A stretch of 64,000 bases of DNA from a virus. The stretch is from the IMG/VR virus record IMGVR_UViG_3300048548_000653, positions 12,978 to 76,977 of that record; one strand, 5' to 3'. Below are positions 1 to 64,000 of the stretch, in pieces; position 1 is the stretch's first letter; each line of letters starts with the position of its first letter. The notes beneath the pieces were generated by a model. It was not told the DNA's origin and searched no databases. It saw only the letters and a list, made by a program, of their open reading frames with translations. The translations under genes and the position numbers were made by a program.

Positions 1-81
1 ATATCCATTTATAATAATTTTATAGTAACGAGGTCCAATAATCTCATCAACTAATTCTTTTTTTTCTTCACTGGTTGCCAT
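1..81 (-). CDS. hypothetical protein, 5' part only (runs off window)
   Basis: ATG at 81, open frame MATSEEKKELVDEIIGPRYYKIIINGY to the window edge. Confidence 0.5.
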   Translation of the reverse strand, partial: MATSEEKKELVDEIIGPRYYKIIINGY

Positions 82-148
82 AGTTTCTTCCATTCTATAT
101 TCTAACACGACTAGTGTAACATAAATATTCTTGGAGGTCAACCTTTTT

Positions 149-1075
149 ATGAATTCAACATTAGTTTGTGTAATATGTGATAGAGATTTATGGAACTTTG
201 AATTACTAGTAAGATCTATAAACAAATTTTTACAGCCTTGTAGATTAGTTTTTATTTACAATGAAGATGCAGCAAGATATCCTCATTTTAGAAAATGGTA
301 TAAAGAAACTTGTGATCCTCTTTTAGTAAAATTTGATACAAAACTATATCATAAGGATTTATTTTTTAATGATTATGACTTGAATGACATAGAATATAGG
401 CTACATACTGAGCCTATTTATAATCAACAATTGTTAAAGTTATTTGTATCAGATATAGTCACAACAGAAAATTACACTGTATTTGATTGTAAAAACTTTT
501 TTGTAAAGCCTTGTAGATTAAGTGACGTAAAACAAACACATCCTGAAGATATATCATTTGCCGATCATTATTTGAGATCTTGGTGTATGGTTTGCTGTGC
601 AAAGCTAGATGTAAGATTTAGAGGTGTGCAACATTTAAAACTTAGTACGAATATAACTCCATTTGTTATGAAGAAGAAATCAGTACAAAAACTTGTAAAA
701 CATTTCAAAGGCAAAAAAGAATTGCACAAGTGGATGCTAAGTTGGTGCGGTGAATATTCTAATATGGCTGAATTTTATCTATATGAAATATATTGCATTG
801 CAAAAGGTATACAAGATCAAGGAAATGTACCAGGTAACACATTAACCATTTGGGAGCATTGTTTTAAAGATCCGCGAATGTTAAAAGGATTAGAATTTTA
901 TATAAAAAGTGAAGAGCATAATGCAGCTTTAATGGGATACAAATATTTTGTAGCTGGATTACATACACATACAAGAAAATATTTAGATCCTAAAGATATA
1001 AAAGAATTATTCAAATACTTTGATATGGAAGACTGTTGGCCGGAACGAGGATGCCCTTTTATAAAGGCAGTTTAA
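149..1075 (+). CDS. DUF6492-like / nucleotide-sugar transferase-like protein
   Basis: QQLLKL...TENYTVFDCKNFF motif resembles DUF6492; ATG at 149 follows GGAGG. Confidence 0.5.
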   Translation: MNSTLVCVICDRDLWNFELLVRSINKFLQPCRLVFIYNEDAARYPHFRKWYKETCDPLLVKFDTKLYHKDLFFNDYDLNDIEYRLHTEPIYNQQLLKLFVSDIVTTENYTVFDCKNFFVKPCRLSDVKQTHPEDISFADHYLRSWCMVCCAKLDVRFRGVQHLKLSTNITPFVMKKKSVQKLVKHFKGKKELHKWMLSWCGEYSNMAEFYLYEIYCIAKGIQDQGNVPGNTLTIWEHCFKDPRMLKGLEFYIKSEEHNAALMGYKYFVAGLHTHTRKYLDPKDIKELFKYFDMEDCWPERGCPFIKAV

Positions 1076-1118
1076 TGGTAAATACCTATAGAGCGTGAGG
1101 GCGCTTATTGGAGCAAGA

Positions 1119-1397
1119 ATGGACTTTTTATCACTAGTAGCTGATGTTGGTTTTCCTATTGCCGCAGCGGGTGCCGCAGGGGGATTTGTTTTTTTAACAC
1201 TGAAGTTTATACTAGCAGGTGTTACTTCAAGTGTCACAACACTAAAAAATATAATTGGGCAACTGGATAATCGTGTCCAAACTATGAATAATGATCTTGT
1301 TAAGATTGATGCATTATTAAGTTATGCATTAAACGTTAGACCAAATACAGATCGAATCGCAGCAAATGAAGGAAAAGATGATGCCAGACGGGACTGA
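1119..1397 (+). CDS. YvrJ-like single-TM coiled-coil membrane protein
   Basis: DVGFPIAA TM helix followed by heptad region; GGAG before ATG 1119. Confidence 0.5.
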   Translation: MDFLSLVADVGFPIAAAGAAGGFVFLTLKFILAGVTSSVTTLKNIIGQLDNRVQTMNNDLVKIDALLSYALNVRPNTDRIAANEGKDDARRD

Positions 1398-1575
1398 TGA
1401 CAAAGGCAAGTTAGAACTTGCAATAAGAATTTTAGGAAACGAATTAGTTGCATTTAGAATGGACGTAGACGATTTCAAAATGAAATGGCTAGTTATGGGA
1501 GTAGTTGCTATAGTAGCACTAGGTTGGACTGCTGGAGAATTTGGGCCAGCACTAATTAGTATGTTCGGTGAATAA
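1378..1575 (+). CDS. small membrane protein
   Basis: C-terminal hydrophobic helix; tightly packed between neighbours. Confidence 0.55.
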   Translation: MMPDGTDDKGKLELAIRILGNELVAFRMDVDDFKMKWLVMGVVAIVALGWTAGEFGPALISMFGE

Positions 1576-1929
1576 ATGGATTTAGGCAAGGTAATAGCAG
1601 AGTATGGATTTCCTATTGTTGCAACAATGGGTATGGCCTACTTTATATTCTTTATTTGGAAATGGGTTACAAATGAAATTGACGTAGTTATTGGTCAAGC
1701 AATGGGTACACTAATTAAACTTGTTGACCGTGTGCGTATGCTAGACAATGATCTTATCCGTTTAAACAGTAAACTAAGTATGGTTTTAGAATATCGTGCA
1801 AAACTTAATCCTCAACGTCAAGACGAGTTACAACGTTTAGTTGATGAATACAAAACCCAAAGCAATGATTTTGATTCAGGTGGCAACAAAGAAACTAAAG
1901 AGCCGTTAAAAAAGAGAACGGCAAGGTGA
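1576..1929 (+). CDS. YvrJ-like membrane protein, paralog of 1119..1397
   Basis: EYGFPIVA TM and DRVRMLDNDLIRL align with GFPIAA and NRVQTMNNDLVKI. Confidence 0.55.
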   Translation: MDLGKVIAEYGFPIVATMGMAYFIFFIWKWVTNEIDVVIGQAMGTLIKLVDRVRMLDNDLIRLNSKLSMVLEYRAKLNPQRQDELQRLVDEYKTQSNDFDSGGNKETKEPLKKRTAR

Positions 1930-2051
1930 GCGGTCCTGTTCGCCAGTGTAAAACTTGCGGACACGATTGCCATTGCAATAAGCCGGATTGTTCTAAGTGT
2001 GTAAATGATGTTTGCTTCAGATGTGATTGCGAAGATAAAATAAAAAAATAA
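1926..2051 (+). CDS. Cys-rich metallothionein-like mini-protein (41 aa; not in ORF track)
   Basis: GTGA overlap with upstream stop; MSGPVRQCKTCGHDCHCNKPDCSKCVNDVCFRCDCEDKIKK has 9 Cys and 2 His. Confidence 0.65.
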   Translation: MSGPVRQCKTCGHDCHCNKPDCSKCVNDVCFRCDCEDKIKK

Positions 2052-2059
2052 GTAAATGT

Positions 2060-2332
2060 ATGAGATATTATATTGGACAATGCGAATATAAATGGTCGCA
2101 CGTCAACAAGCCAATGGAAGCGATGTGGATACAACGAGAAATTGGTGCAGATATTTTTAAAACAGTAGAAGAAAATGATTGGCAGTGGGTTTGGTTACGT
2201 ACTAATAGTCAAACTTTACCAGAAGACATTTATTGTCGTTGTGACATTTACGTAGAAATACCAAATAGCAAACAGGGTACTTTGTTTATGTTAAAGTATC
2301 CTAGCGCAAAACTAGTGGAGAAAGCATTATGA
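2060..2332 (+). CDS. hypothetical protein
   Basis: 90-aa ORF; ATGA overlap with next gene. Confidence 0.6.
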   Translation: MRYYIGQCEYKWSHVNKPMEAMWIQREIGADIFKTVEENDWQWVWLRTNSQTLPEDIYCRCDIYVEIPNSKQGTLFMLKYPSAKLVEKAL

Positions 2333-2556
2333 TGTGGGTAGACTATAATATTGATAGTATTCCTGGCGGTAAAGGATTTAAGGTGAAGGGCGATTGGGAA
2401 GGTGAAGTAATGGGTGTAGCTCAAGATGGCACACAAAAAGATCATTGGTTATACAAGCCCGGCGATGTATTTGTTGTAAATGAAAGTGGTTGGTTAGTTA
2501 AGACTGACGAAGTGAATGCACTTCTTCTGAAACACGAGAGTACGAATTCTGAATAA
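2329..2556 (+). CDS. hypothetical protein
   Basis: 75-aa ORF with GGAG RBS, coupled to upstream gene. Confidence 0.6.
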   Translation: MMWVDYNIDSIPGGKGFKVKGDWEGEVMGVAQDGTQKDHWLYKPGDVFVVNESGWLVKTDEVNALLLKHESTNSE

Positions 2557-3166
2557 CTTCGGCAACCTGATGTGATACCATAGTTTCATAATGCGTGTGT
2601 GCTAGTTCTACCTTATCCATATCATTCCTTGATTGCATACTTTCAAGTGTAACAACGCCGTCATTAGGGCCTCCGTGATATGGTACCATTCCGCTAGTAG
2701 TAATTATCTGTGTCCAAGGAATGTTTAATTTTACATCAGTTGCATTTTTTATAGGCAAACTTCTACGACCTACATCTCTAAATAATGGATAACTAGGAAC
2801 AATATATTTTGCCCAGTCTGCTGTCCAGCTTCCAGCAAACGGTGTGCTAATACTTACACCTCCTACTATTCTATGCATCTGTGTTAGGTGTAAAGCATAT
2901 AATCCACCCATACTGTGTCCTATGACAAAGTGTGGTCCTTTGTTTTGAATTTGTTCGCTTATCTTATCAAGATTATAGTAAAACTTATCAGCACTACTAT
3001 AATTTACAAAAATTTCATTTGTAAATTTAGTTTTATTTCGTAAATAATTAAAACTTAAACTAGTTTGGTTTGCCCCGTGTATCCAAATAACATTTATGTC
3101 ATCGGTTTTACGCTTTTCTTCAACAAAAGGCTTATTAAAATAATTCTTGAACAATAAATGCAGCAT
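2498..3166 (-). CDS. alpha/beta hydrolase (lipase/esterase-like)
   Basis: IHGANQ oxyanion loop, GHSMG nucleophile elbow, NDGVV Asp, C-terminal His. Confidence 0.8.
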   Translation of the reverse strand: MLHLLFKNYFNKPFVEEKRKTDDINVIWIHGANQTSLSFNYLRNKTKFTNEIFVNYSSADKFYYNLDKISEQIQNKGPHFVIGHSMGGLYALHLTQMHRIVGGVSISTPFAGSWTADWAKYIVPSYPLFRDVGRRSLPIKNATDVKLNIPWTQIITTSGMVPYHGGPNDGVVTLESMQSRNDMDKVELAHTHYETMVSHQVAEVIQNSYSRVSEEVHSLRQS

Positions 3167-3169
3167 ATA

Positions 3170-5215
3170 TTATTTACTTGTGGCCACAAAAACGCCATTC
3201 CAATCTGAAGGCAAGTCTTGTGTTTTCATATACTCGCATCGTTCAATCCACATATCATAATATTTTTCCATTCTATGGTCAAAATTAGTGTATATTGTTT
3301 TACATAAACGTATAGCTTCATCCCAGTCCTGTGCTTTATATGCAGTATGCATATCGGCGTGTCTACGTTGGGGAACAGACCAAGCAGGTGGACCGCCATC
3401 GAGTACTGTATATATACTAAGTCCTACACTTTTGCCTTTGACTTGCAAGTCATCTACTTTGAGATAGAAGAAATCGTCTTTTGTTTGCTCGTATGTAGAT
3501 TCTCCAACAAGTAGTAGACATCCGTACTCTTTACACTTGCTTTCTACTCTTGCTGCGGTGCTGACAGCGTCTCCAAGGACATCATATGAATGACGTTTAG
3601 TACTTCCCATTTCACCAAGGTAACCCAACCCTGTGTTGATACCAGCACCCATACCAACAGCAGGACGACCATCAGGTATAATAACTTTTTCATTAAATTT
3701 TTCCACTGCTTTAAGCATATCTAAGCCACACTGTACTGCTGAACGAGCGTGGTTAGGATCATCTATAGGCGCATTGTGTATGTGCATACTTGCATCGCCT
3801 ATGTACTTGATAATCATTCCATCCATATCTAAAACAGGTTGTGTAATACTGTCCATATAGCCATTCATAATTTTAGTAAGACCTTTAACATCATCACCAA
3901 AAGATTCACCTAGTGGTGTAAATCCACGCAAATCACTGAACACTATACTAACTTCTTTTTTCATTCCTTCTTTGATTAAAGCAGGATTTTCTTGTAACAT
4001 ACGCACAACTGTAGGAGATGCATATCCAGCAAACTGTTTTTTGATAGCGTTCTTTTGTAAAAACTCGTCAACAAACTTTAATACATAACGTATTAATCCT
4101 ACAAGAATTAAAAATGCAGCAGGTAAAGCACCGTCTACGAGCAAGGCATACTGTGCAAAAATATAGTTGCTACCATAAATGCTGCCGCCAACTGCAAGCA
4201 CAAAAAAGGCTATACCTACATATGTCCATCGTGCGATTAAAATTAGTACTATACCTACTGCTATAAAGGCGGCTAACTCTGCCCACTGTTCTGCGTCTGG
4301 ATGTCTGCTAATATTTGATTGATTAAACACTGTTCCTAGCATTGCTGCTTGTACTTCGTGTGGAAATACGCTGCCTGCTGCTGTTGCTAGTGGCTGTGTA
4401 AGCCCTGCTGCTGTTGGTCCTACAAACACTATACCGCCAGCAAAGTCATCTGGTAAGTCTACTGCGCTCACGCTTTTGCTGCGTTGGCTCCAGTCTATCC
4501 ACACTTCGCCTGTAGGTGATGTTTGTATTATACCAAACTGCGGTATGCGTAGTTTGTCTACACCCATAGGTGATAGTTTGATTTGGAACGAAGGATCACC
4601 TGCTAGAACACGTAGCACTTCCATTGTAACATTTGGATACAATGTGCCGCCGCTTTCAACCACTAAAGGTATTCGTCTTGTTACGCCGTCTACTTCTGCC
4701 CAACTGTTGGTTATTCCACTGCCTACTGCCGAGAATTCCACATCAGGTACATTAGCAATAATACCAGGAACACTAGGAATGGTACCAATATAATCGCTGT
4801 TAACAATAGTAGCACCAGGATTGATCGCTTCATTCTTATTCTCCTCTGCACCCAACATTGTAACGATAACAGGCAATTGCTGCATAGTTAAGGCTAATGT
4901 AGCATCTTCACCTGATCTGTCTGTTTCCGACATCAACACATTGAACACCACTAGTCCAGCGCCTCTGGCATATAAATCCTCTATAAGGCTACCATAATCA
5001 CCTCTCGGCCACGGCCATTGTCCGTATGCCTCTAAACTTGGTTCATCGATGTTCACTGTGTAAATGTTGTTTTCAACAGGTTGTTGATTTACAATAAGTG
5101 TGTCAAAGTATCGTAGTTTAAGACTTTCTAAAAATGGTGGATTACTTTGCATTACCCACGCAAGAATGCCCAAAACTATAATGCTCCATATTGGGGAAAA
5201 TATTAGTTTTTTCAT
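3170..5215 (-). CDS. CHASE2-domain class III adenylate/guanylate cyclase
   Basis: N-terminal TM; CHASE2 motifs (IDEPSL..GQWPWPR, DGVTRR); 3 TMs; cyclase motifs FSDLRGFT, KYIGDA, GINTG, YDVLGDAVSTAAR; C-terminal WNGVF. Confidence 0.92.
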   Translation of the reverse strand: MKKLIFSPIWSIIVLGILAWVMQSNPPFLESLKLRYFDTLIVNQQPVENNIYTVNIDEPSLEAYGQWPWPRGDYGSLIEDLYARGAGLVVFNVLMSETDRSGEDATLALTMQQLPVIVTMLGAEENKNEAINPGATIVNSDYIGTIPSVPGIIANVPDVEFSAVGSGITNSWAEVDGVTRRIPLVVESGGTLYPNVTMEVLRVLAGDPSFQIKLSPMGVDKLRIPQFGIIQTSPTGEVWIDWSQRSKSVSAVDLPDDFAGGIVFVGPTAAGLTQPLATAAGSVFPHEVQAAMLGTVFNQSNISRHPDAEQWAELAAFIAVGIVLILIARWTYVGIAFFVLAVGGSIYGSNYIFAQYALLVDGALPAAFLILVGLIRYVLKFVDEFLQKNAIKKQFAGYASPTVVRMLQENPALIKEGMKKEVSIVFSDLRGFTPLGESFGDDVKGLTKIMNGYMDSITQPVLDMDGMIIKYIGDASMHIHNAPIDDPNHARSAVQCGLDMLKAVEKFNEKVIIPDGRPAVGMGAGINTGLGYLGEMGSTKRHSYDVLGDAVSTAARVESKCKEYGCLLLVGESTYEQTKDDFFYLKVDDLQVKGKSVGLSIYTVLDGGPPAWSVPQRRHADMHTAYKAQDWDEAIRLCKTIYTNFDHRMEKYYDMWIERCEYMKTQDLPSDWNGVFVATSK

Positions 5216-5382
5216 TTATTCAAATCTATCCAAACACAATCTACAGTTTGATTTCTATCTGTCACAAGCACTGCTGCTTTACTTAATGCTGTAACACAAT
5301 CTTCTTTGTCAGCATAATTAGCTAAGTGATAAAGTTCCATTTCCTGAGTGCTTGTTAGTGCTAACCATATTAGTGCCCACAT
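5212..5382 (-). CDS. small exported two-Cys protein (56 aa; not in ORF track)
   Basis: MWALIWLALTSTQEMELYHLANYADKEDC...VDCVWIDLNK; ATGA overlap with cyclase start. Confidence 0.6.
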   Translation of the reverse strand: MWALIWLALTSTQEMELYHLANYADKEDCVTALSKAAVLVTDRNQTVDCVWIDLNK

Positions 5383-5546
5383 AATACTTTCTCCACTAGT
5401 GCTGACTTTAAATGCTCACCATTTTTAACTAGAAACTCTCTAATGTGTTTGTTGCTTGCGTCTGCTAATATCGACATTTCTTCTCCAACCATTACTGTAT
5501 CTGCAGGTAATTTGTCAGCCACAGGTATTTCCTTTTCAAATTTCAT
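5370..5546 (-). CDS. hypothetical protein
   Basis: GGAGAGGGCA before ATG 5546. Confidence 0.55.
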   Translation of the reverse strand: MKFEKEIPVADKLPADTVMVGEEMSILADASNKHIREFLVKNGEHLKSALVEKVLCGH

Positions 5547-5566
5547 TGCCCTCTCCTTACGAGTAT

Positions 5567-5935
5567 TTACCAAGTTTTTTTATTTAACTTAGCTTTTAAT
5601 GAATCCTGCTCTTCACGCTTCTTCCTGGCTTTCTCAACTTCTGCCATAGTATCTTCATACCAGTTTTCATTGTTTACTTTAGCAGTCTTTTTCCGTACTC
5701 TGGGTTGGGAATGTCCGGGTACTTCCAATATAGTACTGGGCTCTTTTTCTCTTTTGGTTTCAATTTGAATCCTTTGTGCTGGTGGCGGAAAATTGTTACG
5801 GAGTCGTTTGATTCGTTCTTGTAGTTCTTTTTGTTTTGACTCATAGTATCTTTCATACATTTTTTCCTTAAAACGTTTGTCTACCATTTCTATTATAAAT
5901 GGTTGTAAAAAACGTGCAAGTAAACGGCCTAACAT
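5567..5935 (-). CDS. hypothetical basic protein
   Basis: TAATG coupling to upstream gene. Confidence 0.55.
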   Translation of the reverse strand: MLGRLLARFLQPFIIEMVDKRFKEKMYERYYESKQKELQERIKRLRNNFPPPAQRIQIETKREKEPSTILEVPGHSQPRVRKKTAKVNNENWYEDTMAEVEKARKKREEQDSLKAKLNKKTW

Positions 5936-6417
5936 TACCAACTTCCATTAATTTTTCCGATTATGTAAACTACAAACACAAGCAAACCTGCACCTATAAT
6001 TGCTGCTATTGACCCAACTATCCATTCTACAATAACTTGTTTGCGTTCTTCTTTTGCATAAACTTCGGCAGCACGTTTTTTACGCATTTCACCTTCAATG
6101 CGTACAATTTCGTCCCAAGCACTTGGACCGTAGTAAAAGCTGATGTGCGTTTTCATTTCTTCACGCATTTCTTTTGCTTTCTGTTTGTGTCCCCAAATTT
6201 CTAGAGCATTTTGCTCTATTTGACTTGCGCCAAACAGTTTTTTGAACATTGGTGGATTTTGTGCTTGTTTGTGTGAAAAGTCTAAATCACTCATTGCGCC
6301 TGCCCACTGCGATAGTGTGCCTGCCATATCGTGCAGTTCTTTTCCGGTGTCTATTGCTGACTTGATTCCGCGATATGCTGCCGTGGCCAGACCAATAGCT
6401 GATACTGGATCTATCAT
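5935..6417 (-). CDS. phage membrane protein with C-terminal TM
   Basis: MIDPVSAIGLA start, helical core, C-terminal hydrophobic helix. Confidence 0.6.
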   Translation of the reverse strand: MIDPVSAIGLATAAYRGIKSAIDTGKELHDMAGTLSQWAGAMSDLDFSHKQAQNPPMFKKLFGASQIEQNALEIWGHKQKAKEMREEMKTHISFYYGPSAWDEIVRIEGEMRKKRAAEVYAKEERKQVIVEWIVGSIAAIIGAGLLVFVVYIIGKINGSW

Positions 6418-6459
6418 TTGCCCTCATTTCTAGTAGATGCCCTCTACTAAAGGTATTTA

Positions 6460-8367
6460 TCAAAACTGGATTTTAAGACCAACACTTAACATATTGCTAC
6501 TAGCGTCATCACTGATACTTCTTTGAAAGTCGCCTACAAACTTTACATTTTCTGTAACTTGCTTGTCAATGCCAATACCAATATTTGTAGTACCTTCGGT
6601 GGTTCTACTAATATGTGCTGTACCAAAGTCGAGATCAAAATTAGCACCTAGTGTAGCATAACGATACGATTCATCAATTGCTTCGTGAACTATAGCACTT
6701 TGTACACTTCCTGTTTCTGTATAAGCATCTGTTGAACGCTTGCCTGCTACAATACCTAGCACTGGACGAACTTGTCCTGTGTTTGGTTCAACTTCTACAT
6801 TTACCCAAGTGTCACTAATAGCATATTCGCCTTGGTTAGTAAAGGTACCAATGTGTCTTTCATATGTAATATCTTGACTAGCACGATTGATTGTACCACG
6901 TACTGTGAATTCATCTAATGCTTTGCTTGCTCCTACGCCCATATGTAGAGTGGTCATATCACCTGTACTACAAGCGTCAGCTTTTGTAGTTATTCTGTTG
7001 ATACCACCTTCAATGGTGATTAAATCGTCTGTAGTGGTCGATCCACCGATACCTAACACACGACTTTCAGCACTACATCCGTGCCCTAAATCTGATGTAA
7101 TACGGCTACCAGCTACATAATCAGCAAAACCCAAACTGTGTAAGTCTACAGCTTGTCCAATCTTTTTACCAGTGTCCATACGTCCTGTAAAGCTGCCTGG
7201 GTCAGTTACAGTTGATACTGCTACTGAATCTGCTGCTGCGCTTGAAGTAAGTGTGCCATCAGTGTATGTATTAGTAACCATAGGTGTTGTAACTATTGTA
7301 GTAGTTTCTCTTGCTATAGTTTGCACGCCTGCTGCTGTTGTGCTATTGTGTGTAGTTTGTGACTGTGTTAGCACTGGCATACTAGTGTCTACAACAGTTT
7401 CAGTTGTAATCACTGGTTCTGCTGCTCCGGCTGCTGCGTCTGTAGCACTACCAACATCTTCTAATGTACCCCAACTACTGATGTCACCACCGCCACCTGC
7501 GCCTGCTGTAATAGCAGCATCGGCAGCATCAAACGCACTTGGTCCAAATATGTATGCGTAACTTGCTGTAAGTATATCGCCTGTGCTTACATCGGCCCAG
7601 TTCCAACTTAGTCCAATAGTGTTGTCGCCTGTGTTTGTGTTTGACTCTGAGTCAAAAGCATTTTCTGTATAAGCATCTGCCTCTGTTGACCAGCCTGTAA
7701 TACCTGCATCAACGTTAGAGTCTGTAGAGTACAGTCCTAGGGCATAGCGTGATACTGTTGCTTCTGCAAATGCTACGTTACTATCTGGAATAACACCATA
7801 ACCTAGCACGTTGTCTGTAGCACTAGTATCGCCTGCTTCTGGCATAGCATCTGGATCAATAAAGCGTCCAAAGCTAAGTGCAGTAGCATCACTACCTGCT
7901 GTAATCTGTGTGCCAATCTCAATGTGTTCTGATGTATCACCTAATGTATATGTGTTTTCTATTTCCCATCCACTGTGAGCAGAATTTGTACCAGTCCAAG
8001 TAAGTGAATTATCACCGTTTGTTAAACCATCTGCATCTACCCAAGTACTTCCGCCCTGGTTATTATTTTTGCTGTTAGTACCATCTATCTTAATAGCAAA
8101 GCCATCAAACGGTGAACCTGGTGTTAGGTAGTCGCCTTGTGCGCTATCTGCTGGAAATGTGCCTGAACCTGTGCTGTCAAACTGTAGTCCTGGACGAGTG
8201 CTTCCGCCTGATCCAAAAGTACCTGCTGTGCCATTCACTCCGGCTTTTACATAACTGTTTTCTAGTACACCCATACCTGTTGCTGTTGTACTAATGCTAC
8301 TTGTATCTGCTAATGCTGTTGTACCAAGTAGTGCTGCCATTACACTGGCAATCATTATTCTTTTCAT
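6460..8367 (-). CDS. autotransporter-like outer-membrane protein
   Basis: signal peptide; Ser/Thr/Gly/Asp-rich passenger; Thr-rich linker; amphipathic beta C-terminus ending LKIQF. Confidence 0.65.
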   Translation of the reverse strand: MKRIMIASVMAALLGTTALADTSSISTTATGMGVLENSYVKAGVNGTAGTFGSGGSTRPGLQFDSTGSGTFPADSAQGDYLTPGSPFDGFAIKIDGTNSKNNNQGGSTWVDADGLTNGDNSLTWTGTNSAHSGWEIENTYTLGDTSEHIEIGTQITAGSDATALSFGRFIDPDAMPEAGDTSATDNVLGYGVIPDSNVAFAEATVSRYALGLYSTDSNVDAGITGWSTEADAYTENAFDSESNTNTGDNTIGLSWNWADVSTGDILTASYAYIFGPSAFDAADAAITAGAGGGGDISSWGTLEDVGSATDAAAGAAEPVITTETVVDTSMPVLTQSQTTHNSTTAAGVQTIARETTTIVTTPMVTNTYTDGTLTSSAAADSVAVSTVTDPGSFTGRMDTGKKIGQAVDLHSLGFADYVAGSRITSDLGHGCSAESRVLGIGGSTTTDDLITIEGGINRITTKADACSTGDMTTLHMGVGASKALDEFTVRGTINRASQDITYERHIGTFTNQGEYAISDTWVNVEVEPNTGQVRPVLGIVAGKRSTDAYTETGSVQSAIVHEAIDESYRYATLGANFDLDFGTAHISRTTEGTTNIGIGIDKQVTENVKFVGDFQRSISDDASSNMLSVGLKIQF

Positions 8368-8429
8368 TTTTTACCCTCTTGTTATGATGCCGGTTGCGCC
8401 CTCACGCCGCGGTCCATATTCTTTGATTG

Positions 8430-8777
8430 TTATTTAAGCATAATCTCCAATCCAAAAACTACGCCGATATCTTTACTTTCTATGCCTGGTGCTAAGAACA
8501 TTCTCATTTTACCTACGTCATATGTGCCTCTGACATACGGAGTAAGTGATCCATTGTTGTAGCCTGTTACAAGTGCAGCTTCAAAACCAAAGTTGTTTAT
8601 TTCTTGTCTGTGTCCTGCATATACACTTAAATTTTCTAAACTGTTATAATATGCGCCTGTGATAAAATTTTCGTGTTCAAACCTAATATGGGGATGTACA
8701 CTATTGTAGTGATCGTCAAATCCAAGATGTAAACTTAAACCTAAACTTAATGTGAATGCTTCAATTATACTATTCAT
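8430..8777 (-). CDS. small outer-membrane beta-barrel-like protein
   Basis: alternating beta strands, GAYYNS motif, ends FGLEIMLK. Confidence 0.5.
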   Translation of the reverse strand: MNSIIEAFTLSLGLSLHLGFDDHYNSVHPHIRFEHENFITGAYYNSLENLSVYAGHRQEINNFGFEAALVTGYNNGSLTPYVRGTYDVGKMRMFLAPGIESKDIGVVFGLEIMLK

Positions 8778-9457
8778 TAGTTGTTCCTATTAACAGACAA
8801 ACTACAACCATTACTGTTAGTACAATATCCTGTGACGCTATAATGGCTAGATGCAGTTGAAACATTCTGAGTAAGTTCAAAGTTGTATGCACCGCCTGAA
8901 TTTGTTAAGTCAACTTCTGCTTCTGCATATTCAGTTCCTCTTTGCATAACATCAACTGAGTGTCCGTCTCCTGTGAGTACAACATCTGCCCATTTTTGCC
9001 CACCATTGCCTCTTTGGTACAAGTTAACTTCGTTGTCATCACCTTGTATTTCTACAAAGCCATCGTGTCCTTGTTTTCCCATTTGCGTATGGTTAACTTC
9101 ATTGTTATCACCATTTACTATATTTGCAAGGTGATGTGCTGCGCCTCCACCACTTCTGTTTGTGTCTGTTTGCGCACTTCCCACTGTGTTTCCATCTCCA
9201 GTTATAGTCCAATATGCTTCGTGTCCACCTTCTTCGTCTATGTCAATAGTGCCATCTACGTGCATACCTTGACGAATTGTAATATTGTTAGAACCACCAT
9301 TGCTGTTTAAACTAACATAGTTGTCCTCGCTACGCTGTTGCACTTCCAATTCAAGGTTGTCGCCTGCTTGGTTTATATAGATTTCGTTACTAAAAGCCAC
9401 GTTGGGAAATATTAATACTATTCCCGCCGCCCACGCCAACACGGTAGCCGTATGCAT
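8777..9457 (-). CDS. curlin-repeat protein (CsgA/CsgB-like)
   Basis: signal peptide; repeated Q-x-G / G-D-x-N beta-arch motifs (INQAGDN, IQGDDNEVNLYQRG). Confidence 0.7.
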   Translation of the reverse strand: MHTATVLAWAAGIVLIFPNVAFSNEIYINQAGDNLELEVQQRSEDNYVSLNSNGGSNNITIRQGMHVDGTIDIDEEGGHEAYWTITGDGNTVGSAQTDTNRSGGGAAHHLANIVNGDNNEVNHTQMGKQGHDGFVEIQGDDNEVNLYQRGNGGQKWADVVLTGDGHSVDVMQRGTEYAEAEVDLTNSGGAYNFELTQNVSTASSHYSVTGYCTNSNGCSLSVNRNN

Positions 9458-10508
9458 AGAAGCCCTCCTGTTCCATATCTATATTATATCCATAACCTTG
9501 ATCCAATGTAAGTTGGAATATGTGTTGATCGCCTTCTTGCCTACGCACTATAAAATTAGGATAATTTTCATCGTAAAAAATATTAGTTTCAGGGTCTAGT
9601 CCTAAAAGCTTTACATCTAATAATTCTTGGTTTTGTACAGAAAGTTCGTCAATCCACTGTGCTAGTATTTCTGCCAACTGTCTCTCCATTTCGTCAATCC
9701 ACACAGGATTCAAGTAAGTCATATTATCCAAATCTGTAACCCAAATACTTTTTATATTTTCAACTAAAGGATCTCTATCTAACTCGTCAAAATTTAAAAA
9801 GTCAATGTCTAATAAATTTGTATTTGGATAGGTTTTGGTTATTTCTTCTGTGTAAGGTGAAACTTTACGTACAAGCAACATTGCTGTAAGCATATTCTCA
9901 GGTAAATCTAATATTACACTTGGGCCTGGAGTTGCACCTCTATGTGGCACCACAGTGGTTTGATAAGCTTGATTCATTATAATTTGACCAACATCTGATT
10001 CTACTGATATTTCTCCTATAACACAAGAACCACTAGCGTCACAACTTGGTAACAGTGTTATCATTGATCCACCTACTTCGTCAATAATCATCATAAAGTC
10101 TGTGCCTCGCACGTTTATTGTAGCACTTGGTGTTCTTATATTCACTCTTTGTCTGCTATTCTTTGCTATTTGTCCTGATGCATATCTAACTGCTCCTAGT
10201 GTGGCTTTCATACTCAGCGCACCAGTTTTTGTGTTGGGATCATATATAAATTCGTCTATGGTCATACGTGAATGTTCTGTTACATCAACACGAGTGTCAT
10301 CTATAAAGTCCATACGCATTGAACCTTTGCCTGTAACGATCCTATCGTTCATTTCAAGACCAAGTCCTACTTCGCCAGTGTATTTTTCTGCTTCACGCTG
10401 AATTGTGCTAGAACCTTTATGTTCTGCTATTTTGCCAATATTTGCATACACTGGGGTTGTTAGTAATAATGCACTAATCAGACTGCGTAATATCAACGTC
10501 TTGTCCAT
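9390..10508 (-). CDS. exported FecR-domain protein
   Basis: signal peptide; NDRIVTG...FIDDTRV..EHS...IRTPSATINVRGTDF FecR signature. Confidence 0.85.
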   Translation of the reverse strand: MDKTLILRSLISALLLTTPVYANIGKIAEHKGSSTIQREAEKYTGEVGLGLEMNDRIVTGKGSMRMDFIDDTRVDVTEHSRMTIDEFIYDPNTKTGALSMKATLGAVRYASGQIAKNSRQRVNIRTPSATINVRGTDFMMIIDEVGGSMITLLPSCDASGSCVIGEISVESDVGQIIMNQAYQTTVVPHRGATPGPSVILDLPENMLTAMLLVRKVSPYTEEITKTYPNTNLLDIDFLNFDELDRDPLVENIKSIWVTDLDNMTYLNPVWIDEMERQLAEILAQWIDELSVQNQELLDVKLLGLDPETNIFYDENYPNFIVRRQEGDQHIFQLTLDQGYGYNIDMEQEGFYAYGYRVGVGGGNSINISQRGF

Positions 10509-11211
10509 CGCCTGAGAATGTAGCATCTACTGTGTTATCTTTTACACCACTTTGTTTAATTTTGTAGTTGCTGCCGCCGCCGGTGATATCTAGTGTTACA
10601 CTGTGTCCTGCGCTGTCTCCATCGCCGTCTTGATCTATTTCGACTAACACACCGCCTTGTTCTGTTGTGTAAGTTGATGATGAGTCTGAGGTTGTAGCTG
10701 ACGAAAGTGTAGAATTATTGTCTATTGTAACATTGACTACCGCACTTGTGCCGTCAACTTCTGTGATCAATATGCTTCCGTCGCCCTCTACTGTAAAATC
10801 AATTTGCGCTCCGTCTGCATCTGCTGTTTCACCAATTTCTAAATAATACTTGTTGGTATCTCCTGTAGTTGCAATATTCAGTGTGACGTTTTCACAGTTT
10901 ACACCTGAGGTATTATCGCAGACTAAATCAACAAAATTGTTGTTGCCTGTAAAAGTCCAAGTACCAGTATATGTATTACCTTTTATTTTTGCATCAATTA
11001 TGTTTGCATTACCTGTTTGAGTAATACTAAAAGTCATATCATCGCCATCAAGCATTGCGTCGGTGGTTGAATCACCAAATTCGTTGTCAGTCCCATCTTG
11101 TGTAATATCTAAATCAAGGGTGTCACCTATTTGTGTAATGTAAATCTCGTTTGCATTTGCTGCACTTACGAGAACCAATGATAGGATGAACCCATATAAT
11201 ATTGCCCTCAT
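10474..11211 (-). CDS. curlin-repeat protein (CsgA/CsgB-like)
   Basis: signal peptide ending ANA; repeats ITQIGD, ITQDGTDN, ITQTGNAN, KQSGVKDN, ITQSD. Confidence 0.7.
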   Translation of the reverse strand: MRAILYGFILSLVLVSAANANEIYITQIGDTLDLDITQDGTDNEFGDSTTDAMLDGDDMTFSITQTGNANIIDAKIKGNTYTGTWTFTGNNNFVDLVCDNTSGVNCENVTLNIATTGDTNKYYLEIGETADADGAQIDFTVEGDGSILITEVDGTSAVVNVTIDNNSTLSSATTSDSSSTYTTEQGGVLVEIDQDGDGDSAGHSVTLDITGGGSNYKIKQSGVKDNTVDATFSGDGQDVDITQSD

Positions 11212-11241
11212 ATTTTTCCACCTCCGGCTTTTAGCCAAATA

Positions 11242-11272
11242 TATTTATAATATGTTGATATTATTATAAATA
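11242..11272. promoter_or_regulatory. back-to-back T4-type late promoters (TATAAATA on both strands)
   Basis: TATTTATA at 11242-11249 and TATAAATA at 11265-11272, between divergent genes. Confidence 0.7.
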
Positions 11273-11285
11273 CAATGTTATTTAG

Positions 11286-11301
11286 TGTAAATATTTTTAC
11301 A
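11286..11301. promoter_or_regulatory. palindromic operator TGTAA-N6-TTACA
   Basis: tgtaaatatttttaca just upstream of the Fis-type HTH gene. Confidence 0.4.
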
Positions 11302-11317
11302 GTAAAGCGGGTATATA

Positions 11318-11587
11318 ATGAAACTAAATACAGTTATGATGGCATTAAAACAAGCAGAAAAAAATCATAAAGAACAGCAGGCCTTTTGGGATGTATTTGA
11401 CGAGATATGGCCGCCCGAAGAAAGACAAGATGATAAATGTTTGCACCAAGAAGTAGACGATTTTATAATAGATAGGATTGCAGCGGCTCTAAAAGAGTGC
11501 AATCACAATCGCACACACACTGCTGATAAGTTAGGAATAAAAAGAGAAACCTTATTGGCTAAGATGAAGAAGTACTGTCTTGTTTAA
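11318..11587 (+). CDS. Fis-family (HTH_8) DNA-binding protein
   Basis: IAAALKECNHNRTHTADKLGIKRETLLAKMKKY matches the Fis/NtrC C-terminal HTH. Confidence 0.85.
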   Translation: MKLNTVMMALKQAEKNHKEQQAFWDVFDEIWPPEERQDDKCLHQEVDDFIIDRIAAALKECNHNRTHTADKLGIKRETLLAKMKKYCLV

Positions 11588-12359
11588 ATTTCCATAGATT
11601 TTGTGCAGCACCTTGATAAATCATTTCAATTACTGCGGCCTCGATGGCTTGACGCACGGCATAATTTGATGCTTCATTTACACTATATCCAGTTTCGATT
11701 TCTAATGCTTGTGTACCTAAATCAAAAAACTTGAATGCGTTTGCACCTTGTCTGTAACTAGCAATTGATTTTTCTGCTGCTACGCTTACCAATACACGAC
11801 CTGTGCTTACGCTTACAAGACGCATTGCAACTGTCACAGTATCAACTCTATATTCTACCGCAGTACCGATTCCCATATACATAGCACCATTGCCGCCTGT
11901 AGAAATATTACTGTCATATCCTATAATACCGCCTTCTAGTAATATACCTGCAAATTTCATAGGTGATAGAGAAACTTCTTTTTCACCATAGTTTTCCCTT
12001 GTATTGCGTATAACCTGACGTTCTTTGATCACGTGATCCATTCCACCTCGTTCTACAACTTCAAACCAAGTACCGTTGCCTGCTTGCAATAGTGCATCTA
12101 TTACCCAAACTTCTGCACCTTGTGTAACTGCACTACTCAAGTTTGAAATACTTTCAGAGGGTTTACGTTGCCCTGTTTTATCTGCAAACTCATAAACACC
12201 TACTGTCATTACAGGACCATCCAATGGCTGAAGTTTATTTAATTCTTCTACCATTGGATTATCCTGCACTTTTGCAGCATTTTGCAGCATAGTTGGAACT
12301 TCTCCTTGTGTTGCACAACCTGCAACAAATAACATTGCTAATATTGCTATAAATTTCAA
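11559..12359 (-). CDS. csgG: curli secretion channel lipoprotein CsgG
   Basis: lipobox VAGC; VYEFADKTGQRKP, AVTQGA, WFEVVER, EGGIIGYD, DTVTVAMR motifs. Confidence 0.92.
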   Translation of the reverse strand: MKFIAILAMLFVAGCATQGEVPTMLQNAAKVQDNPMVEELNKLQPLDGPVMTVGVYEFADKTGQRKPSESISNLSSAVTQGAEVWVIDALLQAGNGTWFEVVERGGMDHVIKERQVIRNTRENYGEKEVSLSPMKFAGILLEGGIIGYDSNISTGGNGAMYMGIGTAVEYRVDTVTVAMRLVSVSTGRVLVSVAAEKSIASYRQGANAFKFFDLGTQALEIETGYSVNEASNYAVRQAIEAAVIEMIYQGAAQNLWKFKQDSTSSS

Positions 12360-12829
12360 AAGTTAAATTCCCCCATTCCTGGTATCACTATTTCCGTGTA
12401 GCCATCTGGACCATCGATAATAAGTGTTATACTTCCTGTGACTTCATCTTTGCTCCAAGCAATTTCTGCTCCTTCAACTTCTGTGGTTCCTGAATTAGAA
12501 CACGCAGGCTGATCATCTGCTCCGCAGGCTGCAAACATATTGTCAACTAACTGTTTACTAAGTGTAGCATATATACGTGATTCTAAGTTACGGATAAACT
12601 TATTAAGCACCGTGTTTTCAAGTTCACGCTCAATGCGTTCTGCTTCACGTTCCGCATCTTTTCTGATATCTTCTTTACGATTAAAAGTAAGTTGTTCAAG
12701 GCTCAACATATGAGCACTGTAGCCTTGTCCTGTAAATGTAGGAGATTTAAAATTGTGTACTAAATCGCCGCTGGCTACTCCGGGGGTAACCATTAATATG
12801 AAAAAAATAATTTTAAAATAATATTGCAT
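12356..12829 (-). CDS. csgF: curli assembly protein CsgF
   Basis: signal peptide then LVHNFKSPTFTG (CsgF F-x-P-x-F-G); FIRNLESRIYATLSKQL; directly upstream of csgG. Confidence 0.8.
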   Translation of the reverse strand: MQYYFKIIFFILMVTPGVASGDLVHNFKSPTFTGQGYSAHMLSLEQLTFNRKEDIRKDAEREAERIERELENTVLNKFIRNLESRIYATLSKQLVDNMFAACGADDQPACSNSGTTEVEGAEIAWSKDEVTGSITLIIDGPDGYTEIVIPGMGEFNF

Positions 12830-12861
12830 AAAGCTATTTATTAACAAAAAAGTTGAGAATA

Positions 12862-13932
12862 TTAAATCATTGCTTTGTTTAAAGTAAGTTGAGCCCATTG
12901 TTCTCGGCCAGCACCTGCTTGTGTTGGTATAACACTGATTGATAAGCCGCCTGCGTGTCCGCCTGTTCTGAATGCTTGTAAATCTGCTGCATTTTTTAGC
13001 ATTGCAGTTTTTTGATTAGGAATACTCATTAGCAATAGTGCATCAAAGTCGTCTCTATTTTTATACCATTCAAAGTTTGCAGCCAAATAAGCTAGTTCAA
13101 CTTGTGCTGTGTCTTCAGTTGTTGCAATTTTATCTGCAACTGATGCAGCATAATTCTCCATATCCATTTGCAGTAAATCAAGCATTAATGCTTTTCTTAC
13201 CTTTTGGTTTTCTGGAACATTTGTAGGAAGGTCTTGATTTAAAGCAGCCATAAAAGGTCCTAGTCCGAGACTTCCGCCTTTTTGTCCAATGGCTCCAATT
13301 ACTGACGGTATTTTTTCTTCATACTTTTGTAGGACTGCACGTTTTGCTTTTTGACTTCCGCCACCGTAACCGATACGTCCACCACTAGAACTCATAGCTG
13401 CTTTAAGTTCTACTTTCCCAATTCCATCTATTTCTAAATCGCCTTCGCCTTGTGCAAGTCTAATTTTGTTTGATAAACAGGCTAGTCCATATTCGCCTGG
13501 ACCTTTTTGTTTTTTACCTACACCATATGCTGCTAATTTTCTAAAAGCTGCACCTCCGGCTTCGTCTCCAAACACTGCGCTAAAGGTATTGAGTGGCTTT
13601 GACAGAGATGTAATATCTACTACGCCGCCGCCTTCTAATCTTTTAAGAAGAGCGCTCATTGTTTTATAATCGCTTTCGATTGTACTAAAAATTTTAGTCA
13701 TATCTTGGCGCACTAGTAACTTTTCTTTTTGACCCATATTTTCATCTTGAAGAGGAATATCAAAAGCATTGTCAATGTTACTACTAATAGTACCACTGTT
13801 AAGTATTTTCCATATTCTATCTAATAAATTAGCTTCATCTTGATTATCTGCCGACAATCCGGATATAGTTGATATAATTTGATCTTTTTCTTGACTTAAG
13901 TCTGTGTATTCAACAAGGTCTTTATAACGCAT
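12862..13932 (-). CDS. phage protein with putative PD-(D/E)XK nuclease motif
   Basis: GPGE...GDLEIDGIGKVELKA; late promoter upstream. Confidence 0.45.
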   Translation of the reverse strand: MRYKDLVEYTDLSQEKDQIISTISGLSADNQDEANLLDRIWKILNSGTISSNIDNAFDIPLQDENMGQKEKLLVRQDMTKIFSTIESDYKTMSALLKRLEGGGVVDITSLSKPLNTFSAVFGDEAGGAAFRKLAAYGVGKKQKGPGEYGLACLSNKIRLAQGEGDLEIDGIGKVELKAAMSSSGGRIGYGGGSQKAKRAVLQKYEEKIPSVIGAIGQKGGSLGLGPFMAALNQDLPTNVPENQKVRKALMLDLLQMDMENYAASVADKIATTEDTAQVELAYLAANFEWYKNRDDFDALLLMSIPNQKTAMLKNAADLQAFRTGGHAGGLSISVIPTQAGAGREQWAQLTLNKAMI

Positions 13933-13953
13933 TTTTCACTCCTGATATTGTAT

Positions 13954-14640
13954 TTAGTCAATGTCAGGGAATAAACATTCCTGTACGAATACTCGTACAT
14001 CCTCTTCGTCGAGTCCTAAACTGGTCATTGTTTTAGGAGTGTGCGGATTTTGTTTTTGATAATGTGCATAACGATTCTGTGCTGTTTTTACTTCGTCTGT
14101 ATCTGCTGTATGATTATGATTACCAATGTCTGTAAGATAAGCATCTACACTGTCTAAACTCAACTCTAACAGTTGATCAAGTTCTTCACGTTTGTTCACA
14201 TTGCCTGCTGCTACCATATGCGGTGAGAAGATTGCTTGAGCCCATTCAGGTAGTTCACGTTCTTTGCGCCATTCAAGTTTGCTTACTTCGTCACCAAATG
14301 CTTCAATCATTGGATGATCGGCATCTATAGTTCTACTGTAGTCGTGGAAGAACCCTGTAATTTTATTTTTACCAGCAATAACATCTAGTCCAAAAACAGG
14401 ACCGTTATTGTCTAGTCTTGGAAAAACACAACAATGCATCATCCACAAACCTTTGGTTTCACGCACATCCACAACATCAATGTGTGCTCTACGATAGCTG
14501 TCACTTTGCCATACTCTGTTTAACCAACCAGGCTGATTGAATCTATCCATTCCTGGCTCTTGTATTTCTGTACCCGTAGCGTCAAATGCATCAATTAACC
14601 TGTCTTGTATTTCTATTAAGGTTTCCCAAACTTCACTCAT
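13954..14640 (-). CDS. pcyX: ferredoxin-dependent bilin reductase PcyX
   Basis: RRAHIDVVD, WMMHCCVFP, PVFGLD, ELPEWAQAIFS, QKQNPHT; His69/Asp86 pair; adjacent to heme oxygenase. Confidence 0.88.
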   Translation of the reverse strand: MSEVWETLIEIQDRLIDAFDATGTEIQEPGMDRFNQPGWLNRVWQSDSYRRAHIDVVDVRETKGLWMMHCCVFPRLDNNGPVFGLDVIAGKNKITGFFHDYSRTIDADHPMIEAFGDEVSKLEWRKERELPEWAQAIFSPHMVAAGNVNKREELDQLLELSLDSVDAYLTDIGNHNHTADTDEVKTAQNRYAHYQKQNPHTPKTMTSLGLDEEDVRVFVQECLFPDID

Positions 14641-15160
14641 TATTTAATTCCTCAAACAATTTGGTTGCATATTTAAAACAAATATTTGCTTCCTCTGCCA
14701 TTTCGTCATCCAACACAGTACGAACTTTTATTTTAAGGTCTTCGACATTATCAAAATCATACATAACACCTTTTGTAAATGGAATACGTTTTTTAATCAT
14801 TTGACCTCCATACATATCTCCAAAGTGTCTAACATAAACGTGGGCCATTAGTTCATCACTATCAAGTGTAGGAAGGTAATTAATATAATCTACAGCACTA
14901 GGTTTTAGTTTATCTTTTGTTCTTTTAAAACCATATTCGTGTTCTAATTCTTTTAAATCAATACTAATGCGTTTGGCTCTGCGTATGTCTTCAATGCCGT
15001 CTAAGTCAGCTAATGATTCAAGAGAACCGTAGATAATAAATTGATTGTACAAGTAGGTGTGATATTGTTCAGGAGTAATACCATTCATAAGTTTCCTGGC
15101 AAATGCTGTTCTTTCAGCATTTTGATGATTCTCCCAAGTAAGTTCTTTAAGTTTGCTCAT
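14633..15160 (-). CDS. hemO: heme oxygenase
   Basis: LKELTWENHQNAE proximal His; HVYVRHFGDMYGGQ distal helix. Confidence 0.92.
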   Translation of the reverse strand: MSKLKELTWENHQNAERTAFARKLMNGITPEQYHTYLYNQFIIYGSLESLADLDGIEDIRRAKRISIDLKELEHEYGFKRTKDKLKPSAVDYINYLPTLDSDELMAHVYVRHFGDMYGGQMIKKRIPFTKGVMYDFDNVEDLKIKVRTVLDDEMAEEANICFKYATKLFEELNNE

Positions 15161-15459
15161 TCTTCCTCAATTTTTACATTTAGCTGAAACCCATTTTGCC
15201 TTGCTAAATTTACAGTTTCCGTAGCTTTTTGTTCTGCTATTTCGTAACTATATATACCTGCAACTCCGCTTCCTTCTTCGTGAATTTGAATGGTTAAAGC
15301 AGAAGCAGTTTCAAAAGAGTGTTTGAATATTTCTTGTAAAATACTTACAACAAAATCCATTGGTGTTTTATCATCATTAAGGAAAATGACTTTGCAATCC
15401 TTAGGTTCTGAAATATCAATTTCAATTTTTTCGTCAATTACTACATCAGTTTTATTCAT
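15157..15459 (-). CDS. clpS: Clp protease adaptor ClpS
   Basis: VIFLNDDKTPMDFVV, IHEEGSGVAG, EIAEQK. Confidence 0.93.
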   Translation of the reverse strand: MNKTDVVIDEKIEIDISEPKDCKVIFLNDDKTPMDFVVSILQEIFKHSFETASALTIQIHEEGSGVAGIYSYEIAEQKATETVNLARQNGFQLNVKIEEE

Positions 15460-15470
15460 ATTTTTCTCCT

Positions 15471-15497
15471 AAAAATGGGGGGCTGTTACTCCCCCAT
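15471..15497 (-). terminator. Rho-independent terminator/hairpin after hsp20
   Basis: G/C stem followed by T run on minus strand. Confidence 0.55.
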
Positions 15498-15502
15498 AAC
15501 TA

Positions 15503-15949
15503 TTAGCCTTCAATTGCATCAAAGTTTTTGATAGAAATTTTCTTTGGTTTCTGTGCTTCTGGTACATTGCGCACCAAATGAATGTTAAGCATACCTAGTT
15601 CAAGCCCGGCTTGTTCTACTTCAATATGCTCTGCTAGAGTAAACTCTCTACGGAAGTTGCGTCCGCCAATACCTTTGTGTAGGTAGTTAACTTCTTCATC
15701 TCCTTTAGGAGTAGTACCTTCAACAGTCAATACATTTTTCTCCAATGTAATGTCTAAATTGTCCATACCAAATCCAGCAACCGCCAACGAGATCATATAT
15801 TCGTCTTCGTTGATTTCTACTACATTGTATGGTGGGTAACCTTGTGATTTACTGTTTGCAAACTCTTTGTTGAGTTGGTTAAACATTCTATCAAAGCCAA
15901 TAGTTGCTCTGTGAAATTCAGGTAGGTTTAGTGTTTGTAATCTTGTCAT
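15503..15949 (-). CDS. ibpA: small heat-shock protein Hsp20 (IbpA-like)
   Basis: IGFDRM, YPPYNV, LAVAGF, YLHKGI, GMLNIHL, KKISI; AGGAG RBS before ATG 15949. Confidence 0.93.
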   Translation of the reverse strand: MTRLQTLNLPEFHRATIGFDRMFNQLNKEFANSKSQGYPPYNVVEINEDEYMISLAVAGFGMDNLDITLEKNVLTVEGTTPKGDEEVNYLHKGIGGRNFRREFTLAEHIEVEQAGLELGMLNIHLVRNVPEAQKPKKISIKNFDAIEG

Positions 15950-16000
15950 TTGTTTCTCCTTATAAAGCAAGAATTATATTGAGCCCTTTCGGCGCTCACA
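15947..16000 (-). promoter_or_regulatory. ROSE-like RNA thermometer in hsp20 leader
   Basis: UUCUUGCUUUAUAAGGAGAA hairpin with UUGCU opposite the SD; upstream GAAA-loop hairpin; TAAATA at 16003-16008. Confidence 0.7.
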
Positions 16001-16001
16001 G

Positions 16002-17141
16002 TTATTTACCAATTGTCGATGATTCATACACCGAATTGTGTGTTTGTGAGCAACGAATAAAAGTTGCACACTTACTAAGTTGCTTGAGTTTTAATGCACC
16101 TGTATAGGTACACGCACTACGCACTCCTCCAAGGATCTCTTGTACTGTTCTAGCTACAGGTCCTCTATAAGGCACAAGCACTGTGCGTCCTTCTGATGAA
16201 CGATAATTTTTTAGTCCACCAAAATGCTTGTCATTTGCACTTTCACTACTCATACCGTAGAATTGCACAAAATGTTTTTCTTTAAACTTTCGAGTCCTTC
16301 CATCATCCTGGAATTCATCTGTAATATACTTTCTAGTAATTACTTCGCCGCCGCCTTCATCGTGCCCAGCAAGCATACCACCAAGCATAACAAAATCTGC
16401 ACCGGCTGCAAAGGCTTTAGCGACATCTCCAGAGCTATTACACCCACCGTCAGCAATAATGTGACCACCAAGTCCGTGTGCTGCATCAGCGCATTCGATG
16501 ACTGCAGATAGTTGCGGATATCCCACACCAGTTTGTATCCTAGTAGTGCAAACAGACCCGGGACCAATGCCCACTTTAACAATATCAGCTCCTGCAAGAA
16601 TAAGTTCCTCCGTCATTTCTCGTGTAACAACATTACCTGCAATGATTACCAAGTCTGGAAAATCGTCTCTTACTTTACGAACGTGTTGTGCAAAGTGATC
16701 GCTGTAACCATTGGCAATGTCCATACATACATATTTAAGCCTGTAGTCACATTCTTTTTTCACTTTCAATAATTTGTTATAATCACTTTCGCCTGTGCCA
16801 ATACTCATTGCAACATTTTCAGTACGTTCAAGCCCAATATCAGAATTAAAATATTCTATCAACTCTTCAGCACTGAAAGTTTTTACAAGACAAGTAAACA
16901 TTTCGCCTTCTGCTAATTTATCAGCCATACGAAACGTTCCGACACCATCCATATTGCTTGCCATAATAGGAATACCCATATAATGATATTCATCAGGCAA
17001 TGGTTCTGCAATGTCGTGATCATAATGCCGAAATTGAAACTTACGATTTAATTTCACTTGTTTCCGGCTATGCAATGTACTGCGTTTTGGACGTATAAGA
17101 ACGTCTTTGTAATCTAATTTAATGTCTTCTTCGAGACGCAT
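16002..17141 (-). CDS. guaC: GMP reductase
   Basis: [41 protein letters not shown]. Confidence 0.93.
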
Positions 17142-17405
17142 TTAATAACCTAACTGATCTTTTAATTTTATTTGATTTCTTTTGAATCGTCTAATGGCAG
17201 CTTTTTTTGCAAGTCTTTTTTTAGTGCCTTTACTTTCAAAATATTCACGCTTTCTTAGCTCTTGCATTAATCCATCTTCTGAGATCTTTTTCTTGAGCTT
17301 TCGCATTGCTTTGGTTACATCGTTGTTTATTACATTAACTTGTAAACCTTGTTTGTTCCAGTCGTCGTTATGTTTTTTTCGATTGTTTTTCATTTTGTCC
17401 TTCAT
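17142..17405 (-). CDS. rpsU: ribosomal protein bS21
   Basis: VINNDVTKAMRKLKKK...GLMQELRKREYFESKGTKKR. Confidence 0.85.
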   Translation of the reverse strand: MKDKMKNNRKKHNDDWNKQGLQVNVINNDVTKAMRKLKKKISEDGLMQELRKREYFESKGTKKRLAKKAAIRRFKRNQIKLKDQLGY

Positions 17406-17778
17406 TGGGTTCAGCTAGCCAAGTTAGATCATATATTCTATTAAGGCTAAGTTTAGTATAAGGTGTAACATCGTCTTTTGTCAAGTAAAAAACGTTGGGT
17501 AAACTAATTAAGTAACTAGAAAATTTCTTTTCTAAAATTGGCATTTGATCTAAATCCAAAATAACAGTTTCGCATATTTTTGCTATTGCAAGTAACCACG
17601 CAATATCTGTTTCTTCTTCTGTTTGTGGATCATACAAATAAACATTAATTGATGTGCTTACAGTTTCAAGATATTTTTGAAAATCATTACGCACATCTGT
17701 ACTGGGATTTACTAGTAATATATTTTTGTTTTGATTGTGTAAAATATCCGGTGCTGTAATTACATTAATCTTTGTCAT
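17368..17778 (-). CDS. hypothetical phage protein
   Basis: 136-aa ORF within operon. Confidence 0.6.
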   Translation of the reverse strand: MTKINVITAPDILHNQNKNILLVNPSTDVRNDFQKYLETVSTSINVYLYDPQTEEETDIAWLLAIAKICETVILDLDQMPILEKKFSSYLISLPNVFYLTKDDVTPYTKLSLNRIYDLTWLAEPNEGQNEKQSKKT

Positions 17779-19960
17779 TCGAACCTATTTTCTGCCATAC
17801 GCTTTCTTGGTTTTGTTCATTGTTTTGTACGTAACCTGTGTATTGTTTGCCTTTGGCATCCTTTGCTATAAAAGATATATCCCAAGGCAAATTATCAATG
17901 TTACCTAATATATATTGTTCTTTTACATCTTTGGCGGTTTGATCTGGATTTTTTAGTTTCCATAACCGTTTAGCTTCTTTAAACTCTTCGTCGGTTTGTT
18001 CTTTATGTTCTACTTCTAATCGTCGTTGTTCTTGTCTGGATTCAAGAACTCTGTCGGCAACACTTCTTCCATCATAGCCGGTTCTATCATTGTTATACAA
18101 CTTGGCATAGGAGACTGAATCAAAGTCTTCTCTGGTACTGGTTCCTGTTCCTGGCTCTCTGGTATTTTCTTCAAGTCGTCCAACATCGTCTCGTGATTGT
18201 GCATATTCATCATACTGATGATCATTGCTTTTATTGTCATTGTTATTTCCCTCCGAGCCTAGCCGAAGACGCTCCTGTCTGCGCATCTCAAATGTGGCTT
18301 GGCTCGCTATAAGCAAAAGGACCGCTAATGGATCGAATACAAATATAATTACTATAATTACCCATCTTACCGCTTCCTCTAGTACATCTTTATCAGCTTC
18401 ATCGTAAATGAATTCTGCAAGATATTTAATTGGTCCTACTTCTGCTTCAAGTTTCCTATATTCTGCTTGTAGAGTATACTTGTCTTCAGTTAAACTGTCA
18501 ATAGTATTATTAAATTCTACAATCTTTTTCTGTTGAGCATTTACTAATACTTCAACGTCTGTGTCTTTGCCTACTGTTAGGCTATCACGCAATCTTTGTA
18601 TAAGATTATTGCTGGCTGCAATTTGTGACTCTGCACCGGCTCTAAGATCTTTTATAGTTTGTCTGGCAGCATTGATACGTGGATCGTCTGCTTTACGTAA
18701 GACAGTAATTTGCTCTTGAGCAGTTTGCCTTGCACTCCTATTAGAAGGAATATCAGTATTCAAAACATTGTCAATCTTTAATTGTATATTAGATTTTGTT
18801 TCTTTGGCTTCATCAATACTATTTGATCTAATTTGATCAATTGCATCTAAAAGACTTTGCTTACGCTGTAGTATAGTTTCAGTCTGCGGTCCACGCAAAT
18901 CTTTTACTAGATCTGTTAGTCGTGTTCTTTCAACATCTAAGGTGCCTTGTGCTTGTGTTCTTAATTCTATTGCTTGTGTTTGTAATGTGTTTATACGTGA
19001 TTGCTGTGCGTCTACCCATTTAGCAAGAGCAGTTCTAGTGTTTCCGCCAAATAGCCCGTCACTGGTAACACCTATAACCGCCTGACCTTCTTGTATCTTG
19101 GCACGTTCTGTACTTTGCAATTTATTAGTAGTAACTACAATTGCATTTTCTATATCGGCAATCTGTTGCTGTAATGCTTCAATTGCACTGTTGTCGATAC
19201 TTACTTCACTTATACGTTGTTCGTATTCATTTGCTTGTGTGTTGATACGTTGTAAATCTTCATCTAGTTGTGCAATCTGATCGTTATAGGGTTGCACTTG
19301 CTCTTCTATACTTGCAACTGTAGTAGTTTCTAATTCTCCTCTGTAGCTATCAGCTACATCTCTTAGACGCTGTAATTCGTTATCTAAACTTGTAATTTCT
19401 TCTTCGTATACAGCCACACGATCTTCTAAATTATCCAGTTGTGTTTGTATGATTACATTTTGTTCATCTATAGCAGGTTGTATACGTTCGTAGGCAGTAT
19501 CGATACGAGTTTGTTCTTTATCTATTTGTGCTTGAGTTTCGTTGTTGCCAATGCCTACACTTGCTTCAGCATCAGCAATACGTGTTTCTGCTCTACTAAT
19601 CAAGTCTTGTATTCTTAGCACTTCTTTATCAATGCGTTCTATTTGTGCTAAGCCTTCTTCGGCAGCACTAGTTTGTTCGATATGTGCTTTTGATAAGAAA
19701 CCAAAAATACCCATACTTGTTATAAACATTAAAACTATTACACTGATACTGAGATAAGTTTTGAGCCACCATTTTGCTTTATCCCAATACCAATGTAGCC
19801 ATACTGCCGTAACAAGTTTTCCAACTTCAAGAGCTGTGCCCATAACTATAATAGGTATGGCGGCTGCTGCAAAAATTGCCACAAGGCCGCTTACCGAGTA
19901 GTAGATAGCAACGGCGCTAATAGTAAGCGCCGTTATCATTACAAAGAAACCAAATATCAT
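17765..19960 (-). CDS. inner-membrane protein with long periplasmic coiled coil and peptidoglycan-binding motif
   Basis: N-terminal TMs, about 430 aa of heptads, central GVTSDGLFGGNTRTAL, late TM (FVFDPLAVLL). Confidence 0.65.
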   Translation of the reverse strand: MIFGFFVMITALTISAVAIYYSVSGLVAIFAAAAIPIIVMGTALEVGKLVTAVWLHWYWDKAKWWLKTYLSISVIVLMFITSMGIFGFLSKAHIEQTSAAEEGLAQIERIDKEVLRIQDLISRAETRIADAEASVGIGNNETQAQIDKEQTRIDTAYERIQPAIDEQNVIIQTQLDNLEDRVAVYEEEITSLDNELQRLRDVADSYRGELETTTVASIEEQVQPYNDQIAQLDEDLQRINTQANEYEQRISEVSIDNSAIEALQQQIADIENAIVVTTNKLQSTERAKIQEGQAVIGVTSDGLFGGNTRTALAKWVDAQQSRINTLQTQAIELRTQAQGTLDVERTRLTDLVKDLRGPQTETILQRKQSLLDAIDQIRSNSIDEAKETKSNIQLKIDNVLNTDIPSNRSARQTAQEQITVLRKADDPRINAARQTIKDLRAGAESQIAASNNLIQRLRDSLTVGKDTDVEVLVNAQQKKIVEFNNTIDSLTEDKYTLQAEYRKLEAEVGPIKYLAEFIYDEADKDVLEEAVRWVIIVIIFVFDPLAVLLLIASQATFEMRRQERLRLGSEGNNNDNKSNDHQYDEYAQSRDDVGRLEENTREPGTGTSTREDFDSVSYAKLYNNDRTGYDGRSVADRVLESRQEQRRLEVEHKEQTDEEFKEAKRLWKLKNPDQTAKDVKEQYILGNIDNLPWDISFIAKDAKGKQYTGYVQNNEQNQESVWQKIGSNDKD

Positions 19961-19972
19961 TATATTATTTAA

Positions 19973-20455
19973 TCACTCCCACCGGTAGAATATATGCGCA
20001 CCTATCCTACCTACTAATTGTAGTGTCTTTGCCCAACGTGGAGACACATATGTAGCGTGATAATGTGTTGCGCCTTCGGTAATGCCACGATATTTGTCAA
20101 ACTTAATTATTCCCCAAGCAATCATTTGTGCTTCAGCCCAACGATCTTGATCCTGTGGATTATCTGACTTACCATCACAGTACCAGCTAAATTGGCAATT
20201 CTTTTTTCCTTTTTTATATCCATCGTGTACAACATCACAAATTGTGTTTGGATAGCGGCTGTCATTTACTCGATTTAAAACCACATCTGCCACTGCTGCT
20301 TTATCGGCAAGATTACTCCCTCTTGCTTCATAATAAACATTTAGAGCTAGACAATGTTCTTGAGGATGAGAGCCAAAGTCAAATAAGTTATTTTGTGCTT
20401 CTGCTTCTACACTAGATGCAGCCAGCAAAAAAACTGCTGTTAAAAATTTTTTCAT
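19973..20455 (-). CDS. cell wall hydrolase SleB (Hydrolase_2)
   Basis: CLALNVYYEARG, VLNRV..YPNTICDVV, CQFSWYCD, GATHYHA, IGAHIFY. Confidence 0.9.
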   Translation of the reverse strand: MKKFLTAVFLLAASSVEAEAQNNLFDFGSHPQEHCLALNVYYEARGSNLADKAAVADVVLNRVNDSRYPNTICDVVHDGYKKGKKNCQFSWYCDGKSDNPQDQDRWAEAQMIAWGIIKFDKYRGITEGATHYHATYVSPRWAKTLQLVGRIGAHIFYRWE

Positions 20456-20467
20456 ATCTACCTTTTA

Positions 20468-20824
20468 TTAATTTCTGCGCATTGCGGAGATGTCTTTTGC
20501 ATCTTCTTTTCTATCCGCAAATACTGGTACCATATTGCTCTTGTGCATTGTTGCAATACCTAGTAATTGGCGTTCACCTGAATATACCATAGACTCTTTT
20601 GCTGGACCGTGTCCTGCAATATTATTGCCTAATTTGACTGTTTCATTTGTACTGTAATCAGGTATCTCGTTTGTGTGCTTGGCTGTGCTTTTGCCAACTC
20701 CCATAGACTCAAGCCACTTTTCGTGTTCTGCTTGTTTCGCTGCAAGACGTTTATTCCTGCTAGTCTTTTGTTTACGATTATACTTTGTGGTGGTCATATA
20801 AGGACCAACTAAGTGCATCGACAT
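20468..20824 (-). CDS. conserved phage hypothetical protein
   Basis: GIATMHKSNMVPV motif; own sigma70 promoter. Confidence 0.65.
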   Translation of the reverse strand: MSMHLVGPYMTTTKYNRKQKTSRNKRLAAKQAEHEKWLESMGVGKSTAKHTNEIPDYSTNETVKLGNNIAGHGPAKESMVYSGERQLLGIATMHKSNMVPVFADRKEDAKDISAMRRN

Positions 20825-20854
20825 AATAAACTCCTGTATTGTTATTACTACATT

Positions 20855-20883
20855 AGTATATACAGGAGCTATTACTTTGTCAA
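20855..20883 (-). promoter_or_regulatory. sigma70-type early promoter
   Basis: TTGACA-17-TATACT. Confidence 0.75.
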
Positions 20884-20884
20884 C

Positions 20885-21124
20885 CTAAAAACTTCGAGGT
20901 CTATTGTATTGTTTTAAATTGCTACGATCTCTCGGCTTTGGCATTTGTTTGCCCGTCATAGAATTGTATTTCTCACTATGTTCTTTTAAATAAGCTAATC
21001 TATCTATAAGCCATTGATAGTTAGGATGAGTTTCATCTATTCGTTTCAACTGATCTTCTACATTTGAAACTGCACGATGTATCCAGCTCCTAATTTCTGC
21101 AATTGTTGTGTAATTAGTGTTCAT
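20885..21124 (-). CDS. hypothetical protein
   Basis: 79-aa ORF in tandem array. Confidence 0.5.
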   Translation of the reverse strand: MNTNYTTIAEIRSWIHRAVSNVEDQLKRIDETHPNYQWLIDRLAYLKEHSEKYNSMTGKQMPKPRDRSNLKQYNRPRSF

Positions 21125-21132
21125 TAGCTAAT

Positions 21133-21609
21133 TTACTTTCCTTCCATAAGTTTTTCAGCTTCCTCGACTGCTTCTTTACTTACCACACCTTCACGCAACA
21201 GTTTCTCTCTATTGGCCATATGCTTCATTTGTATTTCTTCTTTACTACCGCCAAAGTATGCAACGCAATGTCCTTCTGCTATCATAATATCAGTCACTAA
21301 GTCGCCATTTGGTGCTCTAAAGTCACCCAAGATGCGGCCAAACTTGCCCTTCATATCTTCGCCGTGTTTGTTTTCAGTTGTGATAAGTTTTCCACCATTC
21401 TCAAGTAATTCTTTTAATCTTTTCTTTGCAGCCAGTCCAAAAACTTTTTCTACTTTATCACTAGTGCGTGATTCTGGGGTATCAATGCCCATAATTCTTA
21501 CACGCTCATCTTTTAACCATACGTTGAATCCTAGGTCAATGTCTACGTCTACTGTATCACCGTCAACGCATTTAAGTAGTATTACGTCATATTCATTTTG
21601 TGTTTGCAT
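21133..21609 (-). CDS. thermonuclease (SNase-like)
   Basis: VDGDTV, RVRIMGIDTPES, GKFGRILG. Confidence 0.9.
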   Translation of the reverse strand: MQTQNEYDVILLKCVDGDTVDVDIDLGFNVWLKDERVRIMGIDTPESRTSDKVEKVFGLAAKKRLKELLENGGKLITTENKHGEDMKGKFGRILGDFRAPNGDLVTDIMIAEGHCVAYFGGSKEEIQMKHMANREKLLREGVVSKEAVEEAEKLMEGK

Positions 21610-21643
21610 TTTTTGCCCTCTCTAAATAATGTGCCCGTATTAT

Positions 21644-22198
21644 TTATGGAGAAGTATTCTGATGCCACACTGCTAATTCAAATATTTGTATATCTTGGGG
21701 TTGATCTAACACCCATTTAACCGTTTCTGCAACTTTACTAGGCGGCATTTTCTTAATATGCCTGAGAAACTTTATCATATCAGTGTCTGTCCAACCAATA
21801 ATTAAATTTGTTACTCTACAATTAAAAGTACTAACACCGGCTCTCATACGTAATGTTTTGGCTTTAACATTTTCATCTAGTTCTTGCTTGTTTTTAACGT
21901 AGTTACCAAACCCTGCTTGGAATTCTGGATATTTACTAGAACTATTCATATTGATAATAGTTTTATGTTTATATTTCCAATCTTCCCAAAACAAATCAAA
22001 TAATTTTGTTTGATAATTTTGAAACTGTGCATTGTTTATAAAAACATCTGCATCTTTTGCAAGCTCATATATTGCATCAGGTTCATTTATGTTATAACCA
22101 TTTGTTCTACTAAAACCAACAATTTCGTGTTCATTCTCTAACAGTTGTTTAATTGCATTGCCAATTCCTTTGGTATGGCCTGTTAATGCAATCTTCAC
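21644..22198 (-). CDS. short-chain dehydrogenase/reductase
   Basis: TGHTKGIG, FINNA, YVKNK (YxxxK). Confidence 0.85.
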   Translation of the reverse strand: MKIALTGHTKGIGNAIKQLLENEHEIVGFSRTNGYNINEPDAIYELAKDADVFINNAQFQNYQTKLFDLFWEDWKYKHKTIINMNSSSKYPEFQAGFGNYVKNKQELDENVKAKTLRMRAGVSTFNCRVTNLIIGWTDTDMIKFLRHIKKMPPSKVAETVKWVLDQPQDIQIFELAVWHQNTSP

Positions 22199-23883
22199 GC
22201 TAACATTTCTTCCTGTTTTAATGATTGTACGTGATTTATCAATTTAAGTTCAGTGTGATAATTATCAATCCATTGTCTGTTTTTTTGATAAACATCCTGT
22301 GGTACAACTTTAGCTGTTAATATTTTCACTGACTCTAAATGATTGTATCCTAAACTACGTAGCCTTGGATACGCCCAGAAATTGGTGTTGTAACTAAAGT
22401 GTCTTTCAAATGCTGTCTTAGGATGATCCACTAACATTTTTTCCCATTCGATTGCAATTTTTTGTGCATCGTGTAGGTCCATACTGTTATGCTTCCAATA
22501 GTAGTTTGGATAATATTCTAAATGTATTCCGTATGGGTTATCAGGCTTACCTGTAAATGCAGGAGACTTACTATCGTTACCGTCACTTACAAAGAATAAT
22601 TCATATTGTATTTTGTCTAGCACTGTTTGCTCTTGGAACCATTCTGCTGTTTTTATCAAACTTTCTTTTGTTTCGCCAGGCAATCCAATAATCATACTAG
22701 CAAGAATAAAAACATCGTCTTGTGCAACTTCACGCATCCAAACTAATATTTCTTTCATACGTTCTGGATCTAATCCTTTACCTGCAAGTTTACCTGCTGT
22801 ATGATCAAGTGTTTCTACACCCAAGAACACACCTTTGCAACCCATATCAATCATTTTATGCCACATTTCAGGATACTTACTAAACATATCGGGCCTACAA
22901 TAACTAATCCATTCCATTTTAAACGGCAAACTTTTTATGACACTGTGTAACATATCTATTTTTGCTGGACTGTCGTTAACTGTATCATCTGTGAGCATAT
23001 ATCCTGTGACACCAAAGTTTTCATAGTTGTACATAAGTTCTTCACGCAAACAATCTTTGTCCTTAATAAGTGTGCCTCTAATGTCATAGAAACAAAACTT
23101 ACAACCAAACCTACAACCTTTGCTTACCTCAAGTGGTAACCATTCGCCATTCTTAATAGCCATTGAGTGTTGATAGTTGCTTTGTAATACTTTTGCACCA
23201 GTTGATGCCATTTTTGTTTCGTTGATAAAAAAGATACCATTTTTTTCGTGTACCTTTTTTGGATCAAGATTTCCATTTAAAAATTCTACTATGGTATCTT
23301 CTGCATAGCCATTAAACACATAGTTAATGTGTTTTTGGAAAGCTACCGGAAATTTTGCCTCTGGTCTTGTTTTAAAATGTATTTTATACCATAAGTCGGT
23401 TATAGCGCCACCTAGTATAAATTCTATATCAGGATTTATATCCTTAATTTTACTAAACCATTCATCTACTTGTCGTTGTCTTGTAAACCATAGGTTAAAA
23501 TCTTGTGCTCTTGGATTAAATGTATTCAACAAAAATGTTGTGCTTAATCCAATATAAACTGTGTCTTCATTTATAAAATTTTCTAAGTAATCGTGAAAGT
23601 GCTCAATTTTTGTAAACCAATCAATAACTACAACTTCCCAGTCAGGACAATTTTGATGTACAGCACTTGCCACTGCATAAGGACCCATATACCTACTCCA
23701 AAAAGTATATTTGTTATTAGATGAAATCATTTTGACTTCATACTTTTTGTTTGATTTTTCTTGTTGTTCAATATGCAAATTATTAAACGTGTCTTCATCT
23801 AAATCTTGCAAAGAGTCTTGTGTTTGTCCAGAGATGTCATTATCAAATATATCGTTGAGTAGAATGATTCTGTTCTTACGCAT
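22195..23883 (-). CDS. B12-binding-domain radical SAM protein
   Basis: IGLST...LGG N-domain; SKGCRFGCKFC; GVET; IIGLPGET. Confidence 0.85.
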   Translation of the reverse strand: MRKNRIILLNDIFDNDISGQTQDSLQDLDEDTFNNLHIEQQEKSNKKYEVKMISSNNKYTFWSRYMGPYAVASAVHQNCPDWEVVVIDWFTKIEHFHDYLENFINEDTVYIGLSTTFLLNTFNPRAQDFNLWFTRQRQVDEWFSKIKDINPDIEFILGGAITDLWYKIHFKTRPEAKFPVAFQKHINYVFNGYAEDTIVEFLNGNLDPKKVHEKNGIFFINETKMASTGAKVLQSNYQHSMAIKNGEWLPLEVSKGCRFGCKFCFYDIRGTLIKDKDCLREELMYNYENFGVTGYMLTDDTVNDSPAKIDMLHSVIKSLPFKMEWISYCRPDMFSKYPEMWHKMIDMGCKGVFLGVETLDHTAGKLAGKGLDPERMKEILVWMREVAQDDVFILASMIIGLPGETKESLIKTAEWFQEQTVLDKIQYELFFVSDGNDSKSPAFTGKPDNPYGIHLEYYPNYYWKHNSMDLHDAQKIAIEWEKMLVDHPKTAFERHFSYNTNFWAYPRLRSLGYNHLESVKILTAKVVPQDVYQKNRQWIDNYHTELKLINHVQSLKQEEMLA

Positions 23884-23950
23884 TAATAAACCTTTTTGTA
23901 TTTTTTATTATTATACTACAGAATAGAATAATATGCAACTATTTATAGAC

Positions 23951-23975
23951 AAAAAAAGAGCCCGGAGGCTCTTTT
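23951..23975. terminator. Rho-independent terminator after porin
   Basis: aaaagagcc-cgga-ggctctttt. Confidence 0.7.
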
Positions 23976-23997
23976 AAATTTTTGTTTATTTTATAGT

Positions 23998-24789
23998 TTA
24001 GAATGAAAATCCAACTGATACTGATGGAGTTAATTCTTCTTTATCGATATTATAGTTCACTCCGCCTTCGAGCTCAGCGCCACCTAGCAACATAGTATAT
24101 TCACCACCGATATTTTGTAGTGCGTCATCTTGATCACCGTTTGTGTATGCTGTTAAACCACCAAGTCCTGCTGTACCTTCGTATGCAAATTTACTCGCAT
24201 CCATATCATATGACATAGCGCCGCCTAATACTGCTCCGCCAAAAGCAAAGTCGCTTACACCGCCGCCGATTACTGTGTTTTCACTGTCCAGGTTATAATC
24301 TAATGCGCCTGTAACACTTGCAATACCTGCGTCTACAGTGTATGCACCTTGCACGTTACTGATATCTGTTACATCAGTTGTCCAATCAGTAAAACCAAGT
24401 GCTACACTTGCTGCACCTGCTGTAACTTTAACAGATTCAGTCATAACTGGCGCTGTCAATGTGTGATTGCCTTCTGCATCTGGCATTACACCGTTGTCGT
24501 CGCCAATTGCAATTCCAACACTATTTACAGTTGTACCAACTGTCCAATTGTCTAGTGTAATTGAACCGCCGTCTACTGCACTTAAATCTAGATCAACAGT
24601 TGCCAATCCACTAGCATTGATATCTAAATCAAGTGCCATTGCACCACCCCATTTGTCTGTGGTTGCATTTTCTGAGAATGTTAACTCAACTTCGCCTGAT
24701 AGTGTCGGTCCCGATACTACTGCTGGCGCTTCAGCAAATGCCGCTCCCGCGACGAACATTGCTGCTATTGTGGTAAATACGTTACGCAT
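23998..24789 (-). CDS. alphaproteobacterial-type porin
   Basis: signal peptide ending AAFA; TLSGEVEL first strand; acidic Gly-rich beta strands; ends VGFSF. Confidence 0.7.
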   Translation of the reverse strand: MRNVFTTIAAMFVAGAAFAEAPAVVSGPTLSGEVELTFSENATTDKWGGAMALDLDINASGLATVDLDLSAVDGGSITLDNWTVGTTVNSVGIAIGDDNGVMPDAEGNHTLTAPVMTESVKVTAGAASVALGFTDWTTDVTDISNVQGAYTVDAGIASVTGALDYNLDSENTVIGGGVSDFAFGGAVLGGAMSYDMDASKFAYEGTAGLGGLTAYTNGDQDDALQNIGGEYTMLLGGAELEGGVNYNIDKEELTPSVSVGFSF

Positions 24790-24934
24790 AATAATTTCCT
24801 TCTTTTTTGTTATGTGTTCATAAAGCAAAGGGCAAGTTCGACGCTTGCCCTTTCGCTGTGTTATTTATTACAAGCGTTGCTGTGAGTGCAACATTTTGTT
24901 ATAATCTGAAATTTATGTTGTTTTTATGCAACAT

Positions 24935-25363
24935 CTATAGATCAGCCAGTAATGCTTTCATTTTCTTTTTAGACTTGCCACGCATTTTCATATCAGTGAT
25001 TGCATCTAAATTAGATGTATCGTCACCAACGACTACCATTGCAATCATTCCCATTGATTTGTGTGGGGTACATTGGTATAGGTAAATGCCTGGAGCATCA
25101 AATGTAATAGCAACTTCTTTACCATTCTTTGATTTCTTAGGTGCATCCCAGCCATCTGGACCTGCAATAAATTCTACATTGTGACCTTTTGAAGTTGGTA
25201 CCCAAGTAATTGTATCGCCTACATCGATACGAGCAATGTCTTCGGAGTAAACCATTTTAGCTCCGTCGTCACGTTTGTTTAACATTTCAATTGTTGTGTC
25301 TGCGGCTAGTGCTGGTGTCGCCATAACTGCAAGCAATCCTAGTGTAGTCAATAGTTTAATCAT
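24935..25363 (-). CDS. pseudoazurin (blue copper protein)
   Basis: signal peptide; MLNK..GAKMVY; GHNVE; CTPHKSMGM type-1 Cu ligands. Confidence 0.92.
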   Translation of the reverse strand: MIKLLTTLGLLAVMATPALAADTTIEMLNKRDDGAKMVYSEDIARIDVGDTITWVPTSKGHNVEFIAGPDGWDAPKKSKNGKEVAITFDAPGIYLYQCTPHKSMGMIAMVVVGDDTSNLDAITDMKMRGKSKKKMKALLADL

Positions 25364-25384
25364 ATTTTTTCCTTTTCTATATAA

Positions 25385-25603
25385 TTATCCGCCCGGTACA
25401 AATTTATTTTTTGGTTTGTACCAAATTTTTTGGTCGTGTAGTCTGCCGAGTAATTCTTGTATCTCGTGCATTTCTTTTTTGAGCATATCACTTGTTTCGC
25501 CGTTAGCAATTGCCATTCCCCTGCGTCCTGCCTTGGCTCTAAGTGCTTGCTCTATAATTTCAATATCTCTTACTGAAAGAGTAAATTTAATATTAGGCTT
25601 CAT
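25385..25603 (-). CDS. hypothetical protein
   Basis: 72-aa ORF with GAGG RBS. Confidence 0.6.
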   Translation of the reverse strand: MKPNIKFTLSVRDIEIIEQALRAKAGRRGMAIANGETSDMLKKEMHEIQELLGRLHDQKIWYKPKNKFVPGG

Positions 25604-25817
25604 CGGGTACCTCTACCACGTTTTGATTTTCTGGTAAGCATAGAACAGATGTTATTGAGTCATTGAAGCCTGCTTTTGCTATAACTTCTACTGCCAGTCT
25701 ATCACTGTTATCGGGATTCATAACATACTCCACACATTCTTCTTTGGAATTAAATTCTAGTATTGGAATTATAAAAGGGTCTGCTAATGCCATTGTAACG
25801 ATAATTAAAAATTTCAT
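25593..25817 (-). CDS. small exported two-Cys protein
   Basis: hydrophobic N-terminus; FNSKEEC...LCLPE. Confidence 0.55.
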   Translation of the reverse strand: MKFLIIVTMALADPFIIPILEFNSKEECVEYVMNPDNSDRLAVEVIAKAGFNDSITSVLCLPENQNVVEVPDEA

Positions 25818-25942
25818 AAACTGTTCCATTCAACCTTTACATATTGTGCGTCTAATTCATCTCTGTACTCAATTGCATCCAAAACACAATTAAATACACG
25901 TCTAACAGTACTATCTGAAAAATATCCTATAATTTCAATCAT
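25814..25942 (-). CDS. hypothetical protein (42 aa; not in ORF track)
   Basis: TAATG and ATGA coupling at both ends; MIEIIGYFSDSTVRRVF... Confidence 0.5.
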   Translation of the reverse strand: MIEIIGYFSDSTVRRVFNCVLDAIEYRDELDAQYVKVEWNSL

Positions 25943-26151
25943 TACCAAACTCCTAATGTTTTAGCATTGCCTGCTATAATAAAGCAACAAGTTAATATGT
26001 GTAAGACAATCCAAAATGTTCTAAATGCTAATGCACGCCTTACATCTGTTTGTGTTATGGGTAAGAACTCTGGCTTGTCATCGTCATCAAGGCCTATTGG
26101 CATTCCTACTGTCCTTGCCCACATTTTTAAAAAGCGTCTTTGTCCGCTCAA
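25942..26151 (-). CDS. small membrane protein
   Basis: WARTVG...RTFWIVLHILTC TM. Confidence 0.55.
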   Translation of the reverse strand: MSGQRRFLKMWARTVGMPIGLDDDDKPEFLPITQTDVRRALAFRTFWIVLHILTCCFIIAGNAKTLGVW

Positions 26152-26561
26152 GTTCTATTACCTCTTAGGGCAAAGTACATACCACCTACCCATAACAATA
26201 CGTGTAAGTTATCATACAGTAAAACGTCCCAAAAACTTGCTGGTTCTCCTATCCAAATAACTCCTGTCATAATACTTGCAATGGTAATACCGCTGAAGCG
26301 TGTAATTAAATCACCAATTTCTTTGGTCTTTTTCACATAACCTAGCAATCCGCCGATTAATATACCTATTGCTCCACCTATTTCACCAAGTACAACAAAA
26401 GTCCAAACCAACAATGTTAGTCCAAAGGATTCTGCTGTATCAACATCAATAGGCCATTTGTCTAATCCTTGCTGTAAGAAAACAACAATGATTGGTATAC
26501 GTATGAGCCAATGTGTCATACAAAATTCTGGTATTTTACTTGTAATAGTTTTTAAGGACAT
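26148..26561 (-). CDS. DoxX-family membrane protein
   Basis: LIRIP..VFLQQGLDKW, GEIGG; four hydrophobic segments. Confidence 0.7.
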   Translation of the reverse strand: MSLKTITSKIPEFCMTHWLIRIPIIVVFLQQGLDKWPIDVDTAESFGLTLLVWTFVVLGEIGGAIGILIGGLLGYVKKTKEIGDLITRFSGITIASIMTGVIWIGEPASFWDVLLYDNLHVLLWVGGMYFALRGNRT

Positions 26562-26782
26562 TTGAAATTTTTACACCCATTTAAGTTAGTAGGAGCATAT
26601 ACACTCCCATCATATTGCGAACCTGTTTTAGCTTCGCCTGTTTCTACACCAAAGTTACAACTGGTTACTGCTAGGAAAAAAGCAAGTGCTCCATACACTG
26701 TCCATTTGGTCCATTTCATAAACTCGCCAAAAGTTTGCTCCGATGTAGCTTGAGCAACTGGTCGCGGATCTAGCTCCCCCAT
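26552..26782 (-). CDS. aa3-type cytochrome c oxidase subunit IV-like small membrane protein
   Basis: SEQTFGEFMKWTKWTVYGALAFFLAV resembles the CtaH pattern (E-x-T-F-x-x-F plus TM). Confidence 0.4.
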   Translation of the reverse strand: MGELDPRPVAQATSEQTFGEFMKWTKWTVYGALAFFLAVTSCNFGVETGEAKTGSQYDGSVYAPTNLNGCKNFKCP

Positions 26783-26955
26783 CCAGCAAACTCCTCTTTG
26801 TTTTTCATACGTTCGTGACGTGTTGGCAGATAATGTTCGGTTATACCCAAACAGTCCCAACCTGTTTCTGCAAGCCACTCAGCTAGGTGAGTTTTACTTG
26901 TAAACTTCATAGAGAATGTTTCTCCAGATTGTCTATTTAAAATGGTATAATTCAT
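26770..26955 (-). CDS. hypothetical protein
   Basis: ATGA-coupled ORF. Confidence 0.55.
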   Translation of the reverse strand: MNYTILNRQSGETFSMKFTSKTHLAEWLAETGWDCLGITEHYLPTRHERMKNKEEFAGWGS

Positions 26956-27125
26956 TTGTTCAGTCCAAAGCAAGGTAAAATATTTAAATTACAATAACGG
27001 CCGTAATCTTCTAATCCAACCATCATCATAAGCATTAATACGGGTAAAACAGCAATAACAAAGAATATAACTAAGAAAGCCCAGCCTAATCCTTTGGTTG
27101 TGCAATATTGTGTTTGTTCACTCAT
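26952..27125 (-). CDS. small membrane protein (57 aa; not in ORF track)
   Basis: MSEQTQYCTTKGLGWAFLVIFFV...YCNLNILPCFGLNK; coupled at both ends. Confidence 0.55.
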   Translation of the reverse strand: MSEQTQYCTTKGLGWAFLVIFFVIAVLPVLMLMMMVGLEDYGRYCNLNILPCFGLNK

Positions 27126-27484
27126 TCGTGTTCGCCTCCCGCTGCACGGCCGTTGTACTTACGACCAGACTTCATAATGTTGTTTAGTGACGCTGGATTG
27201 TTTTCTGCTTGACGGAATGTCACAACTGTGATTGTGATACCGCTGATGAGCAATATGTGGAAGGCTGCACTAATACCAAAAGCCAAATAACTTCCTACCA
27301 TTACAGCAAAGATACCACTCCAAATAAAGAATAGACATTGAAAGATCATATGACCTACCATAGGGTCTAAGTTGCGTAGTGGTGACTTTTCTACTGTCAT
27401 AACGCTGTCCCACATCTCGCGTGGCATAGTAATTAGTGATGAAATAGTTGTTGCCCAACCAATGGGTTTACTTGGTTTATTCAT
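27122..27484 (-). CDS. membrane protein
   Basis: two TMs; AGGAG RBS; TTGACT-17-TATATA promoter upstream. Confidence 0.6.
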   Translation of the reverse strand: MNKPSKPIGWATTISSLITMPREMWDSVMTVEKSPLRNLDPMVGHMIFQCLFFIWSGIFAVMVGSYLAFGISAAFHILLISGITITVVTFRQAENNPASLNNIMKSGRKYNGRAAGGEHE

Positions 27485-27566
27485 TTAAGTCTCCTGTGTG
27501 TATGTACTATATATAGCAGGGTTTGACCATAAAGTCAACCCTGCTAGGGTGTGTAAAAGTGTAGCA

Positions 27567-28478
27567 CTATATAGTATTTTTTTCCTGTATAAAATTATTG
27601 TAATTACTAATTCTAAATGTAATTCTATGTAACACACGTTCAGCAAGTATTTCTGGATCGTTTTGATCACGCTTATGTAAAGTTAATAATTGATCCATTA
27701 ACACAATATCTCCTGGTTCGTACCAATGCTGATAAATGTATTTGTCTTGGAACATATGATCATATAAACGTTGAAACAGTGTTTCGTCTTGTGTAATTAT
27801 TTTACATTTATTGTTAGTGTAAAAGTAAATGCCTTTGACACCTGCGATGTTTTGTTGGAGCAACCACATTTTATAAGGACCATCTTCGCCGTCCTTTTTC
27901 ATCATTTTGTACTGTGTTTCGTTTAGTCCTTTTGCCCAAACCTCTGGTGTATAGCTATATTCACAATGCACACCTTCTAATTCTTTTTTAAAGTCATCAT
28001 CTAAATCATTGTATGCTAGATTTGTATTCAAATAACTTGTGCTAGTATTTTCACAACCTTCGTAACCTTGTAGTGCTACACCATCAGCACGATCCAATCC
28101 GTTTAAGTTGGCGTGCCAATCTAAAATACCACTGCTGAATATACCAGTTGTAATACCTTTTTTATTTTTTTTACCTGTCGTTCTTTGTATAGGATATAGT
28201 TCTTTGTCTTTATCCCATTTGTCAGTGTTAGGAGGAGTCTTACCAATATAAAACTCCCCTTCTTTTGTATAAATCATTTGTCTGTAGTTAGCAACTGTGC
28301 CTATACGTTCCACAAAATTAACAAACCAATATGGTAATCTTTCTTGATGCTTTAATACAACTATTAAGTCTTTGCGTAAGATATTTTTTATTTTATCAGC
28401 ATCACTATCACTTAAATTTGTAATGTCAACATTATTAATTTGTGTAGCTACACCGTTTAAACTTTCTACTTGCATCAT
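27567..28478 (-). CDS. TauD/TfdA-family dioxygenase-like protein
   Basis: WHAN; T..LNTNLAYNDL; HWYEPGDIVLMDQLLTLHKR; LHR. Confidence 0.8.
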   Translation of the reverse strand: MMQVESLNGVATQINNVDITNLSDSDADKIKNILRKDLIVVLKHQERLPYWFVNFVERIGTVANYRQMIYTKEGEFYIGKTPPNTDKWDKDKELYPIQRTTGKKNKKGITTGIFSSGILDWHANLNGLDRADGVALQGYEGCENTSTSYLNTNLAYNDLDDDFKKELEGVHCEYSYTPEVWAKGLNETQYKMMKKDGEDGPYKMWLLQQNIAGVKGIYFYTNNKCKIITQDETLFQRLYDHMFQDKYIYQHWYEPGDIVLMDQLLTLHKRDQNDPEILAERVLHRITFRISNYNNFIQEKNTI

Positions 28479-28900
28479 TTTCTGTCTGATTTCTTTGGCA
28501 TTGTAAATAATGCTCTAACGTGATGAGGATGCTCTTTACAAGGTTGTCTAGCAAATACTACCCAACGAAATCCTTGAGCAGCAGACCAGTCTGGATATTC
28601 TTGCGCTATAAACTCTTTCATACTTGTGCCTGTGGTAAACACATCATCACAGATCATAATCTGATCATTAGGATCGCCACTTGCATATTCTTGCATTGCT
28701 TCTGCAAATGGTAATCCACCTCTTGGTATACCTACTGCTTTGTAAAAAGGTCTATCTTGGTATTCCATAACCATTCTTGCTATGGCTCGCCATTCATCTG
28801 GATGTATTGCATCACATTCTAGTTTCCAACTCAATGGCAAACCTGCGTGTGATATAAAGTCTCCTGCTTCAAATAGTCTTGCATTTGTTCTATGTGGCAA
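28475..28900 (-). CDS. type I phosphoribosyltransferase (orotate PRTase-like)
   Basis: GIPRGG; ICDDVFTTGTS PRPP loop. Confidence 0.8.
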   Translation of the reverse strand: MPHRTNARLFEAGDFISHAGLPLSWKLECDAIHPDEWRAIARMVMEYQDRPFYKAVGIPRGGLPFAEAMQEYASGDPNDQIMICDDVFTTGTSMKEFIAQEYPDWSAAQGFRWVVFARQPCKEHPHHVRALFTMPKKSDRK

Positions 28901-29705
28901 TGCTGGCTCCTGTAATCATTTTAATATTCGTACTTATTTTAGCATTAAATGCTTCGTCTGTCAAATCATAATATAAGCCTTCGGATAATGCTCTTGAAAA
29001 ACTTGCTGTAATACCTTTGTTTATTGATAACCTTTGACACGCTTCTGCTGTACTATATCCACCACTTAGAAATACAACCTTTTCAACATTATCAAACACT
29101 GTAAGATTATGATACAAGTTGGGTACTTCGGGTGGTGTTAGTTTGAGGATGCACTTGCCTGGAAACTCGTCCAAAAATTCATATAATTGATACATAAGAG
29201 TATCTTCAACTTGTTCTTTGATTGGATGATTGATAGGTACTTCTGGTTCAATAATAGGTACAAGTCCGTAATCAAAAATAGTACGAGCTAGTGTAAACTG
29301 TTGCTTGAGTACAGGATGTACCATTCCCTCACCGTGTACAATACTGCGCATCTTTGTACCATAAATCTTAGGACCAATACCGTTTGTAGCAAACTCCAAC
29401 ATCTGCTTTACTGGAAACTGTTTGAGTGTTCCGTCAGCATCACATCCACTGTCAATCTTTAGGAACGTGTCAATACCTTTTTCATCCAAAACGTTAACCA
29501 TACCACGTGTGACTGTGTCCTGGTAGAGGATTGCTGCCCAGATGTTTGAATCGTTGAAGTCAGGTGAGTTAACCATACGCATACGCATTTCGTGTACACG
29601 TTCCATTTTGTTGTCTTCTGTGTACTCACGTCCGTAGCGTTCTAGTACGCCACCTGTCGAACCACCACTGTGATCCATTGCTGCAATAAATCTGCGATCA
29701 CTCAT
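28890..29705 (-). CDS. class I fructose-bisphosphate aldolase
   Basis: FIAAMDHSGGST, FLKID, GTKMRS, PIIEPEV, LKLT, LSGGYS, ASFSRAL. Confidence 0.88.
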   Translation of the reverse strand: MSDRRFIAAMDHSGGSTGGVLERYGREYTEDNKMERVHEMRMRMVNSPDFNDSNIWAAILYQDTVTRGMVNVLDEKGIDTFLKIDSGCDADGTLKQFPVKQMLEFATNGIGPKIYGTKMRSIVHGEGMVHPVLKQQFTLARTIFDYGLVPIIEPEVPINHPIKEQVEDTLMYQLYEFLDEFPGKCILKLTPPEVPNLYHNLTVFDNVEKVVFLSGGYSTAEACQRLSINKGITASFSRALSEGLYYDLTDEAFNAKISTNIKMITGASIAT

Positions 29706-30036
29706 ATGACTCTCCTGTTTCACGGAAGAAGTTTTCACTCCAAAATGCCTTGTCGTCAATCCATACATCGTAGTTCTCTTTTTTGCCTACGCTGAGTTCG
29801 TGAAATTTAGCACCCCATTCAACTAATTGATTGTTTGTTAAGTTAAAATAATCTACACCACTTACGCAGCCTCGTGCTGTCATATATTTAATTGTATGAC
29901 CTGCATCGTACAATGCATTTACTCGTGCAATGCGTTCTGGCATTGGGATATGATTTGCATAATCCTTCTTGCCGCCGCTGTCTGGAATGATTACTTCCTT
30001 GCATATAGTTCCGTCGATGTCAATTACATATTTCAT
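29698..30036 (-). CDS. HAD-superfamily small phosphatase
   Basis: IDIDGTI, TARG, K...WIDDKA. Confidence 0.8.
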   Translation of the reverse strand: MKYVIDIDGTICKEVIIPDSGGKKDYANHIPMPERIARVNALYDAGHTIKYMTARGCVSGVDYFNLTNNQLVEWGAKFHELSVGKKENYDVWIDDKAFWSENFFRETGESYE

Positions 30037-30052
30037 TAAATGTCCTTTTTAT

Positions 30053-30090
30053 AAAAGAATAGCCGACCCTAGATTATAGAGACGGCTATT
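30053..30090 (-). terminator. terminator-like hairpin after yhhQ
   Basis: aatagccg...cggctatt with flanking A/T runs. Confidence 0.5.
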
Positions 30091-30106
30091 TGTTTTCTTA
30101 TTTAAT

Positions 30107-30721
30107 TTATTTACTATCTTCTGAAAGTCGTCCATTAATATACTTTAGTAGTAATCCGTATGCTGGTAAGAAAATAACCAACCCTACGCCAATCTTCAGT
30201 ACTGTTTGTGATCCTGCAATCTCCATCCAGTTTGCTGCCATATACTCATCTGCTGAGTTGTTGAATGCCACCCAAAAGAAAGTGTAACTATCAATAATAT
30301 TGGCTGCTACTGTTGATACAGCTGGTGCTAACCACCAAGCCTTATACTTTTCACGCAAATACTGGAAGACATAAACGTCTAACATTGTTCCAATAGCATA
30401 GGCTGTTGCACTTGCAAAACCAATACGCAGTGCCACTGATTGTGGTGCGCCTTCAAGCATTACAACTGCAATGCTTCCGATGATTGCCAACGGATATGCC
30501 GCTGCAATTGTTGCTCGAGCAATATTCTTACCTAACATTCTAACTGTTAAGTCAGTTGCTAAAACAACTAATGGGAACGTAAATGCTGCCCAAGTTAATT
30601 TGATACCAGCTATTTCTACTGGAATAGCAACTAGTGCATTACTTACTGTGATAACAACTACGTGTAATAACACTAGTTTGAGCAACATACTTCTATCAAT
30701 GTTTTTAAAAATTCCTATCAT
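30107..30721 (-). CDS. yhhQ: queuosine precursor transporter YhhQ (Vut_1)
   Basis: SNALV, TWAAFTFP...TDLTVR, RIGFASATAY, DVYVF, IDSYTFF. Confidence 0.88.
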   Translation of the reverse strand: MIGIFKNIDRSMLLKLVLLHVVVITVSNALVAIPVEIAGIKLTWAAFTFPLVVLATDLTVRMLGKNIARATIAAAYPLAIIGSIAVVMLEGAPQSVALRIGFASATAYAIGTMLDVYVFQYLREKYKAWWLAPAVSTVAANIIDSYTFFWVAFNNSADEYMAANWMEIAGSQTVLKIGVGLVIFLPAYGLLLKYINGRLSEDSK

Positions 30722-30744
30722 ACAATTCTCCCTTGTTTTGGAAT

Positions 30745-31027
30745 GAGGCCCGTTCTGTTGCTAGGTGGAACCCATACCCCGCATACCTAATTAGGCTGCA
30801 ATTGCCATTGCTGGCGCACGATTGTCATTTGCAATTGTGAATGTTGACCAATAACGCAGTCATCCGGTAAACTCCACTTCACTTTCACACCTGTCGATCC
30901 TAGTTCAGCCCCATCATAATTACTCTATGCCGTAAATTTGTAGTTTTTACGCTACAAAGTAATTATGGTGGAGCTGCCGGGTACTGCCCCCGGGTCCAGT
31001 ATGCGTTCACGTTGCTTCAACGTCTAC
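30745..31027 (-). ncRNA. ssrA: circularly permuted two-piece tmRNA
   Basis: piece ending CAGCTCCACCA (30966) precedes GGGGCTGAACTAGGATCGAC (starts 30912); G3-U70 pair; GGCAGTA T-loop; tag ORF 30832..30791 = ANDNRAPAMAIAA*. Confidence 0.93.
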
Positions 31028-31031
31028 AGTC

Positions 31032-31062
31032 TATTTATAACATAGATTTAAGCTTGTGTCAA
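31032..31062 (-). promoter_or_regulatory. composite early/late promoter for tmRNA
   Basis: TTGACA-17-TATAAA overlapping TATAAATA. Confidence 0.7.
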
Positions 31063-31070
31063 CAGACAAG

Positions 31071-31283
31071 TTACCATTTAGTAGATTTAATTTTTTGAAG
31101 TTGACGCTGAGATTTTACTGCATTAAGACAGTTTAATATTTTGCGCTGTTTTTGAAACGGTCTAGAATATCCATTCTTGTTTTGCCAAGTCTTATCTTGT
31201 TCCATTTCTTTTGACAGGGCTTCGCCTAACATTTTTTCCATAAACATAAGTTCATCGTCAGTTAGTAATTGTATCTTGTTCAT
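31071..31283 (-). CDS. hypothetical protein
   Basis: GGAG before ATG 31283. Confidence 0.55.
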   Translation of the reverse strand: MNKIQLLTDDELMFMEKMLGEALSKEMEQDKTWQNKNGYSRPFQKQRKILNCLNAVKSQRQLQKIKSTKW

Positions 31284-31470
31284 ACCGTTTTCTCCACTCT
31301 TGTTCAAAGTTCTCATCATATTCATAAAGAGGTGCACCATCTGCGCCGTCACGCCATAGACGATTAAAATAACTATTGTAACTACTTATGACTGTGTTGG
31401 GTGATGCGTCGAGGTGGCCTTTAACCATATAGAATATTCTGTATTCTTCTTTAAGGTCGTTTCTCAACAT
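31258..31470 (-). CDS. hypothetical protein
   Basis: TAAATA 4 nt before ATG. Confidence 0.55.
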   Translation of the reverse strand: MLRNDLKEEYRIFYMVKGHLDASPNTVISSYNSYFNRLWRDGADGAPLYEYDENFEQEWRKRYEQDTITN

Positions 31471-31515
31471 ACTGTATTTACAAAATTGTTATACATTGGG
31501 CGCTAACATAGGTTA

Positions 31516-32268
31516 TTAATTAGACTTTATAAGTTCGATAACAGTGGCACTAGGGTCAACGGTTCCAAACCTGTATCTATACGGAGTTTTATGATGACTA
31601 CCGTGATATAGTAAGTCAAACCAGCATAGTAAATATTTTGCCTTATCCCAATCTTGTACCTCACCGTACCAATGTCCCCAAGTATTAACTATTGAAGATT
31701 GAGTTAATACCAGTATACAATGAAAACAATACAATGAAAATAAAATTGGTGAAATGAAGAACAAACCAAGTAACACACAAACATTTATTAAGATATAGTA
31801 ATCAGTAGTAAATTTCATTAATTTAGAACGTTTGTACAATAAACCGTAACTTAATTCTTGTAATTTTTTATCTTTTGGTGTAGGCCAAATAAACCAACCT
31901 ACAAAAAATGCGCCTATTCTTCCGTAAATTTTTGGAGAATGAGGATCTCCATCTTTGTCACTAAATTTATGATGAGTGGTATGTGAAGAAACCCAAACAG
32001 GTATAGGACCAGCACCGGATAATGTTGATAAGAAGACTAATGTATAATGCCAAAATTTATTAGTTTTAAAAGATTGATGAGTAAAATATCGATGATATCC
32101 AACACTTGTTGAAAATAGGGCTAATAAATATGCAATTAATATTAATAAAATACAGACTATAAGTGGAAGTATGTAAAAAGAATATATTATTCCTATTATT
32201 GCAGGTATATGTATTACCCACAAATGTATATAATTTTTTTGTATAGTTTGAACATTAGAGTTTTTCAT
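31516..32268 (-). CDS. fatty acid (delta-9-type) desaturase
   Basis: His boxes HRYFTH, HTTHH, HGSHH; DPHSP; VNTWGH. Confidence 0.88.
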   Translation of the reverse strand: MKNSNVQTIQKNYIHLWVIHIPAIIGIIYSFYILPLIVCILLILIAYLLALFSTSVGYHRYFTHQSFKTNKFWHYTLVFLSTLSGAGPIPVWVSSHTTHHKFSDKDGDPHSPKIYGRIGAFFVGWFIWPTPKDKKLQELSYGLLYKRSKLMKFTTDYYILINVCVLLGLFFISPILFSLYCFHCILVLTQSSIVNTWGHWYGEVQDWDKAKYLLCWFDLLYHGSHHKTPYRYRFGTVDPSATVIELIKSN

Positions 32269-32275
32269 TTAATAT

Positions 32276-32539
32276 TTATGTAAACTGTCTTTCCAGAAGA
32301 TTATAATCTTCTAATGTAGTAATCATATCGCCAGCTAGATAAAAATTCATTTCTTTCAATAGTTCTTCGTCACTGCTATAAACACCAGCACATATATAAT
32401 TATTTTTATCTATGTATTTTATGATCTCGTCTTTGTTTTTCCAATTAGGAAACCGTATCAAACATCTTGCTGTATCTTCACAAACCATAATAGTTGTAGG
32501 AACTAATTGGTATTTGTCTTCAAATTCATATTTTATCAT
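32276..32539 (-). CDS. hypothetical protein
   Basis: 87-aa ORF, TAATG coupling. Confidence 0.5.
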   Translation of the reverse strand: MIKYEFEDKYQLVPTTIMVCEDTARCLIRFPNWKNKDEIIKYIDKNNYICAGVYSSDEELLKEMNFYLAGDMITTLEDYNLLERQFT

Positions 32540-32718
32540 TATATGTCGTTCTTCATTTGCTGTATTTCTTGTCTACGATCTGTAATTAGTTTTTTTAGAT
32601 CATTAAGTGCCTGCCTTGCACGAACCGCACTAACCTTTACACCATTCTCTTCAAAGTTTTCTATTTCTTTGAGATATGTTGCAAATGCTAATTTAAGTTG
32701 TTCGTGTGTGTCACTCAT
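32539..32718 (-). CDS. histone H1-like Hc1-family small protein (59 aa; not in ORF track)
   Basis: MSDTHEQLKLAF...FEENGVKVSAVRARQALNDLKKLITDRRQEIQQMKNDI. Confidence 0.6.
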   Translation of the reverse strand: MSDTHEQLKLAFATYLKEIENFEENGVKVSAVRARQALNDLKKLITDRRQEIQQMKNDI

Positions 32719-33283
32719 CCAGTATTATCTCGCACACTTTTTTCCAGTCATCTACTCTTTCTACTTCAGGATGATGAAACCAAGTGTTCCAAGGATGGCT
32801 AATTAGAATAGGCTTCAAACCAAACTTCAATCCTGTTACAGCATTTTCAGGTTTATCTTCTAACCAATACAAGCCTGTTCCGTCATACTGTTCAAGTATG
32901 TGATCTTTAGGACCATTAGCCGTAACATAATGCATTTTGTCAAAAGTCTTTTTACCAAACAAGTATCTTAGATGTCGATTCCTAGTTTCTTGAACATACT
33001 CATTTGTTCCAACTGCTGTGCAAATATCAATCTCAAAGCCATTGTCTACAAGTTTTTGCACACCTTCTTTTGCATCACGTAGATAAGCTAAATGTGATAT
33101 CCAAACGCTTTCGTTGAAGTCTTTTATAAGTCCTTCAGCTTGATCTCTATTGATATCATATCGCAGATTGACTGCATAGTTGTCTGGACTTTGTATAGCA
33201 AAGCCTTCTTCTTCCATCCACTCGTTGAATTTTGTATTCCAATCCAGTAATACTCCGTCAACATCTGTAATTATTTTTTTCAT
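32711..33283 (-). CDS. HAD 5'(3')-deoxyribonucleotidase-like protein
   Basis: DVDGVLLDW; K; WLEDKPENA. Confidence 0.75.
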   Translation of the reverse strand: MKKIITDVDGVLLDWNTKFNEWMEEEGFAIQSPDNYAVNLRYDINRDQAEGLIKDFNESVWISHLAYLRDAKEGVQKLVDNGFEIDICTAVGTNEYVQETRNRHLRYLFGKKTFDKMHYVTANGPKDHILEQYDGTGLYWLEDKPENAVTGLKFGLKPILISHPWNTWFHHPEVERVDDWKKVCEIILDE

Positions 33284-33302
33284 AGATCTCTCTTTCTATA
33301 TT

Positions 33303-33331
33303 ATTATAGTAAATTATTACAGAATTGTCAA
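33303..33331 (-). promoter_or_regulatory. consensus sigma70 early promoter
   Basis: TTGACA-17-TATAAT. Confidence 0.85.
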
Positions 33332-33334
33332 GTG

Positions 33335-33682
33335 TTAACTGTTTGCGTGTACTGTTGATTGAGTCACTGAAGTAATTTTTGCACCACAGCCGTATGTATC
33401 GTCTTTACGTCCTATGTTAAGATTGTTAGCAAATACATTTGCGCTGTGTGTAGCTAGGCCTGTTTGATGTGTGCTACATCCAGGAATGGTGTGTGCTACT
33501 TCGTTATCGCCTTTTCTAACAACCCCTACATTTTCTACAAAAACATCGCTACTACCGTCTGCTGTTACTATGTTTTGTGGAGCAGCATCGCAAGCAATGC
33601 CGTCATCAGGATCAGCATCACCAACACTCACGTGAATTGTGTTTACTATATCTACTCCATCTTTTCTTGCAACTAAAGGCAT
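33335..33682 (-). CDS. PAAR-like tail spike tip protein (gp5.4-like)
   Basis: VARK, GSSDVFVEN..VVRKGD, H...H, NVFANNLNIGRKDD..CGAKI. Confidence 0.7.
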   Translation of the reverse strand: MPLVARKDGVDIVNTIHVSVGDADPDDGIACDAAPQNIVTADGSSDVFVENVGVVRKGDNEVAHTIPGCSTHQTGLATHSANVFANNLNIGRKDDTYGCGAKITSVTQSTVHANS

Positions 33683-33690
33683 AAATTTTC

Positions 33691-33984
33691 CTAAGCTAAT
33701 GCAATTCCTGTGGTGCTTTGTACATATTGCTTTGCCATATTATCTTCTGTTTTATGGCAAAAAACCACTGCACTTTTATTTATTTTGATATTGCTTTTAG
33801 GATCTACTGTAAAAGTATATGGACCTAATCCAATACCCTCAGGAGTAGACATTAATGCCATAGGCTTTGTAATTGTAATTGTCGTATTATCCTCTTCAAC
33901 AAATCGGCAGACAATTTCATCACCTCCTGCGGCTGTTTTAATGGTTACAGTATCATTCATTTTATATGGTGCTTCTAATAACAT
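33691..33984 (-). CDS. conserved T4-like phage protein (Sm-like fold)
   Basis: VTIKT..GDEIV...KPMAL...QYVQSTTGI. Confidence 0.55.
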   Translation of the reverse strand: MLLEAPYKMNDTVTIKTAAGGDEIVCRFVEEDNTTITITKPMALMSTPEGIGLGPYTFTVDPKSNIKINKSAVVFCHKTEDNMAKQYVQSTTGIALA

Positions 33985-34235
33985 TATAGTGTATATCCTG
34001 TTCCTGTATAGTTTGTATTTTCGACATATGAAAGTAATTGTTCATATCCGCCTACTTTATGTCCGTTAATTACTATTTGTGGAAATGTGCGAGCTTCTGG
34101 AAATTCTTCTAAAACTCTTTCTCTTTCAAAGTCTTTTCCCATTTCTAAATATTCAAACTCAAAGTTACTTTTTTCACAAAACATCTTTGCCTTTGTACAA
34201 CTCGGACACGCCGGTTTTCCCCAAATTTGTATCAT
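33984..34235 (-). CDS. glutaredoxin
   Basis: CPSC; RTFPQI; VGGY; downstream of nrdB. Confidence 0.9.
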   Translation of the reverse strand: MIQIWGKPACPSCTKAKMFCEKSNFEFEYLEMGKDFERERVLEEFPEARTFPQIVINGHKVGGYEQLLSYVENTNYTGTGYTL

Positions 34236-35335
34236 AGTGAAAATCCTTTTAGGCTGTCTTTGCTTACGTCTTGTTTGATACCACCAATAACATATGATTC
34301 AACTTCTGTCTCTTGTGGAGCAACTTGTAGCCCAGAGCTACTTAACCAATGTTGTGTCCAAGGAAGTGGGTTGGTATTCACTGGTTGATCAAATATTGCT
34401 TGCATACCTAGTGCTTTTAATCTACGGTTTGCAATGTACTCGACATATTGATTTAATAACGTTGTGTTTAACCCAATCATTGATCCGTCTTTGAAAAGGT
34501 ATTCTGCCCAATCTTTTTCTTCAGCTACACATTCACGCCATAAGTCGTAAACTTCCTCTTGGCAGTCTTTTGCAATTTTGGCCATTTCTGGATCGTCTTT
34601 GCCGTTTGCCCACAACTTCAATACGTGTGTGCTTAGTGCTAGATGCTGTGCTTCGTCACGAGCAATTAATGAGATAATCTTTGCAGACCCTTCCATTAAT
34701 TTTAGTTCGCCAAAGCCAAACGTACAAGCAAAACTTACGTAAAAACGTAGTCCTTCTAATATATTAACTGTCATCATTGCTAGATACATTTTCTTCTTAA
34801 CATCATACATCGAACCTTCGCCACGATGGAAATATGCATCTGCTGCTTCGTTGAATGCATCGTAGTGTTTGGTTACACTAGTTGCTCTAGCAATAATTTT
34901 TTCATCATCTAGAATAGTGTCAAACACTTCTGCAGGATCAGCATACACATTTTTCATAATGTGTGTATAACTGCGTGAATGGATTGTTTCAAAGAAATCC
35001 CAAGTAACAATACAGCCCTCTAGTTCAGGAAGTGATACGTGTGGCAAAAATGCTAAACAAGGGCCACGTCCTTGTACACTGTCGAGCAGTGTTTGATACT
35101 TTAGATTTGCTGTAAAGATGTGCTTCTGTTCTGGACGGAAGTTTGCAAAGTCAGCTCTATCTTTTTGTAGACTTACTTCTTCAGGACGCCAAAAGTATCC
35201 TAGCATTGTTTGATTCAATTTATCAAACACTGGAAATTTAAACACATCATAACGCTGTGTGTTTTGATCTGCTCCGAAGAACATATTCTGTTTTGTGAAG
35301 TCTACCTTCTCTTTATTAAAAACTGTCTTTGACAT
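34232..35335 (-). CDS. nrdB: ribonucleotide reductase class Ia beta subunit
   Basis: FWRPEEV, LDSVQGR, ETIHSRSY, LEGLRFY, DEAQH, VAPQETE. Confidence 0.97.
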   Translation of the reverse strand: MSKTVFNKEKVDFTKQNMFFGADQNTQRYDVFKFPVFDKLNQTMLGYFWRPEEVSLQKDRADFANFRPEQKHIFTANLKYQTLLDSVQGRGPCLAFLPHVSLPELEGCIVTWDFFETIHSRSYTHIMKNVYADPAEVFDTILDDEKIIARATSVTKHYDAFNEAADAYFHRGEGSMYDVKKKMYLAMMTVNILEGLRFYVSFACTFGFGELKLMEGSAKIISLIARDEAQHLALSTHVLKLWANGKDDPEMAKIAKDCQEEVYDLWRECVAEEKDWAEYLFKDGSMIGLNTTLLNQYVEYIANRRLKALGMQAIFDQPVNTNPLPWTQHWLSSSGLQVAPQETEVESYVIGGIKQDVSKDSLKGFSL

Positions 35336-35368
35336 TTAGATTCCTCTTTCTGTGTATCTCTATAGATA

Positions 35369-35397
35369 ACTATACAGCCATTAAGGCTGTATGTCAA
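35369..35397 (-). promoter_or_regulatory. sigma70 promoter for nrdB with internal inverted repeat
   Basis: TTGACA-17-TATAGT; atacagcc/ggctgtat palindrome. Confidence 0.7.
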
Positions 35398-35409
35398 CTA
35401 GTTTTGTAT

Positions 35410-37728
35410 TTATATTGCGCAGGCTTCGCAGTATTCTTCATACTCGTCATCTGTGCCAGTAAATTCACCACGTGCCAAAGGTTGATCTACTTGTGTTTCT
35501 TCCTGTAATTCACTTGGATCAGTTTTATAATCATAAGTGTTTTGATAATAACTAGTTTTCCATCCTAGTTTATATGTTTGTAATAGGTCTTGTATCATTA
35601 CACTCATTGGAACTTCATTGTCAGGATATTGTGTAGGATTGTAACTCCAGTTGCCACTAATTGCTTGATCAAAGAACTTTTGCATAACTGCAACAACATT
35701 TATATATCCTTGATTACCATTCATTTCCCATAACAATGTGTAATAGTTCTTTAGAGTTTGGTACTGTGGAACAATCTGCTTAAGAGGCCCTTTTTTACTC
35801 TTCTTAACGGACAGGTAACCTCTAGGTGGCTCGATTCCATTTGTTGCGTTCGACACAACGGAACTGCTCTCTGAAGGCATTTGTGCGGACAATGTGCTGT
35901 GCCTAAGACCGAATTCCAATATGTCTTTCCTAAGAGATGCCCAATCATAATTTAACTTATTCTCTACAATGTTATCGACATCTTTCTTATATGTGTCAAT
36001 AGGAAGAATGCCGTCTGAGTATTTAGTGCGGTCAAAGTAGTCACAAGCACCACGTTCCTGCGCTAAGTTGTTGCTGGCTTTTAACAAATAGTATTGAAAT
36101 GCTTCTGTCAAATCGTGTACAAGTTTCCACGCTCTGTCTTCTTCGTAACTCACGTGATTTTTAGCAAGGTAATGTGCAAGTCCAATATAGCCTACACCAA
36201 GTGAACGTCTTGCCTTTGTGCTAATCTCTGCAGCCTTGATTGGATAACGTTGGTAATCAATTATTTCTTCTAAAGCTCTTACTGCTAAATCACATAATTC
36301 TTCTAAATCATCTAATGTTTTTATTGTGCCAATATTAATAGCACTTAAAATACACAAAGCTATTTCGCCTTCACTATCATCTATATGAGTAAGTGGTTTT
36401 GTTGGAAGTGTAATTTCTTGACATAGATTACTCATATAAACAGTGTCTTTAAATGAACTGTGCGTGTTACAATGATCAACATTCATAATATAAATGCGTC
36501 CAGTTTCTGCACGTTCTTTGATCAATGCTGAAAATAGTTCCATTGCATCAACTTTCTGTTTTTTGATGCTAGTTTTTCGCTCGTACATTTCGTACATTTC
36601 TTTAAACACGTCAGGATCCCCAAAATATGCTTCGTATAATCCTGGTACGTCGTGGGGGCTAAACAATGTAATGTCGCCGCCCCCGAGCAACCTTTCGTAC
36701 ATTGTTTTGTTAAGTTGAATAGAATAATCCAACTTACGAACTCTATTATCTTCTGTGCCTTTGTTGTTCTTGAGTACAAGTATGTCCTCAATCTCTTGAT
36801 GCCAAAACGGGAAGTGCGTTGTAGCACTACCGCCACGTACACCATTCTGTGTGCAACAACGCACTGTTGATTCAAACTTCTTTAGGAATGGGATGATTCC
36901 TGTGTGCGCAACTTCGCCTCCTCGAATTTTTGAATTAACTCCTCTGATGCGCCCTGCGTTAATGCCGATGCCAGCTCTCTGCGCTGTGTAACGTCCAATA
37001 GACATATCACTGGCAAAAATGGAATCAAGCGTGTCATCCGAATCAACGAGGACACAGGAGGCAAACTGTCTGACTGGTGTGCGCACTCCGGCCATAACCG
37101 GCGTTGGGATATTGATTCTAAAAAGTGAGGTCGCATCGTAGTATCTCCTTACATAGTGCATACGTGTTTCTTTAGGATAATTTGCAAATAACGTAGCTGC
37201 AATCATCATATACATAAACTGTGGCGTTTCAAATAATTGTCCATTGGAACGATCTTGGCAAAGGTATTTGTCTACAACTTGTCTTAGTCCAGCGTAGGTA
37301 AAGTTCTCGTCACGCTTGTGATTAATATAGCTATCTAAACGTTCAACTTCCTCAGATGTATAATTATTAAAAATGTCAGAATCATAAACACCTCGTTCAA
37401 TATTTTTCTCAATCATTTCTTGCAATGAACAAGATTCGTAACCTCCAAATACTTCTTTATTGGTTCCATACGAAAGCAATCTTGCTGCTGCGTATTGATA
37501 GTTTGGGTTTTCCAAACTAATTAGGTCATTTGCACTTCTAACTAAAATTTCTTGAATTTCTTTTGAGCTCATACCATTATAAAATTGAATATTTGCGTTC
37601 ATTTCGATTAAACTACTACTTACTCCAGCTAAATCCTTACAAGCGTGTTCTACTACTTTGTGGATTTTATCTATGTTTAGCTCTTCTTGTTCGCCATTAC
37701 GCTTAACGATCATGGTATTATCACTCAT
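35410..37728 (-). CDS. nrdA: ribonucleotide reductase class Ia alpha subunit
   Basis: ATP-cone VKRNG; QFASC; SNLCQEI; CILS; KTSYY; C-terminal CEAC. Confidence 0.97.
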   Translation of the reverse strand: MSDNTMIVKRNGEQEELNIDKIHKVVEHACKDLAGVSSSLIEMNANIQFYNGMSSKEIQEILVRSANDLISLENPNYQYAAARLLSYGTNKEVFGGYESCSLQEMIEKNIERGVYDSDIFNNYTSEEVERLDSYINHKRDENFTYAGLRQVVDKYLCQDRSNGQLFETPQFMYMMIAATLFANYPKETRMHYVRRYYDATSLFRINIPTPVMAGVRTPVRQFASCVLVDSDDTLDSIFASDMSIGRYTAQRAGIGINAGRIRGVNSKIRGGEVAHTGIIPFLKKFESTVRCCTQNGVRGGSATTHFPFWHQEIEDILVLKNNKGTEDNRVRKLDYSIQLNKTMYERLLGGGDITLFSPHDVPGLYEAYFGDPDVFKEMYEMYERKTSIKKQKVDAMELFSALIKERAETGRIYIMNVDHCNTHSSFKDTVYMSNLCQEITLPTKPLTHIDDSEGEIALCILSAINIGTIKTLDDLEELCDLAVRALEEIIDYQRYPIKAAEISTKARRSLGVGYIGLAHYLAKNHVSYEEDRAWKLVHDLTEAFQYYLLKASNNLAQERGACDYFDRTKYSDGILPIDTYKKDVDNIVENKLNYDWASLRKDILEFGLRHSTLSAQMPSESSSVVSNATNGIEPPRGYLSVKKSKKGPLKQIVPQYQTLKNYYTLLWEMNGNQGYINVVAVMQKFFDQAISGNWSYNPTQYPDNEVPMSVMIQDLLQTYKLGWKTSYYQNTYDYKTDPSELQEETQVDQPLARGEFTGTDDEYEEYCEACAI

Positions 37729-37749
37729 ATTATCTCCTGTTACTTTAAA

Positions 37750-38223
37750 TTAATTATACTGAGGCAGTTTAGAATATTGAACTTCTGAAACCAATTTATT
37801 TTGCCTATAAAATCCAACACTACCATTATTATAAATTCCAATTGTTATATTGTCAACTGAAAGTAGATACAAATACCTACTTTTATCTCTGTCTAGTGTT
37901 ATGTTTATCTTAAAATTGGCCTCAGAAAAACGGTCTGTTAATTGTAATGTGTAAAAAATTGCAAGTAATTTTTTAAATTCACAATAATCATTTTGTTGAA
38001 TCATTTCCCAAGGATCGGGCCAAGTTGTTTCATCATATGGATCTGTACTAATTGCATTTGTAGGAATGTTATTCCAAAAATCAAACAGAAGTTTAAATGG
38101 ATCTGCACTAGTTTCTACAGTATTTCTTAATTTTTTCCAAACGGTTATTCTCTTGTAATAATCTAATGGAAACATATTAAAACATATAAGTGCTAGTAAA
38201 TGTAAAGTCGTCTGAGCCAACAC
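37750..38223 (-). CDS. hypothetical phage protein (true start probably downstream of ORF-track start)
   Basis: DPYDETTWPDPWEMI..YC motif. Confidence 0.55.
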   Translation of the reverse strand: MLAQTTLHLLALICFNMFPLDYYKRITVWKKLRNTVETSADPFKLLFDFWNNIPTNAISTDPYDETTWPDPWEMIQQNDYCEFKKLLAIFYTLQLTDRFSEANFKINITLDRDKSRYLYLLSVDNITIGIYNNGSVGFYRQNKLVSEVQYSKLPQYN

Positions 38224-39787
38224 CTTCGTCTAGTGTTAGATTTTTAACTTCAATCAAAATTTTGTTTGCAGATAAATTTGCTCTAAATTCTAAAGCATTT
38301 AATAATGTACTATTACCAGTAAAGGTGAAATCATCTCCAAAGTCAACGGTGCTAGTGCTTAATGACTTATTCCATTCAAAACGCCAAGTGCCTCTTCTTG
38401 CAACTGGACCCGGAGTGTTGTTTGCAGTATATCTATATTCTACAAGGATGACACCTTTATCCACTGGTGCAGGTAAGCCCATAAAATATTCATAATCAAG
38501 TTTACCTAAAATACTTGTACTTACAGGAAAACTTAATTCAACTTTATTTGGTCCTTCAACTTCGGGTGGATAAAGTGCTGTGTTCAGTAAAGGATCAACT
38601 GTTAAATCTGCTGTACGTTGAAAAAAGTCACCAGTGCTAACGTTGCCATCTTTTCCAAATCTAATTACACTATCGGTTGCATTTTGGCTATTTGCTCCAT
38701 CAGTGCCCACAAAATTAAATTTGTTATTTCTCGATGTGTTGTATTTGCCGTTGTCAATAATAATAGCCTGAGCATCTATATTATTAAAAAGCATATTTTC
38801 TAGAGTATTGTATTGCGGACCTGTCTGCTGACCTGCTGCACCAATAATGCTATCAATACCAAATTTAAAACCATAACCACAAGTTTCAATTCTTCCACCA
38901 TCAAATTGATTATAACTAGTATCGTCATCTGACAAATATGCGTAGGCCATATTTTCAACGTTTACGTTTTTAAAAATGTTTTGATTAGAGTCTAATGAAC
39001 CTATACTTCCACTACGTAATTTAAAAGCGCCATAATCAACATCAGCACTGTCTCCAAAACTCCATTGTCCAACAATTCTCAAATTAGTAAATAGACTATC
39101 TCTACAATTTTGTAATATAACAGTTCCACCGTAACTACTATGAGTTATTGTCATATCACGTAAAGTGATGTATCTTGGTTGATTTGTACTGTCGTTTGTG
39201 CTGTCATCTGCATAATTACCACTACCAACACTTTCACCATTTTTGGTATAGAATGCATTAGCACCTGTGCAGGTAATCAATGTTTTACCTATACCATCGC
39301 CGACAATGTTTGCAAATGGAGGAATAAAGATTGAACTAGTAACTTGATATTCGCCTGCCGGTATACGCAATGTAATATTTTTATTAGCACCGCCTATAGG
39401 TGATAAAAACAATTGATCAACTGCTCTTTGTAATGCTGCTGTTTGATCTGAGCCATCGCCTGTTGCACCAAAGTCTGTGACACTTACAATATCATCTAGT
39501 TTTTGTGCAATAGAACGCTGAATAGGAGTTGCACCAGTAGCACCCGTCTGCACATTGTCATTAGTTCTATATGTGTATTGTCCTACTAGATCAAGAATGT
39601 TGCTTTTTAATGTAAGTATTTCTGTGTTACCTGTAGCAGGAGCACCTTCACTTACACTACCATTACCTATATAAAGTTTTTGTAGATCAACTGCCCATCC
39701 TAGTTCACCACTTGAAAGTTGCGGCACACCCGATACCCTAGCTTTACCTCTACGATTTTGTATCCTTGAAATCTGTACAACGGCCAT
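38177..39787 (-). CDS. virion tail/baseplate protein with pectin-lyase-like beta-helix
   Basis: QNRRG..PQLSSGELGW..D.QKLYIG N-domain; VSVTDFGATGDG...IPAGEY. Confidence 0.75.
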   Translation of the reverse strand: MAVVQISRIQNRRGKARVSGVPQLSSGELGWAVDLQKLYIGNGSVSEGAPATGNTEILTLKSNILDLVGQYTYRTNDNVQTGATGATPIQRSIAQKLDDIVSVTDFGATGDGSDQTAALQRAVDQLFLSPIGGANKNITLRIPAGEYQVTSSIFIPPFANIVGDGIGKTLITCTGANAFYTKNGESVGSGNYADDSTNDSTNQPRYITLRDMTITHSSYGGTVILQNCRDSLFTNLRIVGQWSFGDSADVDYGAFKLRSGSIGSLDSNQNIFKNVNVENMAYAYLSDDDTSYNQFDGGRIETCGYGFKFGIDSIIGAAGQQTGPQYNTLENMLFNNIDAQAIIIDNGKYNTSRNNKFNFVGTDGANSQNATDSVIRFGKDGNVSTGDFFQRTADLTVDPLLNTALYPPEVEGPNKVELSFPVSTSILGKLDYEYFMGLPAPVDKGVILVEYRYTANNTPGPVARRGTWRFEWNKSLSTSTVDFGDDFTFTGNSTLLNALEFRANLSANKILIEVKNLTLDEGVGSDDFTFTSTYMF

Positions 39788-39814
39788 TCTTAACTCCTGA
39801 ATTATTGTTAGTAT

Positions 39815-40699
39815 TTAGCCGTTGATTAAGTTAAACTGATTCTTCAACTGTGCAACTACCGCTTGCCTAGTAATGCCCATCCTTTCAGCTATCTCATTAT
39901 TAGATAGATTTGCGTGATAAAAGTCAAGTAATTGTTTTAATCTTTCTTCTGTCCAACCCTTCCTTTTGTTCATATAGTCACGGTGTTCCTTATTATATTT
40001 CGCTCTTAAAACAGGATCTTTCATACGCTCTCTTCGCTGTTTAGCTCTGTGTATTGGATCACCAGTCAACCCGTGCTTGTAATTAGCATTACCAAATCCG
40101 CTACGATTTTTGCTGTAATTTGCTTTAGTTTCTTCGCTATGACGGAACCCAAGACCGCCATTTAATTTTGCACGTGACGCCACTATTTTTTCAATAGTTT
40201 CTTTTGGTTGCTTTTTACCTAGCAAATGTGGAACTAATTCGCCGCTTGCAAACATACGTTTTTTTGTTTCGCTTTGTCTTTTGTTCATTTCAGCTGTAGG
40301 CTTCCAGCCTTTCCTACGTGTAGCCCACTCGTTTTTCATCCATTGACGTTTAGCTTCTCTTTGTTCCTCTGTCAATTTTCTGCCATACATATGATTATTA
40401 GGTCCTGATTGATCTATGTATCTTGGATCGCCTATTCCAACATTGTAATATCTATTCCAACATCTTTTTTTCCTGTTCTTTAGATATGTGTGCTCTACAA
40501 ATGCTATTTCTTCTTTAGTGCCTGTAAAAATAATTCTACGTCTAAATCCTTGAGGAATGTTATCCTTTGTAAAACTCTCCATCAACGTAGATGAATGAGT
40601 ATAACTATTGTCTGGACTGCCTTGATGCTTTCCTATGTAATACATTTTGTTTTTTGCATCATACCAAATGTAAACAAAGCCGTCATCCGTGTTTTTCAT
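39815..40699 (-). mobile_element. free-standing GIY-YIG (Seg-like) homing endonuclease with NUMOD3-like repeats and C-terminal HTH
   Basis: FVYIWYD..NKMYYIGKHQG; MYGRKLTEEQ, GKKQPKET, RHSEETK; SNNEIAERMGITRQAV. Confidence 0.82.
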
Positions 40700-41366
40700 A
40701 ATACTGCCTGCATCTATTCCACCACTCTTGTTCCCACTCTGCGAACTCGTCTGGCCACAAATCAAACTGCTGATACTCCAAGCCTCTACTGCACATAAAA
40801 ATGTGTCCTTCACGTATGTCTGTGCCGTGTACTTCGTTGTGCCCTAATGCATATGCTGTAAGCTGTAAATAATAATCCTCTACCCATTCAGGCTTTTTGG
40901 GTTTATTGGTTTGCTTAAAATCCATAATACAAGGATTGCCTTTGTATTGTCCTACCAAGTCAGTAGTACCTGCATAAATGTTAGGAACATAAAGGGGTAC
41001 TTCGCTTCCCCATATCTCATCTACGTGTACCATTGCTTCATCACGTATGACACAAGCCATTTGATATGCTTGTTGTGCATAAGGATTACTACCTGCACTT
41101 TCTGTCCACACGCCGTTGTCAACATAGTCTTCAAGATACTTGTGCATACGTGTGCCTACGCCGCTGGCTTCGGTTACAATCTCTTGTGCTTTTTGTTCAC
41201 CTACACGTTTTTTCCACGCAATAAGATGACTCATATCTTTGGTACCGCTAAGAATAGTAGTTACGCTTGCTACTGGTGCACCACCTGGTGCAGCGTAACG
41301 GCGTTTGCCATTTACTTCTACACGTTTTAATTTTTCGTATGTATACTTAGGTTTGATTAATGTCAT
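40683..41366 (-). CDS. PD-(D/E)XK exonuclease (MGME1/YqaJ-like phage exonuclease)
   Basis: SVTTIL, GTRMH, E..YAGTTD...DFKQT, Y.LQLTAY. Confidence 0.85.
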   Translation of the reverse strand: MTLIKPKYTYEKLKRVEVNGKRRYAAPGGAPVASVTTILSGTKDMSHLIAWKKRVGEQKAQEIVTEASGVGTRMHKYLEDYVDNGVWTESAGSNPYAQQAYQMACVIRDEAMVHVDEIWGSEVPLYVPNIYAGTTDLVGQYKGNPCIMDFKQTNKPKKPEWVEDYYLQLTAYALGHNEVHGTDIREGHIFMCSRGLEYQQFDLWPDEFAEWEQEWWNRCRQYYEKHG

Positions 41367-41380
41367 ACGTTATGATAACA

Positions 41381-41677
41381 TTAAAGATCGGATAAGTCAA
41401 CGGCTCGTTTTGCCATTTTTCCTACACTGTCTCCATCAGCACCGCCTTTTGGTGCTTTGTCAACGAAACTTACTTCTTCCTGTGTGTAGTGTCCAATTAG
41501 TCCTTTGATTCTTTCGTCTGCTTGGTAAGCTGCATCAAATGTTTCATAGTTAAACTGTGGAACTTCATTGTTGTCCATCATTTTGTCTAAATCTTCAAAT
41601 GAAATAGACTGGACACCTTCTGACTTCAATAGTCGAAGTAATCGATAAAGATTGTCGCTGTTTACTTCTTCAGTTAC
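41381..41677 (-). CDS. ORF probably expressed as -1 frameshift extension of 41674..42858
   Basis: open from the A9G run; only in-frame start near its 5' end is a TTG (41629) without SD. Confidence 0.55.
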   Translation of the reverse strand, partial: VTEEVNSDNLYRLLRLLKSEGVQSISFEDLDKMMDNNEVPQFNYETFDAAYQADERIKGLIGHYTQEEVSFVDKAPKGGADGDSVGKMAKRAVDLSDL

Positions 41678-42858
41678 TTTTTTTTTGAAAGTGTACGTGC
41701 TAGTTTACGTGAGTCAACACTTTCACTCGGTGCTGCTCTACGATCGCCTCTCATAGCTTTTAATTTTGCAAGTGCTTGTGGATTTAATTTCAATACACCT
41801 GCATCAATCATCATTTTTACAGCCGGATCATCTAGCATAAATTCTGCAGGAACTTTGTTTCCATCTTTATCAAATGTCCAATATTGTTTACCTTTGATAT
41901 TTTGTTTTGGTCCTGAACCAAACTTATTTTGAATACTTTTTTGTAAATTTAGATCTGCAGGATCGTTGCTGTCCATTCCACCAAACTCGTCTAGTTCAAC
42001 ACTTTCACGTGTCTCTCTGCCTGCTGGTTCTTCGCCGCCTGCTGCTGCTGGTGCTGCTGCAAAATCATCATCTGCGGGTGGCACAACACCTGCTGCATCA
42101 TCCATATCAACGGTTGGCTCTAAGCCTGCAGCCATATCGTCGCCGCCCATTGGAGGCTGCATTTCACCTTCGCCTGTCAACATCATAACACCACTACTCA
42201 GTGCGCCTCTAGTTGACTCTAATGAAGCATAAAGTTCGTCCAAGCTTGCTTTGATTGTTTCAACATACTGGTTACTTTGATCTACGCCCATTTCGTCTCT
42301 AACAGCATCAGCAAGATCCAACATTGATTCTGTTTTCATTTCTGCTGTATCTTCCATCCAACCTGTTACTCTGTCAACCATATCCTTAGCTGCCATAACA
42401 ATCTCTGCTTGGTCTTCTGCACCTTCACGTACAACAGATTCTTTTGCTTCTGCATCTGCTTTTTTGTTACCAGCATCGACCATTGCTTTGATACCTTTAG
42501 ACTTTTTGTCTTTGGCTGCTTTTTTCATTGGCTCTTTTTTGTCGCCATCTTTATCCAAATCAAGGAAATCTGGCTTTGCACCTTCTAGCATATCATCATC
42601 AATGTCACCACGTTCACTAATTTCAGCATTTAACACATCTAAAAATAATTTAGATTTTTGATACTCATCGCTTTCAACTACATTACTAAAACTTTCGTTC
42701 ATTTCGATTTGACTTAGTCTTGTTCTAAGTTTGTTACGAGCATTATGTAATTGTGCTAGTGTAAAAGATTCTAATGCAATGCGTTTTCCGAAACGTTTTG
42801 CAAGGCTTTCGTTTAATTTTTTTGCTGTTACTGGTTTAGCGAACTCTGAAATATTCAT
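41674..42858 (-). CDS. acidic phage late protein (probable head/scaffold-associated)
   Basis: late promoter and RBS; acidic, low-complexity; KPDFLDLDKDGDKKEPMKKA; ends SKKK. Confidence 0.6.
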   Translation of the reverse strand: MNISEFAKPVTAKKLNESLAKRFGKRIALESFTLAQLHNARNKLRTRLSQIEMNESFSNVVESDEYQKSKLFLDVLNAEISERGDIDDDMLEGAKPDFLDLDKDGDKKEPMKKAAKDKKSKGIKAMVDAGNKKADAEAKESVVREGAEDQAEIVMAAKDMVDRVTGWMEDTAEMKTESMLDLADAVRDEMGVDQSNQYVETIKASLDELYASLESTRGALSSGVMMLTGEGEMQPPMGGDDMAAGLEPTVDMDDAAGVVPPADDDFAAAPAAAGGEEPAGRETRESVELDEFGGMDSNDPADLNLQKSIQNKFGSGPKQNIKGKQYWTFDKDGNKVPAEFMLDDPAVKMMIDAGVLKLNPQALAKLKAMRGDRRAAPSESVDSRKLARTLSKKK

Positions 42859-42892
42859 TGGTGATTTCCTATGTTATTAAAAGTATTTATCT

Positions 42893-43306
42893 CTAGTAAA
42901 AGATTATTTGTTCTAATTTATTATTAATTGCACGTAGTTCGTCGTATGCAACACTTAATCTAATATCTAGCACATCTTTTTTGTGGTCATCTTTAGTTTT
43001 ATCTATTGTATGTTGATAAAATCTTGCATCTAATTCGTGTTTTTGTATTTTTTGATCTAAAACTAGGATGTAATTTATCTTTTCATTTTCATTATATAAT
43101 TTTGCTATTGCAAGAGCACTATGCTTACTATAAACTGATCCTATTTGTTCTTGTTTTTTACTATCAAATAAAATAAAGCTTTTGTCTTTTAGTTGGCGTA
43201 TAACAACAGGTCCAATGCGTATAGAGTTACCTACCTTTACAGGCAAAGGATGTTTCTTCACTCCACAAGAAATGAGAGTTTTTAATTCATTAATTAGATG
43301 CTGCAT
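42893..43306 (-). CDS. hypothetical protein
   Basis: 137-aa ORF in late operon. Confidence 0.55.
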   Translation of the reverse strand: MQHLINELKTLISCGVKKHPLPVKVGNSIRIGPVVIRQLKDKSFILFDSKKQEQIGSVYSKHSALAIAKLYNENEKINYILVLDQKIQKHELDARFYQHTIDKTKDDHKKDVLDIRLSVAYDELRAINNKLEQIIFY

Positions 43307-43499
43307 TATTAACCAGATACTGCTTTCCTTGATATAAGACTTTTTTAATTATATCTTTTCTTATCAAATTGTCAAGAACATATTGCTGTCTTTCTGTAAA
43401 TTCTTCGTAATCACATAATGTTTCCATTTTTGCAAGTAATTTCTTTTCCTCTAAAGAAATTTGTACTCTAAGTTCATTAGTGATTTGTTTAAAATTCAT
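43290..43499 (-). CDS. hypothetical protein (winged-helix-like)
   Basis: 69-aa ORF; TERQQYVLDNLIRKD. Confidence 0.5.
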   Translation of the reverse strand: MNFKQITNELRVQISLEEKKLLAKMETLCDYEEFTERQQYVLDNLIRKDIIKKVLYQGKQYLVNNAASN

Positions 43500-43765
43500 T
43501 AGACTGCTGTGCTACCAGTTGTATTAGCAGCACCCATCGTATCTGGTTGTTGCGCTTGTTGCGCTTTTGATTTTCTTGCAGCGGCAACAGCTAGAGTCGC
43601 TGCTCTAACTTGTTCGTCTGCTGATTTTTTTTGTAAGGTAAGTTGACGCATTTGGTCTTGAATAGAAACTACACCGTCTTTTGCCTGTTGCAATGCATCT
43701 TGTGCTTGCTTAACCGGATCTACCATTGGTGCCTCATCTAGTTTTTGTAAATCAGTGATTTTCAT
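43499..43765 (-). CDS. hypothetical coiled-coil protein
   Basis: MKITDL..LDE start; Ala/Gln-rich. Confidence 0.55.
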   Translation of the reverse strand: MKITDLQKLDEAPMVDPVKQAQDALQQAKDGVVSIQDQMRQLTLQKKSADEQVRAATLAVAAARKSKAQQAQQPDTMGAANTTGSTAV

Positions 43766-44022
43766 CTATTCATTGCCTTTACTCTGATACTCGCTGCATT
43801 AGTCTTTTTTGTACGTTTTGCTTTACGAGTCATTTTGCTTCCCATTCTTGCTTTGGTTATTGCTAACCTAAGTCTTTTCTTTACGTCTGGTGGAGCAAAA
43901 CATTGGGCTACATTTGTAACTGTTCTACCTTTTCTTGGACCGGAGGTACATCGGTATTTTCTTACTACCTTATTTCCTCTTTTGGCGAATACCTGTCTTT
44001 CAAAAAGTTCTCTAATTAACAT
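43762..44022 (-). CDS. basic phage protein
   Basis: MLIRELFE...KYRCTSGPRKGR..C. Confidence 0.6.
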   Translation of the reverse strand: MLIRELFERQVFAKRGNKVVRKYRCTSGPRKGRTVTNVAQCFAPPDVKKRLRLAITKARMGSKMTRKAKRTKKTNAASIRVKAMNR

Positions 44023-44023
44023 T

Positions 44024-44254
44024 TTACAATTGCATAACGATAACAACTATAGTTGATAATAAACCTGCTACAATTGTGCCTGCTGCTCCTATAATAACTT
44101 TTACAAGGCTTTGTTGTCCTGATGCCATTTGTTCGGCAATGCCGTCTAGTTTATCTTCAACAGTGCTTAGACGCTTTTCAAATTGTTCGTAGCGTAATGC
44201 ACACAAATCTACGTGTGCTTCTAAGCTCTCTTTTTCGATTGATTTAGTCGACAT
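44024..44254 (-). CDS. coiled-coil plus C-terminal TM protein (holin/XhlA-like architecture)
   Basis: LEAHVDLCALRY heptads; single C-terminal TM. Confidence 0.5.
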   Translation of the reverse strand: MSTKSIEKESLEAHVDLCALRYEQFEKRLSTVEDKLDGIAEQMASGQQSLVKVIIGAAGTIVAGLLSTIVVIVMQL

Positions 44255-44330
44255 TCATTACTCCAATATATTTACGACAGGAAATAGCCTTTTCGTTACC
44301 TAATAAATGCCTAAGTGTTCTACCACTGTA

Positions 44331-44705
44331 TTATTTATCATCAACTATACCAAAAAGAATATTAATTTTTTCTCCTTTTGTAATAAAAATTGGCTGATCG
44401 AAATTCGCAGTTTCATTTAATTCGGTCACAAAAGGAACCAGCATAAAATCTTTGCATAGCATTTCTAAATTTAAAGCGTCTTCATATTCAACAGTAAAAT
44501 TCAATTGCCAAGCTTTATTGTCGCCAAATACATCGTTTTTAGTTATAAAAGGATCAAAGTTAATAGTTGGGTTTACCCTAAGTCCAATTGTGTTTATCAC
44601 TGTGAGAAAGTTTTGTTTTTGTCCATATAAAATTTTGTCTTCTCTTGAAGTCCTTGGATGATTTGTAATATCAACTGTGGTTATTAAATAAAAGTTAGTA
44701 TGCAT
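44331..44705 (-). CDS. hypothetical phage protein
   Basis: TTVDIT..QKQNF..IGLR. Confidence 0.55.
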   Translation of the reverse strand: MHTNFYLITTVDITNHPRTSREDKILYGQKQNFLTVINTIGLRVNPTINFDPFITKNDVFGDNKAWQLNFTVEYEDALNLEMLCKDFMLVPFVTELNETANFDQPIFITKGEKINILFGIVDDK

Positions 44706-45249
44706 AGCCGTATTCAATAATATCCTTTAGGAATATATCCCAAACCAAGTCTCGTAATTCTGGTGTATATAAATCTTTATAATTGTGTTCTCTAGATAAG
44801 TTTAACACAGGCAAGGGCTTATTGCAACCTAATAGTTCTTGTATCTGTACAAAGTCATCTTCCAGTGTTTCGTATTTGAGTATAATAGTATGTGTACCAA
44901 ACCAACTGTGCTGTGGAGTATGCAATCTATACCAATTACGAGCCCAAAGTAAAAAGGGTTGATAACTTAAATTAGTTTCAAAGTTGCTTACTCTACTCAA
45001 CAACCACTGCTTGAAGTTTGTTCTGCCGCCGTCGCTGAACATATACCAACTTGCCATCCTTGCCCAAGGATTGCGTACAACACCAAATGTTTTTTGTGTG
45101 CGTGGAAAGTATTCGTTGACTTCTACAATGTGTCCGTGCTTACGGCCTTCAATAGTGGTAAAGTTTGTGTCTAGCCAATTCGAAATACTGGTGCCAGCAG
45201 TTTTAGGATTATGTATAAATGTGACTTGCTCATTAGGTAGGTGTCGCAT
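44695..45249 (-). CDS. sulfotransferase (Sulfotransfer_2-like)
   Basis: FIHNPKTAGTS (5'PSB); VRNPWARMASWY (3'PB). Confidence 0.85.
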   Translation of the reverse strand: MRHLPNEQVTFIHNPKTAGTSISNWLDTNFTTIEGRKHGHIVEVNEYFPRTQKTFGVVRNPWARMASWYMFSDGGRTNFKQWLLSRVSNFETNLSYQPFLLWARNWYRLHTPQHSWFGTHTIILKYETLEDDFVQIQELLGCNKPLPVLNLSREHNYKDLYTPELRDLVWDIFLKDIIEYGYAY

Positions 45250-45266
45250 ACTATATTTACAGTCAC

Positions 45267-45296
45267 AAAAAAAGGCCCACTTAAAAAGTGAGCCTT
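45267..45296 (-). terminator. Rho-independent terminator
   Basis: aaggctcactt...aagtgggcc followed by T run on minus strand. Confidence 0.7.
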
Positions 45297-45320
45297 AATT
45301 ATTATTAAGTTAATTAAAAC

Positions 45321-45668
45321 TTATGCTGCGTCGAACGCATCCAAATCACGGATAAGAACAACTTGTGATGATAAATCAATACCGTCTACTGTTCCTAATG
45401 CTTGGTGTCTAGCTGTCAAAGACGCTGCATCTGAATGATGTCCGTCGATGATTGCAAAGATTTTACCTGCTGTACCTGTTGATTTGTACATTAATGGTGA
45501 AAACTCACGTACGATTGTTTCAATCGCTCCGCCAATTCCGTCTTTTGCTGCTAATGAAGCACCAGCGTCGATTTCGATCGCTGTAATTTGTGATGTGCTG
45601 TACTGTTCGCCGTGATCATAACCTGATCCTGTTCCCGCTACTGGGTTTACTCTTGTGAAAGCTGCCAT
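45321..45668 (-). CDS. small abundant virion protein (putative)
   Basis: own late promoter, strong AGGAG, terminator; MAAFTRVN start. Confidence 0.55.
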   Translation of the reverse strand: MAAFTRVNPVAGTGSGYDHGEQYSTSQITAIEIDAGASLAAKDGIGGAIETIVREFSPLMYKSTGTAGKIFAIIDGHHSDAASLTARHQALGTVDGIDLSSQVVLIRDLDAFDAA

Positions 45669-45751
45669 TTTAATCTCCTATGTTCTCTAATGACCACTCC
45701 ATTCTCTATGGAGTTTCTTATATTGTATTTAGTATATTGAGATAAAAACGG

Positions 45752-46621
45752 TTACTTACGGGCTTTTTTTGCACGATTATGCAATATTTTAAGTTGATCT
45801 ATATATGCAGGACCTGCTTTTACAATGTCGTGAACTATCATAACCAACGGAAAGTACGCTGATGCAATGCTTGCAGGTATTGTTTGACCTTTGCTGATCA
45901 TATTTAAAAAACGACTTACAAAAGGTAAACTGTTTACTGGCAGTATCAATCTATACATTTGTACGTCTGCCATACCCATTTTATCCGGTGTGCTTATTTT
46001 TGGTTCTGGATCAGTAGCATTAAAATCTTCTAAGTTATTATCACCAGCAAACTTGCTGAACATAGGCATAACATCACTATCACTTAATTTACTTCTAGCC
46101 GCAAACAATAAACGTGTAATGGTTGTTTTTCTTTCTGCTTGTGTGTCAGTGTTAAATGTATTCAGCCTTCTACGTATTTCTCTATATTGAGGATTAGATA
46201 TATCTAAATCGGATTCTATCAATGCTAATGCTTTAATGTCTTCCGGAGTAACACTATCGCCGCTTGCAAGACGTCTAAGGAAGCCATTTAGTTTTCCTAC
46301 ACTAATGACTGTAGTTTTTCTTAATTTTGCAGCTGAATCAAAATCTTTTAATTTTTTTAGAGCAGATTCATCACCCATTATAAAATAATAAAGATTGAAC
46401 AAATCTGTGCTGTCAATTCTAAAACGATTATATTCTCTAAACATTACAGTTTTGTATGCATATTTCATAGCATCAGTTTTATGTTTGCGATAAAAACGCA
46501 TAGCTTGTAAACAAAGGATTGTGAGGTATGCTTTTTCTTTACAGTCAGTGTAAGATAGCAAACGCTGATTTCTTGCATCACGAGTCATTCTTGACTCCTG
46601 TAAATCTTTTATGAAATTCAT
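45752..46621 (-). CDS. hypothetical phage protein
   Basis: MNFIKDLQESRM start; 289 aa. Confidence 0.6.
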   Translation of the reverse strand: MNFIKDLQESRMTRDARNQRLLSYTDCKEKAYLTILCLQAMRFYRKHKTDAMKYAYKTVMFREYNRFRIDSTDLFNLYYFIMGDESALKKLKDFDSAAKLRKTTVISVGKLNGFLRRLASGDSVTPEDIKALALIESDLDISNPQYREIRRRLNTFNTDTQAERKTTITRLLFAARSKLSDSDVMPMFSKFAGDNNLEDFNATDPEPKISTPDKMGMADVQMYRLILPVNSLPFVSRFLNMISKGQTIPASIASAYFPLVMIVHDIVKAGPAYIDQLKILHNRAKKARK

Positions 46622-46872
46622 CTTCGCTTGCTTTCTTTTATTTTTTCTACACCAACTTTAAATTTTTTACTACTACCAGCTTTGATGCTATTGATCAATC
46701 TTCTTTCAAGATCAATAGCTTGCTCAGTATCATATATTTTATGCACTTGTTCAAGTAGATTTACTGCACTATCAATAATGTTAGTGCCTGTAGTCTGAAT
46801 AAAATCATCACTGCGTTCTTCAACACGTAGATTACTTAATTCTTCTAATATACTTCTAGTGCGTTTTCTCAT
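46618..46872 (-). CDS. hypothetical phage protein
   Basis: MRKRTRSILEEL; TAAATA 4 nt upstream. Confidence 0.6.
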   Translation of the reverse strand: MRKRTRSILEELSNLRVEERSDDFIQTTGTNIIDSAVNLLEQVHKIYDTEQAIDLERRLINSIKAGSSKKFKVGVEKIKESKRR

Positions 46873-46879
46873 ACTGTAT

Positions 46880-47638
46880 TTATATCATTTTTTCTATGTT
46901 GGCAATATAGTTGACCATACTATGATCAGAGAAGCTATCAATGCCACCTTGCTTGATACCCATCCACATACCACGCCAGCGATCTTTTGTACGCTGCCAA
47001 GTTGTGAGTTTACGCTCTAAGCCGTGTGCATTCATATAATGTTCTGTGCCGTGATGCACATAACCCATAGCTCTTAATGGCACTCTAGTAACAATATCAT
47101 TATTGTTTACCCAACGATGATGTGCTACATTTAAACTACGACAGTAACCACGCCATCCTACTCTTGGCGAACCGTATGTGTACACTTCCTGTATATCTGG
47201 CATATCAACATCGCAGTTGCATCTACTAGCCATAATAGTTGTCATAGCAGCACCTAAACTATGTCCGCAAAACCAAATGTTCTTGTCTCGGTTAGTTTTA
47301 CGTGCTAGGTCTTCAGATACCATAGGCCATAGCTCATCTACTTCTGCTTTGAATCCTCTGTGTACTCTACTGACTGTTTCTGCTATCACTGGTGTTGCTT
47401 TCAAATCAGCCTTAATATCGTTAAACTCACTTGGTTGCGTTCCTCTACAAGCAATTACTAAATCTATCTTATTCATAAATCGATATGCCTGTGCTCCGTC
47501 TTTGTTGTAAAATTCTACTGTAGTAAACCCTAATTTTCTAACATCTTTTTTTACTTGGTCTATATTGTCATTGTATGCTATACTTGCTAGTTTTGCAAAT
47601 AGTAAACTTCGTTCCATAAATTTCATTTCTGTAATCAT
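46880..47638 (-). CDS. class 3 lipase
   Basis: CRGT, VHRGF, GHSLGAA, TYGSPRVG, NDIVTRVP, DH. Confidence 0.9.
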   Translation of the reverse strand: MITEMKFMERSLLFAKLASIAYNDNIDQVKKDVRKLGFTTVEFYNKDGAQAYRFMNKIDLVIACRGTQPSEFNDIKADLKATPVIAETVSRVHRGFKAEVDELWPMVSEDLARKTNRDKNIWFCGHSLGAAMTTIMASRCNCDVDMPDIQEVYTYGSPRVGWRGYCRSLNVAHHRWVNNNDIVTRVPLRAMGYVHHGTEHYMNAHGLERKLTTWQRTKDRWRGMWMGIKQGGIDSFSDHSMVNYIANIEKMI

Positions 47639-47656
47639 TTTGCCCTCCTAAATAAA

Positions 47657-48178
47657 TTACATCGGTGTGAACCTCACGTTTTCAATTACCCAGTCGATAG
47701 GTTCTTCATATGCAAATTGCAGCATATACCTATCGTGTTCATTGTTTGTTACACTATGAATCCACTCTCCTGTATTTAATATCACAGCGTTCTCTTTGTA
47801 ATAGTATGTATGCCTTTTTTCATCTGCATCAAAGAAGTCAACAGGAGCAAACACATCCAGTGACGGAGACAGATACCAACTTACACTGCTACTCTTTTTT
47901 GTGTATTGGACAAAGTCAATATGCCTTGGAACTGGGTCGTATGGCGGATTATGTAATAGATAAACATTGTGGGGAAGTATATTCACACATTTTAACAAAG
48001 GCTTCATATCAAGGTACGGAACGTTCCTACTAATGCCGTGCATAGTTCTTTCTTTGTCTTTTTTAGCGTACTGGCCGTATCTAGTATATGTTGCCTTTTT
48101 AGCAACCTTTAGCATTTTTTTCCTAAAGTCGTCTGTGATAAAATGTTTTAGTTCGTGCCAAAAAGGTCCTTGATGCAT
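47657..48178 (-). CDS. 2OG-Fe(II) oxygenase-like protein
   Basis: RHID...IHSVTN...RYMLQ. Confidence 0.6.
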   Translation of the reverse strand: MHQGPFWHELKHFITDDFRKKMLKVAKKATYTRYGQYAKKDKERTMHGISRNVPYLDMKPLLKCVNILPHNVYLLHNPPYDPVPRHIDFVQYTKKSSSVSWYLSPSLDVFAPVDFFDADEKRHTYYYKENAVILNTGEWIHSVTNNEHDRYMLQFAYEEPIDWVIENVRFTPM

Positions 48179-48213
48179 AATGTCCTCTCTACTTACTATT
48201 AATTATACAAAAT

Positions 48214-48242
48214 AAAAAAAATGGGTGCTAACCTTGGCACCC
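48214..48242 (-). terminator. Rho-independent terminator
   Basis: gggtgcca..tagcaccc followed by T8 on minus strand. Confidence 0.7.
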
Positions 48243-48279
48243 GGCGTGTGTATTACGTCACAACCCGACCCTATGGGTA

Positions 48280-49251
48280 TTAAAGGCCGTTAGGCACAAT
48301 AATATAATGGATCATCAACACAAGTGCAACACTTGCACCCAAGCCTACCATCATCTTACCAAAATCCTTTGCAACAAGTGGAAACACCGACTTGGTTTTC
48401 TTCTTGCCAAAGTATGTTGCCATTGCCAACTCACGACCTGCTAACAAACCAACAAATACCCAAGTTGTACTCATTGGAATGTCATTCAACTCTTTGAAGA
48501 AGTAAAGACACAACCAATAAAACAAGTCAATCAAGGTTGCACTTCTAACGTAGCGTGTGTTGTGTTTCTCTAGTACAATCTTTTGGATCTTACCACCACG
48601 TTCTCTAAACATAAAGAACAAGCCTGCAACAAACACAACGCTGACGAACACCATTAAGTCTGCTGGTACTTCACGTGGAAGAAACACTGCAATATTTGCA
48701 ACATCGTGTGACAACCAAGTGAACCACAATCCGCCTGTTGCTACCCATTGTGCAATACGCCAAAACTTTTTATTGCCTTCGCTCACTGGTTTTGTTTCGT
48801 CATACCACTTGCCAAAGTATTTGTGTATAGCAAACCATACTGCATAAGCAAATGCGGCTGCTACACCATAACCCATAATGCTTTTCATCAGCATCTTCTC
48901 TAGCACAAAGGTACTAGCAAACACTGACAGCACCAAGAAACTTGTGCTAACTGGCACACCCATCCTTGTAAGTGCTACAAGTATAGCAGGTGCGGCTGCG
49001 TGATACCATTGTACTTCTTGGAAAGGTATTTTGTTTAAGCGACCATAACTGATATCGCCTCCGTTCATATACCATCCATACCAGAGTGTATATAATAAAA
49101 CAGCCGAAGCGGCTGCCCATAATACTTTAAAGTTGAATCGCTCGTTGTTTGATGCCATCCAAGTACCGAGCGTTTGTACTGAATCGTTTGCTATAACTGC
49201 ATAGGCAGCTAGTAAGAAGCCAACAAGGCTCCATAGTGTGAGTAGTTCCAT
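48280..49251 (-). CDS. polytopic membrane transporter, PiT/Pho4-like
   Basis: about 10 TMs; duplicated ANDSVQ / HDVAN and PVSTS / PMSTT motifs resemble PiT signatures. Confidence 0.55.
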   Translation of the reverse strand: MELLTLWSLVGFLLAAYAVIANDSVQTLGTWMASNNERFNFKVLWAAASAVLLYTLWYGWYMNGGDISYGRLNKIPFQEVQWYHAAAPAILVALTRMGVPVSTSFLVLSVFASTFVLEKMLMKSIMGYGVAAAFAYAVWFAIHKYFGKWYDETKPVSEGNKKFWRIAQWVATGGLWFTWLSHDVANIAVFLPREVPADLMVFVSVVFVAGLFFMFRERGGKIQKIVLEKHNTRYVRSATLIDLFYWLCLYFFKELNDIPMSTTWVFVGLLAGRELAMATYFGKKKTKSVFPLVAKDFGKMMVGLGASVALVLMIHYIIVPNGL

Positions 49252-49294
49252 TTCGTTCTCCTTTGTTTGACGGCTTTACCCCGTCGCTCACAAA

Positions 49295-49335
49295 TGTAAC
49301 TTTTATAAGTTACAATTTTAATTATCATTTGTCAA
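49295..49335 (-). promoter_or_regulatory. promoter with overlapping palindromic operator
   Basis: TTGACA-17-TAACTT; TGTAACTT-N4-AAGTTACA at 49295-49314. Confidence 0.5.
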
Positions 49336-49450
49336 CCTGATCATAAATAAAACGGCCAGAAAAGAGAAGTTATTCACACCTTCGACCTGACACGTTGAAA
49401 AGACAACGGGCGTCCGCCATATAAGACAGCATTACATATTGGAGAAAACA

Positions 49451-49642
49451 ATGACAACTATAGCAAACCTGCTTGGTAGTGTAATGACTGCGGTCAGACT
49501 ACCAAGAAGAAAATCAGGATTGATGAAGATCAATCACAACCTTGAAACTTATGTTAAGACAGAATTTAACAAAGGTGATCAGGCATACGTCTTAGACTGT
49601 ATGCTACGTGGAGACACTCTCGACAGACGTAACATAATATAA
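49451..49642 (+). CDS. small hypothetical protein
   Basis: GGAG before ATG 49451. Confidence 0.6.
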   Translation: MTTIANLLGSVMTAVRLPRRKSGLMKINHNLETYVKTEFNKGDQAYVLDCMLRGDTLDRRNII

Positions 49643-49652
49643 ACTAAAATAG

Positions 49653-49681
49653 TAGGGCAGCTTCACAGTTGCCCTATTTTT
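49653..49681 (+). terminator. Rho-independent terminator
   Basis: tagggcagc..gttgcccta followed by T run. Confidence 0.7.
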
Positions 49682-49842
49682 CTGGGTGCGCAGATATGCA
49701 CAGTTGCATTGTACGCATATCGGGTTTTTGCTATTTGCACTTGTTTTTCACGGTTATACGTGTTAAATATAATTGTAGAAGGAGAAAAACTAACGCAAGT
49801 TAGACTCGGATCACACATACATATATAGATAGGAAAAAATAA

Positions 49843-50103
49843 ATGACTACTTTAGTAGCAAATACCTTTGAGATTGTTGGATTACACGGCATCGCCAACT
49901 TTTTCAAAAAACTAGGTGCCGAACTCAAAAGACGTAGACGCATTCGTCAAACAATTAACGAACTATCAAGACTTACAAACCACGAACTAAACGACATTGG
50001 TCTTAGTCGCGGAGACATTTGGTATGTTGCAAACCAGTCATACCCAAAAGCACTAAGTGGCGAAGCTGTAGAAGCAAACCGCAACTTGAGAGGTTGGGTA
50101 TAA
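49843..50103 (+). CDS. DUF1127 (YjiS-like) protein
   Basis: RRRRIRQTINELSRLTNHELNDIGLSRGDI; ends NRNLRGWV. Confidence 0.9.
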   Translation: MTTLVANTFEIVGLHGIANFFKKLGAELKRRRRIRQTINELSRLTNHELNDIGLSRGDIWYVANQSYPKALSGEAVEANRNLRGWV

Positions 50104-50294
50104 TGGAAGCAGTAGGAAACACCCCCGTACCAACACCAAAGTTTATCAAAACACTTGGCAAATATGTCGTTGCATTTGCAATGGGCGTATGGGCATTTGG
50201 TGAATCGGCAGGCAGAGCAAGAGCAGCCGCTGAACTATCACGCCAAGGCTACTACAAAGAAGCCAAAGCACTTATGTTGGATGACAACAGATGA
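50103..50294 (+). CDS. small protein, RAAAEL.R.GY motif
   Basis: TAATG coupling; [22 protein letters not shown]. Confidence 0.6.
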
Positions 50295-50512
50295 CAGGTG
50301 ATATAGCAACAATGGGCGCAATGATTGGCGCCGGACTAGCAACATTCGGAATGGGTGGCGCTGCCATCGCAGTAGGAATGATTGTTGGTAGTGTACTCAA
50401 AGTTATGCCTAAGAAGCCTGACAATGGTACAATGTTTGTCGGTGTTGCATTTGCAGAAGCATTAGGTATATTCGCATTCTTAGTAGCACTCCTACTAATG
50501 TTTGCTGTCTAA
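50291..50512 (+). CDS. atpE: F0F1 ATP synthase subunit c, atypical loop
   Basis: [16 protein letters not shown]; [20 protein letters not shown] with conserved Glu; RNP loop absent. Confidence 0.88.
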
Positions 50513-50733
50513 TGGTAGGCGATCAACACATAGAGATATCAGCACAGGTAGTACAGAAGCTAGGGTTTTATATGTTTGTAGTAATGACTTCATTGCTTAT
50601 TATATGTATAGCCTTTGGCTTCTACGCTGTGATTGATCAGTTCAAACAACCAAATTGGCAAGAAGCGTGTATCGCACAAGGCGGTGTACCAGTACAAATA
50701 GAAAAGTCAACATACGACTGCAAAGGAATATAA
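50512..50733 (+). CDS. small membrane protein
   Basis: single TM followed by CIAQGGVPV...C. Confidence 0.55.
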   Translation: MVGDQHIEISAQVVQKLGFYMFVVMTSLLIICIAFGFYAVIDQFKQPNWQEACIAQGGVPVQIEKSTYDCKGI

Positions 50734-50734
50734 T

Positions 50735-50869
50735 ATGTTTAAGAAGTTTATGAAAGCAATGGAATACAGAAGTTATTGTATGGCAATCAGGGAACTTAGA
50801 AGCAGAGGCTATTATAAAAAAGCTGAAGAAATCTCTGAGTACAAACACAAAATGTTTCCGACCTACTAA
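50735..50869 (+). CDS. small protein (44 aa; not in ORF track), similar to 50103..50294
   Basis: MFKKFMKAMEYRSYCMAIRELRSRGYYKKAEEI. Confidence 0.55.
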   Translation: MFKKFMKAMEYRSYCMAIRELRSRGYYKKAEEISEYKHKMFPTY

Positions 50870-50936
50870 TAGGTTGACAAACGCTAAATAATACGTTAGA
50901 TTAATAACACTACACACATACACATAGGAGAATATA

Positions 50937-51251
50937 ATGAGCGTAGACACAAAGTACGGCGAAGCCATCTTTAAACAAACACAGGAAGTTGCTGAAATGT
51001 TTAAAGCCGCAATGCCTAAAATCACAACTAATAAAAACGGTTACGAAATCCGCACCAAAGTGCTAGAAATGGCACAAAACAATGTATGGCAAGATTATCA
51101 CGCTAAACTAGGTGCATATGAAACCACTGTGAAAAAAGACGGAGACGAAGTTGTAACAACAATTTCTATTCCTGAAGTTCCTGGTGCCGAAGCGGTGCTA
51201 GAGGCAGCTGAAAAGTTTTATGGATTTGTAGGCGGTAAACCAACTAAATAA
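50937..51251 (+). CDS. conserved phage hypothetical protein
   Basis: NGYEIRTKVLEMA...VLEAAEKFYGFV; TTGACA-17-TAGATT promoter; AGGAG. Confidence 0.65.
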   Translation: MSVDTKYGEAIFKQTQEVAEMFKAAMPKITTNKNGYEIRTKVLEMAQNNVWQDYHAKLGAYETTVKKDGDEVVTTISIPEVPGAEAVLEAAEKFYGFVGGKPTK

Positions 51252-51338
51252 CGTATAGGACAACTAATTTCAAGTAGGCGGGCATAGCCCTTTTTAACAA
51301 GCACATTTTAGAAACGCCCTCGTAGGAAACTGCGGGGG

Positions 51339-51599
51339 CTAATCTATATCTAAAGCTCTTGGATTATCGCCGCCTGATGTTGCTGGGTACGATGCTTTAT
51401 CTTTGTGTAAATCATCGCCATCTGGATATCCTGCGTCAGTTGAACTAAGATATTTTTCATCTGGCGAATTGCTATGTTGTCTGTTTAGGTGAGAAAGTAT
51501 TTGTTTGAATCTACTAGGCGGTTCGCCTGGTACATCAATAACATTTGATTCTTGATCAAGGACATCCAATAAAGCTCGAATAATATCTTGTGCTCGCAT
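51339..51599 (-). CDS. hypothetical phage late protein
   Basis: TATAAATA and GGAG upstream. Confidence 0.55.
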   Translation of the reverse strand: MRAQDIIRALLDVLDQESNVIDVPGEPPSRFKQILSHLNRQHSNSPDEKYLSSTDAGYPDGDDLHKDKASYPATSGGDNPRALDID

Positions 51600-51650
51600 T
51601 TAATTTCTCCGTACAGTATTTATAATAAGTACAGCACGAAAGGATGACGT

Positions 51651-52067
51651 ATGAACATTAAAAAAATATTTTGGGCCGGTTGTGGTTTCCTATTATTGGG
51701 CATTGCTTACTTAGGAGTAATTCTACCTGGCCTACCTTGGAGTATCTTTGTAGTAATGGCTGCATACTGTTTTGCCAAGAGCAGCAAAAGAATGCACGAT
51801 TGGTTGTACAATCATAAACTGTTTGGTCCATTTTTAACAAACTGGAGTGAGAAGAAAGTATTTCCATTGAAGTTGAAATACTTTATGATCGCTACTATGG
51901 CAACCACTGTTGCATTTACTTACTTCGCAACAGGCAACGATAAGGCTGCTTTATGGACTGGTGGATTTATGATTCTTGTTGCTGTGTATTGCTGGAGATA
52001 TCCAAGCACTACTGAAGAGTATGATAGACGCAAGGCTGCTGGAGAAAAGATAGCCTGGTTTAAATAA
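51651..52067 (+). CDS. ybaN: YbaN/DUF454 inner-membrane protein
   Basis: GVILPGLP...AAYCFAKSSKRMHDWLYNHKLFGP. Confidence 0.85.
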   Translation: MNIKKIFWAGCGFLLLGIAYLGVILPGLPWSIFVVMAAYCFAKSSKRMHDWLYNHKLFGPFLTNWSEKKVFPLKLKYFMIATMATTVAFTYFATGNDKAALWTGGFMILVAVYCWRYPSTTEEYDRRKAAGEKIAWFK

Positions 52068-52071
52068 AAAG

Positions 52072-52103
52072 AAAAAAGGTAGAGGGGGTCTTCTCCCTCT
52101 ACC
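52072..52103. terminator. terminator between convergent genes
   Basis: ggtagaggg..ccctctacc with A run. Confidence 0.6.
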
Positions 52104-52112
52104 AATTGATGT

Positions 52113-52343
52113 TTACTTGTGTTGCCAGATGGCCCACAGTACCCACACAGCAATTAATCCCATAATTCCTTCTGAACCAAGCGAACCTAACATTGCTGTT
52201 ACGTTTGCCACTACACTCATTTCTGGCATAAATGGCATATTGCCTAGTCCTAGAACTTCTAAGATGATTGCAAGAGCTGCAATGCTAACACCAACGTTTG
52301 CTAATGCGCCTGCCCACTCTTTTACTTTATTAAGCATTTCCAT
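52113..52343 (-). CDS. small two-TM membrane protein
   Basis: AGGAGGT RBS; hydrophobic. Confidence 0.65.
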   Translation of the reverse strand: MEMLNKVKEWAGALANVGVSIAALAIILEVLGLGNMPFMPEMSVVANVTAMLGSLGSEGIMGLIAVWVLWAIWQHK

Positions 52344-52487
52344 TTGAAAATACCTCCTTCTTTTGTGCTACATTATGTAGCAGAGTATTTAAATATACAT
52401 CAGTATACTATTAAAACCCAACTAAACCGTAATACGATAGCTTAACCTACAAAAAGATAAATATTTTTTTAATTAACAGAGAGTTTA

Positions 52488-53687
52488 ATGATAGATTTAT
52501 CCCCGTTTGAAAAAGTAATTGATGACTTGAAGCAAGAAGGCAAGTATAGAATTTTCAATGATATACTGCGTGAACGTGGAGACTTTCCAAAAGCAATTTG
52601 GTATGGTCCGTATAATATTAAAAATATTGTAAACTGGTGCAGCAATGATTACTTAGGAATGGGACAACATAAAGTTGTAATAGATGCGATGCATACTGCA
52701 TTGGACCAAACAGGTGCTGGTTCAGGTGGTACAAGAAACATTGGTGGTACATCGCACTATCACGTTGCACTAGAATTTGAACTAGCGTCTTTGCATAGCA
52801 AGGAAAGGGCGTTGTTGTTCTCTAGTGCATTTGTCGCAAATGAATGGAGTCTAATTGCTTTAAGCAAAATCATTCCCAACATTGTGTTTTTGAGTGACTC
52901 AAAGAATCACGCAAGCCTCATACAGGGTATCCGACACAGTGGTGCTGATAAATTAGTATGGCAGCACAATGATATGGAGCAATTAGAGCAACGATTGGTC
53001 GAGAGTACCGCCAGCGGACAAGTCCCCTGCATTGTTTTCGAATCTATATATAGTATGGATGGCGATGTAAGCCCAATTGAAGCAATTTGCGACCTTGCCG
53101 ACCGTTATGGAGCAATAACTTATATCGACGAAGTCCACGCTGTAGGATTGTATGGAGAAGCTGGAGCAGGGTATTTAGAAAAATTGAATATTCAAGATAG
53201 AGTTGATATTGTAAACGGAACACTCGGCAAAGCATTTGGCATCACAGGAGGTTATATTGCCGGAAAAGGGGTAGTCATAGACGCTGTCCGGAGTGTGGCT
53301 AGTGGATTTATTTTTACTACGTCACTGTCACCTGTGCTTTGTGCTGGAGCGTTGGCTAGTATAAAGTATTTAAAAGACCACAACGAACTCCGCGAACAGC
53401 ATCAGGCTCAAGCAATGAAGTTAAAAACTAAATTGATTGAAGCTGGCGTGGAGGTTTTAGATAAAGCCTGTACTCATATCGTTCCTGTGATGATCCGTGA
53501 TGCCAAAGTATGCAAAGCAATCAGTGATTGTTTATTAGATGACCACGGCATCTATGTTCAACCAATCAACTATCCAACGGTTGCTGTGGGTGAGGAGCGT
53601 CTCCGTTTTGCTCCAACTCCACTTCATACTGACGCTATGATTGAAGAGTGTGTTATGGCAGTTACTAAATGTCTCAATTCACTGTAG
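52488..53687 (+). CDS. hemA: 5-aminolevulinate synthase
   Basis: WCSNDYLGM, GTRNIGG, DEVHAVGLYG, GTLGKAFG (PLP Lys), QPINYPTV, RFAPTP. Confidence 0.95.
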   Translation: MIDLSPFEKVIDDLKQEGKYRIFNDILRERGDFPKAIWYGPYNIKNIVNWCSNDYLGMGQHKVVIDAMHTALDQTGAGSGGTRNIGGTSHYHVALEFELASLHSKERALLFSSAFVANEWSLIALSKIIPNIVFLSDSKNHASLIQGIRHSGADKLVWQHNDMEQLEQRLVESTASGQVPCIVFESIYSMDGDVSPIEAICDLADRYGAITYIDEVHAVGLYGEAGAGYLEKLNIQDRVDIVNGTLGKAFGITGGYIAGKGVVIDAVRSVASGFIFTTSLSPVLCAGALASIKYLKDHNELREQHQAQAMKLKTKLIEAGVEVLDKACTHIVPVMIRDAKVCKAISDCLLDDHGIYVQPINYPTVAVGEERLRFAPTPLHTDAMIEECVMAVTKCLNSL

Positions 53688-54904
53688 AAGAAAAACGTAT
53701 AGGACGTCTTGAAAGACAAAGAGACGCACAACACAATAAATCAAAAAAGGTATTGTCTCAAAAACTTATTACCAAAAATTCTATAGAAGATTTTAATTGG
53801 TTGTTTCATAAAGAGCATATAAAATTAATAAAGAACAATAATAAAAAATTATTAATAATAGAAACACCTTTTCATTTAGCGCACAGCGATGTACCGTTTG
53901 ATCAAGTAATTTATTTTAAAAACATTGTAAAAACATTTGAACATCTGCTACCTGATATTAAAAATGGTAAAATAAAAATAATATACTTGTTCGCAGATGC
54001 TTGGGGAACAGTAAACAATAACGAGTCACACAAAAGCTATAGCGGAGCACTTTTGGCATTAGACTTGTACGATGTATTATACCAAGCCAACAAAAAAGCT
54101 GGAATTTTGGAACATAGTGTTTTTTGTACTGGTACTAGCTTGAAAGGTGTATTACAACAAGAAGATTGGCCTATTGTTTATTACAACGAACCTTTTAATA
54201 GATATTTTACAATTGGAGAAGACTTGCGTGTATCCAGTAGGTTTTTTAAAAAACATTTTTTGTGGTTAAACAGAAGAACAAGAGATCATAAATTATATGC
54301 ATTACATCAAGCTCATAAACACAAAATTTTTGATAATTCTTTGTATACATTCCACGACTTTGAAAATGAAACTAATGAAGTTTATGAATTGAAATTAAAA
54401 AAATATACTCAAGATATAGATTTAGATTTCTTAAGTTATAAAACTTTGCCTGATGTATTAGATAATAATTATGATTTAAAATATGATAATCAGCATCGAG
54501 AAACATTACTAAATTTAAAAAAACACGCAAATAAATGCTACGCAGAAATAGTAAGTGAATATATGGGTAGCGATCATAAAGTATTCTTGACAGAAAAAAT
54601 TTCAAGAAGTATTGTAATGGGTAAACCTTTTCTTGTAATAGGCGATAGAGGAATGTTAGCCGAATTGCAAACACTTGGTTTTCGCACGTTTGATGATTTT
54701 TGGGACGAAAGCTATGATAACCTACCAACTGTAAAAGAACGTATAGATGCTGTAATGTTTATATTAAAAGATATACAGGAAAATCTATTGCACCTTAAAG
54801 GATATCAAGATCATATGCTTGAAATACTACAGCATAATAAAAAACATTACTTTGGTTCATACAAACAATCACAATTAAAATACTTCAGAGAAATGATTAA
54901 ATGA
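53669..54904 (+). CDS. glycosyltransferase-like phage protein
   Basis: LNRRTRDH; LTEKISR...KPFLVIG...GFRTFDDFWDESYD (GT10-like C-terminal motif). Confidence 0.5.
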   Translation: MSQFTVEEKRIGRLERQRDAQHNKSKKVLSQKLITKNSIEDFNWLFHKEHIKLIKNNNKKLLIIETPFHLAHSDVPFDQVIYFKNIVKTFEHLLPDIKNGKIKIIYLFADAWGTVNNNESHKSYSGALLALDLYDVLYQANKKAGILEHSVFCTGTSLKGVLQQEDWPIVYYNEPFNRYFTIGEDLRVSSRFFKKHFLWLNRRTRDHKLYALHQAHKHKIFDNSLYTFHDFENETNEVYELKLKKYTQDIDLDFLSYKTLPDVLDNNYDLKYDNQHRETLLNLKKHANKCYAEIVSEYMGSDHKVFLTEKISRSIVMGKPFLVIGDRGMLAELQTLGFRTFDDFWDESYDNLPTVKERIDAVMFILKDIQENLLHLKGYQDHMLEILQHNKKHYFGSYKQSQLKYFREMIK

Positions 54905-55443
54905 CGCCTAAGTTTGTGATTGATAATGTGGTTAATATGAGTCTATGGCAAGACACTGTTTGGATAAATCATAGTAAAAAATTGTTTTTTGTTCCTATAT
55001 GGCGAAATGGTAACACAGAGTTTATGTATGCTGCTGATAAATTTGGTTTTAAACTTGAAATTTTAGATAACGTAGATTATATTGGATTCGCCTTCATCCG
55101 TAATCCTAATTTACGTATTGCTGGACAAATATGGCGAGCAATGCAAAATCAAGGATTGTCTTTTAACCAATGCATCAAAAATCTAAATACAGATCTCGAT
55201 CCACACTTCCGAACACAACATAGTTTTGTAGAAAAATATAATATAGAATATTATCTTGATCTTGATAATTTACAACTAACAGACAACGTAGATATCAATG
55301 AAATAATTTATCATATGCAAAAAATTAGTGATCCACGTTGCAAAACCAAAAATAAATCTAAATTAGAATCTAGATTAATTTACCATTCTTATTTAATAAA
55401 AACGATATACAAATTTGACTTTTTACTGTATAATAAATTATGA
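54901..55443 (+). CDS. sulfotransferase-like protein
   Basis: PIWRNGNT; IRNPNLR; DPHFRTQ. Confidence 0.6.
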   Translation: MTPKFVIDNVVNMSLWQDTVWINHSKKLFFVPIWRNGNTEFMYAADKFGFKLEILDNVDYIGFAFIRNPNLRIAGQIWRAMQNQGLSFNQCIKNLNTDLDPHFRTQHSFVEKYNIEYYLDLDNLQLTDNVDINEIIYHMQKISDPRCKTKNKSKLESRLIYHSYLIKTIYKFDFLLYNKL

Positions 55444-56630
55444 TTATAAATGAAGCAAAAACTTGTAGAGTCTGTGCAAACAATATTAAACAGGTTGCTG
55501 ACTTTGGAGAAATACATATAAACGATTTTCCTTTAGCACAAGGCACGAGCCCAGGCAGTGCGCCTATGGTATTGGACCAGTGCATCAGCTGCAACCTTGT
55601 GCAACTTCGTCATACAGTTGATCCTAAGATATTATATGGAGAACATTATTGGTATCAAAGTGGTCTCAACAATAAAATAAAACAAAATCTATTTGATATT
55701 GCTACAACTGTAAATGAAATTACCGAACCAGGAGATATAGTTTTAGATATTGGAGCAAACGACGGAACACTATTATCAGCAGTTAGCAAAGATCGAACAC
55801 GCATTGCCTGTGAACCTGCTCCAAATTTTTTAAATGATTTAGAACCACATAGTGATTATATTATAAATGATTTATGGAACCACCAACTTATGCCCGATCA
55901 AAGTGTGGCAAGTGTAATTACTGCAATAGGAATGTTTTACGATATGGATGATCCAAACACTTTTATCAATAGTGTTAGAGAGTGTTTACGTGCAGATGGT
56001 GTATTCATTGCACAGCTAATGACACTTGCTCCAATGCTTAGAATGAATGACATTGGTAATGTTTGTCACGAACATTTAGAATATTATAGTTACAAAAGCC
56101 TTGTTACTCTTTTTGAAAGGAATGGTTTAGAAATTGTTAAGGTTATTGAGAATGATATCCAAGGCGGAAGTTACCAAATTTATGCTACACACTATAACAA
56201 AGGCAGTGTTGAATACACCGAAGACATTTCAACAGTGGGAGAATTTTTTGAGTCTGTAAACAACAACAGCCGACAATTAAAAGATCTACTTTCAATGTAT
56301 GCAAAGCAAGGCAAACGCTGTTATGTTTATGGTGCCAGCACAAAAGGCAACACAATATTACAGCTATGGAATCTAAAAGAATATTTTGACGGAGCAGCCG
56401 AAATACATCCAGATAAGATTGGTAGATATACTGTGGGCACAGATATTCCTATTGTTGCTGAAGAAGAAGCACTGTCCAAAGCAGATGTTTTATTTGTTCC
56501 TAACTATGGATTCAAAGATGTGTTTACTAAAAAGTTAGATATGTGGATACGCAAAGGTGGCAAATTACTATTTGCTATGCCAACTGTAGAAGAAATAAAC
56601 AATGAAAACATTAATACTAGCAACACCTAG
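55440..56630 (+). CDS. NDP-hexose C-methyltransferase
   Basis: CRVC/CISC Zn site; DIGANDG; HEHLEYYS; YGASTKGN. Confidence 0.88.
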   Translation: MIINEAKTCRVCANNIKQVADFGEIHINDFPLAQGTSPGSAPMVLDQCISCNLVQLRHTVDPKILYGEHYWYQSGLNNKIKQNLFDIATTVNEITEPGDIVLDIGANDGTLLSAVSKDRTRIACEPAPNFLNDLEPHSDYIINDLWNHQLMPDQSVASVITAIGMFYDMDDPNTFINSVRECLRADGVFIAQLMTLAPMLRMNDIGNVCHEHLEYYSYKSLVTLFERNGLEIVKVIENDIQGGSYQIYATHYNKGSVEYTEDISTVGEFFESVNNNSRQLKDLLSMYAKQGKRCYVYGASTKGNTILQLWNLKEYFDGAAEIHPDKIGRYTVGTDIPIVAEEEALSKADVLFVPNYGFKDVFTKKLDMWIRKGGKLLFAMPTVEEINNENINTSNT

Positions 56631-57315
56631 AAGCGGTTCACACGCTTATGCAAGTCTTTGGCCTATTGATTATAGCGAAGTAATGAATATCGAAGACTTA
56701 CTGTTACCAAGGTTAGAACACAATGGAAAAATTGATTACAATGTTTGTAGCGACGATTTCTTACACGCATTGAACACATTTGATTTTCAACGTGCTTATG
56801 ATCTGCGACCAGTTATGCAAATTCAACATTTCGTTCTAACTTTTGATAGCTCGCTTATAAAAACAAAAACTAAACAATATCCTGATAAAGAAACATTTTT
56901 AAATGAACACAAAAATAGATGGTTAAAAATAAAAGATAGACAAGACTGGACCATTAAATTAATTGAATACCAAGGTGTTCCAGAAAGCATTATTTTTGAT
57001 ATGATAAAGTGTTCAGACAACACAGTCGCACTTAAACGCAAAGATTTGAAAGCACAAGCATTAAGTCTTTGTGTAACCAATATGACACAAAATTGGCATA
57101 ACAGTACAGAATCAATAAAACTAGATTATGATTTGTTCAAACGTAGTTTAGAAAGTATAATGCAAAACAACAATTGGGTAGACAAATTCAATGTAGATAC
57201 TATATACTATGAAGACTTAGATTTATCTAAAAGCAAAATTAAAAAAAATAAAAACAAAATAGATTATGATGAGCAAAAACTGAATAAAATATATGTTGAA
57301 ACAATTAATAGCTGA
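56602..57315 (+). CDS. sulfotransferase-like (Stf0-like) protein
   Basis: ATPRSGS; LKRKD..QALS; YYED. Confidence 0.6.
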   Translation: MKTLILATPRSGSHAYASLWPIDYSEVMNIEDLLLPRLEHNGKIDYNVCSDDFLHALNTFDFQRAYDLRPVMQIQHFVLTFDSSLIKTKTKQYPDKETFLNEHKNRWLKIKDRQDWTIKLIEYQGVPESIIFDMIKCSDNTVALKRKDLKAQALSLCVTNMTQNWHNSTESIKLDYDLFKRSLESIMQNNNWVDKFNVDTIYYEDLDLSKSKIKKNKNKIDYDEQKLNKIYVETINS

Positions 57316-57949
57316 TACAGACTTTAGCGAAGCATACCGTATAGAAAGCAGTACTTATTTTAAAAATATTACTTCTACCGACCTTGATTATTGGAACGTA
57401 CACGAAGAAATATTTTCTACAGTGGAAAAAGATGCTAAAATATTAGATATCGGAACTTGGTTTGGTATAGTTCCGTGGGGACTGCAACAACTTGGCTATA
57501 AAAATGTGCAATGCACAGAGTGCGAAGCACATAGTCAAAGCAAGAAAGAAAGTTTTAACAAATTACATCGACATTTTAATATATCGCCATTTGAACTACA
57601 TATAAAACCTCAAACAAATTTTATTTTACCACAAAAATATGATGTGATAACGATAACAAAAACCAATTTACACTGGAAGACAGAACAGGTTGTACATTAC
57701 AATGGAAGTGAAGTGAATACTGAATGGCAAGTGCTTGGCGCTGATAACAAACAACACACATTTTTTTCATTGTACAAAATTGAGGATTGGCAATATCTTT
57801 TCAATAAAGCATTTGATTATCTCAATCCAGGAGGTAGGTTACTAATCAATCCAGAGCCAGCTTTTGATAATATAGATTACTATGCAGATACAAATAAGTT
57901 CTTACTCCAATACAAGAAGGATAATCATTTGGAGATAAAAAAAGAATGA
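57293..57949 (+). CDS. class I SAM-dependent methyltransferase
   Basis: ILDIGTWFG; YDVI; LNPGGRL. Confidence 0.75.
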   Translation: MLKQLIADTDFSEAYRIESSTYFKNITSTDLDYWNVHEEIFSTVEKDAKILDIGTWFGIVPWGLQQLGYKNVQCTECEAHSQSKKESFNKLHRHFNISPFELHIKPQTNFILPQKYDVITITKTNLHWKTEQVVHYNGSEVNTEWQVLGADNKQHTFFSLYKIEDWQYLFNKAFDYLNPGGRLLINPEPAFDNIDYYADTNKFLLQYKKDNHLEIKKE

Positions 57950-58842
57950 GTTATTATATAGCAGGTGATAGGGGACTTGTAGGTAGACACTATCGTAAAT
58001 TTAAAAAAGATGCTAGAGGCGGTAACACCAGTAACACCGATTATTCTCATTACGTCAGCACGTACACACATTTATTAGCAGGGCCCAAACCAACTCATCT
58101 TGTAATTAATGCTGCGACTGTTGGAGGATTGCAAGAGGACTTAGATGATAGTTTTAACTTGCTAATGAGAAATTTAAAAATACAAAACAATCTATTTGAC
58201 GTAGCAGCAGAAGCAGGTATACAAAGAGTGTTATTACAAGGAAGCACTTGTAGTTATCCGGAAACAGGCCCTCAGCCTTTTATGGAGTTACAACTGTTAT
58301 CTGGAAAACCTTTTGAAGGTTATATGACTACTGCACTTCCTAAACTTGTGGGTATGTATCAATGTAGAGCAAGTAATGATAAGAATAATACCAAATGGCG
58401 TACAGCAATTTGTACAAATATGTTTGGTCCTGGCGACAGGACTGGAGAACACGCTCACGTTGTTGGTGCCCTTATGCAAAAGTTTGTAGATGCTGTGAAG
58501 AAAGATTACACTGAAGTTGAAATATGGGGAGACGGCAGTCAAAGCAGAGATATTCTGTATATCAAAGATGCAGTTCGTGCAATGGATTTAACATTAAACA
58601 ACGATATGTTTGACACAGTTAACATTGCAAGCGGTGTAGAAATTACCATCAAAGAACTAGCTGAACATTTAAAGACAATTAGTGGATTCAACGGGCGTTT
58701 ATTCTATAACACCGATAAGCCTACAGGCATAATGAAACGAAGCATAAACATTGAAAGATTAAAATCGTTAGGATGGAAAGCAGAATATACAATGAAAGAA
58801 GCATTAGAACAAACTTACAGGTGGTACTATGATAACACCTAA
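57946..58842 (+). CDS. GDP-L-fucose synthase-like epimerase/reductase
   Basis: AGDRGLVG, AATVGG, GSTCSYP, NMFGPGD, HVVGAL, WGDG..SRD; YxxxK Tyr absent. Confidence 0.8.
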   Translation: MSYYIAGDRGLVGRHYRKFKKDARGGNTSNTDYSHYVSTYTHLLAGPKPTHLVINAATVGGLQEDLDDSFNLLMRNLKIQNNLFDVAAEAGIQRVLLQGSTCSYPETGPQPFMELQLLSGKPFEGYMTTALPKLVGMYQCRASNDKNNTKWRTAICTNMFGPGDRTGEHAHVVGALMQKFVDAVKKDYTEVEIWGDGSQSRDILYIKDAVRAMDLTLNNDMFDTVNIASGVEITIKELAEHLKTISGFNGRLFYNTDKPTGIMKRSINIERLKSLGWKAEYTMKEALEQTYRWYYDNT

Positions 58843-59899
58843 TGCACATATGCATCCTGTTTACGATGCCAACGAAAAAAATGCTGTAACTGATTATTTA
58901 AACAGCGGCGGCTGGATAATGGAACACACAAAAACTAGAGAACTAGAAAAAATGATTTGTGATTACACTGGTGCTAAATTTGCACATATGGTTCCTAGTG
59001 CTACAATGGGATTATTGCTCTGTAGTATGTTATCCAATATCAAACACAACGAACGTTTTGATTGTCCTGCATACACGCAAGCTGCAACAGCTAACGGTGC
59101 AATGCTGCTAGGTGGTAAGCCCCGTTTTGTAGATGTAGATCCAACAACGTTTACTTTAAATTTTAATCATATAAGAAATAGAGTCGTTTTTATTACAAGT
59201 ATCAATGGCAGAACTCCTGCTCATTACGAACATAAAATAAAAATGTTACAAGATGACGGACATTTTGTTATTGAAGATGCAGCACAGGCATTGGGCAGCT
59301 GGCATAGAGATAGACACGTTGGTACCATTGGACACGTAGGCGTGTTTAGTTTCGGGGCACCTAAAATTATCACAACCGGACAAGGTGGTTGTATAGTAAC
59401 AAATGATATTGGTTTAAGTGAACGAATACACGCTATCAAAAACTTTGGTAGGACTGTAGGAGTTGGAGAAGTTTACAACGTAATGGGTATGAACTTTAAA
59501 TTTACTGATTTACAGGCAGCATTTGGAATTGAACAAATGAAAAAATTACCAGAGATCATTGAACGTAAAAAACACATTTATGATTTTTATAGGAATAAAT
59601 TAAAAGATGTATGTGATTTTGTTCCAACTGATTTAAATAAGGTTACACCAACTTATCCAGAAATACTTGTCAATGATAGAGACAAACTTGCAAAACATCT
59701 AGGCAATTTTGGTTACGGCACTAGGGCTGTATACTCTAATCTAGGAGCACAACCGTACCTGCGTAATAGAACAATACCGTGGGCTCCAAATACAGATTAC
59801 ATTGCTGCTAGAGGATTGCAGATTCCGAGTGCAAACGATTTACTAGATTATGATATGAATGAACTTTGCACTGTTATCAAAGAGCACTATAAACTTTAA
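58829..59899 (+). CDS. DegT/DnrJ/perosamine synthase-family sugar aminotransferase
   Basis: IEDAAQALG; FSFGAPKIITTGQGG; GMNFK. Confidence 0.9.
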   Translation: MITPNAHMHPVYDANEKNAVTDYLNSGGWIMEHTKTRELEKMICDYTGAKFAHMVPSATMGLLLCSMLSNIKHNERFDCPAYTQAATANGAMLLGGKPRFVDVDPTTFTLNFNHIRNRVVFITSINGRTPAHYEHKIKMLQDDGHFVIEDAAQALGSWHRDRHVGTIGHVGVFSFGAPKIITTGQGGCIVTNDIGLSERIHAIKNFGRTVGVGEVYNVMGMNFKFTDLQAAFGIEQMKKLPEIIERKKHIYDFYRNKLKDVCDFVPTDLNKVTPTYPEILVNDRDKLAKHLGNFGYGTRAVYSNLGAQPYLRNRTIPWAPNTDYIAARGLQIPSANDLLDYDMNELCTVIKEHYKL

Positions 59900-60770
59900 T
59901 TAGATTGTCTATGCCTTGCTCAAGACTTTCAGTGGCATAAAAGTCTAATGTTCTTATCTTGCTGTAGTCTACAAAATAATTTCTTCCATCTTGGTCGTGT
60001 TCAAGTGTTGTATTTTTTTCAAAATTCCAATTAGGCAATCTATTTTTTATTATTTGGCAAACTTCAAACTTTGTAAAATTTAATTTATTATCACCAACGT
60101 TCCATACTTGTCCTTGCATTATTTCAAATTGTTCTAAAGCCATTGCAAATGCTTTTACTAAATCATTTACTGCTAGAAATGTTCTTTTATGGTGCCCTTC
60201 GTAAAGTATCATAGATTGGTTGTTACAGGCTTTGCGTACAAAATCATTTATTAACAAATCGTGTCTAAGTCTATTGCTTACGCCAAATGCTGTCGCAGGC
60301 CTAAGTATGACGCTGGTTTTGTTTAAATAGTTCTCGCCTAATAGTTTGTATTCAGCATAGGTGCTTATAGGATTGGCTTGGATATGTTCTGTGCATACAC
60401 AATCCAATGATCCATAGACACTGCCTGTGCTTGCATATATAAAAGGCTTTTCTAGTGCAGCATCTATAATCCTTTTAGTGCCTTCAACATTTACTTTGTA
60501 AGCCAAGTCAGGTTCCAAGTTACAAGCAGGAAAGCCAATAATGCCAGCTAAATGTATTATTGCATCGGCTTGTTTTATTATAGGTTCAACTTCCGGTGTG
60601 CAAATATCTACACAATGTAGATTAAAGTTATCGTTGTCCACTATGTTGAGTACAGGTTCAATACCCCACTTGAGCCAATCTATACAATCAACAGTATGAC
60701 CTTGACGTAAAAAATATTCACTGAGCCTGCATCCTATATAACCTGCGCCGCCTGTTATTGCTATTCGCAT
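59877..60770 (-). CDS. NAD-dependent sugar epimerase/dehydratase
   Basis: TGGAGYIG; ASTGSVYG; YAEYK; RHDLLINDF. Confidence 0.88.
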   Translation of the reverse strand: MRIAITGGAGYIGCRLSEYFLRQGHTVDCIDWLKWGIEPVLNIVDNDNFNLHCVDICTPEVEPIIKQADAIIHLAGIIGFPACNLEPDLAYKVNVEGTKRIIDAALEKPFIYASTGSVYGSLDCVCTEHIQANPISTYAEYKLLGENYLNKTSVILRPATAFGVSNRLRHDLLINDFVRKACNNQSMILYEGHHKRTFLAVNDLVKAFAMALEQFEIMQGQVWNVGDNKLNFTKFEVCQIIKNRLPNWNFEKNTTLEHDQDGRNYFVDYSKIRTLDFYATESLEQGIDNLIKVYSAL

Positions 60771-61135
60771 TTGGTAATTGGTTCCTCGCAATCATTCCAA
60801 CGTTTTGTTAACATAGCAATCATTTTACAGTCAGCAGTTGGATAAAATGTATGCGGCACACCCAATGGCAAGTATATACAATCACCAGCACTAACTGGTG
60901 TGACTAATTCTTTACCATCTGTCATTTCAGTATACACCCCTTCTCCTTCTACAAACATAATATATTCGTCGAACTCCTTGTGATAATGATGTCCTCTGAC
61001 AGCACCTTTGAGTGTAACAATATAATTCCATTCAACTATATTATATTGTTCAGGATAGAATGTTTGTATAATACCTCTACCATCTTTGAATGTCATAGGA
61101 TTTATTTCTGGCTCTATCTTCACAATACGCTTCAT
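60761..61135 (-). CDS. cupin sugar isomerase/epimerase (RmlC/FdtA-like)
   Basis: FKDGRG; VRGHHYH; PHTF. Confidence 0.8.
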   Translation of the reverse strand: MKRIVKIEPEINPMTFKDGRGIIQTFYPEQYNIVEWNYIVTLKGAVRGHHYHKEFDEYIMFVEGEGVYTEMTDGKELVTPVSAGDCIYLPLGVPHTFYPTADCKMIAMLTKRWNDCEEPITKCE

Positions 61136-61145
61136 AAGTATATAT

Positions 61146-61781
61146 ATGAATTTAGCTGTTGGTGGATGTAGTTTTTCTGATTACCGTTATGACATCTACC
61201 CTTATGGTAGACAGGTTGCAGATCATTTTGGTTTGGATTATTTTCACGCTGCGGCTTGTGCTGGCAGTAATCACAGAATATGGCGTGTATTGACCAAAGC
61301 AATTATGGAAAAAGATCTTGTCAGTGGCGATACCATTTTATTACAGTATACCATATTGGATAGAAAAGAAGTTTGGAGCCCAGATCCAAAAAGATTCTAT
61401 TCACCTTACGAAGAACTAGACGATTATTGGAACAGCGGTAAGTTATTTAGATTGACTGCACATAGTGCGGAATACAGTCAAAACGTACACGAAAAACAAT
61501 ATAGTAATTTACATAATAGATTTACAGACTACGAATATAACCAAGAGGTTTTTATAACACAACACACCGCATTTCAAGCACTATGTGATATAAACAATAT
61601 TAAATGTGTTCACATTAATACTCAGTATGATGCTGATCATAGGATAGCAGGAGTAAATCTTGAAAGTATACTCAATGATGTCTTGTTACGTATGGACAGT
61701 GGTCATATGAATCAGCGTGGTCACACATTGGCAGCATCACGAATTATAAAGCATTTAGATCCAGCCATTGATTCCAACTAG
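61146..61781 (+). CDS. SGNH-hydrolase-like phage protein
   Basis: GGCSFS; GSN; DSGHMNQRGH. Confidence 0.55.
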   Translation: MNLAVGGCSFSDYRYDIYPYGRQVADHFGLDYFHAAACAGSNHRIWRVLTKAIMEKDLVSGDTILLQYTILDRKEVWSPDPKRFYSPYEELDDYWNSGKLFRLTAHSAEYSQNVHEKQYSNLHNRFTDYEYNQEVFITQHTAFQALCDINNIKCVHINTQYDADHRIAGVNLESILNDVLLRMDSGHMNQRGHTLAASRIIKHLDPAIDSN

Positions 61782-62274
61782 GATGTCTAACTTGAATTGG
61801 TAATTGTTTGCGTTTTCTAACCAGTTCGTAATAACCGGGTGCATAAGGTTTGTATCTAGGGCGCCATTCAGCACCTACTTTGTTACCTTTGCGCCAGTTG
61901 CAAGCTTTACAGGCTGTTATACAATTTTCCCAACTGGTACCACCGCCTTTGCTTATGGGCTTTACGTGATCTGTAGTTAGGTCAACTCTTTTAAAAGTAT
62001 CTCCACAATAACCGCACTCATACAAATCCCGCAAGTACAAATTTGTTTTACTGAATCTAGGCTTGCGGGTCTTATGCATATACTGCTTTAACATTATCAC
62101 AGCGGGCACCCGTGTTTCCCAATTGGGACTCCGAACCAACCAATCATCATACCACTCAAGCACATTACACTTGTCGTGGTACATATACATTACAGCTTCT
62201 TTCCACTGTACAATACTTAAAGGTAAAAATGAAACGGGTGCAGCATCTGCATTGAGAACTAGTGTATCACTCAT
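61744..62274 (-). CDS. HNH endonuclease (McrA-like)
   Basis: RDLYECGYCG..DHVKPISKGG..WENCITACKACN. Confidence 0.9.
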   Translation of the reverse strand: MSDTLVLNADAAPVSFLPLSIVQWKEAVMYMYHDKCNVLEWYDDWLVRSPNWETRVPAVIMLKQYMHKTRKPRFSKTNLYLRDLYECGYCGDTFKRVDLTTDHVKPISKGGGTSWENCITACKACNWRKGNKVGAEWRPRYKPYAPGYYELVRKRKQLPIQVRHPSWNQWLDLNAL

Positions 62275-62282
62275 AATAATAT

Positions 62283-62477
62283 TTATAAATCATCGCCTTC
62301 GGTCATCTTAATACAGAGCGCCTGTTGTCCTGCTTTGAAGTATCCAAAGCCTTTGCCTACTTCATCAGCTAATGCTTCTCTTGCGTAGAAACATTCTGTC
62401 ATCGTATCGTGGCCGCTTACAAACTCTACATAAGGAACTGCATCATAAAAATACACAAAAACCAGTGCCCACATCAA
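62283..62477 (-). CDS. small exported two-Cys protein
   Basis: MWALVFV; HDTMTEC...LCIK. Confidence 0.55.
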   Translation of the reverse strand: MMWALVFVYFYDAVPYVEFVSGHDTMTECFYAREALADEVGKGFGYFKAGQQALCIKMTEGDDL

Positions 62478-62728
62478 GTTTCGTTGCCTTTGACTTCACC
62501 GTTGTATTCTTGTAGTATTTGTTTAATCTTATCTTCTGGAAGACAATTGACAGCGTGTATTGGCATACGTTGACCATACTCTAAAAACAATTTACGAACA
62601 TATTTTTTTTGATCTTGTGGATCCATTACACTTTGTATACAGGCTTCTCTGCTTTCAAACTTTGGTGTGTAGAATATGTAAACATCTCCTGCCAAAGTAG
62701 CAAATATAACAACCATTAACCAATTCAT
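62474..62728 (-). CDS. small exported two-Cys protein
   Basis: MNWLMVVIF; FESREAC...NCLPE. Confidence 0.55.
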   Translation of the reverse strand: MNWLMVVIFATLAGDVYIFYTPKFESREACIQSVMDPQDQKKYVRKLFLEYGQRMPIHAVNCLPEDKIKQILQEYNGEVKGNET

Positions 62729-63087
62729 AACCCACCTCCTTTTTTATCCCAAGGCTGAGCACCAGTGTAAGGAGCAAAGCCTGTTCCTGATTGCATCAAA
62801 CAAGCCATACCGTCACTGTATACATTAATAATACTGAAACTGCCTGTTTCTTGATTGACAAAAAAGAACATACCGCCGTTGTACATTTGTCCGTTTGTTG
62901 AACTAAACTGTGATCCATTGCCAGTAAACAACATTGCTTCTTTGTATTTTTTTGGTGTTTTCATAACTTCTATCCAAGGTCCACAAGGCTGTTGTGTTAA
63001 AAACCTTTTACCCTGTGTATCTTGAGCATTTGCACCAAAAGAAAACAAAGATATTAATACAAATGCTAGGCTAATCCTAAACATCAT
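62725..63087 (-). CDS. exported two-Cys hypothetical protein
   Basis: signal peptide; FVNQETGSFSI..ACL..G; TTGACT-17-TATAAATA promoter upstream. Confidence 0.6.
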   Translation of the reverse strand: MMFRISLAFVLISLFSFGANAQDTQGKRFLTQQPCGPWIEVMKTPKKYKEAMLFTGNGSQFSSTNGQMYNGGMFFFVNQETGSFSIINVYSDGMACLMQSGTGFAPYTGAQPWDKKGGGL

Positions 63088-63161
63088 TTCTCTCCTATAC
63101 TAATATTTATAGCATTATTTTGTTTTACAGTCAACCATACACTTGTAACAAAACAGCGCAG

Positions 63162-63692
63162 TTAAAAAAACTGTGCTATTGTTTGCTTGGCGGCTGCTTC
63201 AATTGCTAGATCCCATTGGGTCATACCATTGTAGTCAAATACCGTGTGCTTGCTTAATTCAACACTCAACCAACTTGCACTGTTCATTTCATTTTGTAAT
63301 TGTTGGTTGTGCCATACAGCAACACCTGCACAGAATTTATATCCTCTAGGGGCATCGCCCATAGCAAATCTTTTCAGCATTAGATCATCTGATGTTACAG
63401 CATACTTGCCGCCTACTCTAAACGTGCTGGTGCTGTGCCACTCTTTGGTGTGCAACATTATGATTGAATTCTTGCTAACAGGACCACCTGCATACACAGG
63501 TTCTATGCCCTTGGGTACGGCTGCACCTACTCTAGTCAACAAATCTTGTGTGTTAAAGTTGCTTTTACGATTAACAACAACGCCTGTGGTTTGTATATCG
63601 TTTTGCTCGAACACAAACACCACAGAGTTTTTAAAATAAGGATCTTGTACACTTGGTCTAGCTACCAAACATTTTGCTACGTAATTTTCCAT
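63162..63692 (-). CDS. YqgE/AlgH (DUF179) family protein
   Basis: LVARP..DPYFKNSVV, GVVVNR, VYAGGPV, G.AVW..QLQNE..SW. Confidence 0.85.
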   Translation of the reverse strand: MENYVAKCLVARPSVQDPYFKNSVVFVFEQNDIQTTGVVVNRKSNFNTQDLLTRVGAAVPKGIEPVYAGGPVSKNSIIMLHTKEWHSTSTFRVGGKYAVTSDDLMLKRFAMGDAPRGYKFCAGVAVWHNQQLQNEMNSASWLSVELSKHTVFDYNGMTQWDLAIEAAAKQTIAQFF

Positions 63693-64000
63693 TATGCGAC
63701 AGTTGTACCTTTGCCAGTGTTGAATGCTTGTGCTATTCTCTGTGGAGGGCTGCCTGTGCCACCTGCACCCCACATAACACCACCGCCTTGGCTTGCACCT
63801 ACGAGATCAACGTGTATGCCCACTGAATTCATATAACCTGGAGCTGCTCCTAAACCTCTAGCTCCTGCACGTTTACAAGCTGCCACAAAGTCAACCACCC
63901 TAGGATCATCACCTTTGGTGTTCAGCATATTGCCTTTTTCATCGAACAAATACACATCTGCTGCATTGCCCCCATCGTGTCGTGTGCTTCCTGTGCGTCT
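63692..64000 (-). CDS. C-terminus of a protein with an M15/LAS-type metallopeptidase domain (partial)
   Basis: GSTRHDGGNAAD and GIHVD; frame is open to the window edge. Confidence 0.7.
   Translation of the reverse strand, partial: RRTGSTRHDGGNAADVYLFDEKGNMLNTKGDDPRVVDFVAACKRAGARGLGAAPGYMNSVGIHVDLVGASQGGGVMWGAGGTGSPPQRIAQAFNTGKGTTVA

Follow-up and report, generated by a model that had tools for sequence, protein, structure and literature searches.

An enlarged, lineage-specific form of the published viral curli module in an uncultured marine T4-like phage

Genes and features of the locus

The window, a 64,000-nucleotide stretch of DNA, comes from an uncultured marine T4-like phage and contains the published "viral curli" block in enlarged form. 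[quoted passage not shown] Open reading frames, Pfam matches and fold evidence indicate that the csg, FecR and cyclase genes of the block are intact and all lie on the minus strand. Specifically, the Pfam matches confirm the csgF, csgG, FecR, CHASE2 cyclase and two curlin-like genes named in a preliminary description of this DNA. The features are as follows.

12356..12829 (-): csgF (Pfam PF10614, E 7e-9, score 36.3 bits, family cut-off 25.8)
11559..12359 (-): csgG, outer-membrane lipoprotein channel (Pfam PF03783, E 2e-48)
11318..11587 (+): antisense, stand-alone Fis-type HTH gene, 89 aa (Pfam HTH_8, E 2e-10; NCBIfam Fis/NtrC-type C-terminal HTH matches)
11212..11317 (no strand): conserved divergent control region (coordinates from sequence scan), which holds the next five features
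11286-11301: 16-bp palindrome TGTAAATATTTTTACA
11265-11272 (+): late box upstream of the HTH gene
11242-11249 (-): late box of the curlin unit, 31 nt upstream of the curlin 1 ATG
11226-11236: hairpin GGC-N5-GCC
11218-11225: SD
10474..11211 (-): curlin-repeat protein 1 (Pfam Curlin_rpt, score 23.6 bits, family cut-off 20.7)
9390..10526 (-): exported FecR-domain protein (Pfam FecR PF04773, E 2e-7)
8777..9457 (-): curlin-repeat protein 2 (Pfam Curlin_rpt, E 4e-7, score 30.3 bits, family cut-off 20.7)
8430..8777 (-): PagP-like small protein, 115 aa, variable cargo (PHROG 3600 'PagP', E 6e-12)
6460..8367 (-): autotransporter-like (type Va) protein, 635 aa, variable cargo (AF2 model and Foldseek)
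5212..6417 (-): four small overlapping ORFs, variable cargo (ORF list), namely the next four
5935-6417 (-): 160-aa ORF with a predicted C-terminal TM helix (matches PHROG 32327, function unassigned there)
5567-5941 (-): 124-aa ORF, highly charged (ORF list)
5370-5573 (-): 67-aa ORF (ORF list)
5212-5382 (-): 56-aa ORF (ORF list)
3170..5215 (-): CHASE2 class III nucleotide cyclase (Pfam CHASE2, E 3e-36; Guanylate_cyc, E 7e-19)
2498..3166 (-): alpha/beta-hydrolase (Pfam Hydrolase_4 / Abhydrolase_6, at threshold)

The csgF reading frame is open from 12356 to 12898, the likely start being the ATG at 12829, which yields a hydrophobic signal sequence; identity among 17 viral loci is 68-83%, and a search for a PDB sequence match returned none. 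The csgG product aligns over its full length with E. coli CsgG (E 5e-42) and retains the lipobox Cys, whereas its constriction residues are Ser/Asn/Leu instead of the Tyr/Asn/Phe of E. coli CsgG. In agreement with the preliminary description, searches of the 77-kb contig found neither CsgE nor CsgC, whereas the control, E. coli, was positive. Curlin 1 begins at the ATG at 11211, has an SD sequence and a hydrophobic N-terminus, and carries a signal peptide that is followed by mature NEIYITQ, a motif kept in its phage homologues. In curlin 2, a signal peptide precedes NEIYINQ, and the protein matches NCBIfam CsgA at E 2e-6, under that family's cut-off. Because of their signal peptides, the conserved mature N-terminus and the occurrence of the same genes on bacterial chromosomes, the curlins are probably exported substrates and not virion parts.

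These fibre-type genes bear on a proposal made for Melnitz by Buchholz et al. 2022 (PMC9004378), in which CsgG, alone or with CsgF, takes on a new role, that of a gated channel or pinholin-like device which brings on lysis by depolarising the envelope. The altered constriction and the missing CsgE gate would suit such a pore. However, the proposal assumed that there were no fibre genes, whereas two curlin-repeat proteins with signal peptides are encoded both here and in the Melnitz annotation, and depolarising the inner membrane is beyond the reach of a pore in the outer one. We regard this role as very improbable.

Consistent with the gene overlaps reported earlier, csgF and csgG share 4 nt, curlin 1 and FecR 53 nt, and FecR and curlin 2 68 nt; from curlin 1 to the hydrolase, genes overlap or are separated by gaps of at most 62 nt. 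The late boxes of the block form one divergent pair, and only the curlin-to-cyclase unit has an exact box. Upstream of csgF/csgG an exact box was sought and not found, and these two genes belong to an upstream unit of haem oxygenase, bilin reductase and p356. In the whole window, the late box TATAAATA occurs 10 times against 8.7 expected, which is no enrichment. The view that late promoters drive the block is weakened; it may hold for the unit that starts with curlin 1 and is not borne out for csgF/csgG.

All 9 compared sequences carry the palindrome, one of them with a single-base variant, and conservation extends for the most part to the boxes, hairpin and SD. The HTH gene, which the preliminary description had missed, lies within the block, overlaps the 3' end of csgG and is found antisense at the same place in all 17 lineage loci (53-81% identity). 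Both elements, together with the variable insert of this lineage, are new here. The conserved palindrome has half-sites of CRP-like geometry and, like the dedicated HTH gene, sits at the curlin unit's promoter region; both would be compatible with inside-out regulation, in which the cyclase, possibly with these two elements, sets the timing or strength of curli and surface-gene expression while fibres report nothing. A scheme of this kind, modelled on cAMP-CRP control of csgD in enterobacteria, was suggested in the discussion of Wittmers et al. (PMC9599517). Yet Melnitz and HTVC008M keep the cassette while lacking both HTH gene and palindrome, the cyclase is the last gene on the very transcript that would need its regulation, and the extracytoplasmic CHASE2 domain and exported partner favour sensing beyond the cytoplasm. 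Moreover, no cNMP-binding protein or cAMP receptor is encoded on the contig, a result that counts equally against the earlier portrayal of the system as self-contained. Inside-out regulation appears rather improbable.

Between curlin 2 and the cyclase, up to 3.5 kb of cargo is found here. For the 115-aa protein, previously described as a small outer-membrane barrel, PagP is the nearest named atlas cluster (0.91, a lead only), in line with the PHROG match, but no signal peptide is recognisable, which leaves that description weaker than first stated; the gene is present in most related loci and missing in L019. The 635-aa protein comprises a signal peptide, a passenger without an assigned fold, a Thr/Ala-rich linker, a barrel of about 12 strands and a C-terminal Phe. 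A Pfam search of it found no domain. Its AF2 model reaches pLDDT 70-93 at residues 400-635, and Foldseek matches this C-terminus to translocator barrels (NalP 1uyo, E 5.5e-8, TM 0.68; also EstA, AaaA, BrkA, Hbp, EspP and AIDA-I), which bears out its initial reading as autotransporter-like. It has 1,369 metagenomic homologues, and the gene is missing in L017, L019 and L020. The four small ORFs overlap one another by 4-13 nt, and their presence varies by related locus. Only 3 nt separate the hydrolase gene from the cyclase upstream of it, and the two adjoin, the hydrolase at 65-75% identity, in all lineage loci that reach at least 600 nt beyond the cyclase (L005-L007 and L015-L020), whereas it is absent from the Melnitz and HTVC008M cassettes; it is at most a candidate member of the curli/cyclase system.

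Relatives in phages and on bacterial chromosomes

Annotations of HTVC008M and Melnitz already contain the core cassette, and Wittmers et al. 2022 (PMC9599517) reported its combination with FecR and an adenylate cyclase, in the absence of CsgE. The cluster is therefore no discovery. The block is almost certainly a lineage-specific, enlarged form of the pelagiphage-type module published as 'viral type VIII secretion (curli)'. The order csgF-csgG-curlin-FecR-curlin-cyclase is common to 17 related IMG/VR loci, Melnitz and HTVC008M. In the cyclase tree, the csg-linked cyclases of phages and cells form one clade (100), separate from the csg-less ones, and the FecR tree shows the same split (98/98). 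Gene order and clades thereby support the earlier treatment of the parts as one unit.

The entire cassette is also found on bacterial chromosomes, in Henriciella and in Caulobacteraceae MAGs, which contradicts a published statement on the viral curli module; in such a setting, a lysis role would be senseless. Linkage of csg genes to CHASE2 is nevertheless rare in cells: in a 301-genome sample of the order, with about 36 canonical-CsgG genomes, CsgG adjoins CHASE2 only in the query genome among the coordinates listed.

In 20 of 30 assessable bacterial loci without csg genes, a FecR homologue lies directly beside a CHASE2 protein, and the pairing has been reported in Burkholderiales, Campylobacterota and S. 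meliloti (PMC5192318, PMC9239204, PMC5498481); the preliminary description had pointed to rhizobia. Since FecR adjoins CHASE2 in these csg-less loci, the two constitute a pre-existing sensor pair and not an iron regulator. The claim in the preliminary description that activation through FecR is established in rhizobia was overstated: according to PMC5498481, signal perception does not need smc02177, the FecR-domain gene that adjoins cyaD1. New here are the recognition of FecR and CHASE2 as a pre-existing pair, the whole cassette on bacterial chromosomes, and the single clade formed by the csg-linked cyclases and by the csg-linked FecR proteins.

The FecR protein and the cyclase

The FecR protein consists of a signal peptide, an N-terminal beta-domain (27-215), a flexible linker, a helix (274-302) and a C-terminal six-stranded beta-domain (316-375). 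Comparison of its AF2 model (pLDDT 84.9) indicates that the N-domain combines a RIN-plug-like fold with a FecR/PupR signalling domain: residues 58-215 match PupR 6ovk_R (Z 15.2) and residues 27-121 match the RIN plug 5ix9 (Z 7.7), to which the family profile also aligns (E 0.0015). A role as anti-sigma factor was ruled out, as the signal peptide leads straight into the beta-domain. The C-domain HMM matches 23 of 25 complete phage FecR genes, all four bacterial csg-linked ones and none of about 30 csg-less ones. Structure comparison assigned no fold to the C-domain, and its likeness to curlin repeats falls short of significance.

Wittmers et al. also raised the alternative that FecR is an iron-citrate-type regulator and that the ungated CsgG pore imports cofactors (PMC9599517), in keeping with the Pfam family name. 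Against this reading, the FecR protein has neither a cytoplasmic anti-sigma domain nor a membrane anchor, the block contains neither a FecI-type sigma factor nor a TonB-dependent transducer, and the cellular homologues pair with CHASE2 sensors instead of FecI/FecA. Iron or nutrient uptake is barely credible here.

The cyclase begins with a TM segment (1-19), followed by a periplasmic CHASE2 domain, TM helices (322-375) and a cytoplasmic cyclase domain, and it ends in a conserved extension of some 75 residues. As first read, its specificity residues are ATP-type (Lys in IIKYIGD, Asp in SYDVLG), with Arg in AARVES, and both metal-binding Asp are present (FSD(428), IGD(474)); judged by these motifs, the product would be cAMP. 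The canonical transition-state Asn is replaced by Ser in this clade, a change passed over in the preliminary description, and activity and product are therefore uncertain. This substitution and the extra C-terminal domain limited to csg-linked FecR proteins are likewise new here. Identity is 82-87% within the lineage and 51% to Melnitz, and the cyclase is strongly constrained.

Secretion-coupled sensing as a proposed working of the module

The data might also reflect two independent modules that travel together, with curli altering the cell surface (aggregation, 'sibling capture' or a superinfection block) and FecR-CHASE2 separately sensing the envelope and manipulating cAMP-dependent host physiology, without information flow between them. 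The rarity of CsgG-CHASE2 adjacency in the sampled order, the unrelated cargo that separates curlin 2 from the cyclase, an inverted cyclase in one locus (L022) and podovirus versions of the module that often lack the cyclase (Wittmers et al., PMC9599517) all fit this picture, as does the majority of bacterial FecR-CHASE2 pairs, which occur without csg genes. However, the FecR gene sits between the two curlin genes and its reading frame overlaps both, csg-linked FecR and cyclase are each monophyletic, the extra FecR domain is confined to csg-linked proteins, and the linkage is maintained in phages and on bacterial chromosomes. We consider independent modules unlikely.

Building on the observed gene identities, folds, co-inheritance and bacterial FecR-CHASE2 pairing, we tentatively propose secretion-coupled sensing, which we hold to be possible and somewhat short of probable; blended with the identification of the module in its lineage-specific form, the joint claim stands about even. 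Several observations run against the mechanism: most FecR-CHASE2 pairs lack csg genes, the linkage is rare in cells, cargo can be inserted before the cyclase, which is inverted in L022 and often missing from podovirus versions, the Ser substitution leaves activity and product uncertain, the contig encodes no cNMP-binding protein, the FecR C-domain matches no known fold and no curlin repeat significantly, and csgF/csgG do not share the promoter of the curlin unit. In the proposed scheme, a single transcript from the box at 11242-11249 would, late in infection, supply the curlins, the FecR protein, the cyclase and lineage-specific surface cargo (autotransporter, PagP-like protein and small membrane proteins). 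The curlins would exit via CsgG/CsgF, while the FecR protein would remain in the periplasm; the two characterised relatives of its N-domain fold both dock on outer-membrane proteins. We infer the physical contacts, the direction of signalling, cAMP as product and the target of cAMP: the FecR protein would touch the CHASE2 domain, and its csg-specific C-terminal domain would touch the curli machinery. That fibres or contact feed into cAMP, the outside-in step, is pure conjecture.

Taken together, the module may stem from a single joining of two bacterial envelope devices, co-inherited since then among phages and a few Caulobacterales bacteria, the first being the CsgG/CsgF channel of the outer membrane together with two curlin-repeat substrates exported by Sec, and the second a sensor pair of an exported FecR/RIN-fold protein and an inner-membrane, ATP-type CHASE2 class III cyclase. 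With FecR in contact with both CHASE2 and the curli machinery, cyclase output would track secretion or the state of the envelope.

A viral curli module and its published precedent

The core of the block is a module that has already been published, and the new elements are the bacterial pedigree of the FecR-CHASE2 pair, the occurrence of the full cassette on bacterial chromosomes, a FecR C-terminal domain specific to csg-linked loci, the derived catalytic site of one cyclase clade, and the cargo and control region belonging to the window's own lineage. The 77-kb IMG/VR viral contig that holds the window carries T4-like phage genes; among named phages it is most closely related to Melnitz, a phage of OM43, and to HTVC008M, a phage of SAR11, which are both classed as Kyanoviridae. 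Pfam matches on the minus strand identify CsgF, CsgG, two curlin-repeat proteins around a FecR-domain protein, and a protein that joins CHASE2 to a class III cyclase, so that the gene content given in the preliminary description is largely right. Specifically, csgF and csgG are adjacent and overlap by 4 nt (Pfam), and the FecR gene lies between the curlin-repeat genes and is followed by the class III cyclase, in an order that matches HTVC008M and Melnitz save for variable cargo before the cyclase.

Core genes and cargo of the block (all minus strand)
12356-12829, csgF
11559-12359, csgG
10474-11211, first curlin-like gene (curlin1)
9390-10526, FecR gene
8777-9457, second curlin-like gene (curlin2)
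8430-8777, cargo, 115-aa PagP-like protein
6460-8367, cargo, 635-aa autotransporter-like protein
5212-6417, cargo, four small open reading frames
3170-5215, CHASE2 cyclase

The csgF-csgG-curlin-FecR-curlin-cyclase order, hereafter the cassette, is annotated in HTVC008M (gp014-019) and Melnitz (gp99-104). Zaragoza-Solas et al. 2020 (PMC7029224) described csgFG in pelagimyophages, and Buchholz et al. 2022 (PMC9004378) discussed csgFG of Melnitz as a lysis pore and stated that the fibre genes were missing; the GenBank record of Melnitz nevertheless lists two curlin-repeat proteins alongside a FecR protein and a cyclase. Wittmers et al. 2022 (PMC9599517) then reported from podo- and myophages a complete viral type VIII secretion system (T8SS) that includes FecR, an adenylate cyclase and a further CsgA/B, lacks CsgE, and is abundant ocean-wide and expressed. 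CHASE2 goes unmentioned in all three papers. The module is abundant in the ocean: it is reported to make up about 0.1% of viral proteins in GOV2 (PMC9599517), and the metagenomes returned 3,384 FecR-family matches and 1,369 autotransporter homologues. A histidine-kinase gene has been reported to precede csgF in podovirus versions (PMC9599517); none was recognised before csgF here, where the upstream gene (12862-13932) has no match in Pfam, PHROG or NCBIfam, and the kinase gene is not universal among myophage versions.

Compared with the T8SS of Melnitz and HTVC008M, the block shares the gene set, the order, the setting in a marine T4-like phage and the lack of CsgE, CsgC and CsgD, with protein identities of 44-54% to Melnitz and 31-48% to HTVC008M. 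Several features set the lineage of the window apart from both: variable cargo of up to 3.5 kb (autotransporter, PagP-like protein, four small open reading frames) separates curlin2 from the cyclase; an antisense Fis-type helix-turn-helix (HTH) gene lies between csgG and curlin1, together with a conserved palindrome; the cyclase is followed by an alpha/beta-hydrolase gene; and haem oxygenase and bilin reductase genes stand upstream.

The resemblance to the canonical curli system of E. coli (CsgA/B, G, F, E, C, D) lies in a CsgG lipoprotein channel, a CsgF-family member and secreted curlin-repeat proteins. CsgG matches PF03783 (E 2e-48), and its alignment with E. coli CsgG spans the whole protein (E 5e-42) with the lipobox Cys kept, yet two of the three constriction residues are changed, Tyr and Phe being replaced; CsgF has no sequence match to solved structures. 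Both curlin-like proteins score above the Pfam gathering threshold and begin with a hydrophobic signal sequence, and phage curlins have a common mature N-terminus, N(E/D)IY(I/V)xQxGD. However, these putative amyloid proteins are longer than their E. coli counterparts (226-254 aa) and fit the repeat model only partially. Unlike the E. coli system, the phage block has no CsgE gate, CsgC chaperone or CsgD regulator; at E <= 0.1, CsgE and CsgC found no match either in the contig, which is a fragment, or in three cassette-carrying bacterial genomes, with a positive E. coli control.

Cargo and control region of the lineage

Across the 17 related IMG/VR loci, the genes run from haem oxygenase and bilin reductase through a variable stretch to csgF, csgG, the antisense HTH gene and curlin1, and on through FecR, curlin2 and the variable cargo to the cyclase and the alpha/beta-hydrolase. 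The cargo, made up of the PagP-like protein, the autotransporter and the four small open reading frames, varies in composition from locus to locus, and the autotransporter gene is missing from three of them (L017, L019 and L020, L-numbers denoting compared loci). Because the cargo differs between loci, it lies outside the core mechanism.

In the largest cargo protein, of 635 aa, a signal peptide and a passenger region precede a C-terminal barrel of about 12 strands, and the last residue is Phe; its AlphaFold model is confident for residues ~400-635 only. In Foldseek, this barrel matches NalP (E 5.5e-8, TM 0.68), with EstA, AaaA, BrkA, Hbp, EspP and AIDA-I all returned at probability 1.0. On the modelled structure, the protein would thus resemble type Va autotransporters (NalP, EstA, BrkA, EspP, AIDA-I) in its signal peptide, passenger, translocator-type barrel and terminal Phe; it differs from them in being phage-encoded, in that the cassette dispenses with the gene, and in lacking any sequence match to the autotransporter family models of Pfam, PHROG and NCBIfam. 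A beta-supersandwich enzyme was considered for the passenger and rejected, and with atlas scores of 0.85 or less and Foldseek matches at an rmsd of 30 Å, its fold is not assignable. The 115-aa protein is weakly PagP-like, and p356 (a protein of the upstream unit), the 124-, 67- and 56-aa proteins and the 635-aa protein match nothing in Pfam, PHROGs or NCBIfam.

The alpha/beta-hydrolase gene (2498-3166) begins 3 nt after the cyclase and is kept there across the lineage, and is absent in Melnitz and HTVC008M. Directly upstream of the curli genes, at 13954-15970, lie genes for a ferredoxin-dependent bilin reductase and a haem oxygenase, both kept in all related loci, together with genes for a ClpS-like protein and an Hsp20-type chaperone. 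As for the genome itself, CheckV rates the 77-kb contig as 24% complete, and close homologues of the FecR protein and the autotransporter (proteins P0034, P0057, P0295 and P0350) lie on contigs of 245-363 kb, so that the genome of the lineage may be unusually large among T4-like marine phages.

The intergenic region between csgG and curlin1 has the following features.

Features of the control region
11212-11317, csgG/curlin1 intergenic control region, 106 bp, far more conserved than the flanking genes
11242-11249, minus strand, late box, 31 nt before the curlin1 ATG
11265-11272, plus strand, late box, before the HTH gene
11286-11301, perfect 16-bp palindrome TGTAAATATTTTTACA, between the late box and the HTH-gene start codon
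Immediately before the curlin1 Shine-Dalgarno (SD) sequence, GGC-N5-GCC hairpin
11318-11587, plus strand (antisense), stand-alone Fis-type HTH gene (Pfam), overlooked in the preliminary description

The region combines the 16-bp palindrome, found in nine of nine sequences, with the late boxes, the hairpin and the SD sequence. The earlier proposal that late promoters drive the block holds in part, in that one box stands before curlin1. The boxes in the block amount to a single divergent pair, however; the window as a whole has 10 exact T4-type late boxes where 8.7 would be expected, which is no enrichment, and csgF and csgG group with the upstream unit that comprises p356 and the genes for haem oxygenase and bilin reductase. 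All junctions between curlin1 and the alpha/beta-hydrolase overlap or leave a gap of at most 62 nt, which makes a single late transcript plausible. Short contigs identical to parts of the block were found in four marine RNA-library runs from two studies; given their low depth and, as assembled sequences, possible DNA carry-over, these are no proof of transcription.

Bacterial relatives of the pair and of the cassette

A FecR-family profile scan of species-representative bacterial genomes, mapped with profiles from viral proteins, yielded 46 loci, of which 34 are without csg genes, 30 of these with flanks long enough to judge. In two thirds of the assessable csg-less loci (20/30), a CHASE2 protein directly adjoins the FecR homologue, and FecR plus CHASE2 is as such a bacterial sensor pair. 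In Alphaproteobacteria (Hoeflea, Anderseniella, Rhizobiaceae, Hyphomicrobiales) the output of the pair is a cyclase; in Betaproteobacteria (Giesbergeria, Simplicispira) it is of another kind. The likeness to the phage block consists of an exported FecR-fold protein encoded beside a membrane protein with a periplasmic CHASE2 domain, with class III cyclase output in Alphaproteobacteria; in contrast, the csg-less bacterial pairs have no curli genes, their FecR proteins are shorter and without the C-terminal domain described below, and their cyclases fall in a separate clade.

Such pairings have published counterparts (PMC5192318, PMC9239204 and PMC5498481), namely a LysM-FecR protein with a CHASE2 histidine kinase, "BiofilmReg", in Burkholderiales and, in one of these papers, CHASE2 cyclase clusters with FecR in Campylobacterota. 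In S. meliloti, the FecR gene smc02177 adjoins cyaD1 and is reported not to be required for signal perception (PMC5498481). The proven and required upstream component of that system is the outer-membrane barrel NsrA (NsrA-CyaK/CyaD). The view taken in the preliminary description, that activation of rhizobial CHASE2 cyclases through FecR is established, was therefore too strong, since the gene adjacency stands and the requirement falls on NsrA.

The full cassette, csgF-csgG-curlin(s)-FecR-CHASE2 cyclase, is present in four bacterial loci, two in Henriciella MAGs and two in Caulobacteraceae MAGs (L026, L028, L031, L032), which corrects a published statement. One Henriciella cassette sits on a 397-kb contig; the flanks are ordinary cellular genes (TonB receptors, alanine racemase, acyl-CoA dehydrogenase, methylmalonyl-CoA mutase), and the GC content of the bacterial cassettes, 50-53%, is near that of their own flanks, against ~38% in the phage. 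These Caulobacterales chromosomal cassettes resemble the phage version in gene order, in their cyclase and FecR clades, in the FecR C-terminal domain and in the lack of CsgE and CsgC. They differ in that Henriciella has one long curlin-like gene of 504 aa and Caulobacteraceae two curlin-like genes before FecR, in that their cyclases carry Lys plus Ser/Thr and the canonical Asn, and in being known from MAGs rather than isolates. In the Caulobacteraceae cassette L026, a calcineurin-like metallophosphoesterase gene (5803-6663) lies directly upstream of csgF; by analogy with those reported in Campylobacterota CHASE2 cyclase clusters, its product could be a cyclic-nucleotide phosphodiesterase.

In cells, the joint arrangement of CsgG and CHASE2 is rare. 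Among 301 genomes from the order of genome G001, 203 have a CsgG-family match (~36 of them strong) and 119 have CHASE2, a tally that takes in the unpublished genome G048 with one weak CsgG-family match as its sole contribution to the findings; among the matches listed, CsgG adjoins CHASE2 in the query genome only. Weak CsgG-family matches (E 1e-12 to 1e-22) distinct from the canonical curli CsgG turn up in two thirds of the sampled genomes, frequently more than one per genome; we presume that they may be paralogues of the holdfast-anchor HfaB type. A further eight loci come from MAGs labelled actinobacterium, Luteolibacter, Bacteroidetes, Flavobacteriaceae, Rhodobacteraceae and Pirellulales (L021-L025, L027, L029, L030) and hold T4-like phage contigs; their low GC and the flanks they have in common with pelagimyophages mark these contigs as mis-binned viral DNA.

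In quick tree searches with SH-aLRT support, the csg-linked cyclases of phages and cells form one clade (support 100), apart from csg-less alphaproteobacterial cyclases, and the tree of FecR N-domains gives the same split between csg-linked and csg-less sequences (98/98). As the csg-linked sequences form one clade in both trees, the linkage arose once and travelled as a unit, and the earlier treatment of the block as one unit is well supported by these clades and by the conserved order. Within the cyclase tree, the sequences from the four bacterial cassettes group together (99) next to the phage-like L025; with this placement and an unresolved three-way split in both trees, the direction of transfer between phage and cell is not callable.

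The FecR protein, the cyclase and a possible coupling

The FecR protein consists of a signal-type helix (residues 4-21) that leads directly into a beta-domain (AlphaFold model, mean pLDDT 84.9). Residues 58-215 match the PupR periplasmic signalling domain 6ovk_R (Z 15.2, rmsd 2.6 over 135 residues), in agreement with a Pfam FecR match. Residues 27-121 give a tentative match to the RIN beta-sandwich 5ix9, the domain described as a "plug" that retains MpIBP, an adhesin, in its pore in the outer membrane (PMC5550230), with 73 of 76 residues aligned at an rmsd of 2.1 and 23% identity and with a Z of 7.7 that is middling, under 8. The FecR-family profile also finds RIN by sequence (E 0.0015), and the NCBIfam retention-module model does not match the FecR protein. 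Both the PupR-type signalling domain and the RIN plug work on the periplasmic side, where an outer-membrane protein opens (PMC5550230).

The likeness to FecR/PupR anti-sigma regulators is confined to the PupR-type signalling-domain fold. The phage protein has no cytoplasmic anti-sigma domain and no membrane anchor, and the proteins of the block include neither a sigma factor nor a TonB-dependent receptor or transducer; since the domain and anchor are missing from the model, the protein is not a FecR-type anti-sigma factor. The tentative likeness to the LapA/MpIBP RIN plug covers the first ~95 residues of the N-domain; in contrast to those adhesin systems, the signal is of Sec type and the block has no RTX repeats or type I secretion genes. 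Separately, a locus from a Halieaceae MAG (L044, 9974-20464) encodes, in one open frame, 3,497 aa or more with a FecR/RIN-like domain at the N-terminus; the product is probably a giant adhesin whose N-terminal module is of the retention type.

At its C-terminus, the FecR protein has a second small beta-domain (316-375, pLDDT > 90). This domain is detected in all four csg-linked FecR proteins from bacteria and, among 25 complete FecR genes from phages, in 23; none of the csg-less FecR proteins has a detected copy. A fold search with it gave a best Z of 3.0 or less, and kinship with curlin repeats was considered and is not supported (hhalign against the curlin profile, probability 2.5%, E 0.018).

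The cyclase comprises a CHASE2 domain (residues 17-324) and a Guanylate_cyc domain (419-596; both Pfam), with hydrophobic segments at 1-19, 322-340 and 357-375, a layout that puts CHASE2 in the periplasm between membrane helices and the catalytic domain in the cytoplasm, as in cyclases of the CyaD1/CyaK type. Aligned to solved cyclases, its FSD, IGD, IIKYIGD and SYDVLG motifs supply the two Asp residues for metal binding and the Lys and Asp predicted to specify adenine; the transition-state Arg is there too, and the ATP-type Lys/Asp residues of the preliminary description are present in this alignment. The position of the transition-state Asn is occupied by Ser (GDAVSTAAR) in the window's clade and in Melnitz. 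The two active-site changes go together: in a comparison of L001, L022, L027 and L029 with L002, L023, L025, L026 and L031, the combination of Lys, Asp and Ser-for-Asn is strictly conserved in the window's clade plus Melnitz, L022, L027 and L029, and Lys, Ser/Thr and the canonical Asn are seen in the cassettes from bacteria and in three basal phages (HTVC008M, L023 and L025). The latter state is ancestral and the former derived in one phage clade. A 75-aa C-terminal extension of the cyclase is found in the same phage clade and in Melnitz and is missing in HTVC008M. No cNMP_binding domain, the mark of a cAMP receptor, was found on the 77-kb contig, a fragment of 24% completeness by CheckV.

The relay from fibre to cAMP put forward in the preliminary description is hypothetical. 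One speculative and on balance unlikely version is that the exported protein with the FecR/RIN fold physically couples the outer-membrane secretion channel to the inner-membrane CHASE2 sensor: its csg-specific C-domain would sit on CsgG/CsgF or the emerging curlin and its N-domain on CHASE2, and cAMP synthesis would report channel occupancy or fibre loading.

SAR11 and OM43 bacteria are reported not to encode a curli-type export channel or an envelope-gated cyclase (PMC9599517, PMC9004378). The module gives infected cells such a channel together with a predicted envelope-gated cyclase. The signal sensed by CHASE2 is listed as unknown (PMC5192318); the findings show CHASE2 repeatedly paired with exported FecR-fold proteins, and the cassette ties this pair to a defined outer-membrane channel. 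As such, the cassette is a small, expressible system for asking how CHASE2 switches, and the versions on bacterial chromosomes provide a phage-free group of organisms in which to study its function. If the coupler reading were true, a partner protein, and not a small molecule, would be the general "ligand" of CHASE2 sensors, and the compact cassette of phages and Caulobacterales would be the minimal system for proving it.

What the first reader, a model, noticed from the sequence alone, without database searches (positions are those of the whole stretch)
41381..41700. Probable programmed -1 frameshift (A AAA AAG) extending a late structural protein
Seen: 41674..42858 ends TCA AAA AAA AAG TAA (A9G at 41686-41677). 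The -1 frame is closed just upstream and then open for 98 codons (VTEEVNSDNLYRLLRLLKSEG...DLSDL), with only an SD-less TTG near its 5' end. Eight nt downstream, GAAGTAA can pair with TTACTTC. Established: A AAA AAG is the strongest bacterial -1 slip site (dnaX), and A9 runs also permit transcriptional slippage. Inference: two isoforms at a fixed ratio in a gene that does not look like the classic tail-chaperone G/GT.
Basis: partly seen in the sequence, partly recalled or inferred. Interest (0 to 1): 0.75.

Follow-up and report, generated by a model that had tools for sequence, protein, structure and literature searches.

The report
Conserved -1 frameshift in phage virion gene
A run of nine A's at the end of a virion-protein gene of an uncultured marine giant phage is a conserved slip site that lets some copies of the protein gain a 98-residue winged-helix-like domain, a classical recoding trick in a gene family where I found no earlier report of it.

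Summary
The minus-strand ORF 41674..42858 (394 aa) ends TCA AAA AAA AAG TAA. From the G at 41677, a 98-codon -1 frame runs to 41381.

It is not an assembly error. The same layout occurs in about 73 of 83 related IMG/VR loci (50-80% protein identity). These share an in-frame A_AAA_AAN heptamer, nearly always within A9, a 0-frame stop 0-22 nt later, and a homologous 98-129 codon -1 ORF. That ORF has no conserved start codon. The junction peptide KKK|V-T-E is conserved.

Relatives that gave the downstream domain its own ATG have lost the A-run but keep the ..LSSKK peptide.

The gene is a remote homologue of MS-verified virion proteins of jumbo myophages (PA5oct gp247, CBB gp298). In those phages the next gene is a separate small virion protein, and the same exonuclease-RNR synteny follows. 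The extension models as a winged-helix-like domain plus a tail ending in an invariant MA(K)RA motif.

The mechanism is unresolved. I estimate ribosomal -1 frameshifting at about 50%, RNA-polymerase slippage on A9 at about 35%, and both contributing at about 15%.

This is a new member of a known kind. The scan has found comparable A/T-run recoding sites in other marine phages. No published report of this one was found.

The parts
41674..42858 (-). 0-frame gene (394 aa, P0001). It has an N-terminal helical domain, a variable linker, a long helical hairpin, an acidic disordered region, a window-specific insert and the C-terminal ..RKLARTLSKKK.
   Evidence: alignment A1; AF2 model; remote homology to PA5oct gp247 (hhalign 95.9%, E 5.5e-9) and CBB gp298 (92%, E 6e-7), both annotated virion proteins.
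41677..41686 (-). Slip site A9G, read TC[A AAA AAA AAG]. It contains the in-frame heptamer A_AAA_AAG and is followed directly by the TAA stop (41674-41676).
   Evidence: It is the only run of 9 or more in the window. A run of this kind (mostly A9G, with A6G, A8G, A9C and A10 variants) is conserved in about 73 of 83 related loci. Other KKK triplets in these genes avoid A-runs.
41381..41677 (-). -1 frame extension (98 codons plus stop, P0002). It models as a winged-helix-like domain (res 7-71), a disordered linker and a conserved C-terminal MAKRA motif.
   Evidence: alignment A2 of 54 relatives; AF2 topology H-b-H-H-b-b and Foldseek top hits all winged-helix domains at weak E; 617 relatives in the HMM search.
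41635..41668 (-). Weak downstream hairpin GAAGTAA/TTACTTC, starting 9 nt after the G. It is a possible frameshift stimulator.
   Evidence: -5.2 kcal/mol, not above synonymous controls here. Family-wide, the 51 nt after the site are more structured than controls (z -1.3; 35% of loci at rank <=0.05, against 13-17% further into the ORF).
41687..41724 (-). Possible nascent-RNA hairpin GAAAGUGU-22 nt-ACACUUUC, ending directly at the A-run.
   Evidence: Sequence. Pairing probability of the last 6 nt is 0.74 against 0.18 in synonymous controls, rank 0.05. It is not significant family-wide. One subfamily has a different hairpin with compensatory changes 1-2 nt before the run.
42865..42891 (-). Conserved promoter-like motif GATAAATA (42891-42884) and Shine-Dalgarno AGGAAA (42870-42865) in front of the ATG.
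   Evidence: xATAAATA(A)CTATAAC lies about 25-35 nt upstream of the start in nearly all unique relatives. It is one base off the T4 late-promoter consensus TATAAATA (own knowledge).

Best explanation
The gene 41674..42858 encodes a virion (probably head-interior or core) protein of an uncultured marine jumbo myophage related to the Rak2/PA5oct group. It carries a programmed -1 recoding site at its last four codons, TCA AAA AAA AAG.

Most translation stops at the TAA and gives the 394-aa protein. A fraction of products continues in the -1 frame and gives a 492-aa protein, ...LSKKK-VTEEVNSDNLYR...DLSDL. This longer form carries an extra winged-helix-like domain and a conserved C-terminal MAKRA tail.

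The shift is made either by the ribosome or by RNA polymerase. In the ribosomal route, tandem tRNA-Lys slip on A_AAA_AAG, helped in many relatives by a hairpin 4-9 nt downstream. In the polymerase route, one extra A is added on the A9 run. My split is ribosomal about 50%, polymerase about 35%, both comparable about 15%.

Shown here: the site, its conservation, the lack of an independent start, and the homology of the downstream ORF to separately encoded proteins in relatives.

Inferred: that a fusion product is made, its proportion, and its role.
For: (1) The same architecture occurs in about 73 of 83 IMG/VR loci at 50-80% protein identity. Every one needs a -1 shift, never +1.

(2) The A-run is held at synonymous sites. 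The junction codons are AAA AAA AAG in about 90% of unique loci. Of 50 other KKK triplets in the same genes, only 4 are AAA AAA AAG and 1 is AAA AAA AAA. The preceding Ser codon is TCA in about 85% of loci, against 35% background.

(3) The -1 ORF is protein-coding from the first codon after the slip. The junction K-K-K|V-(T/N/I/S)-E is conserved and E3 is at least 90% invariant. 34 of 54 unique loci have no ATG, GTG or TTG in that frame up to 16 codons past the slip, and the rest have them at scattered positions.

(4) In 8 loci the downstream domain has its own ATG (TAATG overlap, or SD plus ATG). There the A-run is gone, although L049 still ends ..LSSKK and L044/L048 keep a related Ser/Lys-rich end (AGT AAG AAG and similar codons). 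These forms arose at least twice inside frameshift clades.

(5) One natural in-frame fusion exists (P0155, 376 aa..SPKKKISKSLIE..).

(6) A9 is not an assembly error. Independent assemblies and contigs from a DNA run and an RNA library bridge it without an indel.

(7) Structural role: hhalign links the family to PA5oct gp247 (95.9%) and CBB gp298 (92%). Both are virion proteins followed by a separate 104-111-aa virion protein, then exonuclease and RNR, as in this window.

(8) A_AAA_AAG is the most shift-prone bacterial heptamer, and runs of 9 A/T slip efficiently in bacterial RNAP (PMC5009743).
Against: - No product has been observed. Only assembled contigs were available, so minority A10 transcripts or a junction peptide could not be seen.
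- In this window the downstream hairpin is weak and there is no SD-like element upstream, so efficient ribosomal shifting is not assured.
- The heptamer occurs in slip phase in six other genes of the window. If all of those are tolerated, the heptamer alone may not be very shifty in this host.
- The host and its tRNA-Lys set are unknown.
- Homology of the extension to PA5oct gp246 and CBB gp299 is not significant by hhalign. It rests on position, size and a C-terminal V..MA..A resemblance.
- The winged-helix assignment rests on a medium-confidence model (pLDDT 69) and weak Foldseek E-values (0.06-0.6).
Confidence: 0.85

Rival explanations
1. The shift is mainly transcriptional. The host RNA polymerase, modified by the phage, stutters on the A9 tract and adds one A to a share of the mRNAs. 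Ordinary translation of those mRNAs gives the long protein. This is a variant of the main explanation, not exclusive with it.
For: - Run length is conserved beyond what the heptamer needs. TCA precedes the run in about 85% of loci, against 35% background.
- Loci whose Ser codon is TCG or TCT restore nine A's with AAA AAA AAA G (L029, L061, L056). A10 variants (L054, L076) and an A9C variant without the G (L078) also exist.
- Nine A/T is the length at which bacterial RNAP slips efficiently, as in T. thermophilus dnaX and Shigella spa13 (PMC5009743).
- A hairpin abuts the run in the window (rank 0.05). One subfamily has a hairpin with compensatory changes, as in the Roseiflexus IS case.
Against: - L081 keeps only GGA AAA AAG (six A's). 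Three loci have A8G. Several loci carry a second exact in-frame A_AAA_AAG of 6-7 A's just before the stop.
- The excess RNA structure lies downstream at 4-9 nt spacing, as expected for a ribosomal stimulator. The upstream-hairpin signal is no higher than the baseline bias of the test.
- The one RNA-library contig across the run shows A9. That is uninformative about minor species.
Confidence: 0.35
2. Sequencing or assembly error: the true genome has A10 and one fused 492-aa ORF.
For: Homopolymers are error-prone. One fused relative (P0155) exists.
Against: More than 50 distinct assemblies from many samples all need a -1 shift. Loci with A8 or A10 have compensating frames, so the shift is still needed. 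DNA contigs of independent runs bridge A9 without an indel. The 0-frame stop is conserved right after the run.
Confidence: 0.02
3. The downstream ORF is an independent gene. It is started by an unconventional or coupled initiation (termination-reinitiation at the TAA), and no fusion protein is made.
For: In about 10% of relatives and in cultured jumbo phages the domain is a separate gene, so it can work as a free protein. The stop and the start of the -1 ORF overlap (AAG TAA / G TAA).
Against: No start codon is conserved, and 34 of 54 loci have none within reach. Protein conservation begins at the very first -1 codon after the run. This model does not explain the strict synonymous conservation of the A-run or its loss exactly where an ATG appears.
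Confidence: 0.05
4. DNA-level phase variation: the A tract changes length during replication, so the population holds on and off alleles.
For: Long homopolymers mutate readily. One in-frame allele (P0155) was found among 617 cluster representatives.
Against: In-frame alleles are almost absent among hundreds of assemblies. Near-identical loci all carry the same length. No indel variant appears in the laid contigs.
Confidence: 0.03

Closest known systems
E. coli dnaX tau/gamma programmed -1 ribosomal frameshift (A_AAA_AAG)
   Same: It has the identical in-frame heptamer read by tRNA-Lys. Many relatives have a hairpin a few nt downstream, and some have an SD-like AGG(T/A) about 14 nt upstream. 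Two products share one N-terminal part.
   Different: In dnaX the shift truncates the protein (gamma). Here it extends the protein by a folded domain. The 0-frame stop directly follows the heptamer. The run is A9, not A6. The stimulators are weak or absent in this window.
Thermus thermophilus dnaX and Shigella spa13/mxiE programmed transcriptional slippage
   Same: It has a conserved run of nine A/T. In spa13 and mxiE, slippage joins two overlapping frames to give a C-terminally extended protein (PMC5009743).
   Different: No mRNA heterogeneity has been shown here. Some relatives keep only 6-8 A's, which is short for RNAP slippage.
Phage lambda G/GT and the conserved tail-assembly-chaperone frameshift of long-tailed phages
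   Same: It is a phage late gene in which a -1 shift near the end of the ORF adds a C-terminal domain to a minority of the chains. The arrangement is conserved while the sequence diverges.
   Different: The genomic position differs: it lies between small virion-protein genes and an exonuclease/RNR block, not between tail tube and tape measure. The proteins are unrelated and the slip sequence is different.
T7 gene 10A/10B capsid protein frameshift
   Same: A -1 shift at the end of a virion-protein gene gives a minor, longer structural isoform.
   Different: The T7 extension is short and has no independent-gene counterpart. Here the extension is a domain that other phages encode as a separate gene.
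PA5oct gp247+gp246 and CBB gp298+gp299 (adjacent virion-protein genes of jumbo myophages)
   Same: They share remote homology of the upstream protein, and the same gene order continues through the exonuclease to RNR. Both products were detected in or annotated as virion proteins.
   Different: In those phages there are two ordinary genes with their own starts, no A-run and no frameshift.

Membership tests
Programmed -1 ribosomal frameshift, dnaX/IS type | X_XXY_YYZ heptamer in the 0 frame | tested here: met
   TC[A AAA AAG] is in phase. An in-frame A_AAA_AAN is present in all 54 unique frameshift-class loci.
Programmed -1 ribosomal frameshift, dnaX/IS type | Conserved -1 ORF without its own initiation signal, coding from the slip site onward | tested here: met
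Programmed -1 ribosomal frameshift, dnaX/IS type | Stimulatory RNA structure 5-9 nt downstream and/or SD-like element 10-14 nt upstream | tested here: inconclusive
   The window's hairpin is weak and there is no SD. Family-wide there is excess downstream structure (z -1.3 against a baseline of -0.4). SD-like 4-mers lie within 5-15 nt upstream of the heptamer, mostly at 14 nt, in 20 of 54 loci, against 19% background.
Programmed -1 ribosomal frameshift, dnaX/IS type | Trans-frame protein actually made from unedited mRNA | not testable with these tools
   This needs proteomics or a reporter together with RNA sequencing.
Programmed transcriptional slippage | Homopolymer of about 9 or more A/T, conserved in length | tested here: met
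   The window has A9. 46 of 54 unique loci have A9-A10, three have A8 and one has A6. TCA is enriched before the run.
Programmed transcriptional slippage | Heterogeneous mRNA population (A10 beside A9) from a homogeneous DNA template | tested here: inconclusive
   Only contigs were available. The RNA-library contig X15 shows A9, and minor variants are invisible.
Tail assembly chaperone G/GT | Location between the major tail/tube gene and the tape measure gene | tested here: not met
   The neighbours are small virion-protein-like ORFs upstream and a PD-(D/E)XK exonuclease, a homing-endonuclease-like ORF, a pectate-lyase-like protein and RNR downstream.
T4-type prohead core / internal head proteins | Presence in virions | not testable with these tools
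   The evidence is by homology only. PA5oct gp247/gp246 are annotated ESI-MS/MS structural proteins and CBB gp298/gp299 are annotated virion structural proteins.
T4-type prohead core / internal head proteins | Prohead-protease cleavage motifs (hydrophobic-x-Glu) at propeptide or module borders | tested here: inconclusive
   [LIVM]-x-E is invariant at residues 15-17 and conserved at 80-82, 143-145 and directly after the slip in 54 of 54 loci. The motif is short, and no cleavage data and no protease gene exist in this 77-kb fragment (where the control search also failed to ring).

The most novel reading that the evidence does not exclude
The frameshift may work as a loading device for a head cargo protein. 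On this reading, the winged-helix domain is carried into the prohead as a passenger on a fixed fraction of a core or scaffold-like protein. The prohead protease then cuts it free at the V-T-E motif that directly follows the slip site.

In relatives the same domain is a free gene that starts with a short MK(I/V)x(D/E)(I/L)..E leader resembling a T4 capsid-targeting sequence. Recoding would thus replace a targeting peptide and set the copy number of a DNA-binding internal protein.
Probability: 0.25. Interest if true: 0.7.

Novelty: new member of a known kind. Interest (0 to 1): 0.5.

Why it matters
Gene callers split or truncate this gene pair in hundreds of ocean phage contigs. Most database entries for the downstream ORF start at an internal Met, so an abundant virion protein isoform is missing from annotation.

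The family offers a natural experiment. It contains the same two modules joined by a frameshift, encoded as separate genes (at least two independent reversions), and once fused in frame. It also shows run-length variants (A6G, A8G, A9G, A9C, A10). Together these could separate ribosomal from polymerase slippage in a non-model host.

It adds a virion protein of jumbo-phage relatives to the short list of phage structural genes, outside the tail chaperone, that use recoding.

Tried and rejected
- **Phage database searches.** Megablast and tblastn of both ORFs against 50,697 phage records gave no match at E <= 1e-3. Only a relaxed search with the central domain found jumbo phages.
- **Family libraries.** Pfam gave nothing for either protein. 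PHROGs gave only a partial 'virion structural protein' hit.
- **Fused forms.** A word-based search for longer fused forms of the extension found none.
- **The look-up of encoding contigs was closed.** The DNA behind P0155 and other database proteins could not be inspected.
- **Fold searches.** The upstream protein gave only generic coiled-coil matches.
- **Read-level test of slippage.** All 24 runs offered are kept as contigs, so minority A10 could not be assessed. RNA-run shares of 0.07-0.18 are small and say nothing about expression level.
- **Upstream hairpin as a family-wide stimulator.** Rejected as unproven: 17% of loci reach rank <= 0.05, the same as the baseline bias of the test.
- **T4 gp23 and gp21 family searches in the 77-kb record.** They found nothing, and the control genomes did not ring either, so this is uninformative.
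- **Atu_ph07 gp044/gp043, PA5oct gp246 and CBB gp299 against the extension profile.** None was significant.
- **Pelagimyophage idea.** Considered and dropped. The nearest cultured relatives of the exonuclease and the virion protein are Rak2/PA5oct-type jumbo phages.
- **Literature.** Six of seven literature searches bore on prior reports and found none for this site. The library is incomplete.
Full report
**1. Observation**

On the minus strand the sequence reads ...CTT TCA AAA AAA AAG TAA CTG AAG AAG TAA ACA....

- ORF 41674..42858 encodes 394 aa and ends ..ARTLSKKK*.
- The nine A's lie at 41686-41678 and the G at 41677.
- Read from that G, the -1 frame gives VTEEVNSDNLYRLLRLLKSEGVQSISFEDLDKMMDNNEVPQF...MAKRAVDLSDL*, 98 codons, with its stop at 41381-41383.
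- That frame is closed 9 codons upstream of the slip.
- Its first start-like codon is a TTG 16 codons in.
- This is the only homopolymer of nine or more in the 64-kb window.

The heptamer AAAAAAG alone is frequent: 49 copies against 33 +/- 6 in shuffles. It stands in slip phase in seven called genes. This one has by far the longest -1 continuation.

**2. Not an artefact**

Four IMG/VR contigs with 81-93% identical extension ORFs carry exactly CTT TCA AAA AAA AAG TA(A/G). The flanking codons differ. For example, L001 reads GTA GAT GAA GCT, giving V-D-E-A in the -1 frame.

At least 14 public DNA runs from 13 studies hold 98% or more of the sampled words of the 2.6-kb stretch. A 1423-nt DNA contig (X10, depth 14) and a 151-nt contig of an oligo-dT RNA library (X15) cross the run with no gap. 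All runs were available only as contigs, so minor length variants cannot be seen.

**3. Family survey**

A pattern search with the 394-aa protein found 539 or more related IMG/VR stretches, and 80 were kept. I scripted the stop context for all loci.

Of 83 loci in which the ORF end is present, about 73 share these features:
- an A-run at or near the ORF end;
- a 0-frame stop 0-22 nt after it;
- a 98-129 codon open -1 frame.

There are 64 different downstream proteins among these loci, and all are homologous (alignment A2).

Site types among the 54 unique frameshift-class loci:
- TCA AAA AAA AAG in the large majority;
- TCT AAA AAA AAG (A8G) in L017, L043 and L073;
- TC(G/T) AAA AAA AAA G (A9 in the other phase) in L029, L061 and L056;
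- TCA AAA AAA AAA T (A10) in L054 and L076;
- A9C in L078;
- GGA AAA AAG (A6G) in L081.

Several loci (L021, L026, L031-35, L038) carry a second exact in-frame A_AAA_AAG just before the stop. Every variant still needs a -1 shift.

**4. Signatures of selection on the site**

- Elsewhere in these genes, Lys is AAA 73% and AAG 27%. Of 50 other KKK triplets, only four are AAA AAA AAG and one is AAA AAA AAA, so long A-runs are avoided. At the junction AAA AAA AAG is nearly universal.
- The Ser codon before the run is TCA in about 85% of loci, against 35% elsewhere.
- The protein encoded in the -1 frame is conserved from its first codon. The junction reads K-K-K | V-(T/N/I/S/L)-E, and the Glu is at least 90% invariant.
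- 34 of 54 unique loci have no ATG, GTG or TTG in that frame from the upstream stop to 16 codons past the slip. Where one exists its position varies.

**5. The natural control**

Eight loci have no frameshift.
- In L022, L036, L039 and L080 the upstream ORF ends ..GRPAR TAA and the next gene starts at the overlapping TAATG (MKISDIINEG...).
- In L044/45, L048 and L049 an SD and ATG follow the stop (MK(I/V)FELYE..., MKVSEILKE...).

These proteins align with the extension. L049's upstream protein still ends ..RRLGTILSSKK, but with TCT AGT AAG AAG. L044 and L048 use AGT AAG .. AAA/AAG. So when the downstream domain has its own start, the A-run disappears.

A quick maximum-likelihood tree of the upstream protein places the two separate-gene groups inside well-supported frameshift clades. 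L022+L080 lie beside L005 within the window's clade, and L044/48/49 lie beside L047/L071. This means at least two origins (midpoint root, SH-aLRT only).

An exhaustive profile search with A2 over 1.84 billion representatives found 617 relatives.
- Nearly all are 65-135 aa. Many begin at the conserved internal Met, which is the typical truncated gene call.
- One is an in-frame fusion of 376 aa (P0155, ..RESVQRRSPKKKISKSLIEND..).
- A few carry the domain at the N-terminus of longer proteins.

**6. What the protein is**

Pfam finds nothing. PHROGs gives a partial hit to phrog_14154, 'virion structural protein' (E 1e-12).

The AlphaFold model built with alignment A1 has mean pLDDT 68. It shows:
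- a confident N-terminal helical domain (1-90);
- a disordered linker;
- a long helical hairpin (123-228, pLDDT about 90);
- an acidic disordered stretch (239-299).

Foldseek gives only generic coiled coils.

A relaxed tblastn with the central domain hits only jumbo myophages: Atu_ph07, Phosso, PA5oct and the Asteriusvirus group. The hits fall under genes annotated as virion or structural proteins.

Profile comparison supports this:
- PA5oct gp247 (395 aa, 'ESI-MS/MS'): probability 95.9%, E 5.5e-9;
- CBB gp298 (214 aa, virion structural protein): probability 92%, E 6e-7.

Synteny agrees. In PA5oct the order is a run of small MS-identified structural proteins, gp247, gp246 (104 aa, structural, own GTG directly after the TAA), gp245, exonuclease gp244, gp243, gp242 and RNR. 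In CBB it is gp298, gp299 (111 aa, virion protein), exonuclease, and then RNR further on. In the window it is small ORFs, P0001, the extension, a PD-(D/E)XK exonuclease (phrog_298, E 4e-51), a homing-endonuclease-like ORF, a pectate-lyase-like protein, and then RNR alpha and beta.

The exonuclease's best cultured matches are Rak2-type jumbo phages at 44-45% identity. The record is a 77-kb fragment that CheckV rates 24% complete. Cluster members sit on contigs of up to 383 kb. So this is an uncultured marine relative of the jumbo myophages.

A conserved xATAAATA(A)CTATAAC motif lies 25-35 nt before the start codon in nearly all relatives. It is one base from the T4 late-promoter consensus (own knowledge). 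'Late structural protein' is therefore reasonable but indirect.

**7. The extension**

AlphaFold with A2 gives helix-strand-helix-helix-strand-strand for residues 7-71 (pLDDT 70-85), then a disordered tail. All top Foldseek matches are winged-helix domains (MCM4 WHD, PadR/LmrR, Rpa2 WH, TFIIE), but at weak E-values of 0.06-0.6. The last residues carry the only invariant positions of the family, M-A-(K)-R-A.

Similarity to PA5oct gp246 and CBB gp299 is not significant. They share position, size, an MKIxD(I/L) start with the marine stand-alone forms, and a C-terminal V..MA..A.

**8. Ribosome or polymerase?**

For the ribosome:
- the in-frame heptamer is kept in every locus;
- L081 keeps nothing but the heptamer;
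- A8G variants and the second A6-7G sites exist;
- the 51 nt after the site are more structured than synonymous recodings. Mean z is -1.2 to -1.3, and 35-37% of loci reach rank <= 0.05. Further into the same ORF, z is -0.35 to -0.5 and 13-17% of loci reach that rank. In many loci the hairpins begin 4-10 nt after the G.

For the polymerase:
- nine A's are kept although six suffice for the heptamer;
- TCA is enriched before the run;
- loci with TCG or TCT restore A9 with a third AAA;
- A10 and A9C variants exist;
- nine is the length at which bacterial RNAP slips efficiently (PMC5009743).

A hairpin abutting the run (GAAAGUGU-22 nt-ACACUUUC) is present in the window (rank 0.05). One subfamily has a different hairpin with compensatory changes. 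Family-wide, however, the signal equals the baseline bias of the test.

SD-like 4-mers lie within 5-15 nt upstream of the heptamer, mostly at 14 nt, in 20 of 54 loci (background 19%), but not in the window. No tRNA genes are in the window.

I cannot separate the two mechanisms, and they may act together.

**9. A functional lead**

This part is inference. All 54 extensions begin with a hydrophobic-x-Glu motif, mostly V-T-E immediately after KKK. The upstream family has such motifs at 15-17 (L-N-E, invariant), 80-82 and 143-145, which are the borders of its folded parts. The aligned positions in PA5oct and CBB read L-N-E.

Prohead proteases of T4 (L/I-x-E, own knowledge) and of giant phages (A-x-E, S-x-E; PMC5694885) cut after such motifs. 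T4 internal proteins are loaded through a short N-terminal targeting sequence that is then removed (PMC3012670, PMC5694885). The stand-alone forms of the extension begin with a short leader of that look.

The frameshift may therefore load a set fraction of a DNA-binding cargo domain into the head on the back of a core protein, to be cut free later. No cleavage data exist. No protease gene lies on this fragment, and the search for it was uninformative.

**10. Comparison and novelty**

The mechanism is of a known kind: the dnaX-type heptamer or Thermus/Shigella-type slippage. The logic resembles lambda G/GT and T7 10A/10B. The gene is none of these by position or sequence.

I found no report of this site in the searchable literature. 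Cultured relatives have two ordinary genes.

Earlier notes of this scan describe comparable A- or T-run recoding sites in other marine phage genes. None matched this sequence. The same stretch was noted once more from an overlapping window as 'prohead-core-like'.

Verdict: a real, conserved recoding site and a new member of a known kind.

Noticed in passing
window 41710-41994 (-): About 95 residues of the 394-aa protein (about 289-383, ELDEFGGMDSNDPADL...RGDRRAAPSE) are absent from all 49 aligned relatives. The insert is flanked by a repeated (R/S)ESV(E/D) peptide and models as a small, moderately confident alpha/beta unit (pLDDT about 70-76).
   Followed up: partly
window 42884-42891 (-) and the same place in L001-L084: A strongly conserved xATAAATA(A)CTATAAC motif lies 25-35 nt upstream of the start codon in nearly all relatives. 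It is a likely late-type promoter one base off TATAAATA. Exact TATAAATA occurs 10 times in the window.
   Followed up: partly
window 43348-43375 (-): A perfect sigma-70 consensus (TTGACA-16 nt-TATAAT, 12 of 12) lies in front of the 137-aa ORF 42893..43306. A second good match with an extended -10 (41372-41400) lies in front of the exonuclease gene.
   Followed up: no
window 1908-1914 (+), ORF 1576..1929: A second in-frame A_AAA_AAG sits seven codons before the end of a 117-aa ORF, with a 45-codon open -1 frame behind it. It is a possible further recoding site.
   Followed up: no
window 42490-42560 (-), and alignment A1 columns 100-330: The linker between the two conserved domains is hypervariable. 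Many relatives carry KPDFLDLDKDGDKKEPMKKA, a DxDxDG-like motif also hit by phrog_24078. Others carry Cys-rich, zinc-finger-like inserts (L043, L071, L081) or long Lys/Glu-rich inserts (L037).
   Followed up: no
window 39815-40813 (-): A homing-endonuclease/HTH-like ORF (phrog_314) follows the exonuclease and overlaps its end by about 130 nt if the GTG start is used. It was not seen at this place in the relatives whose downstream ORFs were listed (e.g. L001, L003).
   Followed up: no
L001 3993-4955 (+): A close relative carries a glyceraldehyde-3-phosphate-dehydrogenase-like gene directly after the exonuclease. It is a possible auxiliary metabolic gene.
   Followed up: no
L055, L072, L075 (about 37-51 nt upstream of the main site): These loci have two A9 runs close together. 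At the upstream run the -1 frame is closed, so a slip there would truncate the protein.
   Followed up: no
P0044 (463 aa), P0061 (771 aa), P0040 (261 aa): In some database relatives the winged-helix-like domain is the N-terminus of a much longer protein. In P0044 it is followed by Gly/Ala-rich hydrophobic segments.
   Followed up: no
window 30700-31059 (-): ARAGORN calls a permuted (two-piece) tmRNA with tag ANDNRAPAMAIAA. This agrees with earlier notes and points to an alphaproteobacterial host.
   Followed up: partly

Follow-up and report, generated by a model that had tools for sequence, protein, structure and literature searches.

Few molecular machines have been studied as thoroughly as the ATP synthase, and we know of no published virus with a gene for a component of its rotor; a literature search for a phage-encoded c subunit gave no paper describing one, the K02110 preprint being concerned with eukaryotic phototrophs. 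Cyanophages carry the energy AMGs psbA, PTOX, and plastocyanin, and the phage energy AMGs known to us keep their host function. Assembly of the bacterial c-ring has a dedicated small membrane protein, AtpI/UncI, and in Escherichia coli the loop substitution Q42E in the c subunit uncouples Fo. Likewise, Arg41 of E. coli c is essential for F1 binding and coupling, and the R41K replacement leaves the proton conductance of Fo normal, as stated in PMC6063947, which cites Fraga et al. 1994. In mitochondria, the small membrane protein TMEM70 serves c-ring assembly (bioRxiv 10.1101/2020.04.03.023861).

The gene considered here lies in a 77-kb IMG/VR viral contig, of which we analyzed bases 12978 to 76977 (the window, i.e., the whole 64-kb stretch; Table 1). 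An intact ORF encodes a 73-aa c-subunit variant, and this is the protein that the first-pass annotation had described, with a loop identical to the one quoted there. A search with Pfam PF00137 (ATP-synt_C) gave 47.6 bits (cut-off, 24; E = 1.9e-12) over profile positions 1 to 60 of 60, and the same model scored 46.9 bits in a whole-genome search. Among solved structures, its best sequence match is to the c subunit of Paracoccus denitrificans (5dn6_J; E = 7.6e-15), and that alignment has a 5-residue gap where helix 2 begins. An AlphaFold2 model built with 45 family members is a two-helix hairpin (mean pLDDT, 81). When its fold was compared with the PDB, every top match was a c subunit, 5dn6_J ranking highest (TM, 0.64), although the E-values are weak for so small a fold. 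The proton-binding E56 shows no substitution in any of the 45 aligned viral sequences, the 115 loop-variant rows of our alignment, or the cellular sequences compared. The glycine-rich packing motif of helix 1 (GxGxGxG type) is kept as G20, G22, G23, and G29; position 27 is Ala here, where 70% of the phage family and 99% of the cellular sequences have Gly. The resemblance to Rhodobacterales AtpE noted in the first pass, with both helices and the proton-carrying Glu, is thus borne out by PF00137, 5dn6_J, and the intact Glu56. As far as sequence can tell, what these marine T4-like phages carry is an F-type c subunit of the Rhodobacterales type that came from a host.

Table 1. Features of the c-subunit cassette and its surroundings, in positions of the window
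Feature	Position	Strand	Remark
Permuted two-piece alphaproteobacterial tmRNA, complete	30742..31066	-	RF01849, 138 bits; RF04321, 120 bits
Class-3 lipase	46880..47638	-	67.5 bits
Multi-pass membrane protein, 323 aa	48280..49251	-	divergent from cassette; no Pfam or NCBIfam match
Terminator-like hairpin, 12-bp stem then UUUUUCU	49651..49684	+	after preceding gene
Sigma-70-type promoter-like site: TTTTCA, 17-nt spacer, TATAAT	49745..49773	+	10/12 consensus matches
DUF1127 small protein, 86 aa, first gene of operon	49843..50103	+	PF06568, 52 bits (cut-off, 23.3)
Small protein, 63 aa, one hydrophobic helix	50103..50294	+	stop overlaps c start (ATGA)
c-subunit variant, 73 aa	50291..50512	+	helix 2-38, loop 39-44 (MPKKPD), helix 45-72
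Ala27 codon	50369..50371		GAAIAVG here, GAAIGVG in cells; Ala in ~30% of phage family
Rewritten, shortened F1-facing cap, residues 35-47	50393..50431	+	R-N of R-N-P lost, Pro kept, 5 residues deleted
Proton-binding Glu56 codon, inside AFAEALG	50456..50458	+	sequence alignment
Phage-only single-pass membrane partner, 73 aa	50512..50733	+	start overlaps c stop (TAATG)
Small protein, 44 aa, motif EL-R-GYYK-A akin to 63-aa protein	50735..50869	+	sequence motif
Protein of 104 aa, last gene under RNA-library contigs	50937..51251	+	no family match (Pfam, PHROGs, NCBIfam)
DUF454 (YbaN-like) inner-membrane protein	51651..52067	+	104 bits
PLP enzyme, 399 aa	52488..53687	+	Aminotran_1_2, 224 bits

The departures of the phage protein from its cellular relatives are concentrated at one end of the hairpin. 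In a column-by-column comparison, the segment from Phe49 to V73 is the cellular sequence apart from I50V and S62A, and 17 of 25 helix-2 positions, lying on every face of the helix and including E56, are invariant among the phages. All of the systematic differences between phages and cells fall in alignment columns 36 to 57, the cytoplasmic third of the hairpin, so the cap has been rewritten as a whole, beyond the loop alone. The protein is 73 aa long versus 78 aa in cells, and the R-(N/Q)-P motif is found in 0 of 79 viral copies versus 65 of 65 extracted cellular Rhodobacterales copies, in agreement with the missing motif and the shortening by about 5 residues seen in the first pass. The exact register of the loop depends on the program: a family-wide MAFFT alignment keeps the Pro and sets VMP opposite RNP, while HMMER pairs KKP with RNP; in both, the Arg and the Asn of R-N-P are absent from the phage protein. 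The cell-conserved residues lost from the cap are Asn/His30, Asn34 (92% of cellular sequences), Gly38 (100%), Ala39 (100%), a Leu (98%), the Arg (100%), the Asn (100%), a Gln (99%), and a Thr (95%), with Asn/His30 and the others conserved in 84 to 100% of the cellular rows; the Pro is the sole conserved cap residue retained, in 83% of the phage rows. The protein also failed the alphaproteobacterial AtpE equivalog model of NCBIfam, NF005733 (60.8 bits against a cut-off of 85). Hence, of the loop replacement originally proposed, the loss of Arg and Asn stands, but the change is wider than the loop and the Pro survives it.

About 80 IMG/VR phage contigs carry the c gene, with the frame intact in every one of the ~80 loci whose contig spans the whole gene, and a large protein database (metagenomes) returned 457 relatives. 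Several classes of loop sit on nearly invariant helices: the MPKKPD type, to which the present gene belongs (73 to 75 aa); MPKKGEGDQG (75 to 76 aa); xYIKDxxxQ and TAVKDANKQQ (76 to 77 aa); and (A/M)(L/M)PHRS, which is without an indel (78 aa). The canonical cellular class is GALRNPSAA (78 aa). The best cellular matches among 185,579 species-representative genomes reach at most 65% identity and are all 78- to 80-aa Rhodobacterales genes. In a maximum-likelihood tree of the 59 helix columns, computed with the loop columns removed and of limited resolution, a single branch parts 115 loop-variant rows from 85 R-N-P rows (one change; SH-aLRT, 79). This topology fits, while not proving, a single acquisition from Rhodobacterales, after which the cap diversified within phages. 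The viral c gene is fully at phage composition, since GC3 is about 0.30 to 0.32 in the viral copies versus 0.74 in cells; a low-GC Rhodobacteraceae single-cell genome (L090; GC3, 0.32) keeps the canonical loop.

The 77-kb record, with a CheckV completeness of 24%, has genes for a ribonucleotide reductase and for proteins with matches to phage families of tail spikes and virion structure, and one c-bearing relative is a 221-kb record (CheckV, 100% complete) with a T4-type Gp23 capsid gene (5e-146). The carriers of the c gene are T4-like myoviruses. Homologs of subunits a, b, alpha/beta, gamma, and epsilon are absent from both the 77-kb record and the complete 221-kb relative, and PF00119, PF00430, PF00006, PF00231, and PF02823 gave nothing over cut-off in either. 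As the 221-kb relative is complete, the c gene is alone across a whole genome, and the earlier remark that the window has no other atp gene holds for both records. A tblastn search of 50,697 deposited phage genomes gave no match to the c gene, so no cultured or deposited phage carries it, and PHROGs has no family for phage c, its membrane partner, or the 104-aa protein. The window also encodes a complete permuted tmRNA with the ARAGORN tag peptide ANDNRAPAMAIAA, an unusual phage cargo in itself; because this tmRNA is of the alphaproteobacterial type, it supports an alphaproteobacterial host.

Around c, small plus-strand genes run with overlapping stops and starts. The DUF1127 gene is present in 76 of 80 c-bearing loci, the other four having no room upstream (i.e., 76 of 76 with room). 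The 63-aa protein (dN/dS, ~0.42) has 220 viral relatives, mostly in c-less loci, and in c-less relatives the 44-aa gene comes straight after the 63-aa gene; the 63- and 44-aa proteins share EL-x-R-x-GYYK-x-A and resemble paralogs. When viral contigs were probed with the 63-aa protein (80 loci), 63 loci had the DUF1127, 63-aa, and 44-aa genes contiguous, with neither c nor partner, while 14 had c plus the partner between the 63- and 44-aa genes; within this set, c never occurred without the partner nor the partner without c. DNA alignment of c-bearing with c-less loci revealed an exact insertion of ~445 nt at the gene boundary. On account of this co-presence and exact insertion, we take the functional unit to be c plus the single-pass protein, inserted in an older small-protein cassette. 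That older cassette is made up of the DUF1127, 63-aa, and 44-aa genes, with at least 220 viral relatives that are mostly c-less. The inserted unit is accessory: most close relatives are without it, and, judged by the 63-aa protein, some c-less loci resemble the present locus more closely (90%) than do many loci that have c (59%). The wider flanks vary across the 80 c-bearing loci. NCBIfam held nothing for the partner, the DUF1127 protein, or the 44-aa protein, and PADLOC (anti-phage defense) gave no match for any of the five cassette proteins. Three loci of the xVKD class are built differently (L078, L079, and L081, with c at 4622-4855, 6001-6234, and 6001-6234, respectively), in that an acidic 55- to 59-aa protein and a 40-aa TM peptide replace the 63-aa protein and a glutaredoxin-like gene follows the partner; hence, c and the partner occur in more than one cassette architecture.

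The partner is found in 77 of the 77 c-bearing loci with room for it, always adjoining c, and, to judge by the overlapping stop and start, the two proteins are made by translational coupling. Its alignment displays one invariant face of the TM helix (G18, F22, M25, L28, C32, G36, F37, and V40), which implies a fixed helix-helix contact; the near-invariant c next door would be the obvious candidate for the other side of that contact. A C-terminal domain, PNW-EACI-GGVP-DCK, holds two Cys residues and is absent from a short-form subclass, so the conserved core is the N-terminal segment plus the TM helix. In the AlphaFold2 model, a long helix (residues 3 to 44) is followed by a small, low-confidence C-terminal helix and hairpin. 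The partner is under constraint of its own (dN/dS, 0.14), and neither Pfam nor PHROGs, NCBIfam, or PADLOC has a match for it. Among 1.84 billion representatives, a profile search returned 7 clusters only, and the ESM Atlas was uninformative, giving only unnamed viral clusters with scores below 0.9. As an obligate companion of c with a single helix, it is a candidate new c-ring-binding protein.

Further genes lie near the cassette in this or related loci. The DUF454 protein and the class-3 lipase, which flank the cassette region, are further membrane-related accessory genes. The 399-aa PLP enzyme is, as we take it by eye, a member of the 5-aminolevulinate synthase/AONS family and would be a possible heme or bacteriochlorophyll precursor AMG near the c cassette. 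In 17 related loci, though not in the present window, a secreted cupredoxin (PF00127, 58 bits; plastocyanin/azurin family) is encoded directly 3' of the cassette (e.g., L035:6602-7042, at about +600 nt from c), and in 31 related loci an Hsp20/alpha-crystallin small heat shock protein (PF00011, 63 bits) lies just 5' of the DUF1127 gene (e.g., L022:5124-5582, at about -830 nt from c). The 323-aa membrane protein bears PiT-like motifs by eye (NDSVQTLG, VPVSTS, and IPMSTT). We considered it as a hidden subunit a and rejected the idea, given those motifs, the lack of a PF00119 match, and its presence in only 4 of 80 loci; that same rarity among c-bearing loci makes it independent of the c unit.

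Selection was measured on 36 distinct nucleotide versions of the MPKK class (dS, ~0.83). For phage c, dN/dS is 0.085 overall, 0.10 in helix 1, 0.038 in helix 2, and ~0.10 in the loop, where dS is near saturation. From the loop value it follows that the cap is constrained within a class, yet it is wholly different between classes. The alignment proposed in the first-pass annotation as a check on its reading therefore comes out in favor of that reading, since a large family of phages shares the loss of the loop and is under purifying selection (dN/dS, 0.085).

Part of the cassette is present in six metatranscriptome runs from five studies, and in the four runs (four studies) compared, RNA-library contigs with zero differences cover it; such contigs attest presence only, may stem from carried-over DNA, and come from runs that were picked with this very stretch. 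One of them, of 717 nt (49818-50534), takes in the DUF1127 and 63-aa genes and the whole of c, and a few carry the c-less junction. The flanks at 46500-48250 and 51269-52500 are without RNA-library contigs in all four runs; this is no sign of silence, and the runs were selected by the cassette. Contigs from two studies start at 49778-49784, a weak hint only of a transcript start. The hairpin after the preceding gene (-17.2 kcal/mol; z, -3.5; equaled by 0 of 200 shuffles; unlisted by a consensus scan) marks what we predict to be the upstream limit of the cassette transcription unit. The T4 late motif TATAAATA does not occur upstream of the cassette on the plus strand and is not enriched in the window (10 found versus 8.7 expected). 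The sigma-70-type promoter, together with the position among T4 replication genes, suggests that the operon is expressed early or in the middle of infection, apparently by the host RNA polymerase. Lysis timing, one of the roles floated in the first pass, is disfavored by this promoter type and this neighborhood.

How might such a protein act? No part of the protein is constrained as strictly as the carboxylate and the outward-facing helix, which implies that proton exchange with a subunit a is still selected; since the phage encodes none, that subunit a would have to be the host's. We therefore give somewhat less than an even chance to the reading that phage c rings work with host subunit a and cannot dock F1, leaving an uncoupled proton path. 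Phage c would form rings, either pure or mixed with host c, the partner perhaps serving as an assembly or gating factor; protons would continue to pass between these rings and the subunit a of the host, and the rings would be unable to bind the gamma/epsilon foot of F1. Such an Fo, free of F1 or uncoupled from it, would give protons a path that bypasses ATP synthesis, by which the phage might throttle or vent the host proton motive force. Ring formation, the use of host subunit a, the failure of F1 docking, and the physiological effect are the steps that we infer. The first-pass annotation had proposed a decoy subunit or an F1-independent leak, a reading with which all of the present findings are consistent; its decoy in mixed rings would be one sub-case of the uncoupled Fo.

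Several points weigh on this reading. Subunit exchange does not come readily to mature c-rings, and host gene expression is usually shut off by T4-like phages; there is thus a difficulty in how phage c would meet new host subunit a. As a proton leak in early infection costs the phage ATP, a benefit must be assumed. Candidates are relief of respiratory back-pressure beside electron-transport AMGs (compare the cupredoxin of 17 loci), exclusion of superinfecting phages that need the membrane potential, and a redirected proton motive force; lysis timing is less likely, for the reasons given above. Some residual contact with F1 is possible, because all of the loop classes keep basic residues near the conserved Pro. 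In its general form, that the c-partner pair tampers with the proton-driven energy machine of the host, the proposal is probably right. The specific form, which we put forward slightly more tentatively than the uncoupled proton path itself, is that the two genes make up a proton-valve module of marine T4-like phages that infect Rhodobacterales, composed of a captured rotor subunit, still working with the host's subunit a but no longer open to capping by F1, and a phage-invented single-helix assembler or gate.

The constraint on E56 and helix 2 also bears on an a-independent alternative, which we consider unlikely, in which the lumen of the phage ring itself conducts, F1 is unable to cap it, and the partner plugs or gates it, the whole being a holin-like or permeability-transition-like depolarizing device. 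The c-ring pore model is disputed in general. Even so, purified mitochondrial c-rings have been reported as a large channel closed by F1 (PMC9433415), the F1 dock is lost in phage c, no subunit a is encoded by the phage, and the ring could hold, inside it or on its surface, the single-helix partner that always comes with c and has one invariant face. A lumen, however, has no need of an outward carboxylate or an invariant outer helix, and these are the most conserved parts of the protein. An essential holin role is excluded by the 63 of 80 related loci that are without the unit, and the promoter type and replication-gene position point to early or middle rather than late expression. Examined as a holin or pinholin, c plus the partner departs from expectation in having a sigma-70-type promoter, no late motif nearby, and replication and accessory genes as neighbors; no holin family in PHROGs matched the pair.

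About as improbable, in our estimate, is that the c hairpin and the partner have been co-opted for another target, by jamming Fo via host subunit a, by superinfection exclusion, or in some other function of the envelope. Such a role would fit with the phage-only partner that c always has, with the small regulatory-type proteins of the operon, and with the accessory nature of the unit and its mobility between phage backbones. The near identity of helix 2 to host AtpE speaks instead for native c-c and a-c interfaces, and we have no evidence pointing to any alternative target.

The conserved membrane parts would equally serve a working rotor subunit, one that enters the host ATP synthase and is coupled to F1 via other contacts, supplying rotors or shifting ring size and the H+/ATP ratio. 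Gly/Ala changes in the helix-1 motif are known to alter c-ring size and stoichiometry, and the present subclass has GAAIAVG versus the cellular GAAIGVG; this change is found in only ~30% of the family. The loop still holds the Pro and basic residues, and some neighbors are energy related (the cupredoxin in 17 loci and, here, the PLP enzyme read as an ALA synthase). We nevertheless rate this unlikely. The cell-invariant residues that contact gamma/epsilon are all lost together from a cap that is 5 residues shorter, the equivalog model NF005733 failed, and the loops MPKKPD, xVKDxxxQ, and PHRS are so entirely unlike one another that they are hard to square with one conserved F1 foot. In E. coli, even the conservative R41K abolishes F1 binding and coupling, according to PMC6063947. 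Finally, a decaying or unexpressed captured gene, or an artifact of assembly or annotation, to which the lost loop motif, the shorter protein, and the isolation from other atp genes might have pointed, can be dismissed in the face of a dN/dS of 0.085 over a dS of ~0.8, the intact frame in all of the ~80 full-gene loci, the preserved translational coupling, the exact RNA-library contig matches, and the 457 metagenomic relatives, so that the unexpressed, decaying copy which the first pass had named as fatal to its reading is rejected by selection, conservation, and the RNA-library contigs, and mainly by the selection data.

Set beside the Rhodobacterales/Paracoccaceae AtpE (PDB 5DN6, chain J), phage c shares the two-helix hairpin, the glycine-rich helix-1 motif, and AFAEALGIF, with ~50 to 65% identity overall and a helix 2 identical except for I50V and S62A. 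It differs in lacking the Arg and Asn of R-N-P, in the change of every cell-conserved cap residue bar the Pro, and in the failure of NF005733; furthermore, its gene has no other atp genes beside it, has a GC3 of 0.32 versus 0.74, and is always accompanied by a phage-only membrane protein. What is new here is a c homolog in a virus that fails the tests of functional equivalence to AtpE (R-N-P, NF005733, and atp neighbors) and is paired with a new partner. The c-ring assembly helpers AtpI/UncI and TMEM70 suggest, by functional analogy, a possible role for that partner, from which they differ in that it shows no detectable similarity to known families and has one TM helix, not two to four. Like the phage energy AMGs, c is a host-derived bioenergetic gene in an accessory region of marine T4-like phages; unlike them, it is without the feature that couples the host version to its complex. 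The locus thereby indicates, alongside those AMGs, an undescribed phage route to control of the host proton motive force. If the proposed mechanism is true, no earlier case would exist of a virus that takes over the rotor of the rotary ATP synthase and so controls how the host membrane is energized.

The closest functional analog of what the sequence of phage c predicts would be the E. coli uncE loop mutants (R41K/H and Q42E), in which loss of the loop Arg (PMC6063947, citing Fraga et al. 1994) or Gln leaves an Fo that conducts protons and abolishes the binding and coupling of F1. With its proton-handling parts kept and its F1 dock discarded, phage c is a natural experiment on rotor-stator and rotor-F1 coupling and, if our reading is true, a natural, evolution-optimized uncoupled Fo. 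The uncE mutants were made in the laboratory, by point mutation of the one c gene that the cell has, whereas phage c is a natural extra copy with a selected, wholesale rewriting of the cap.
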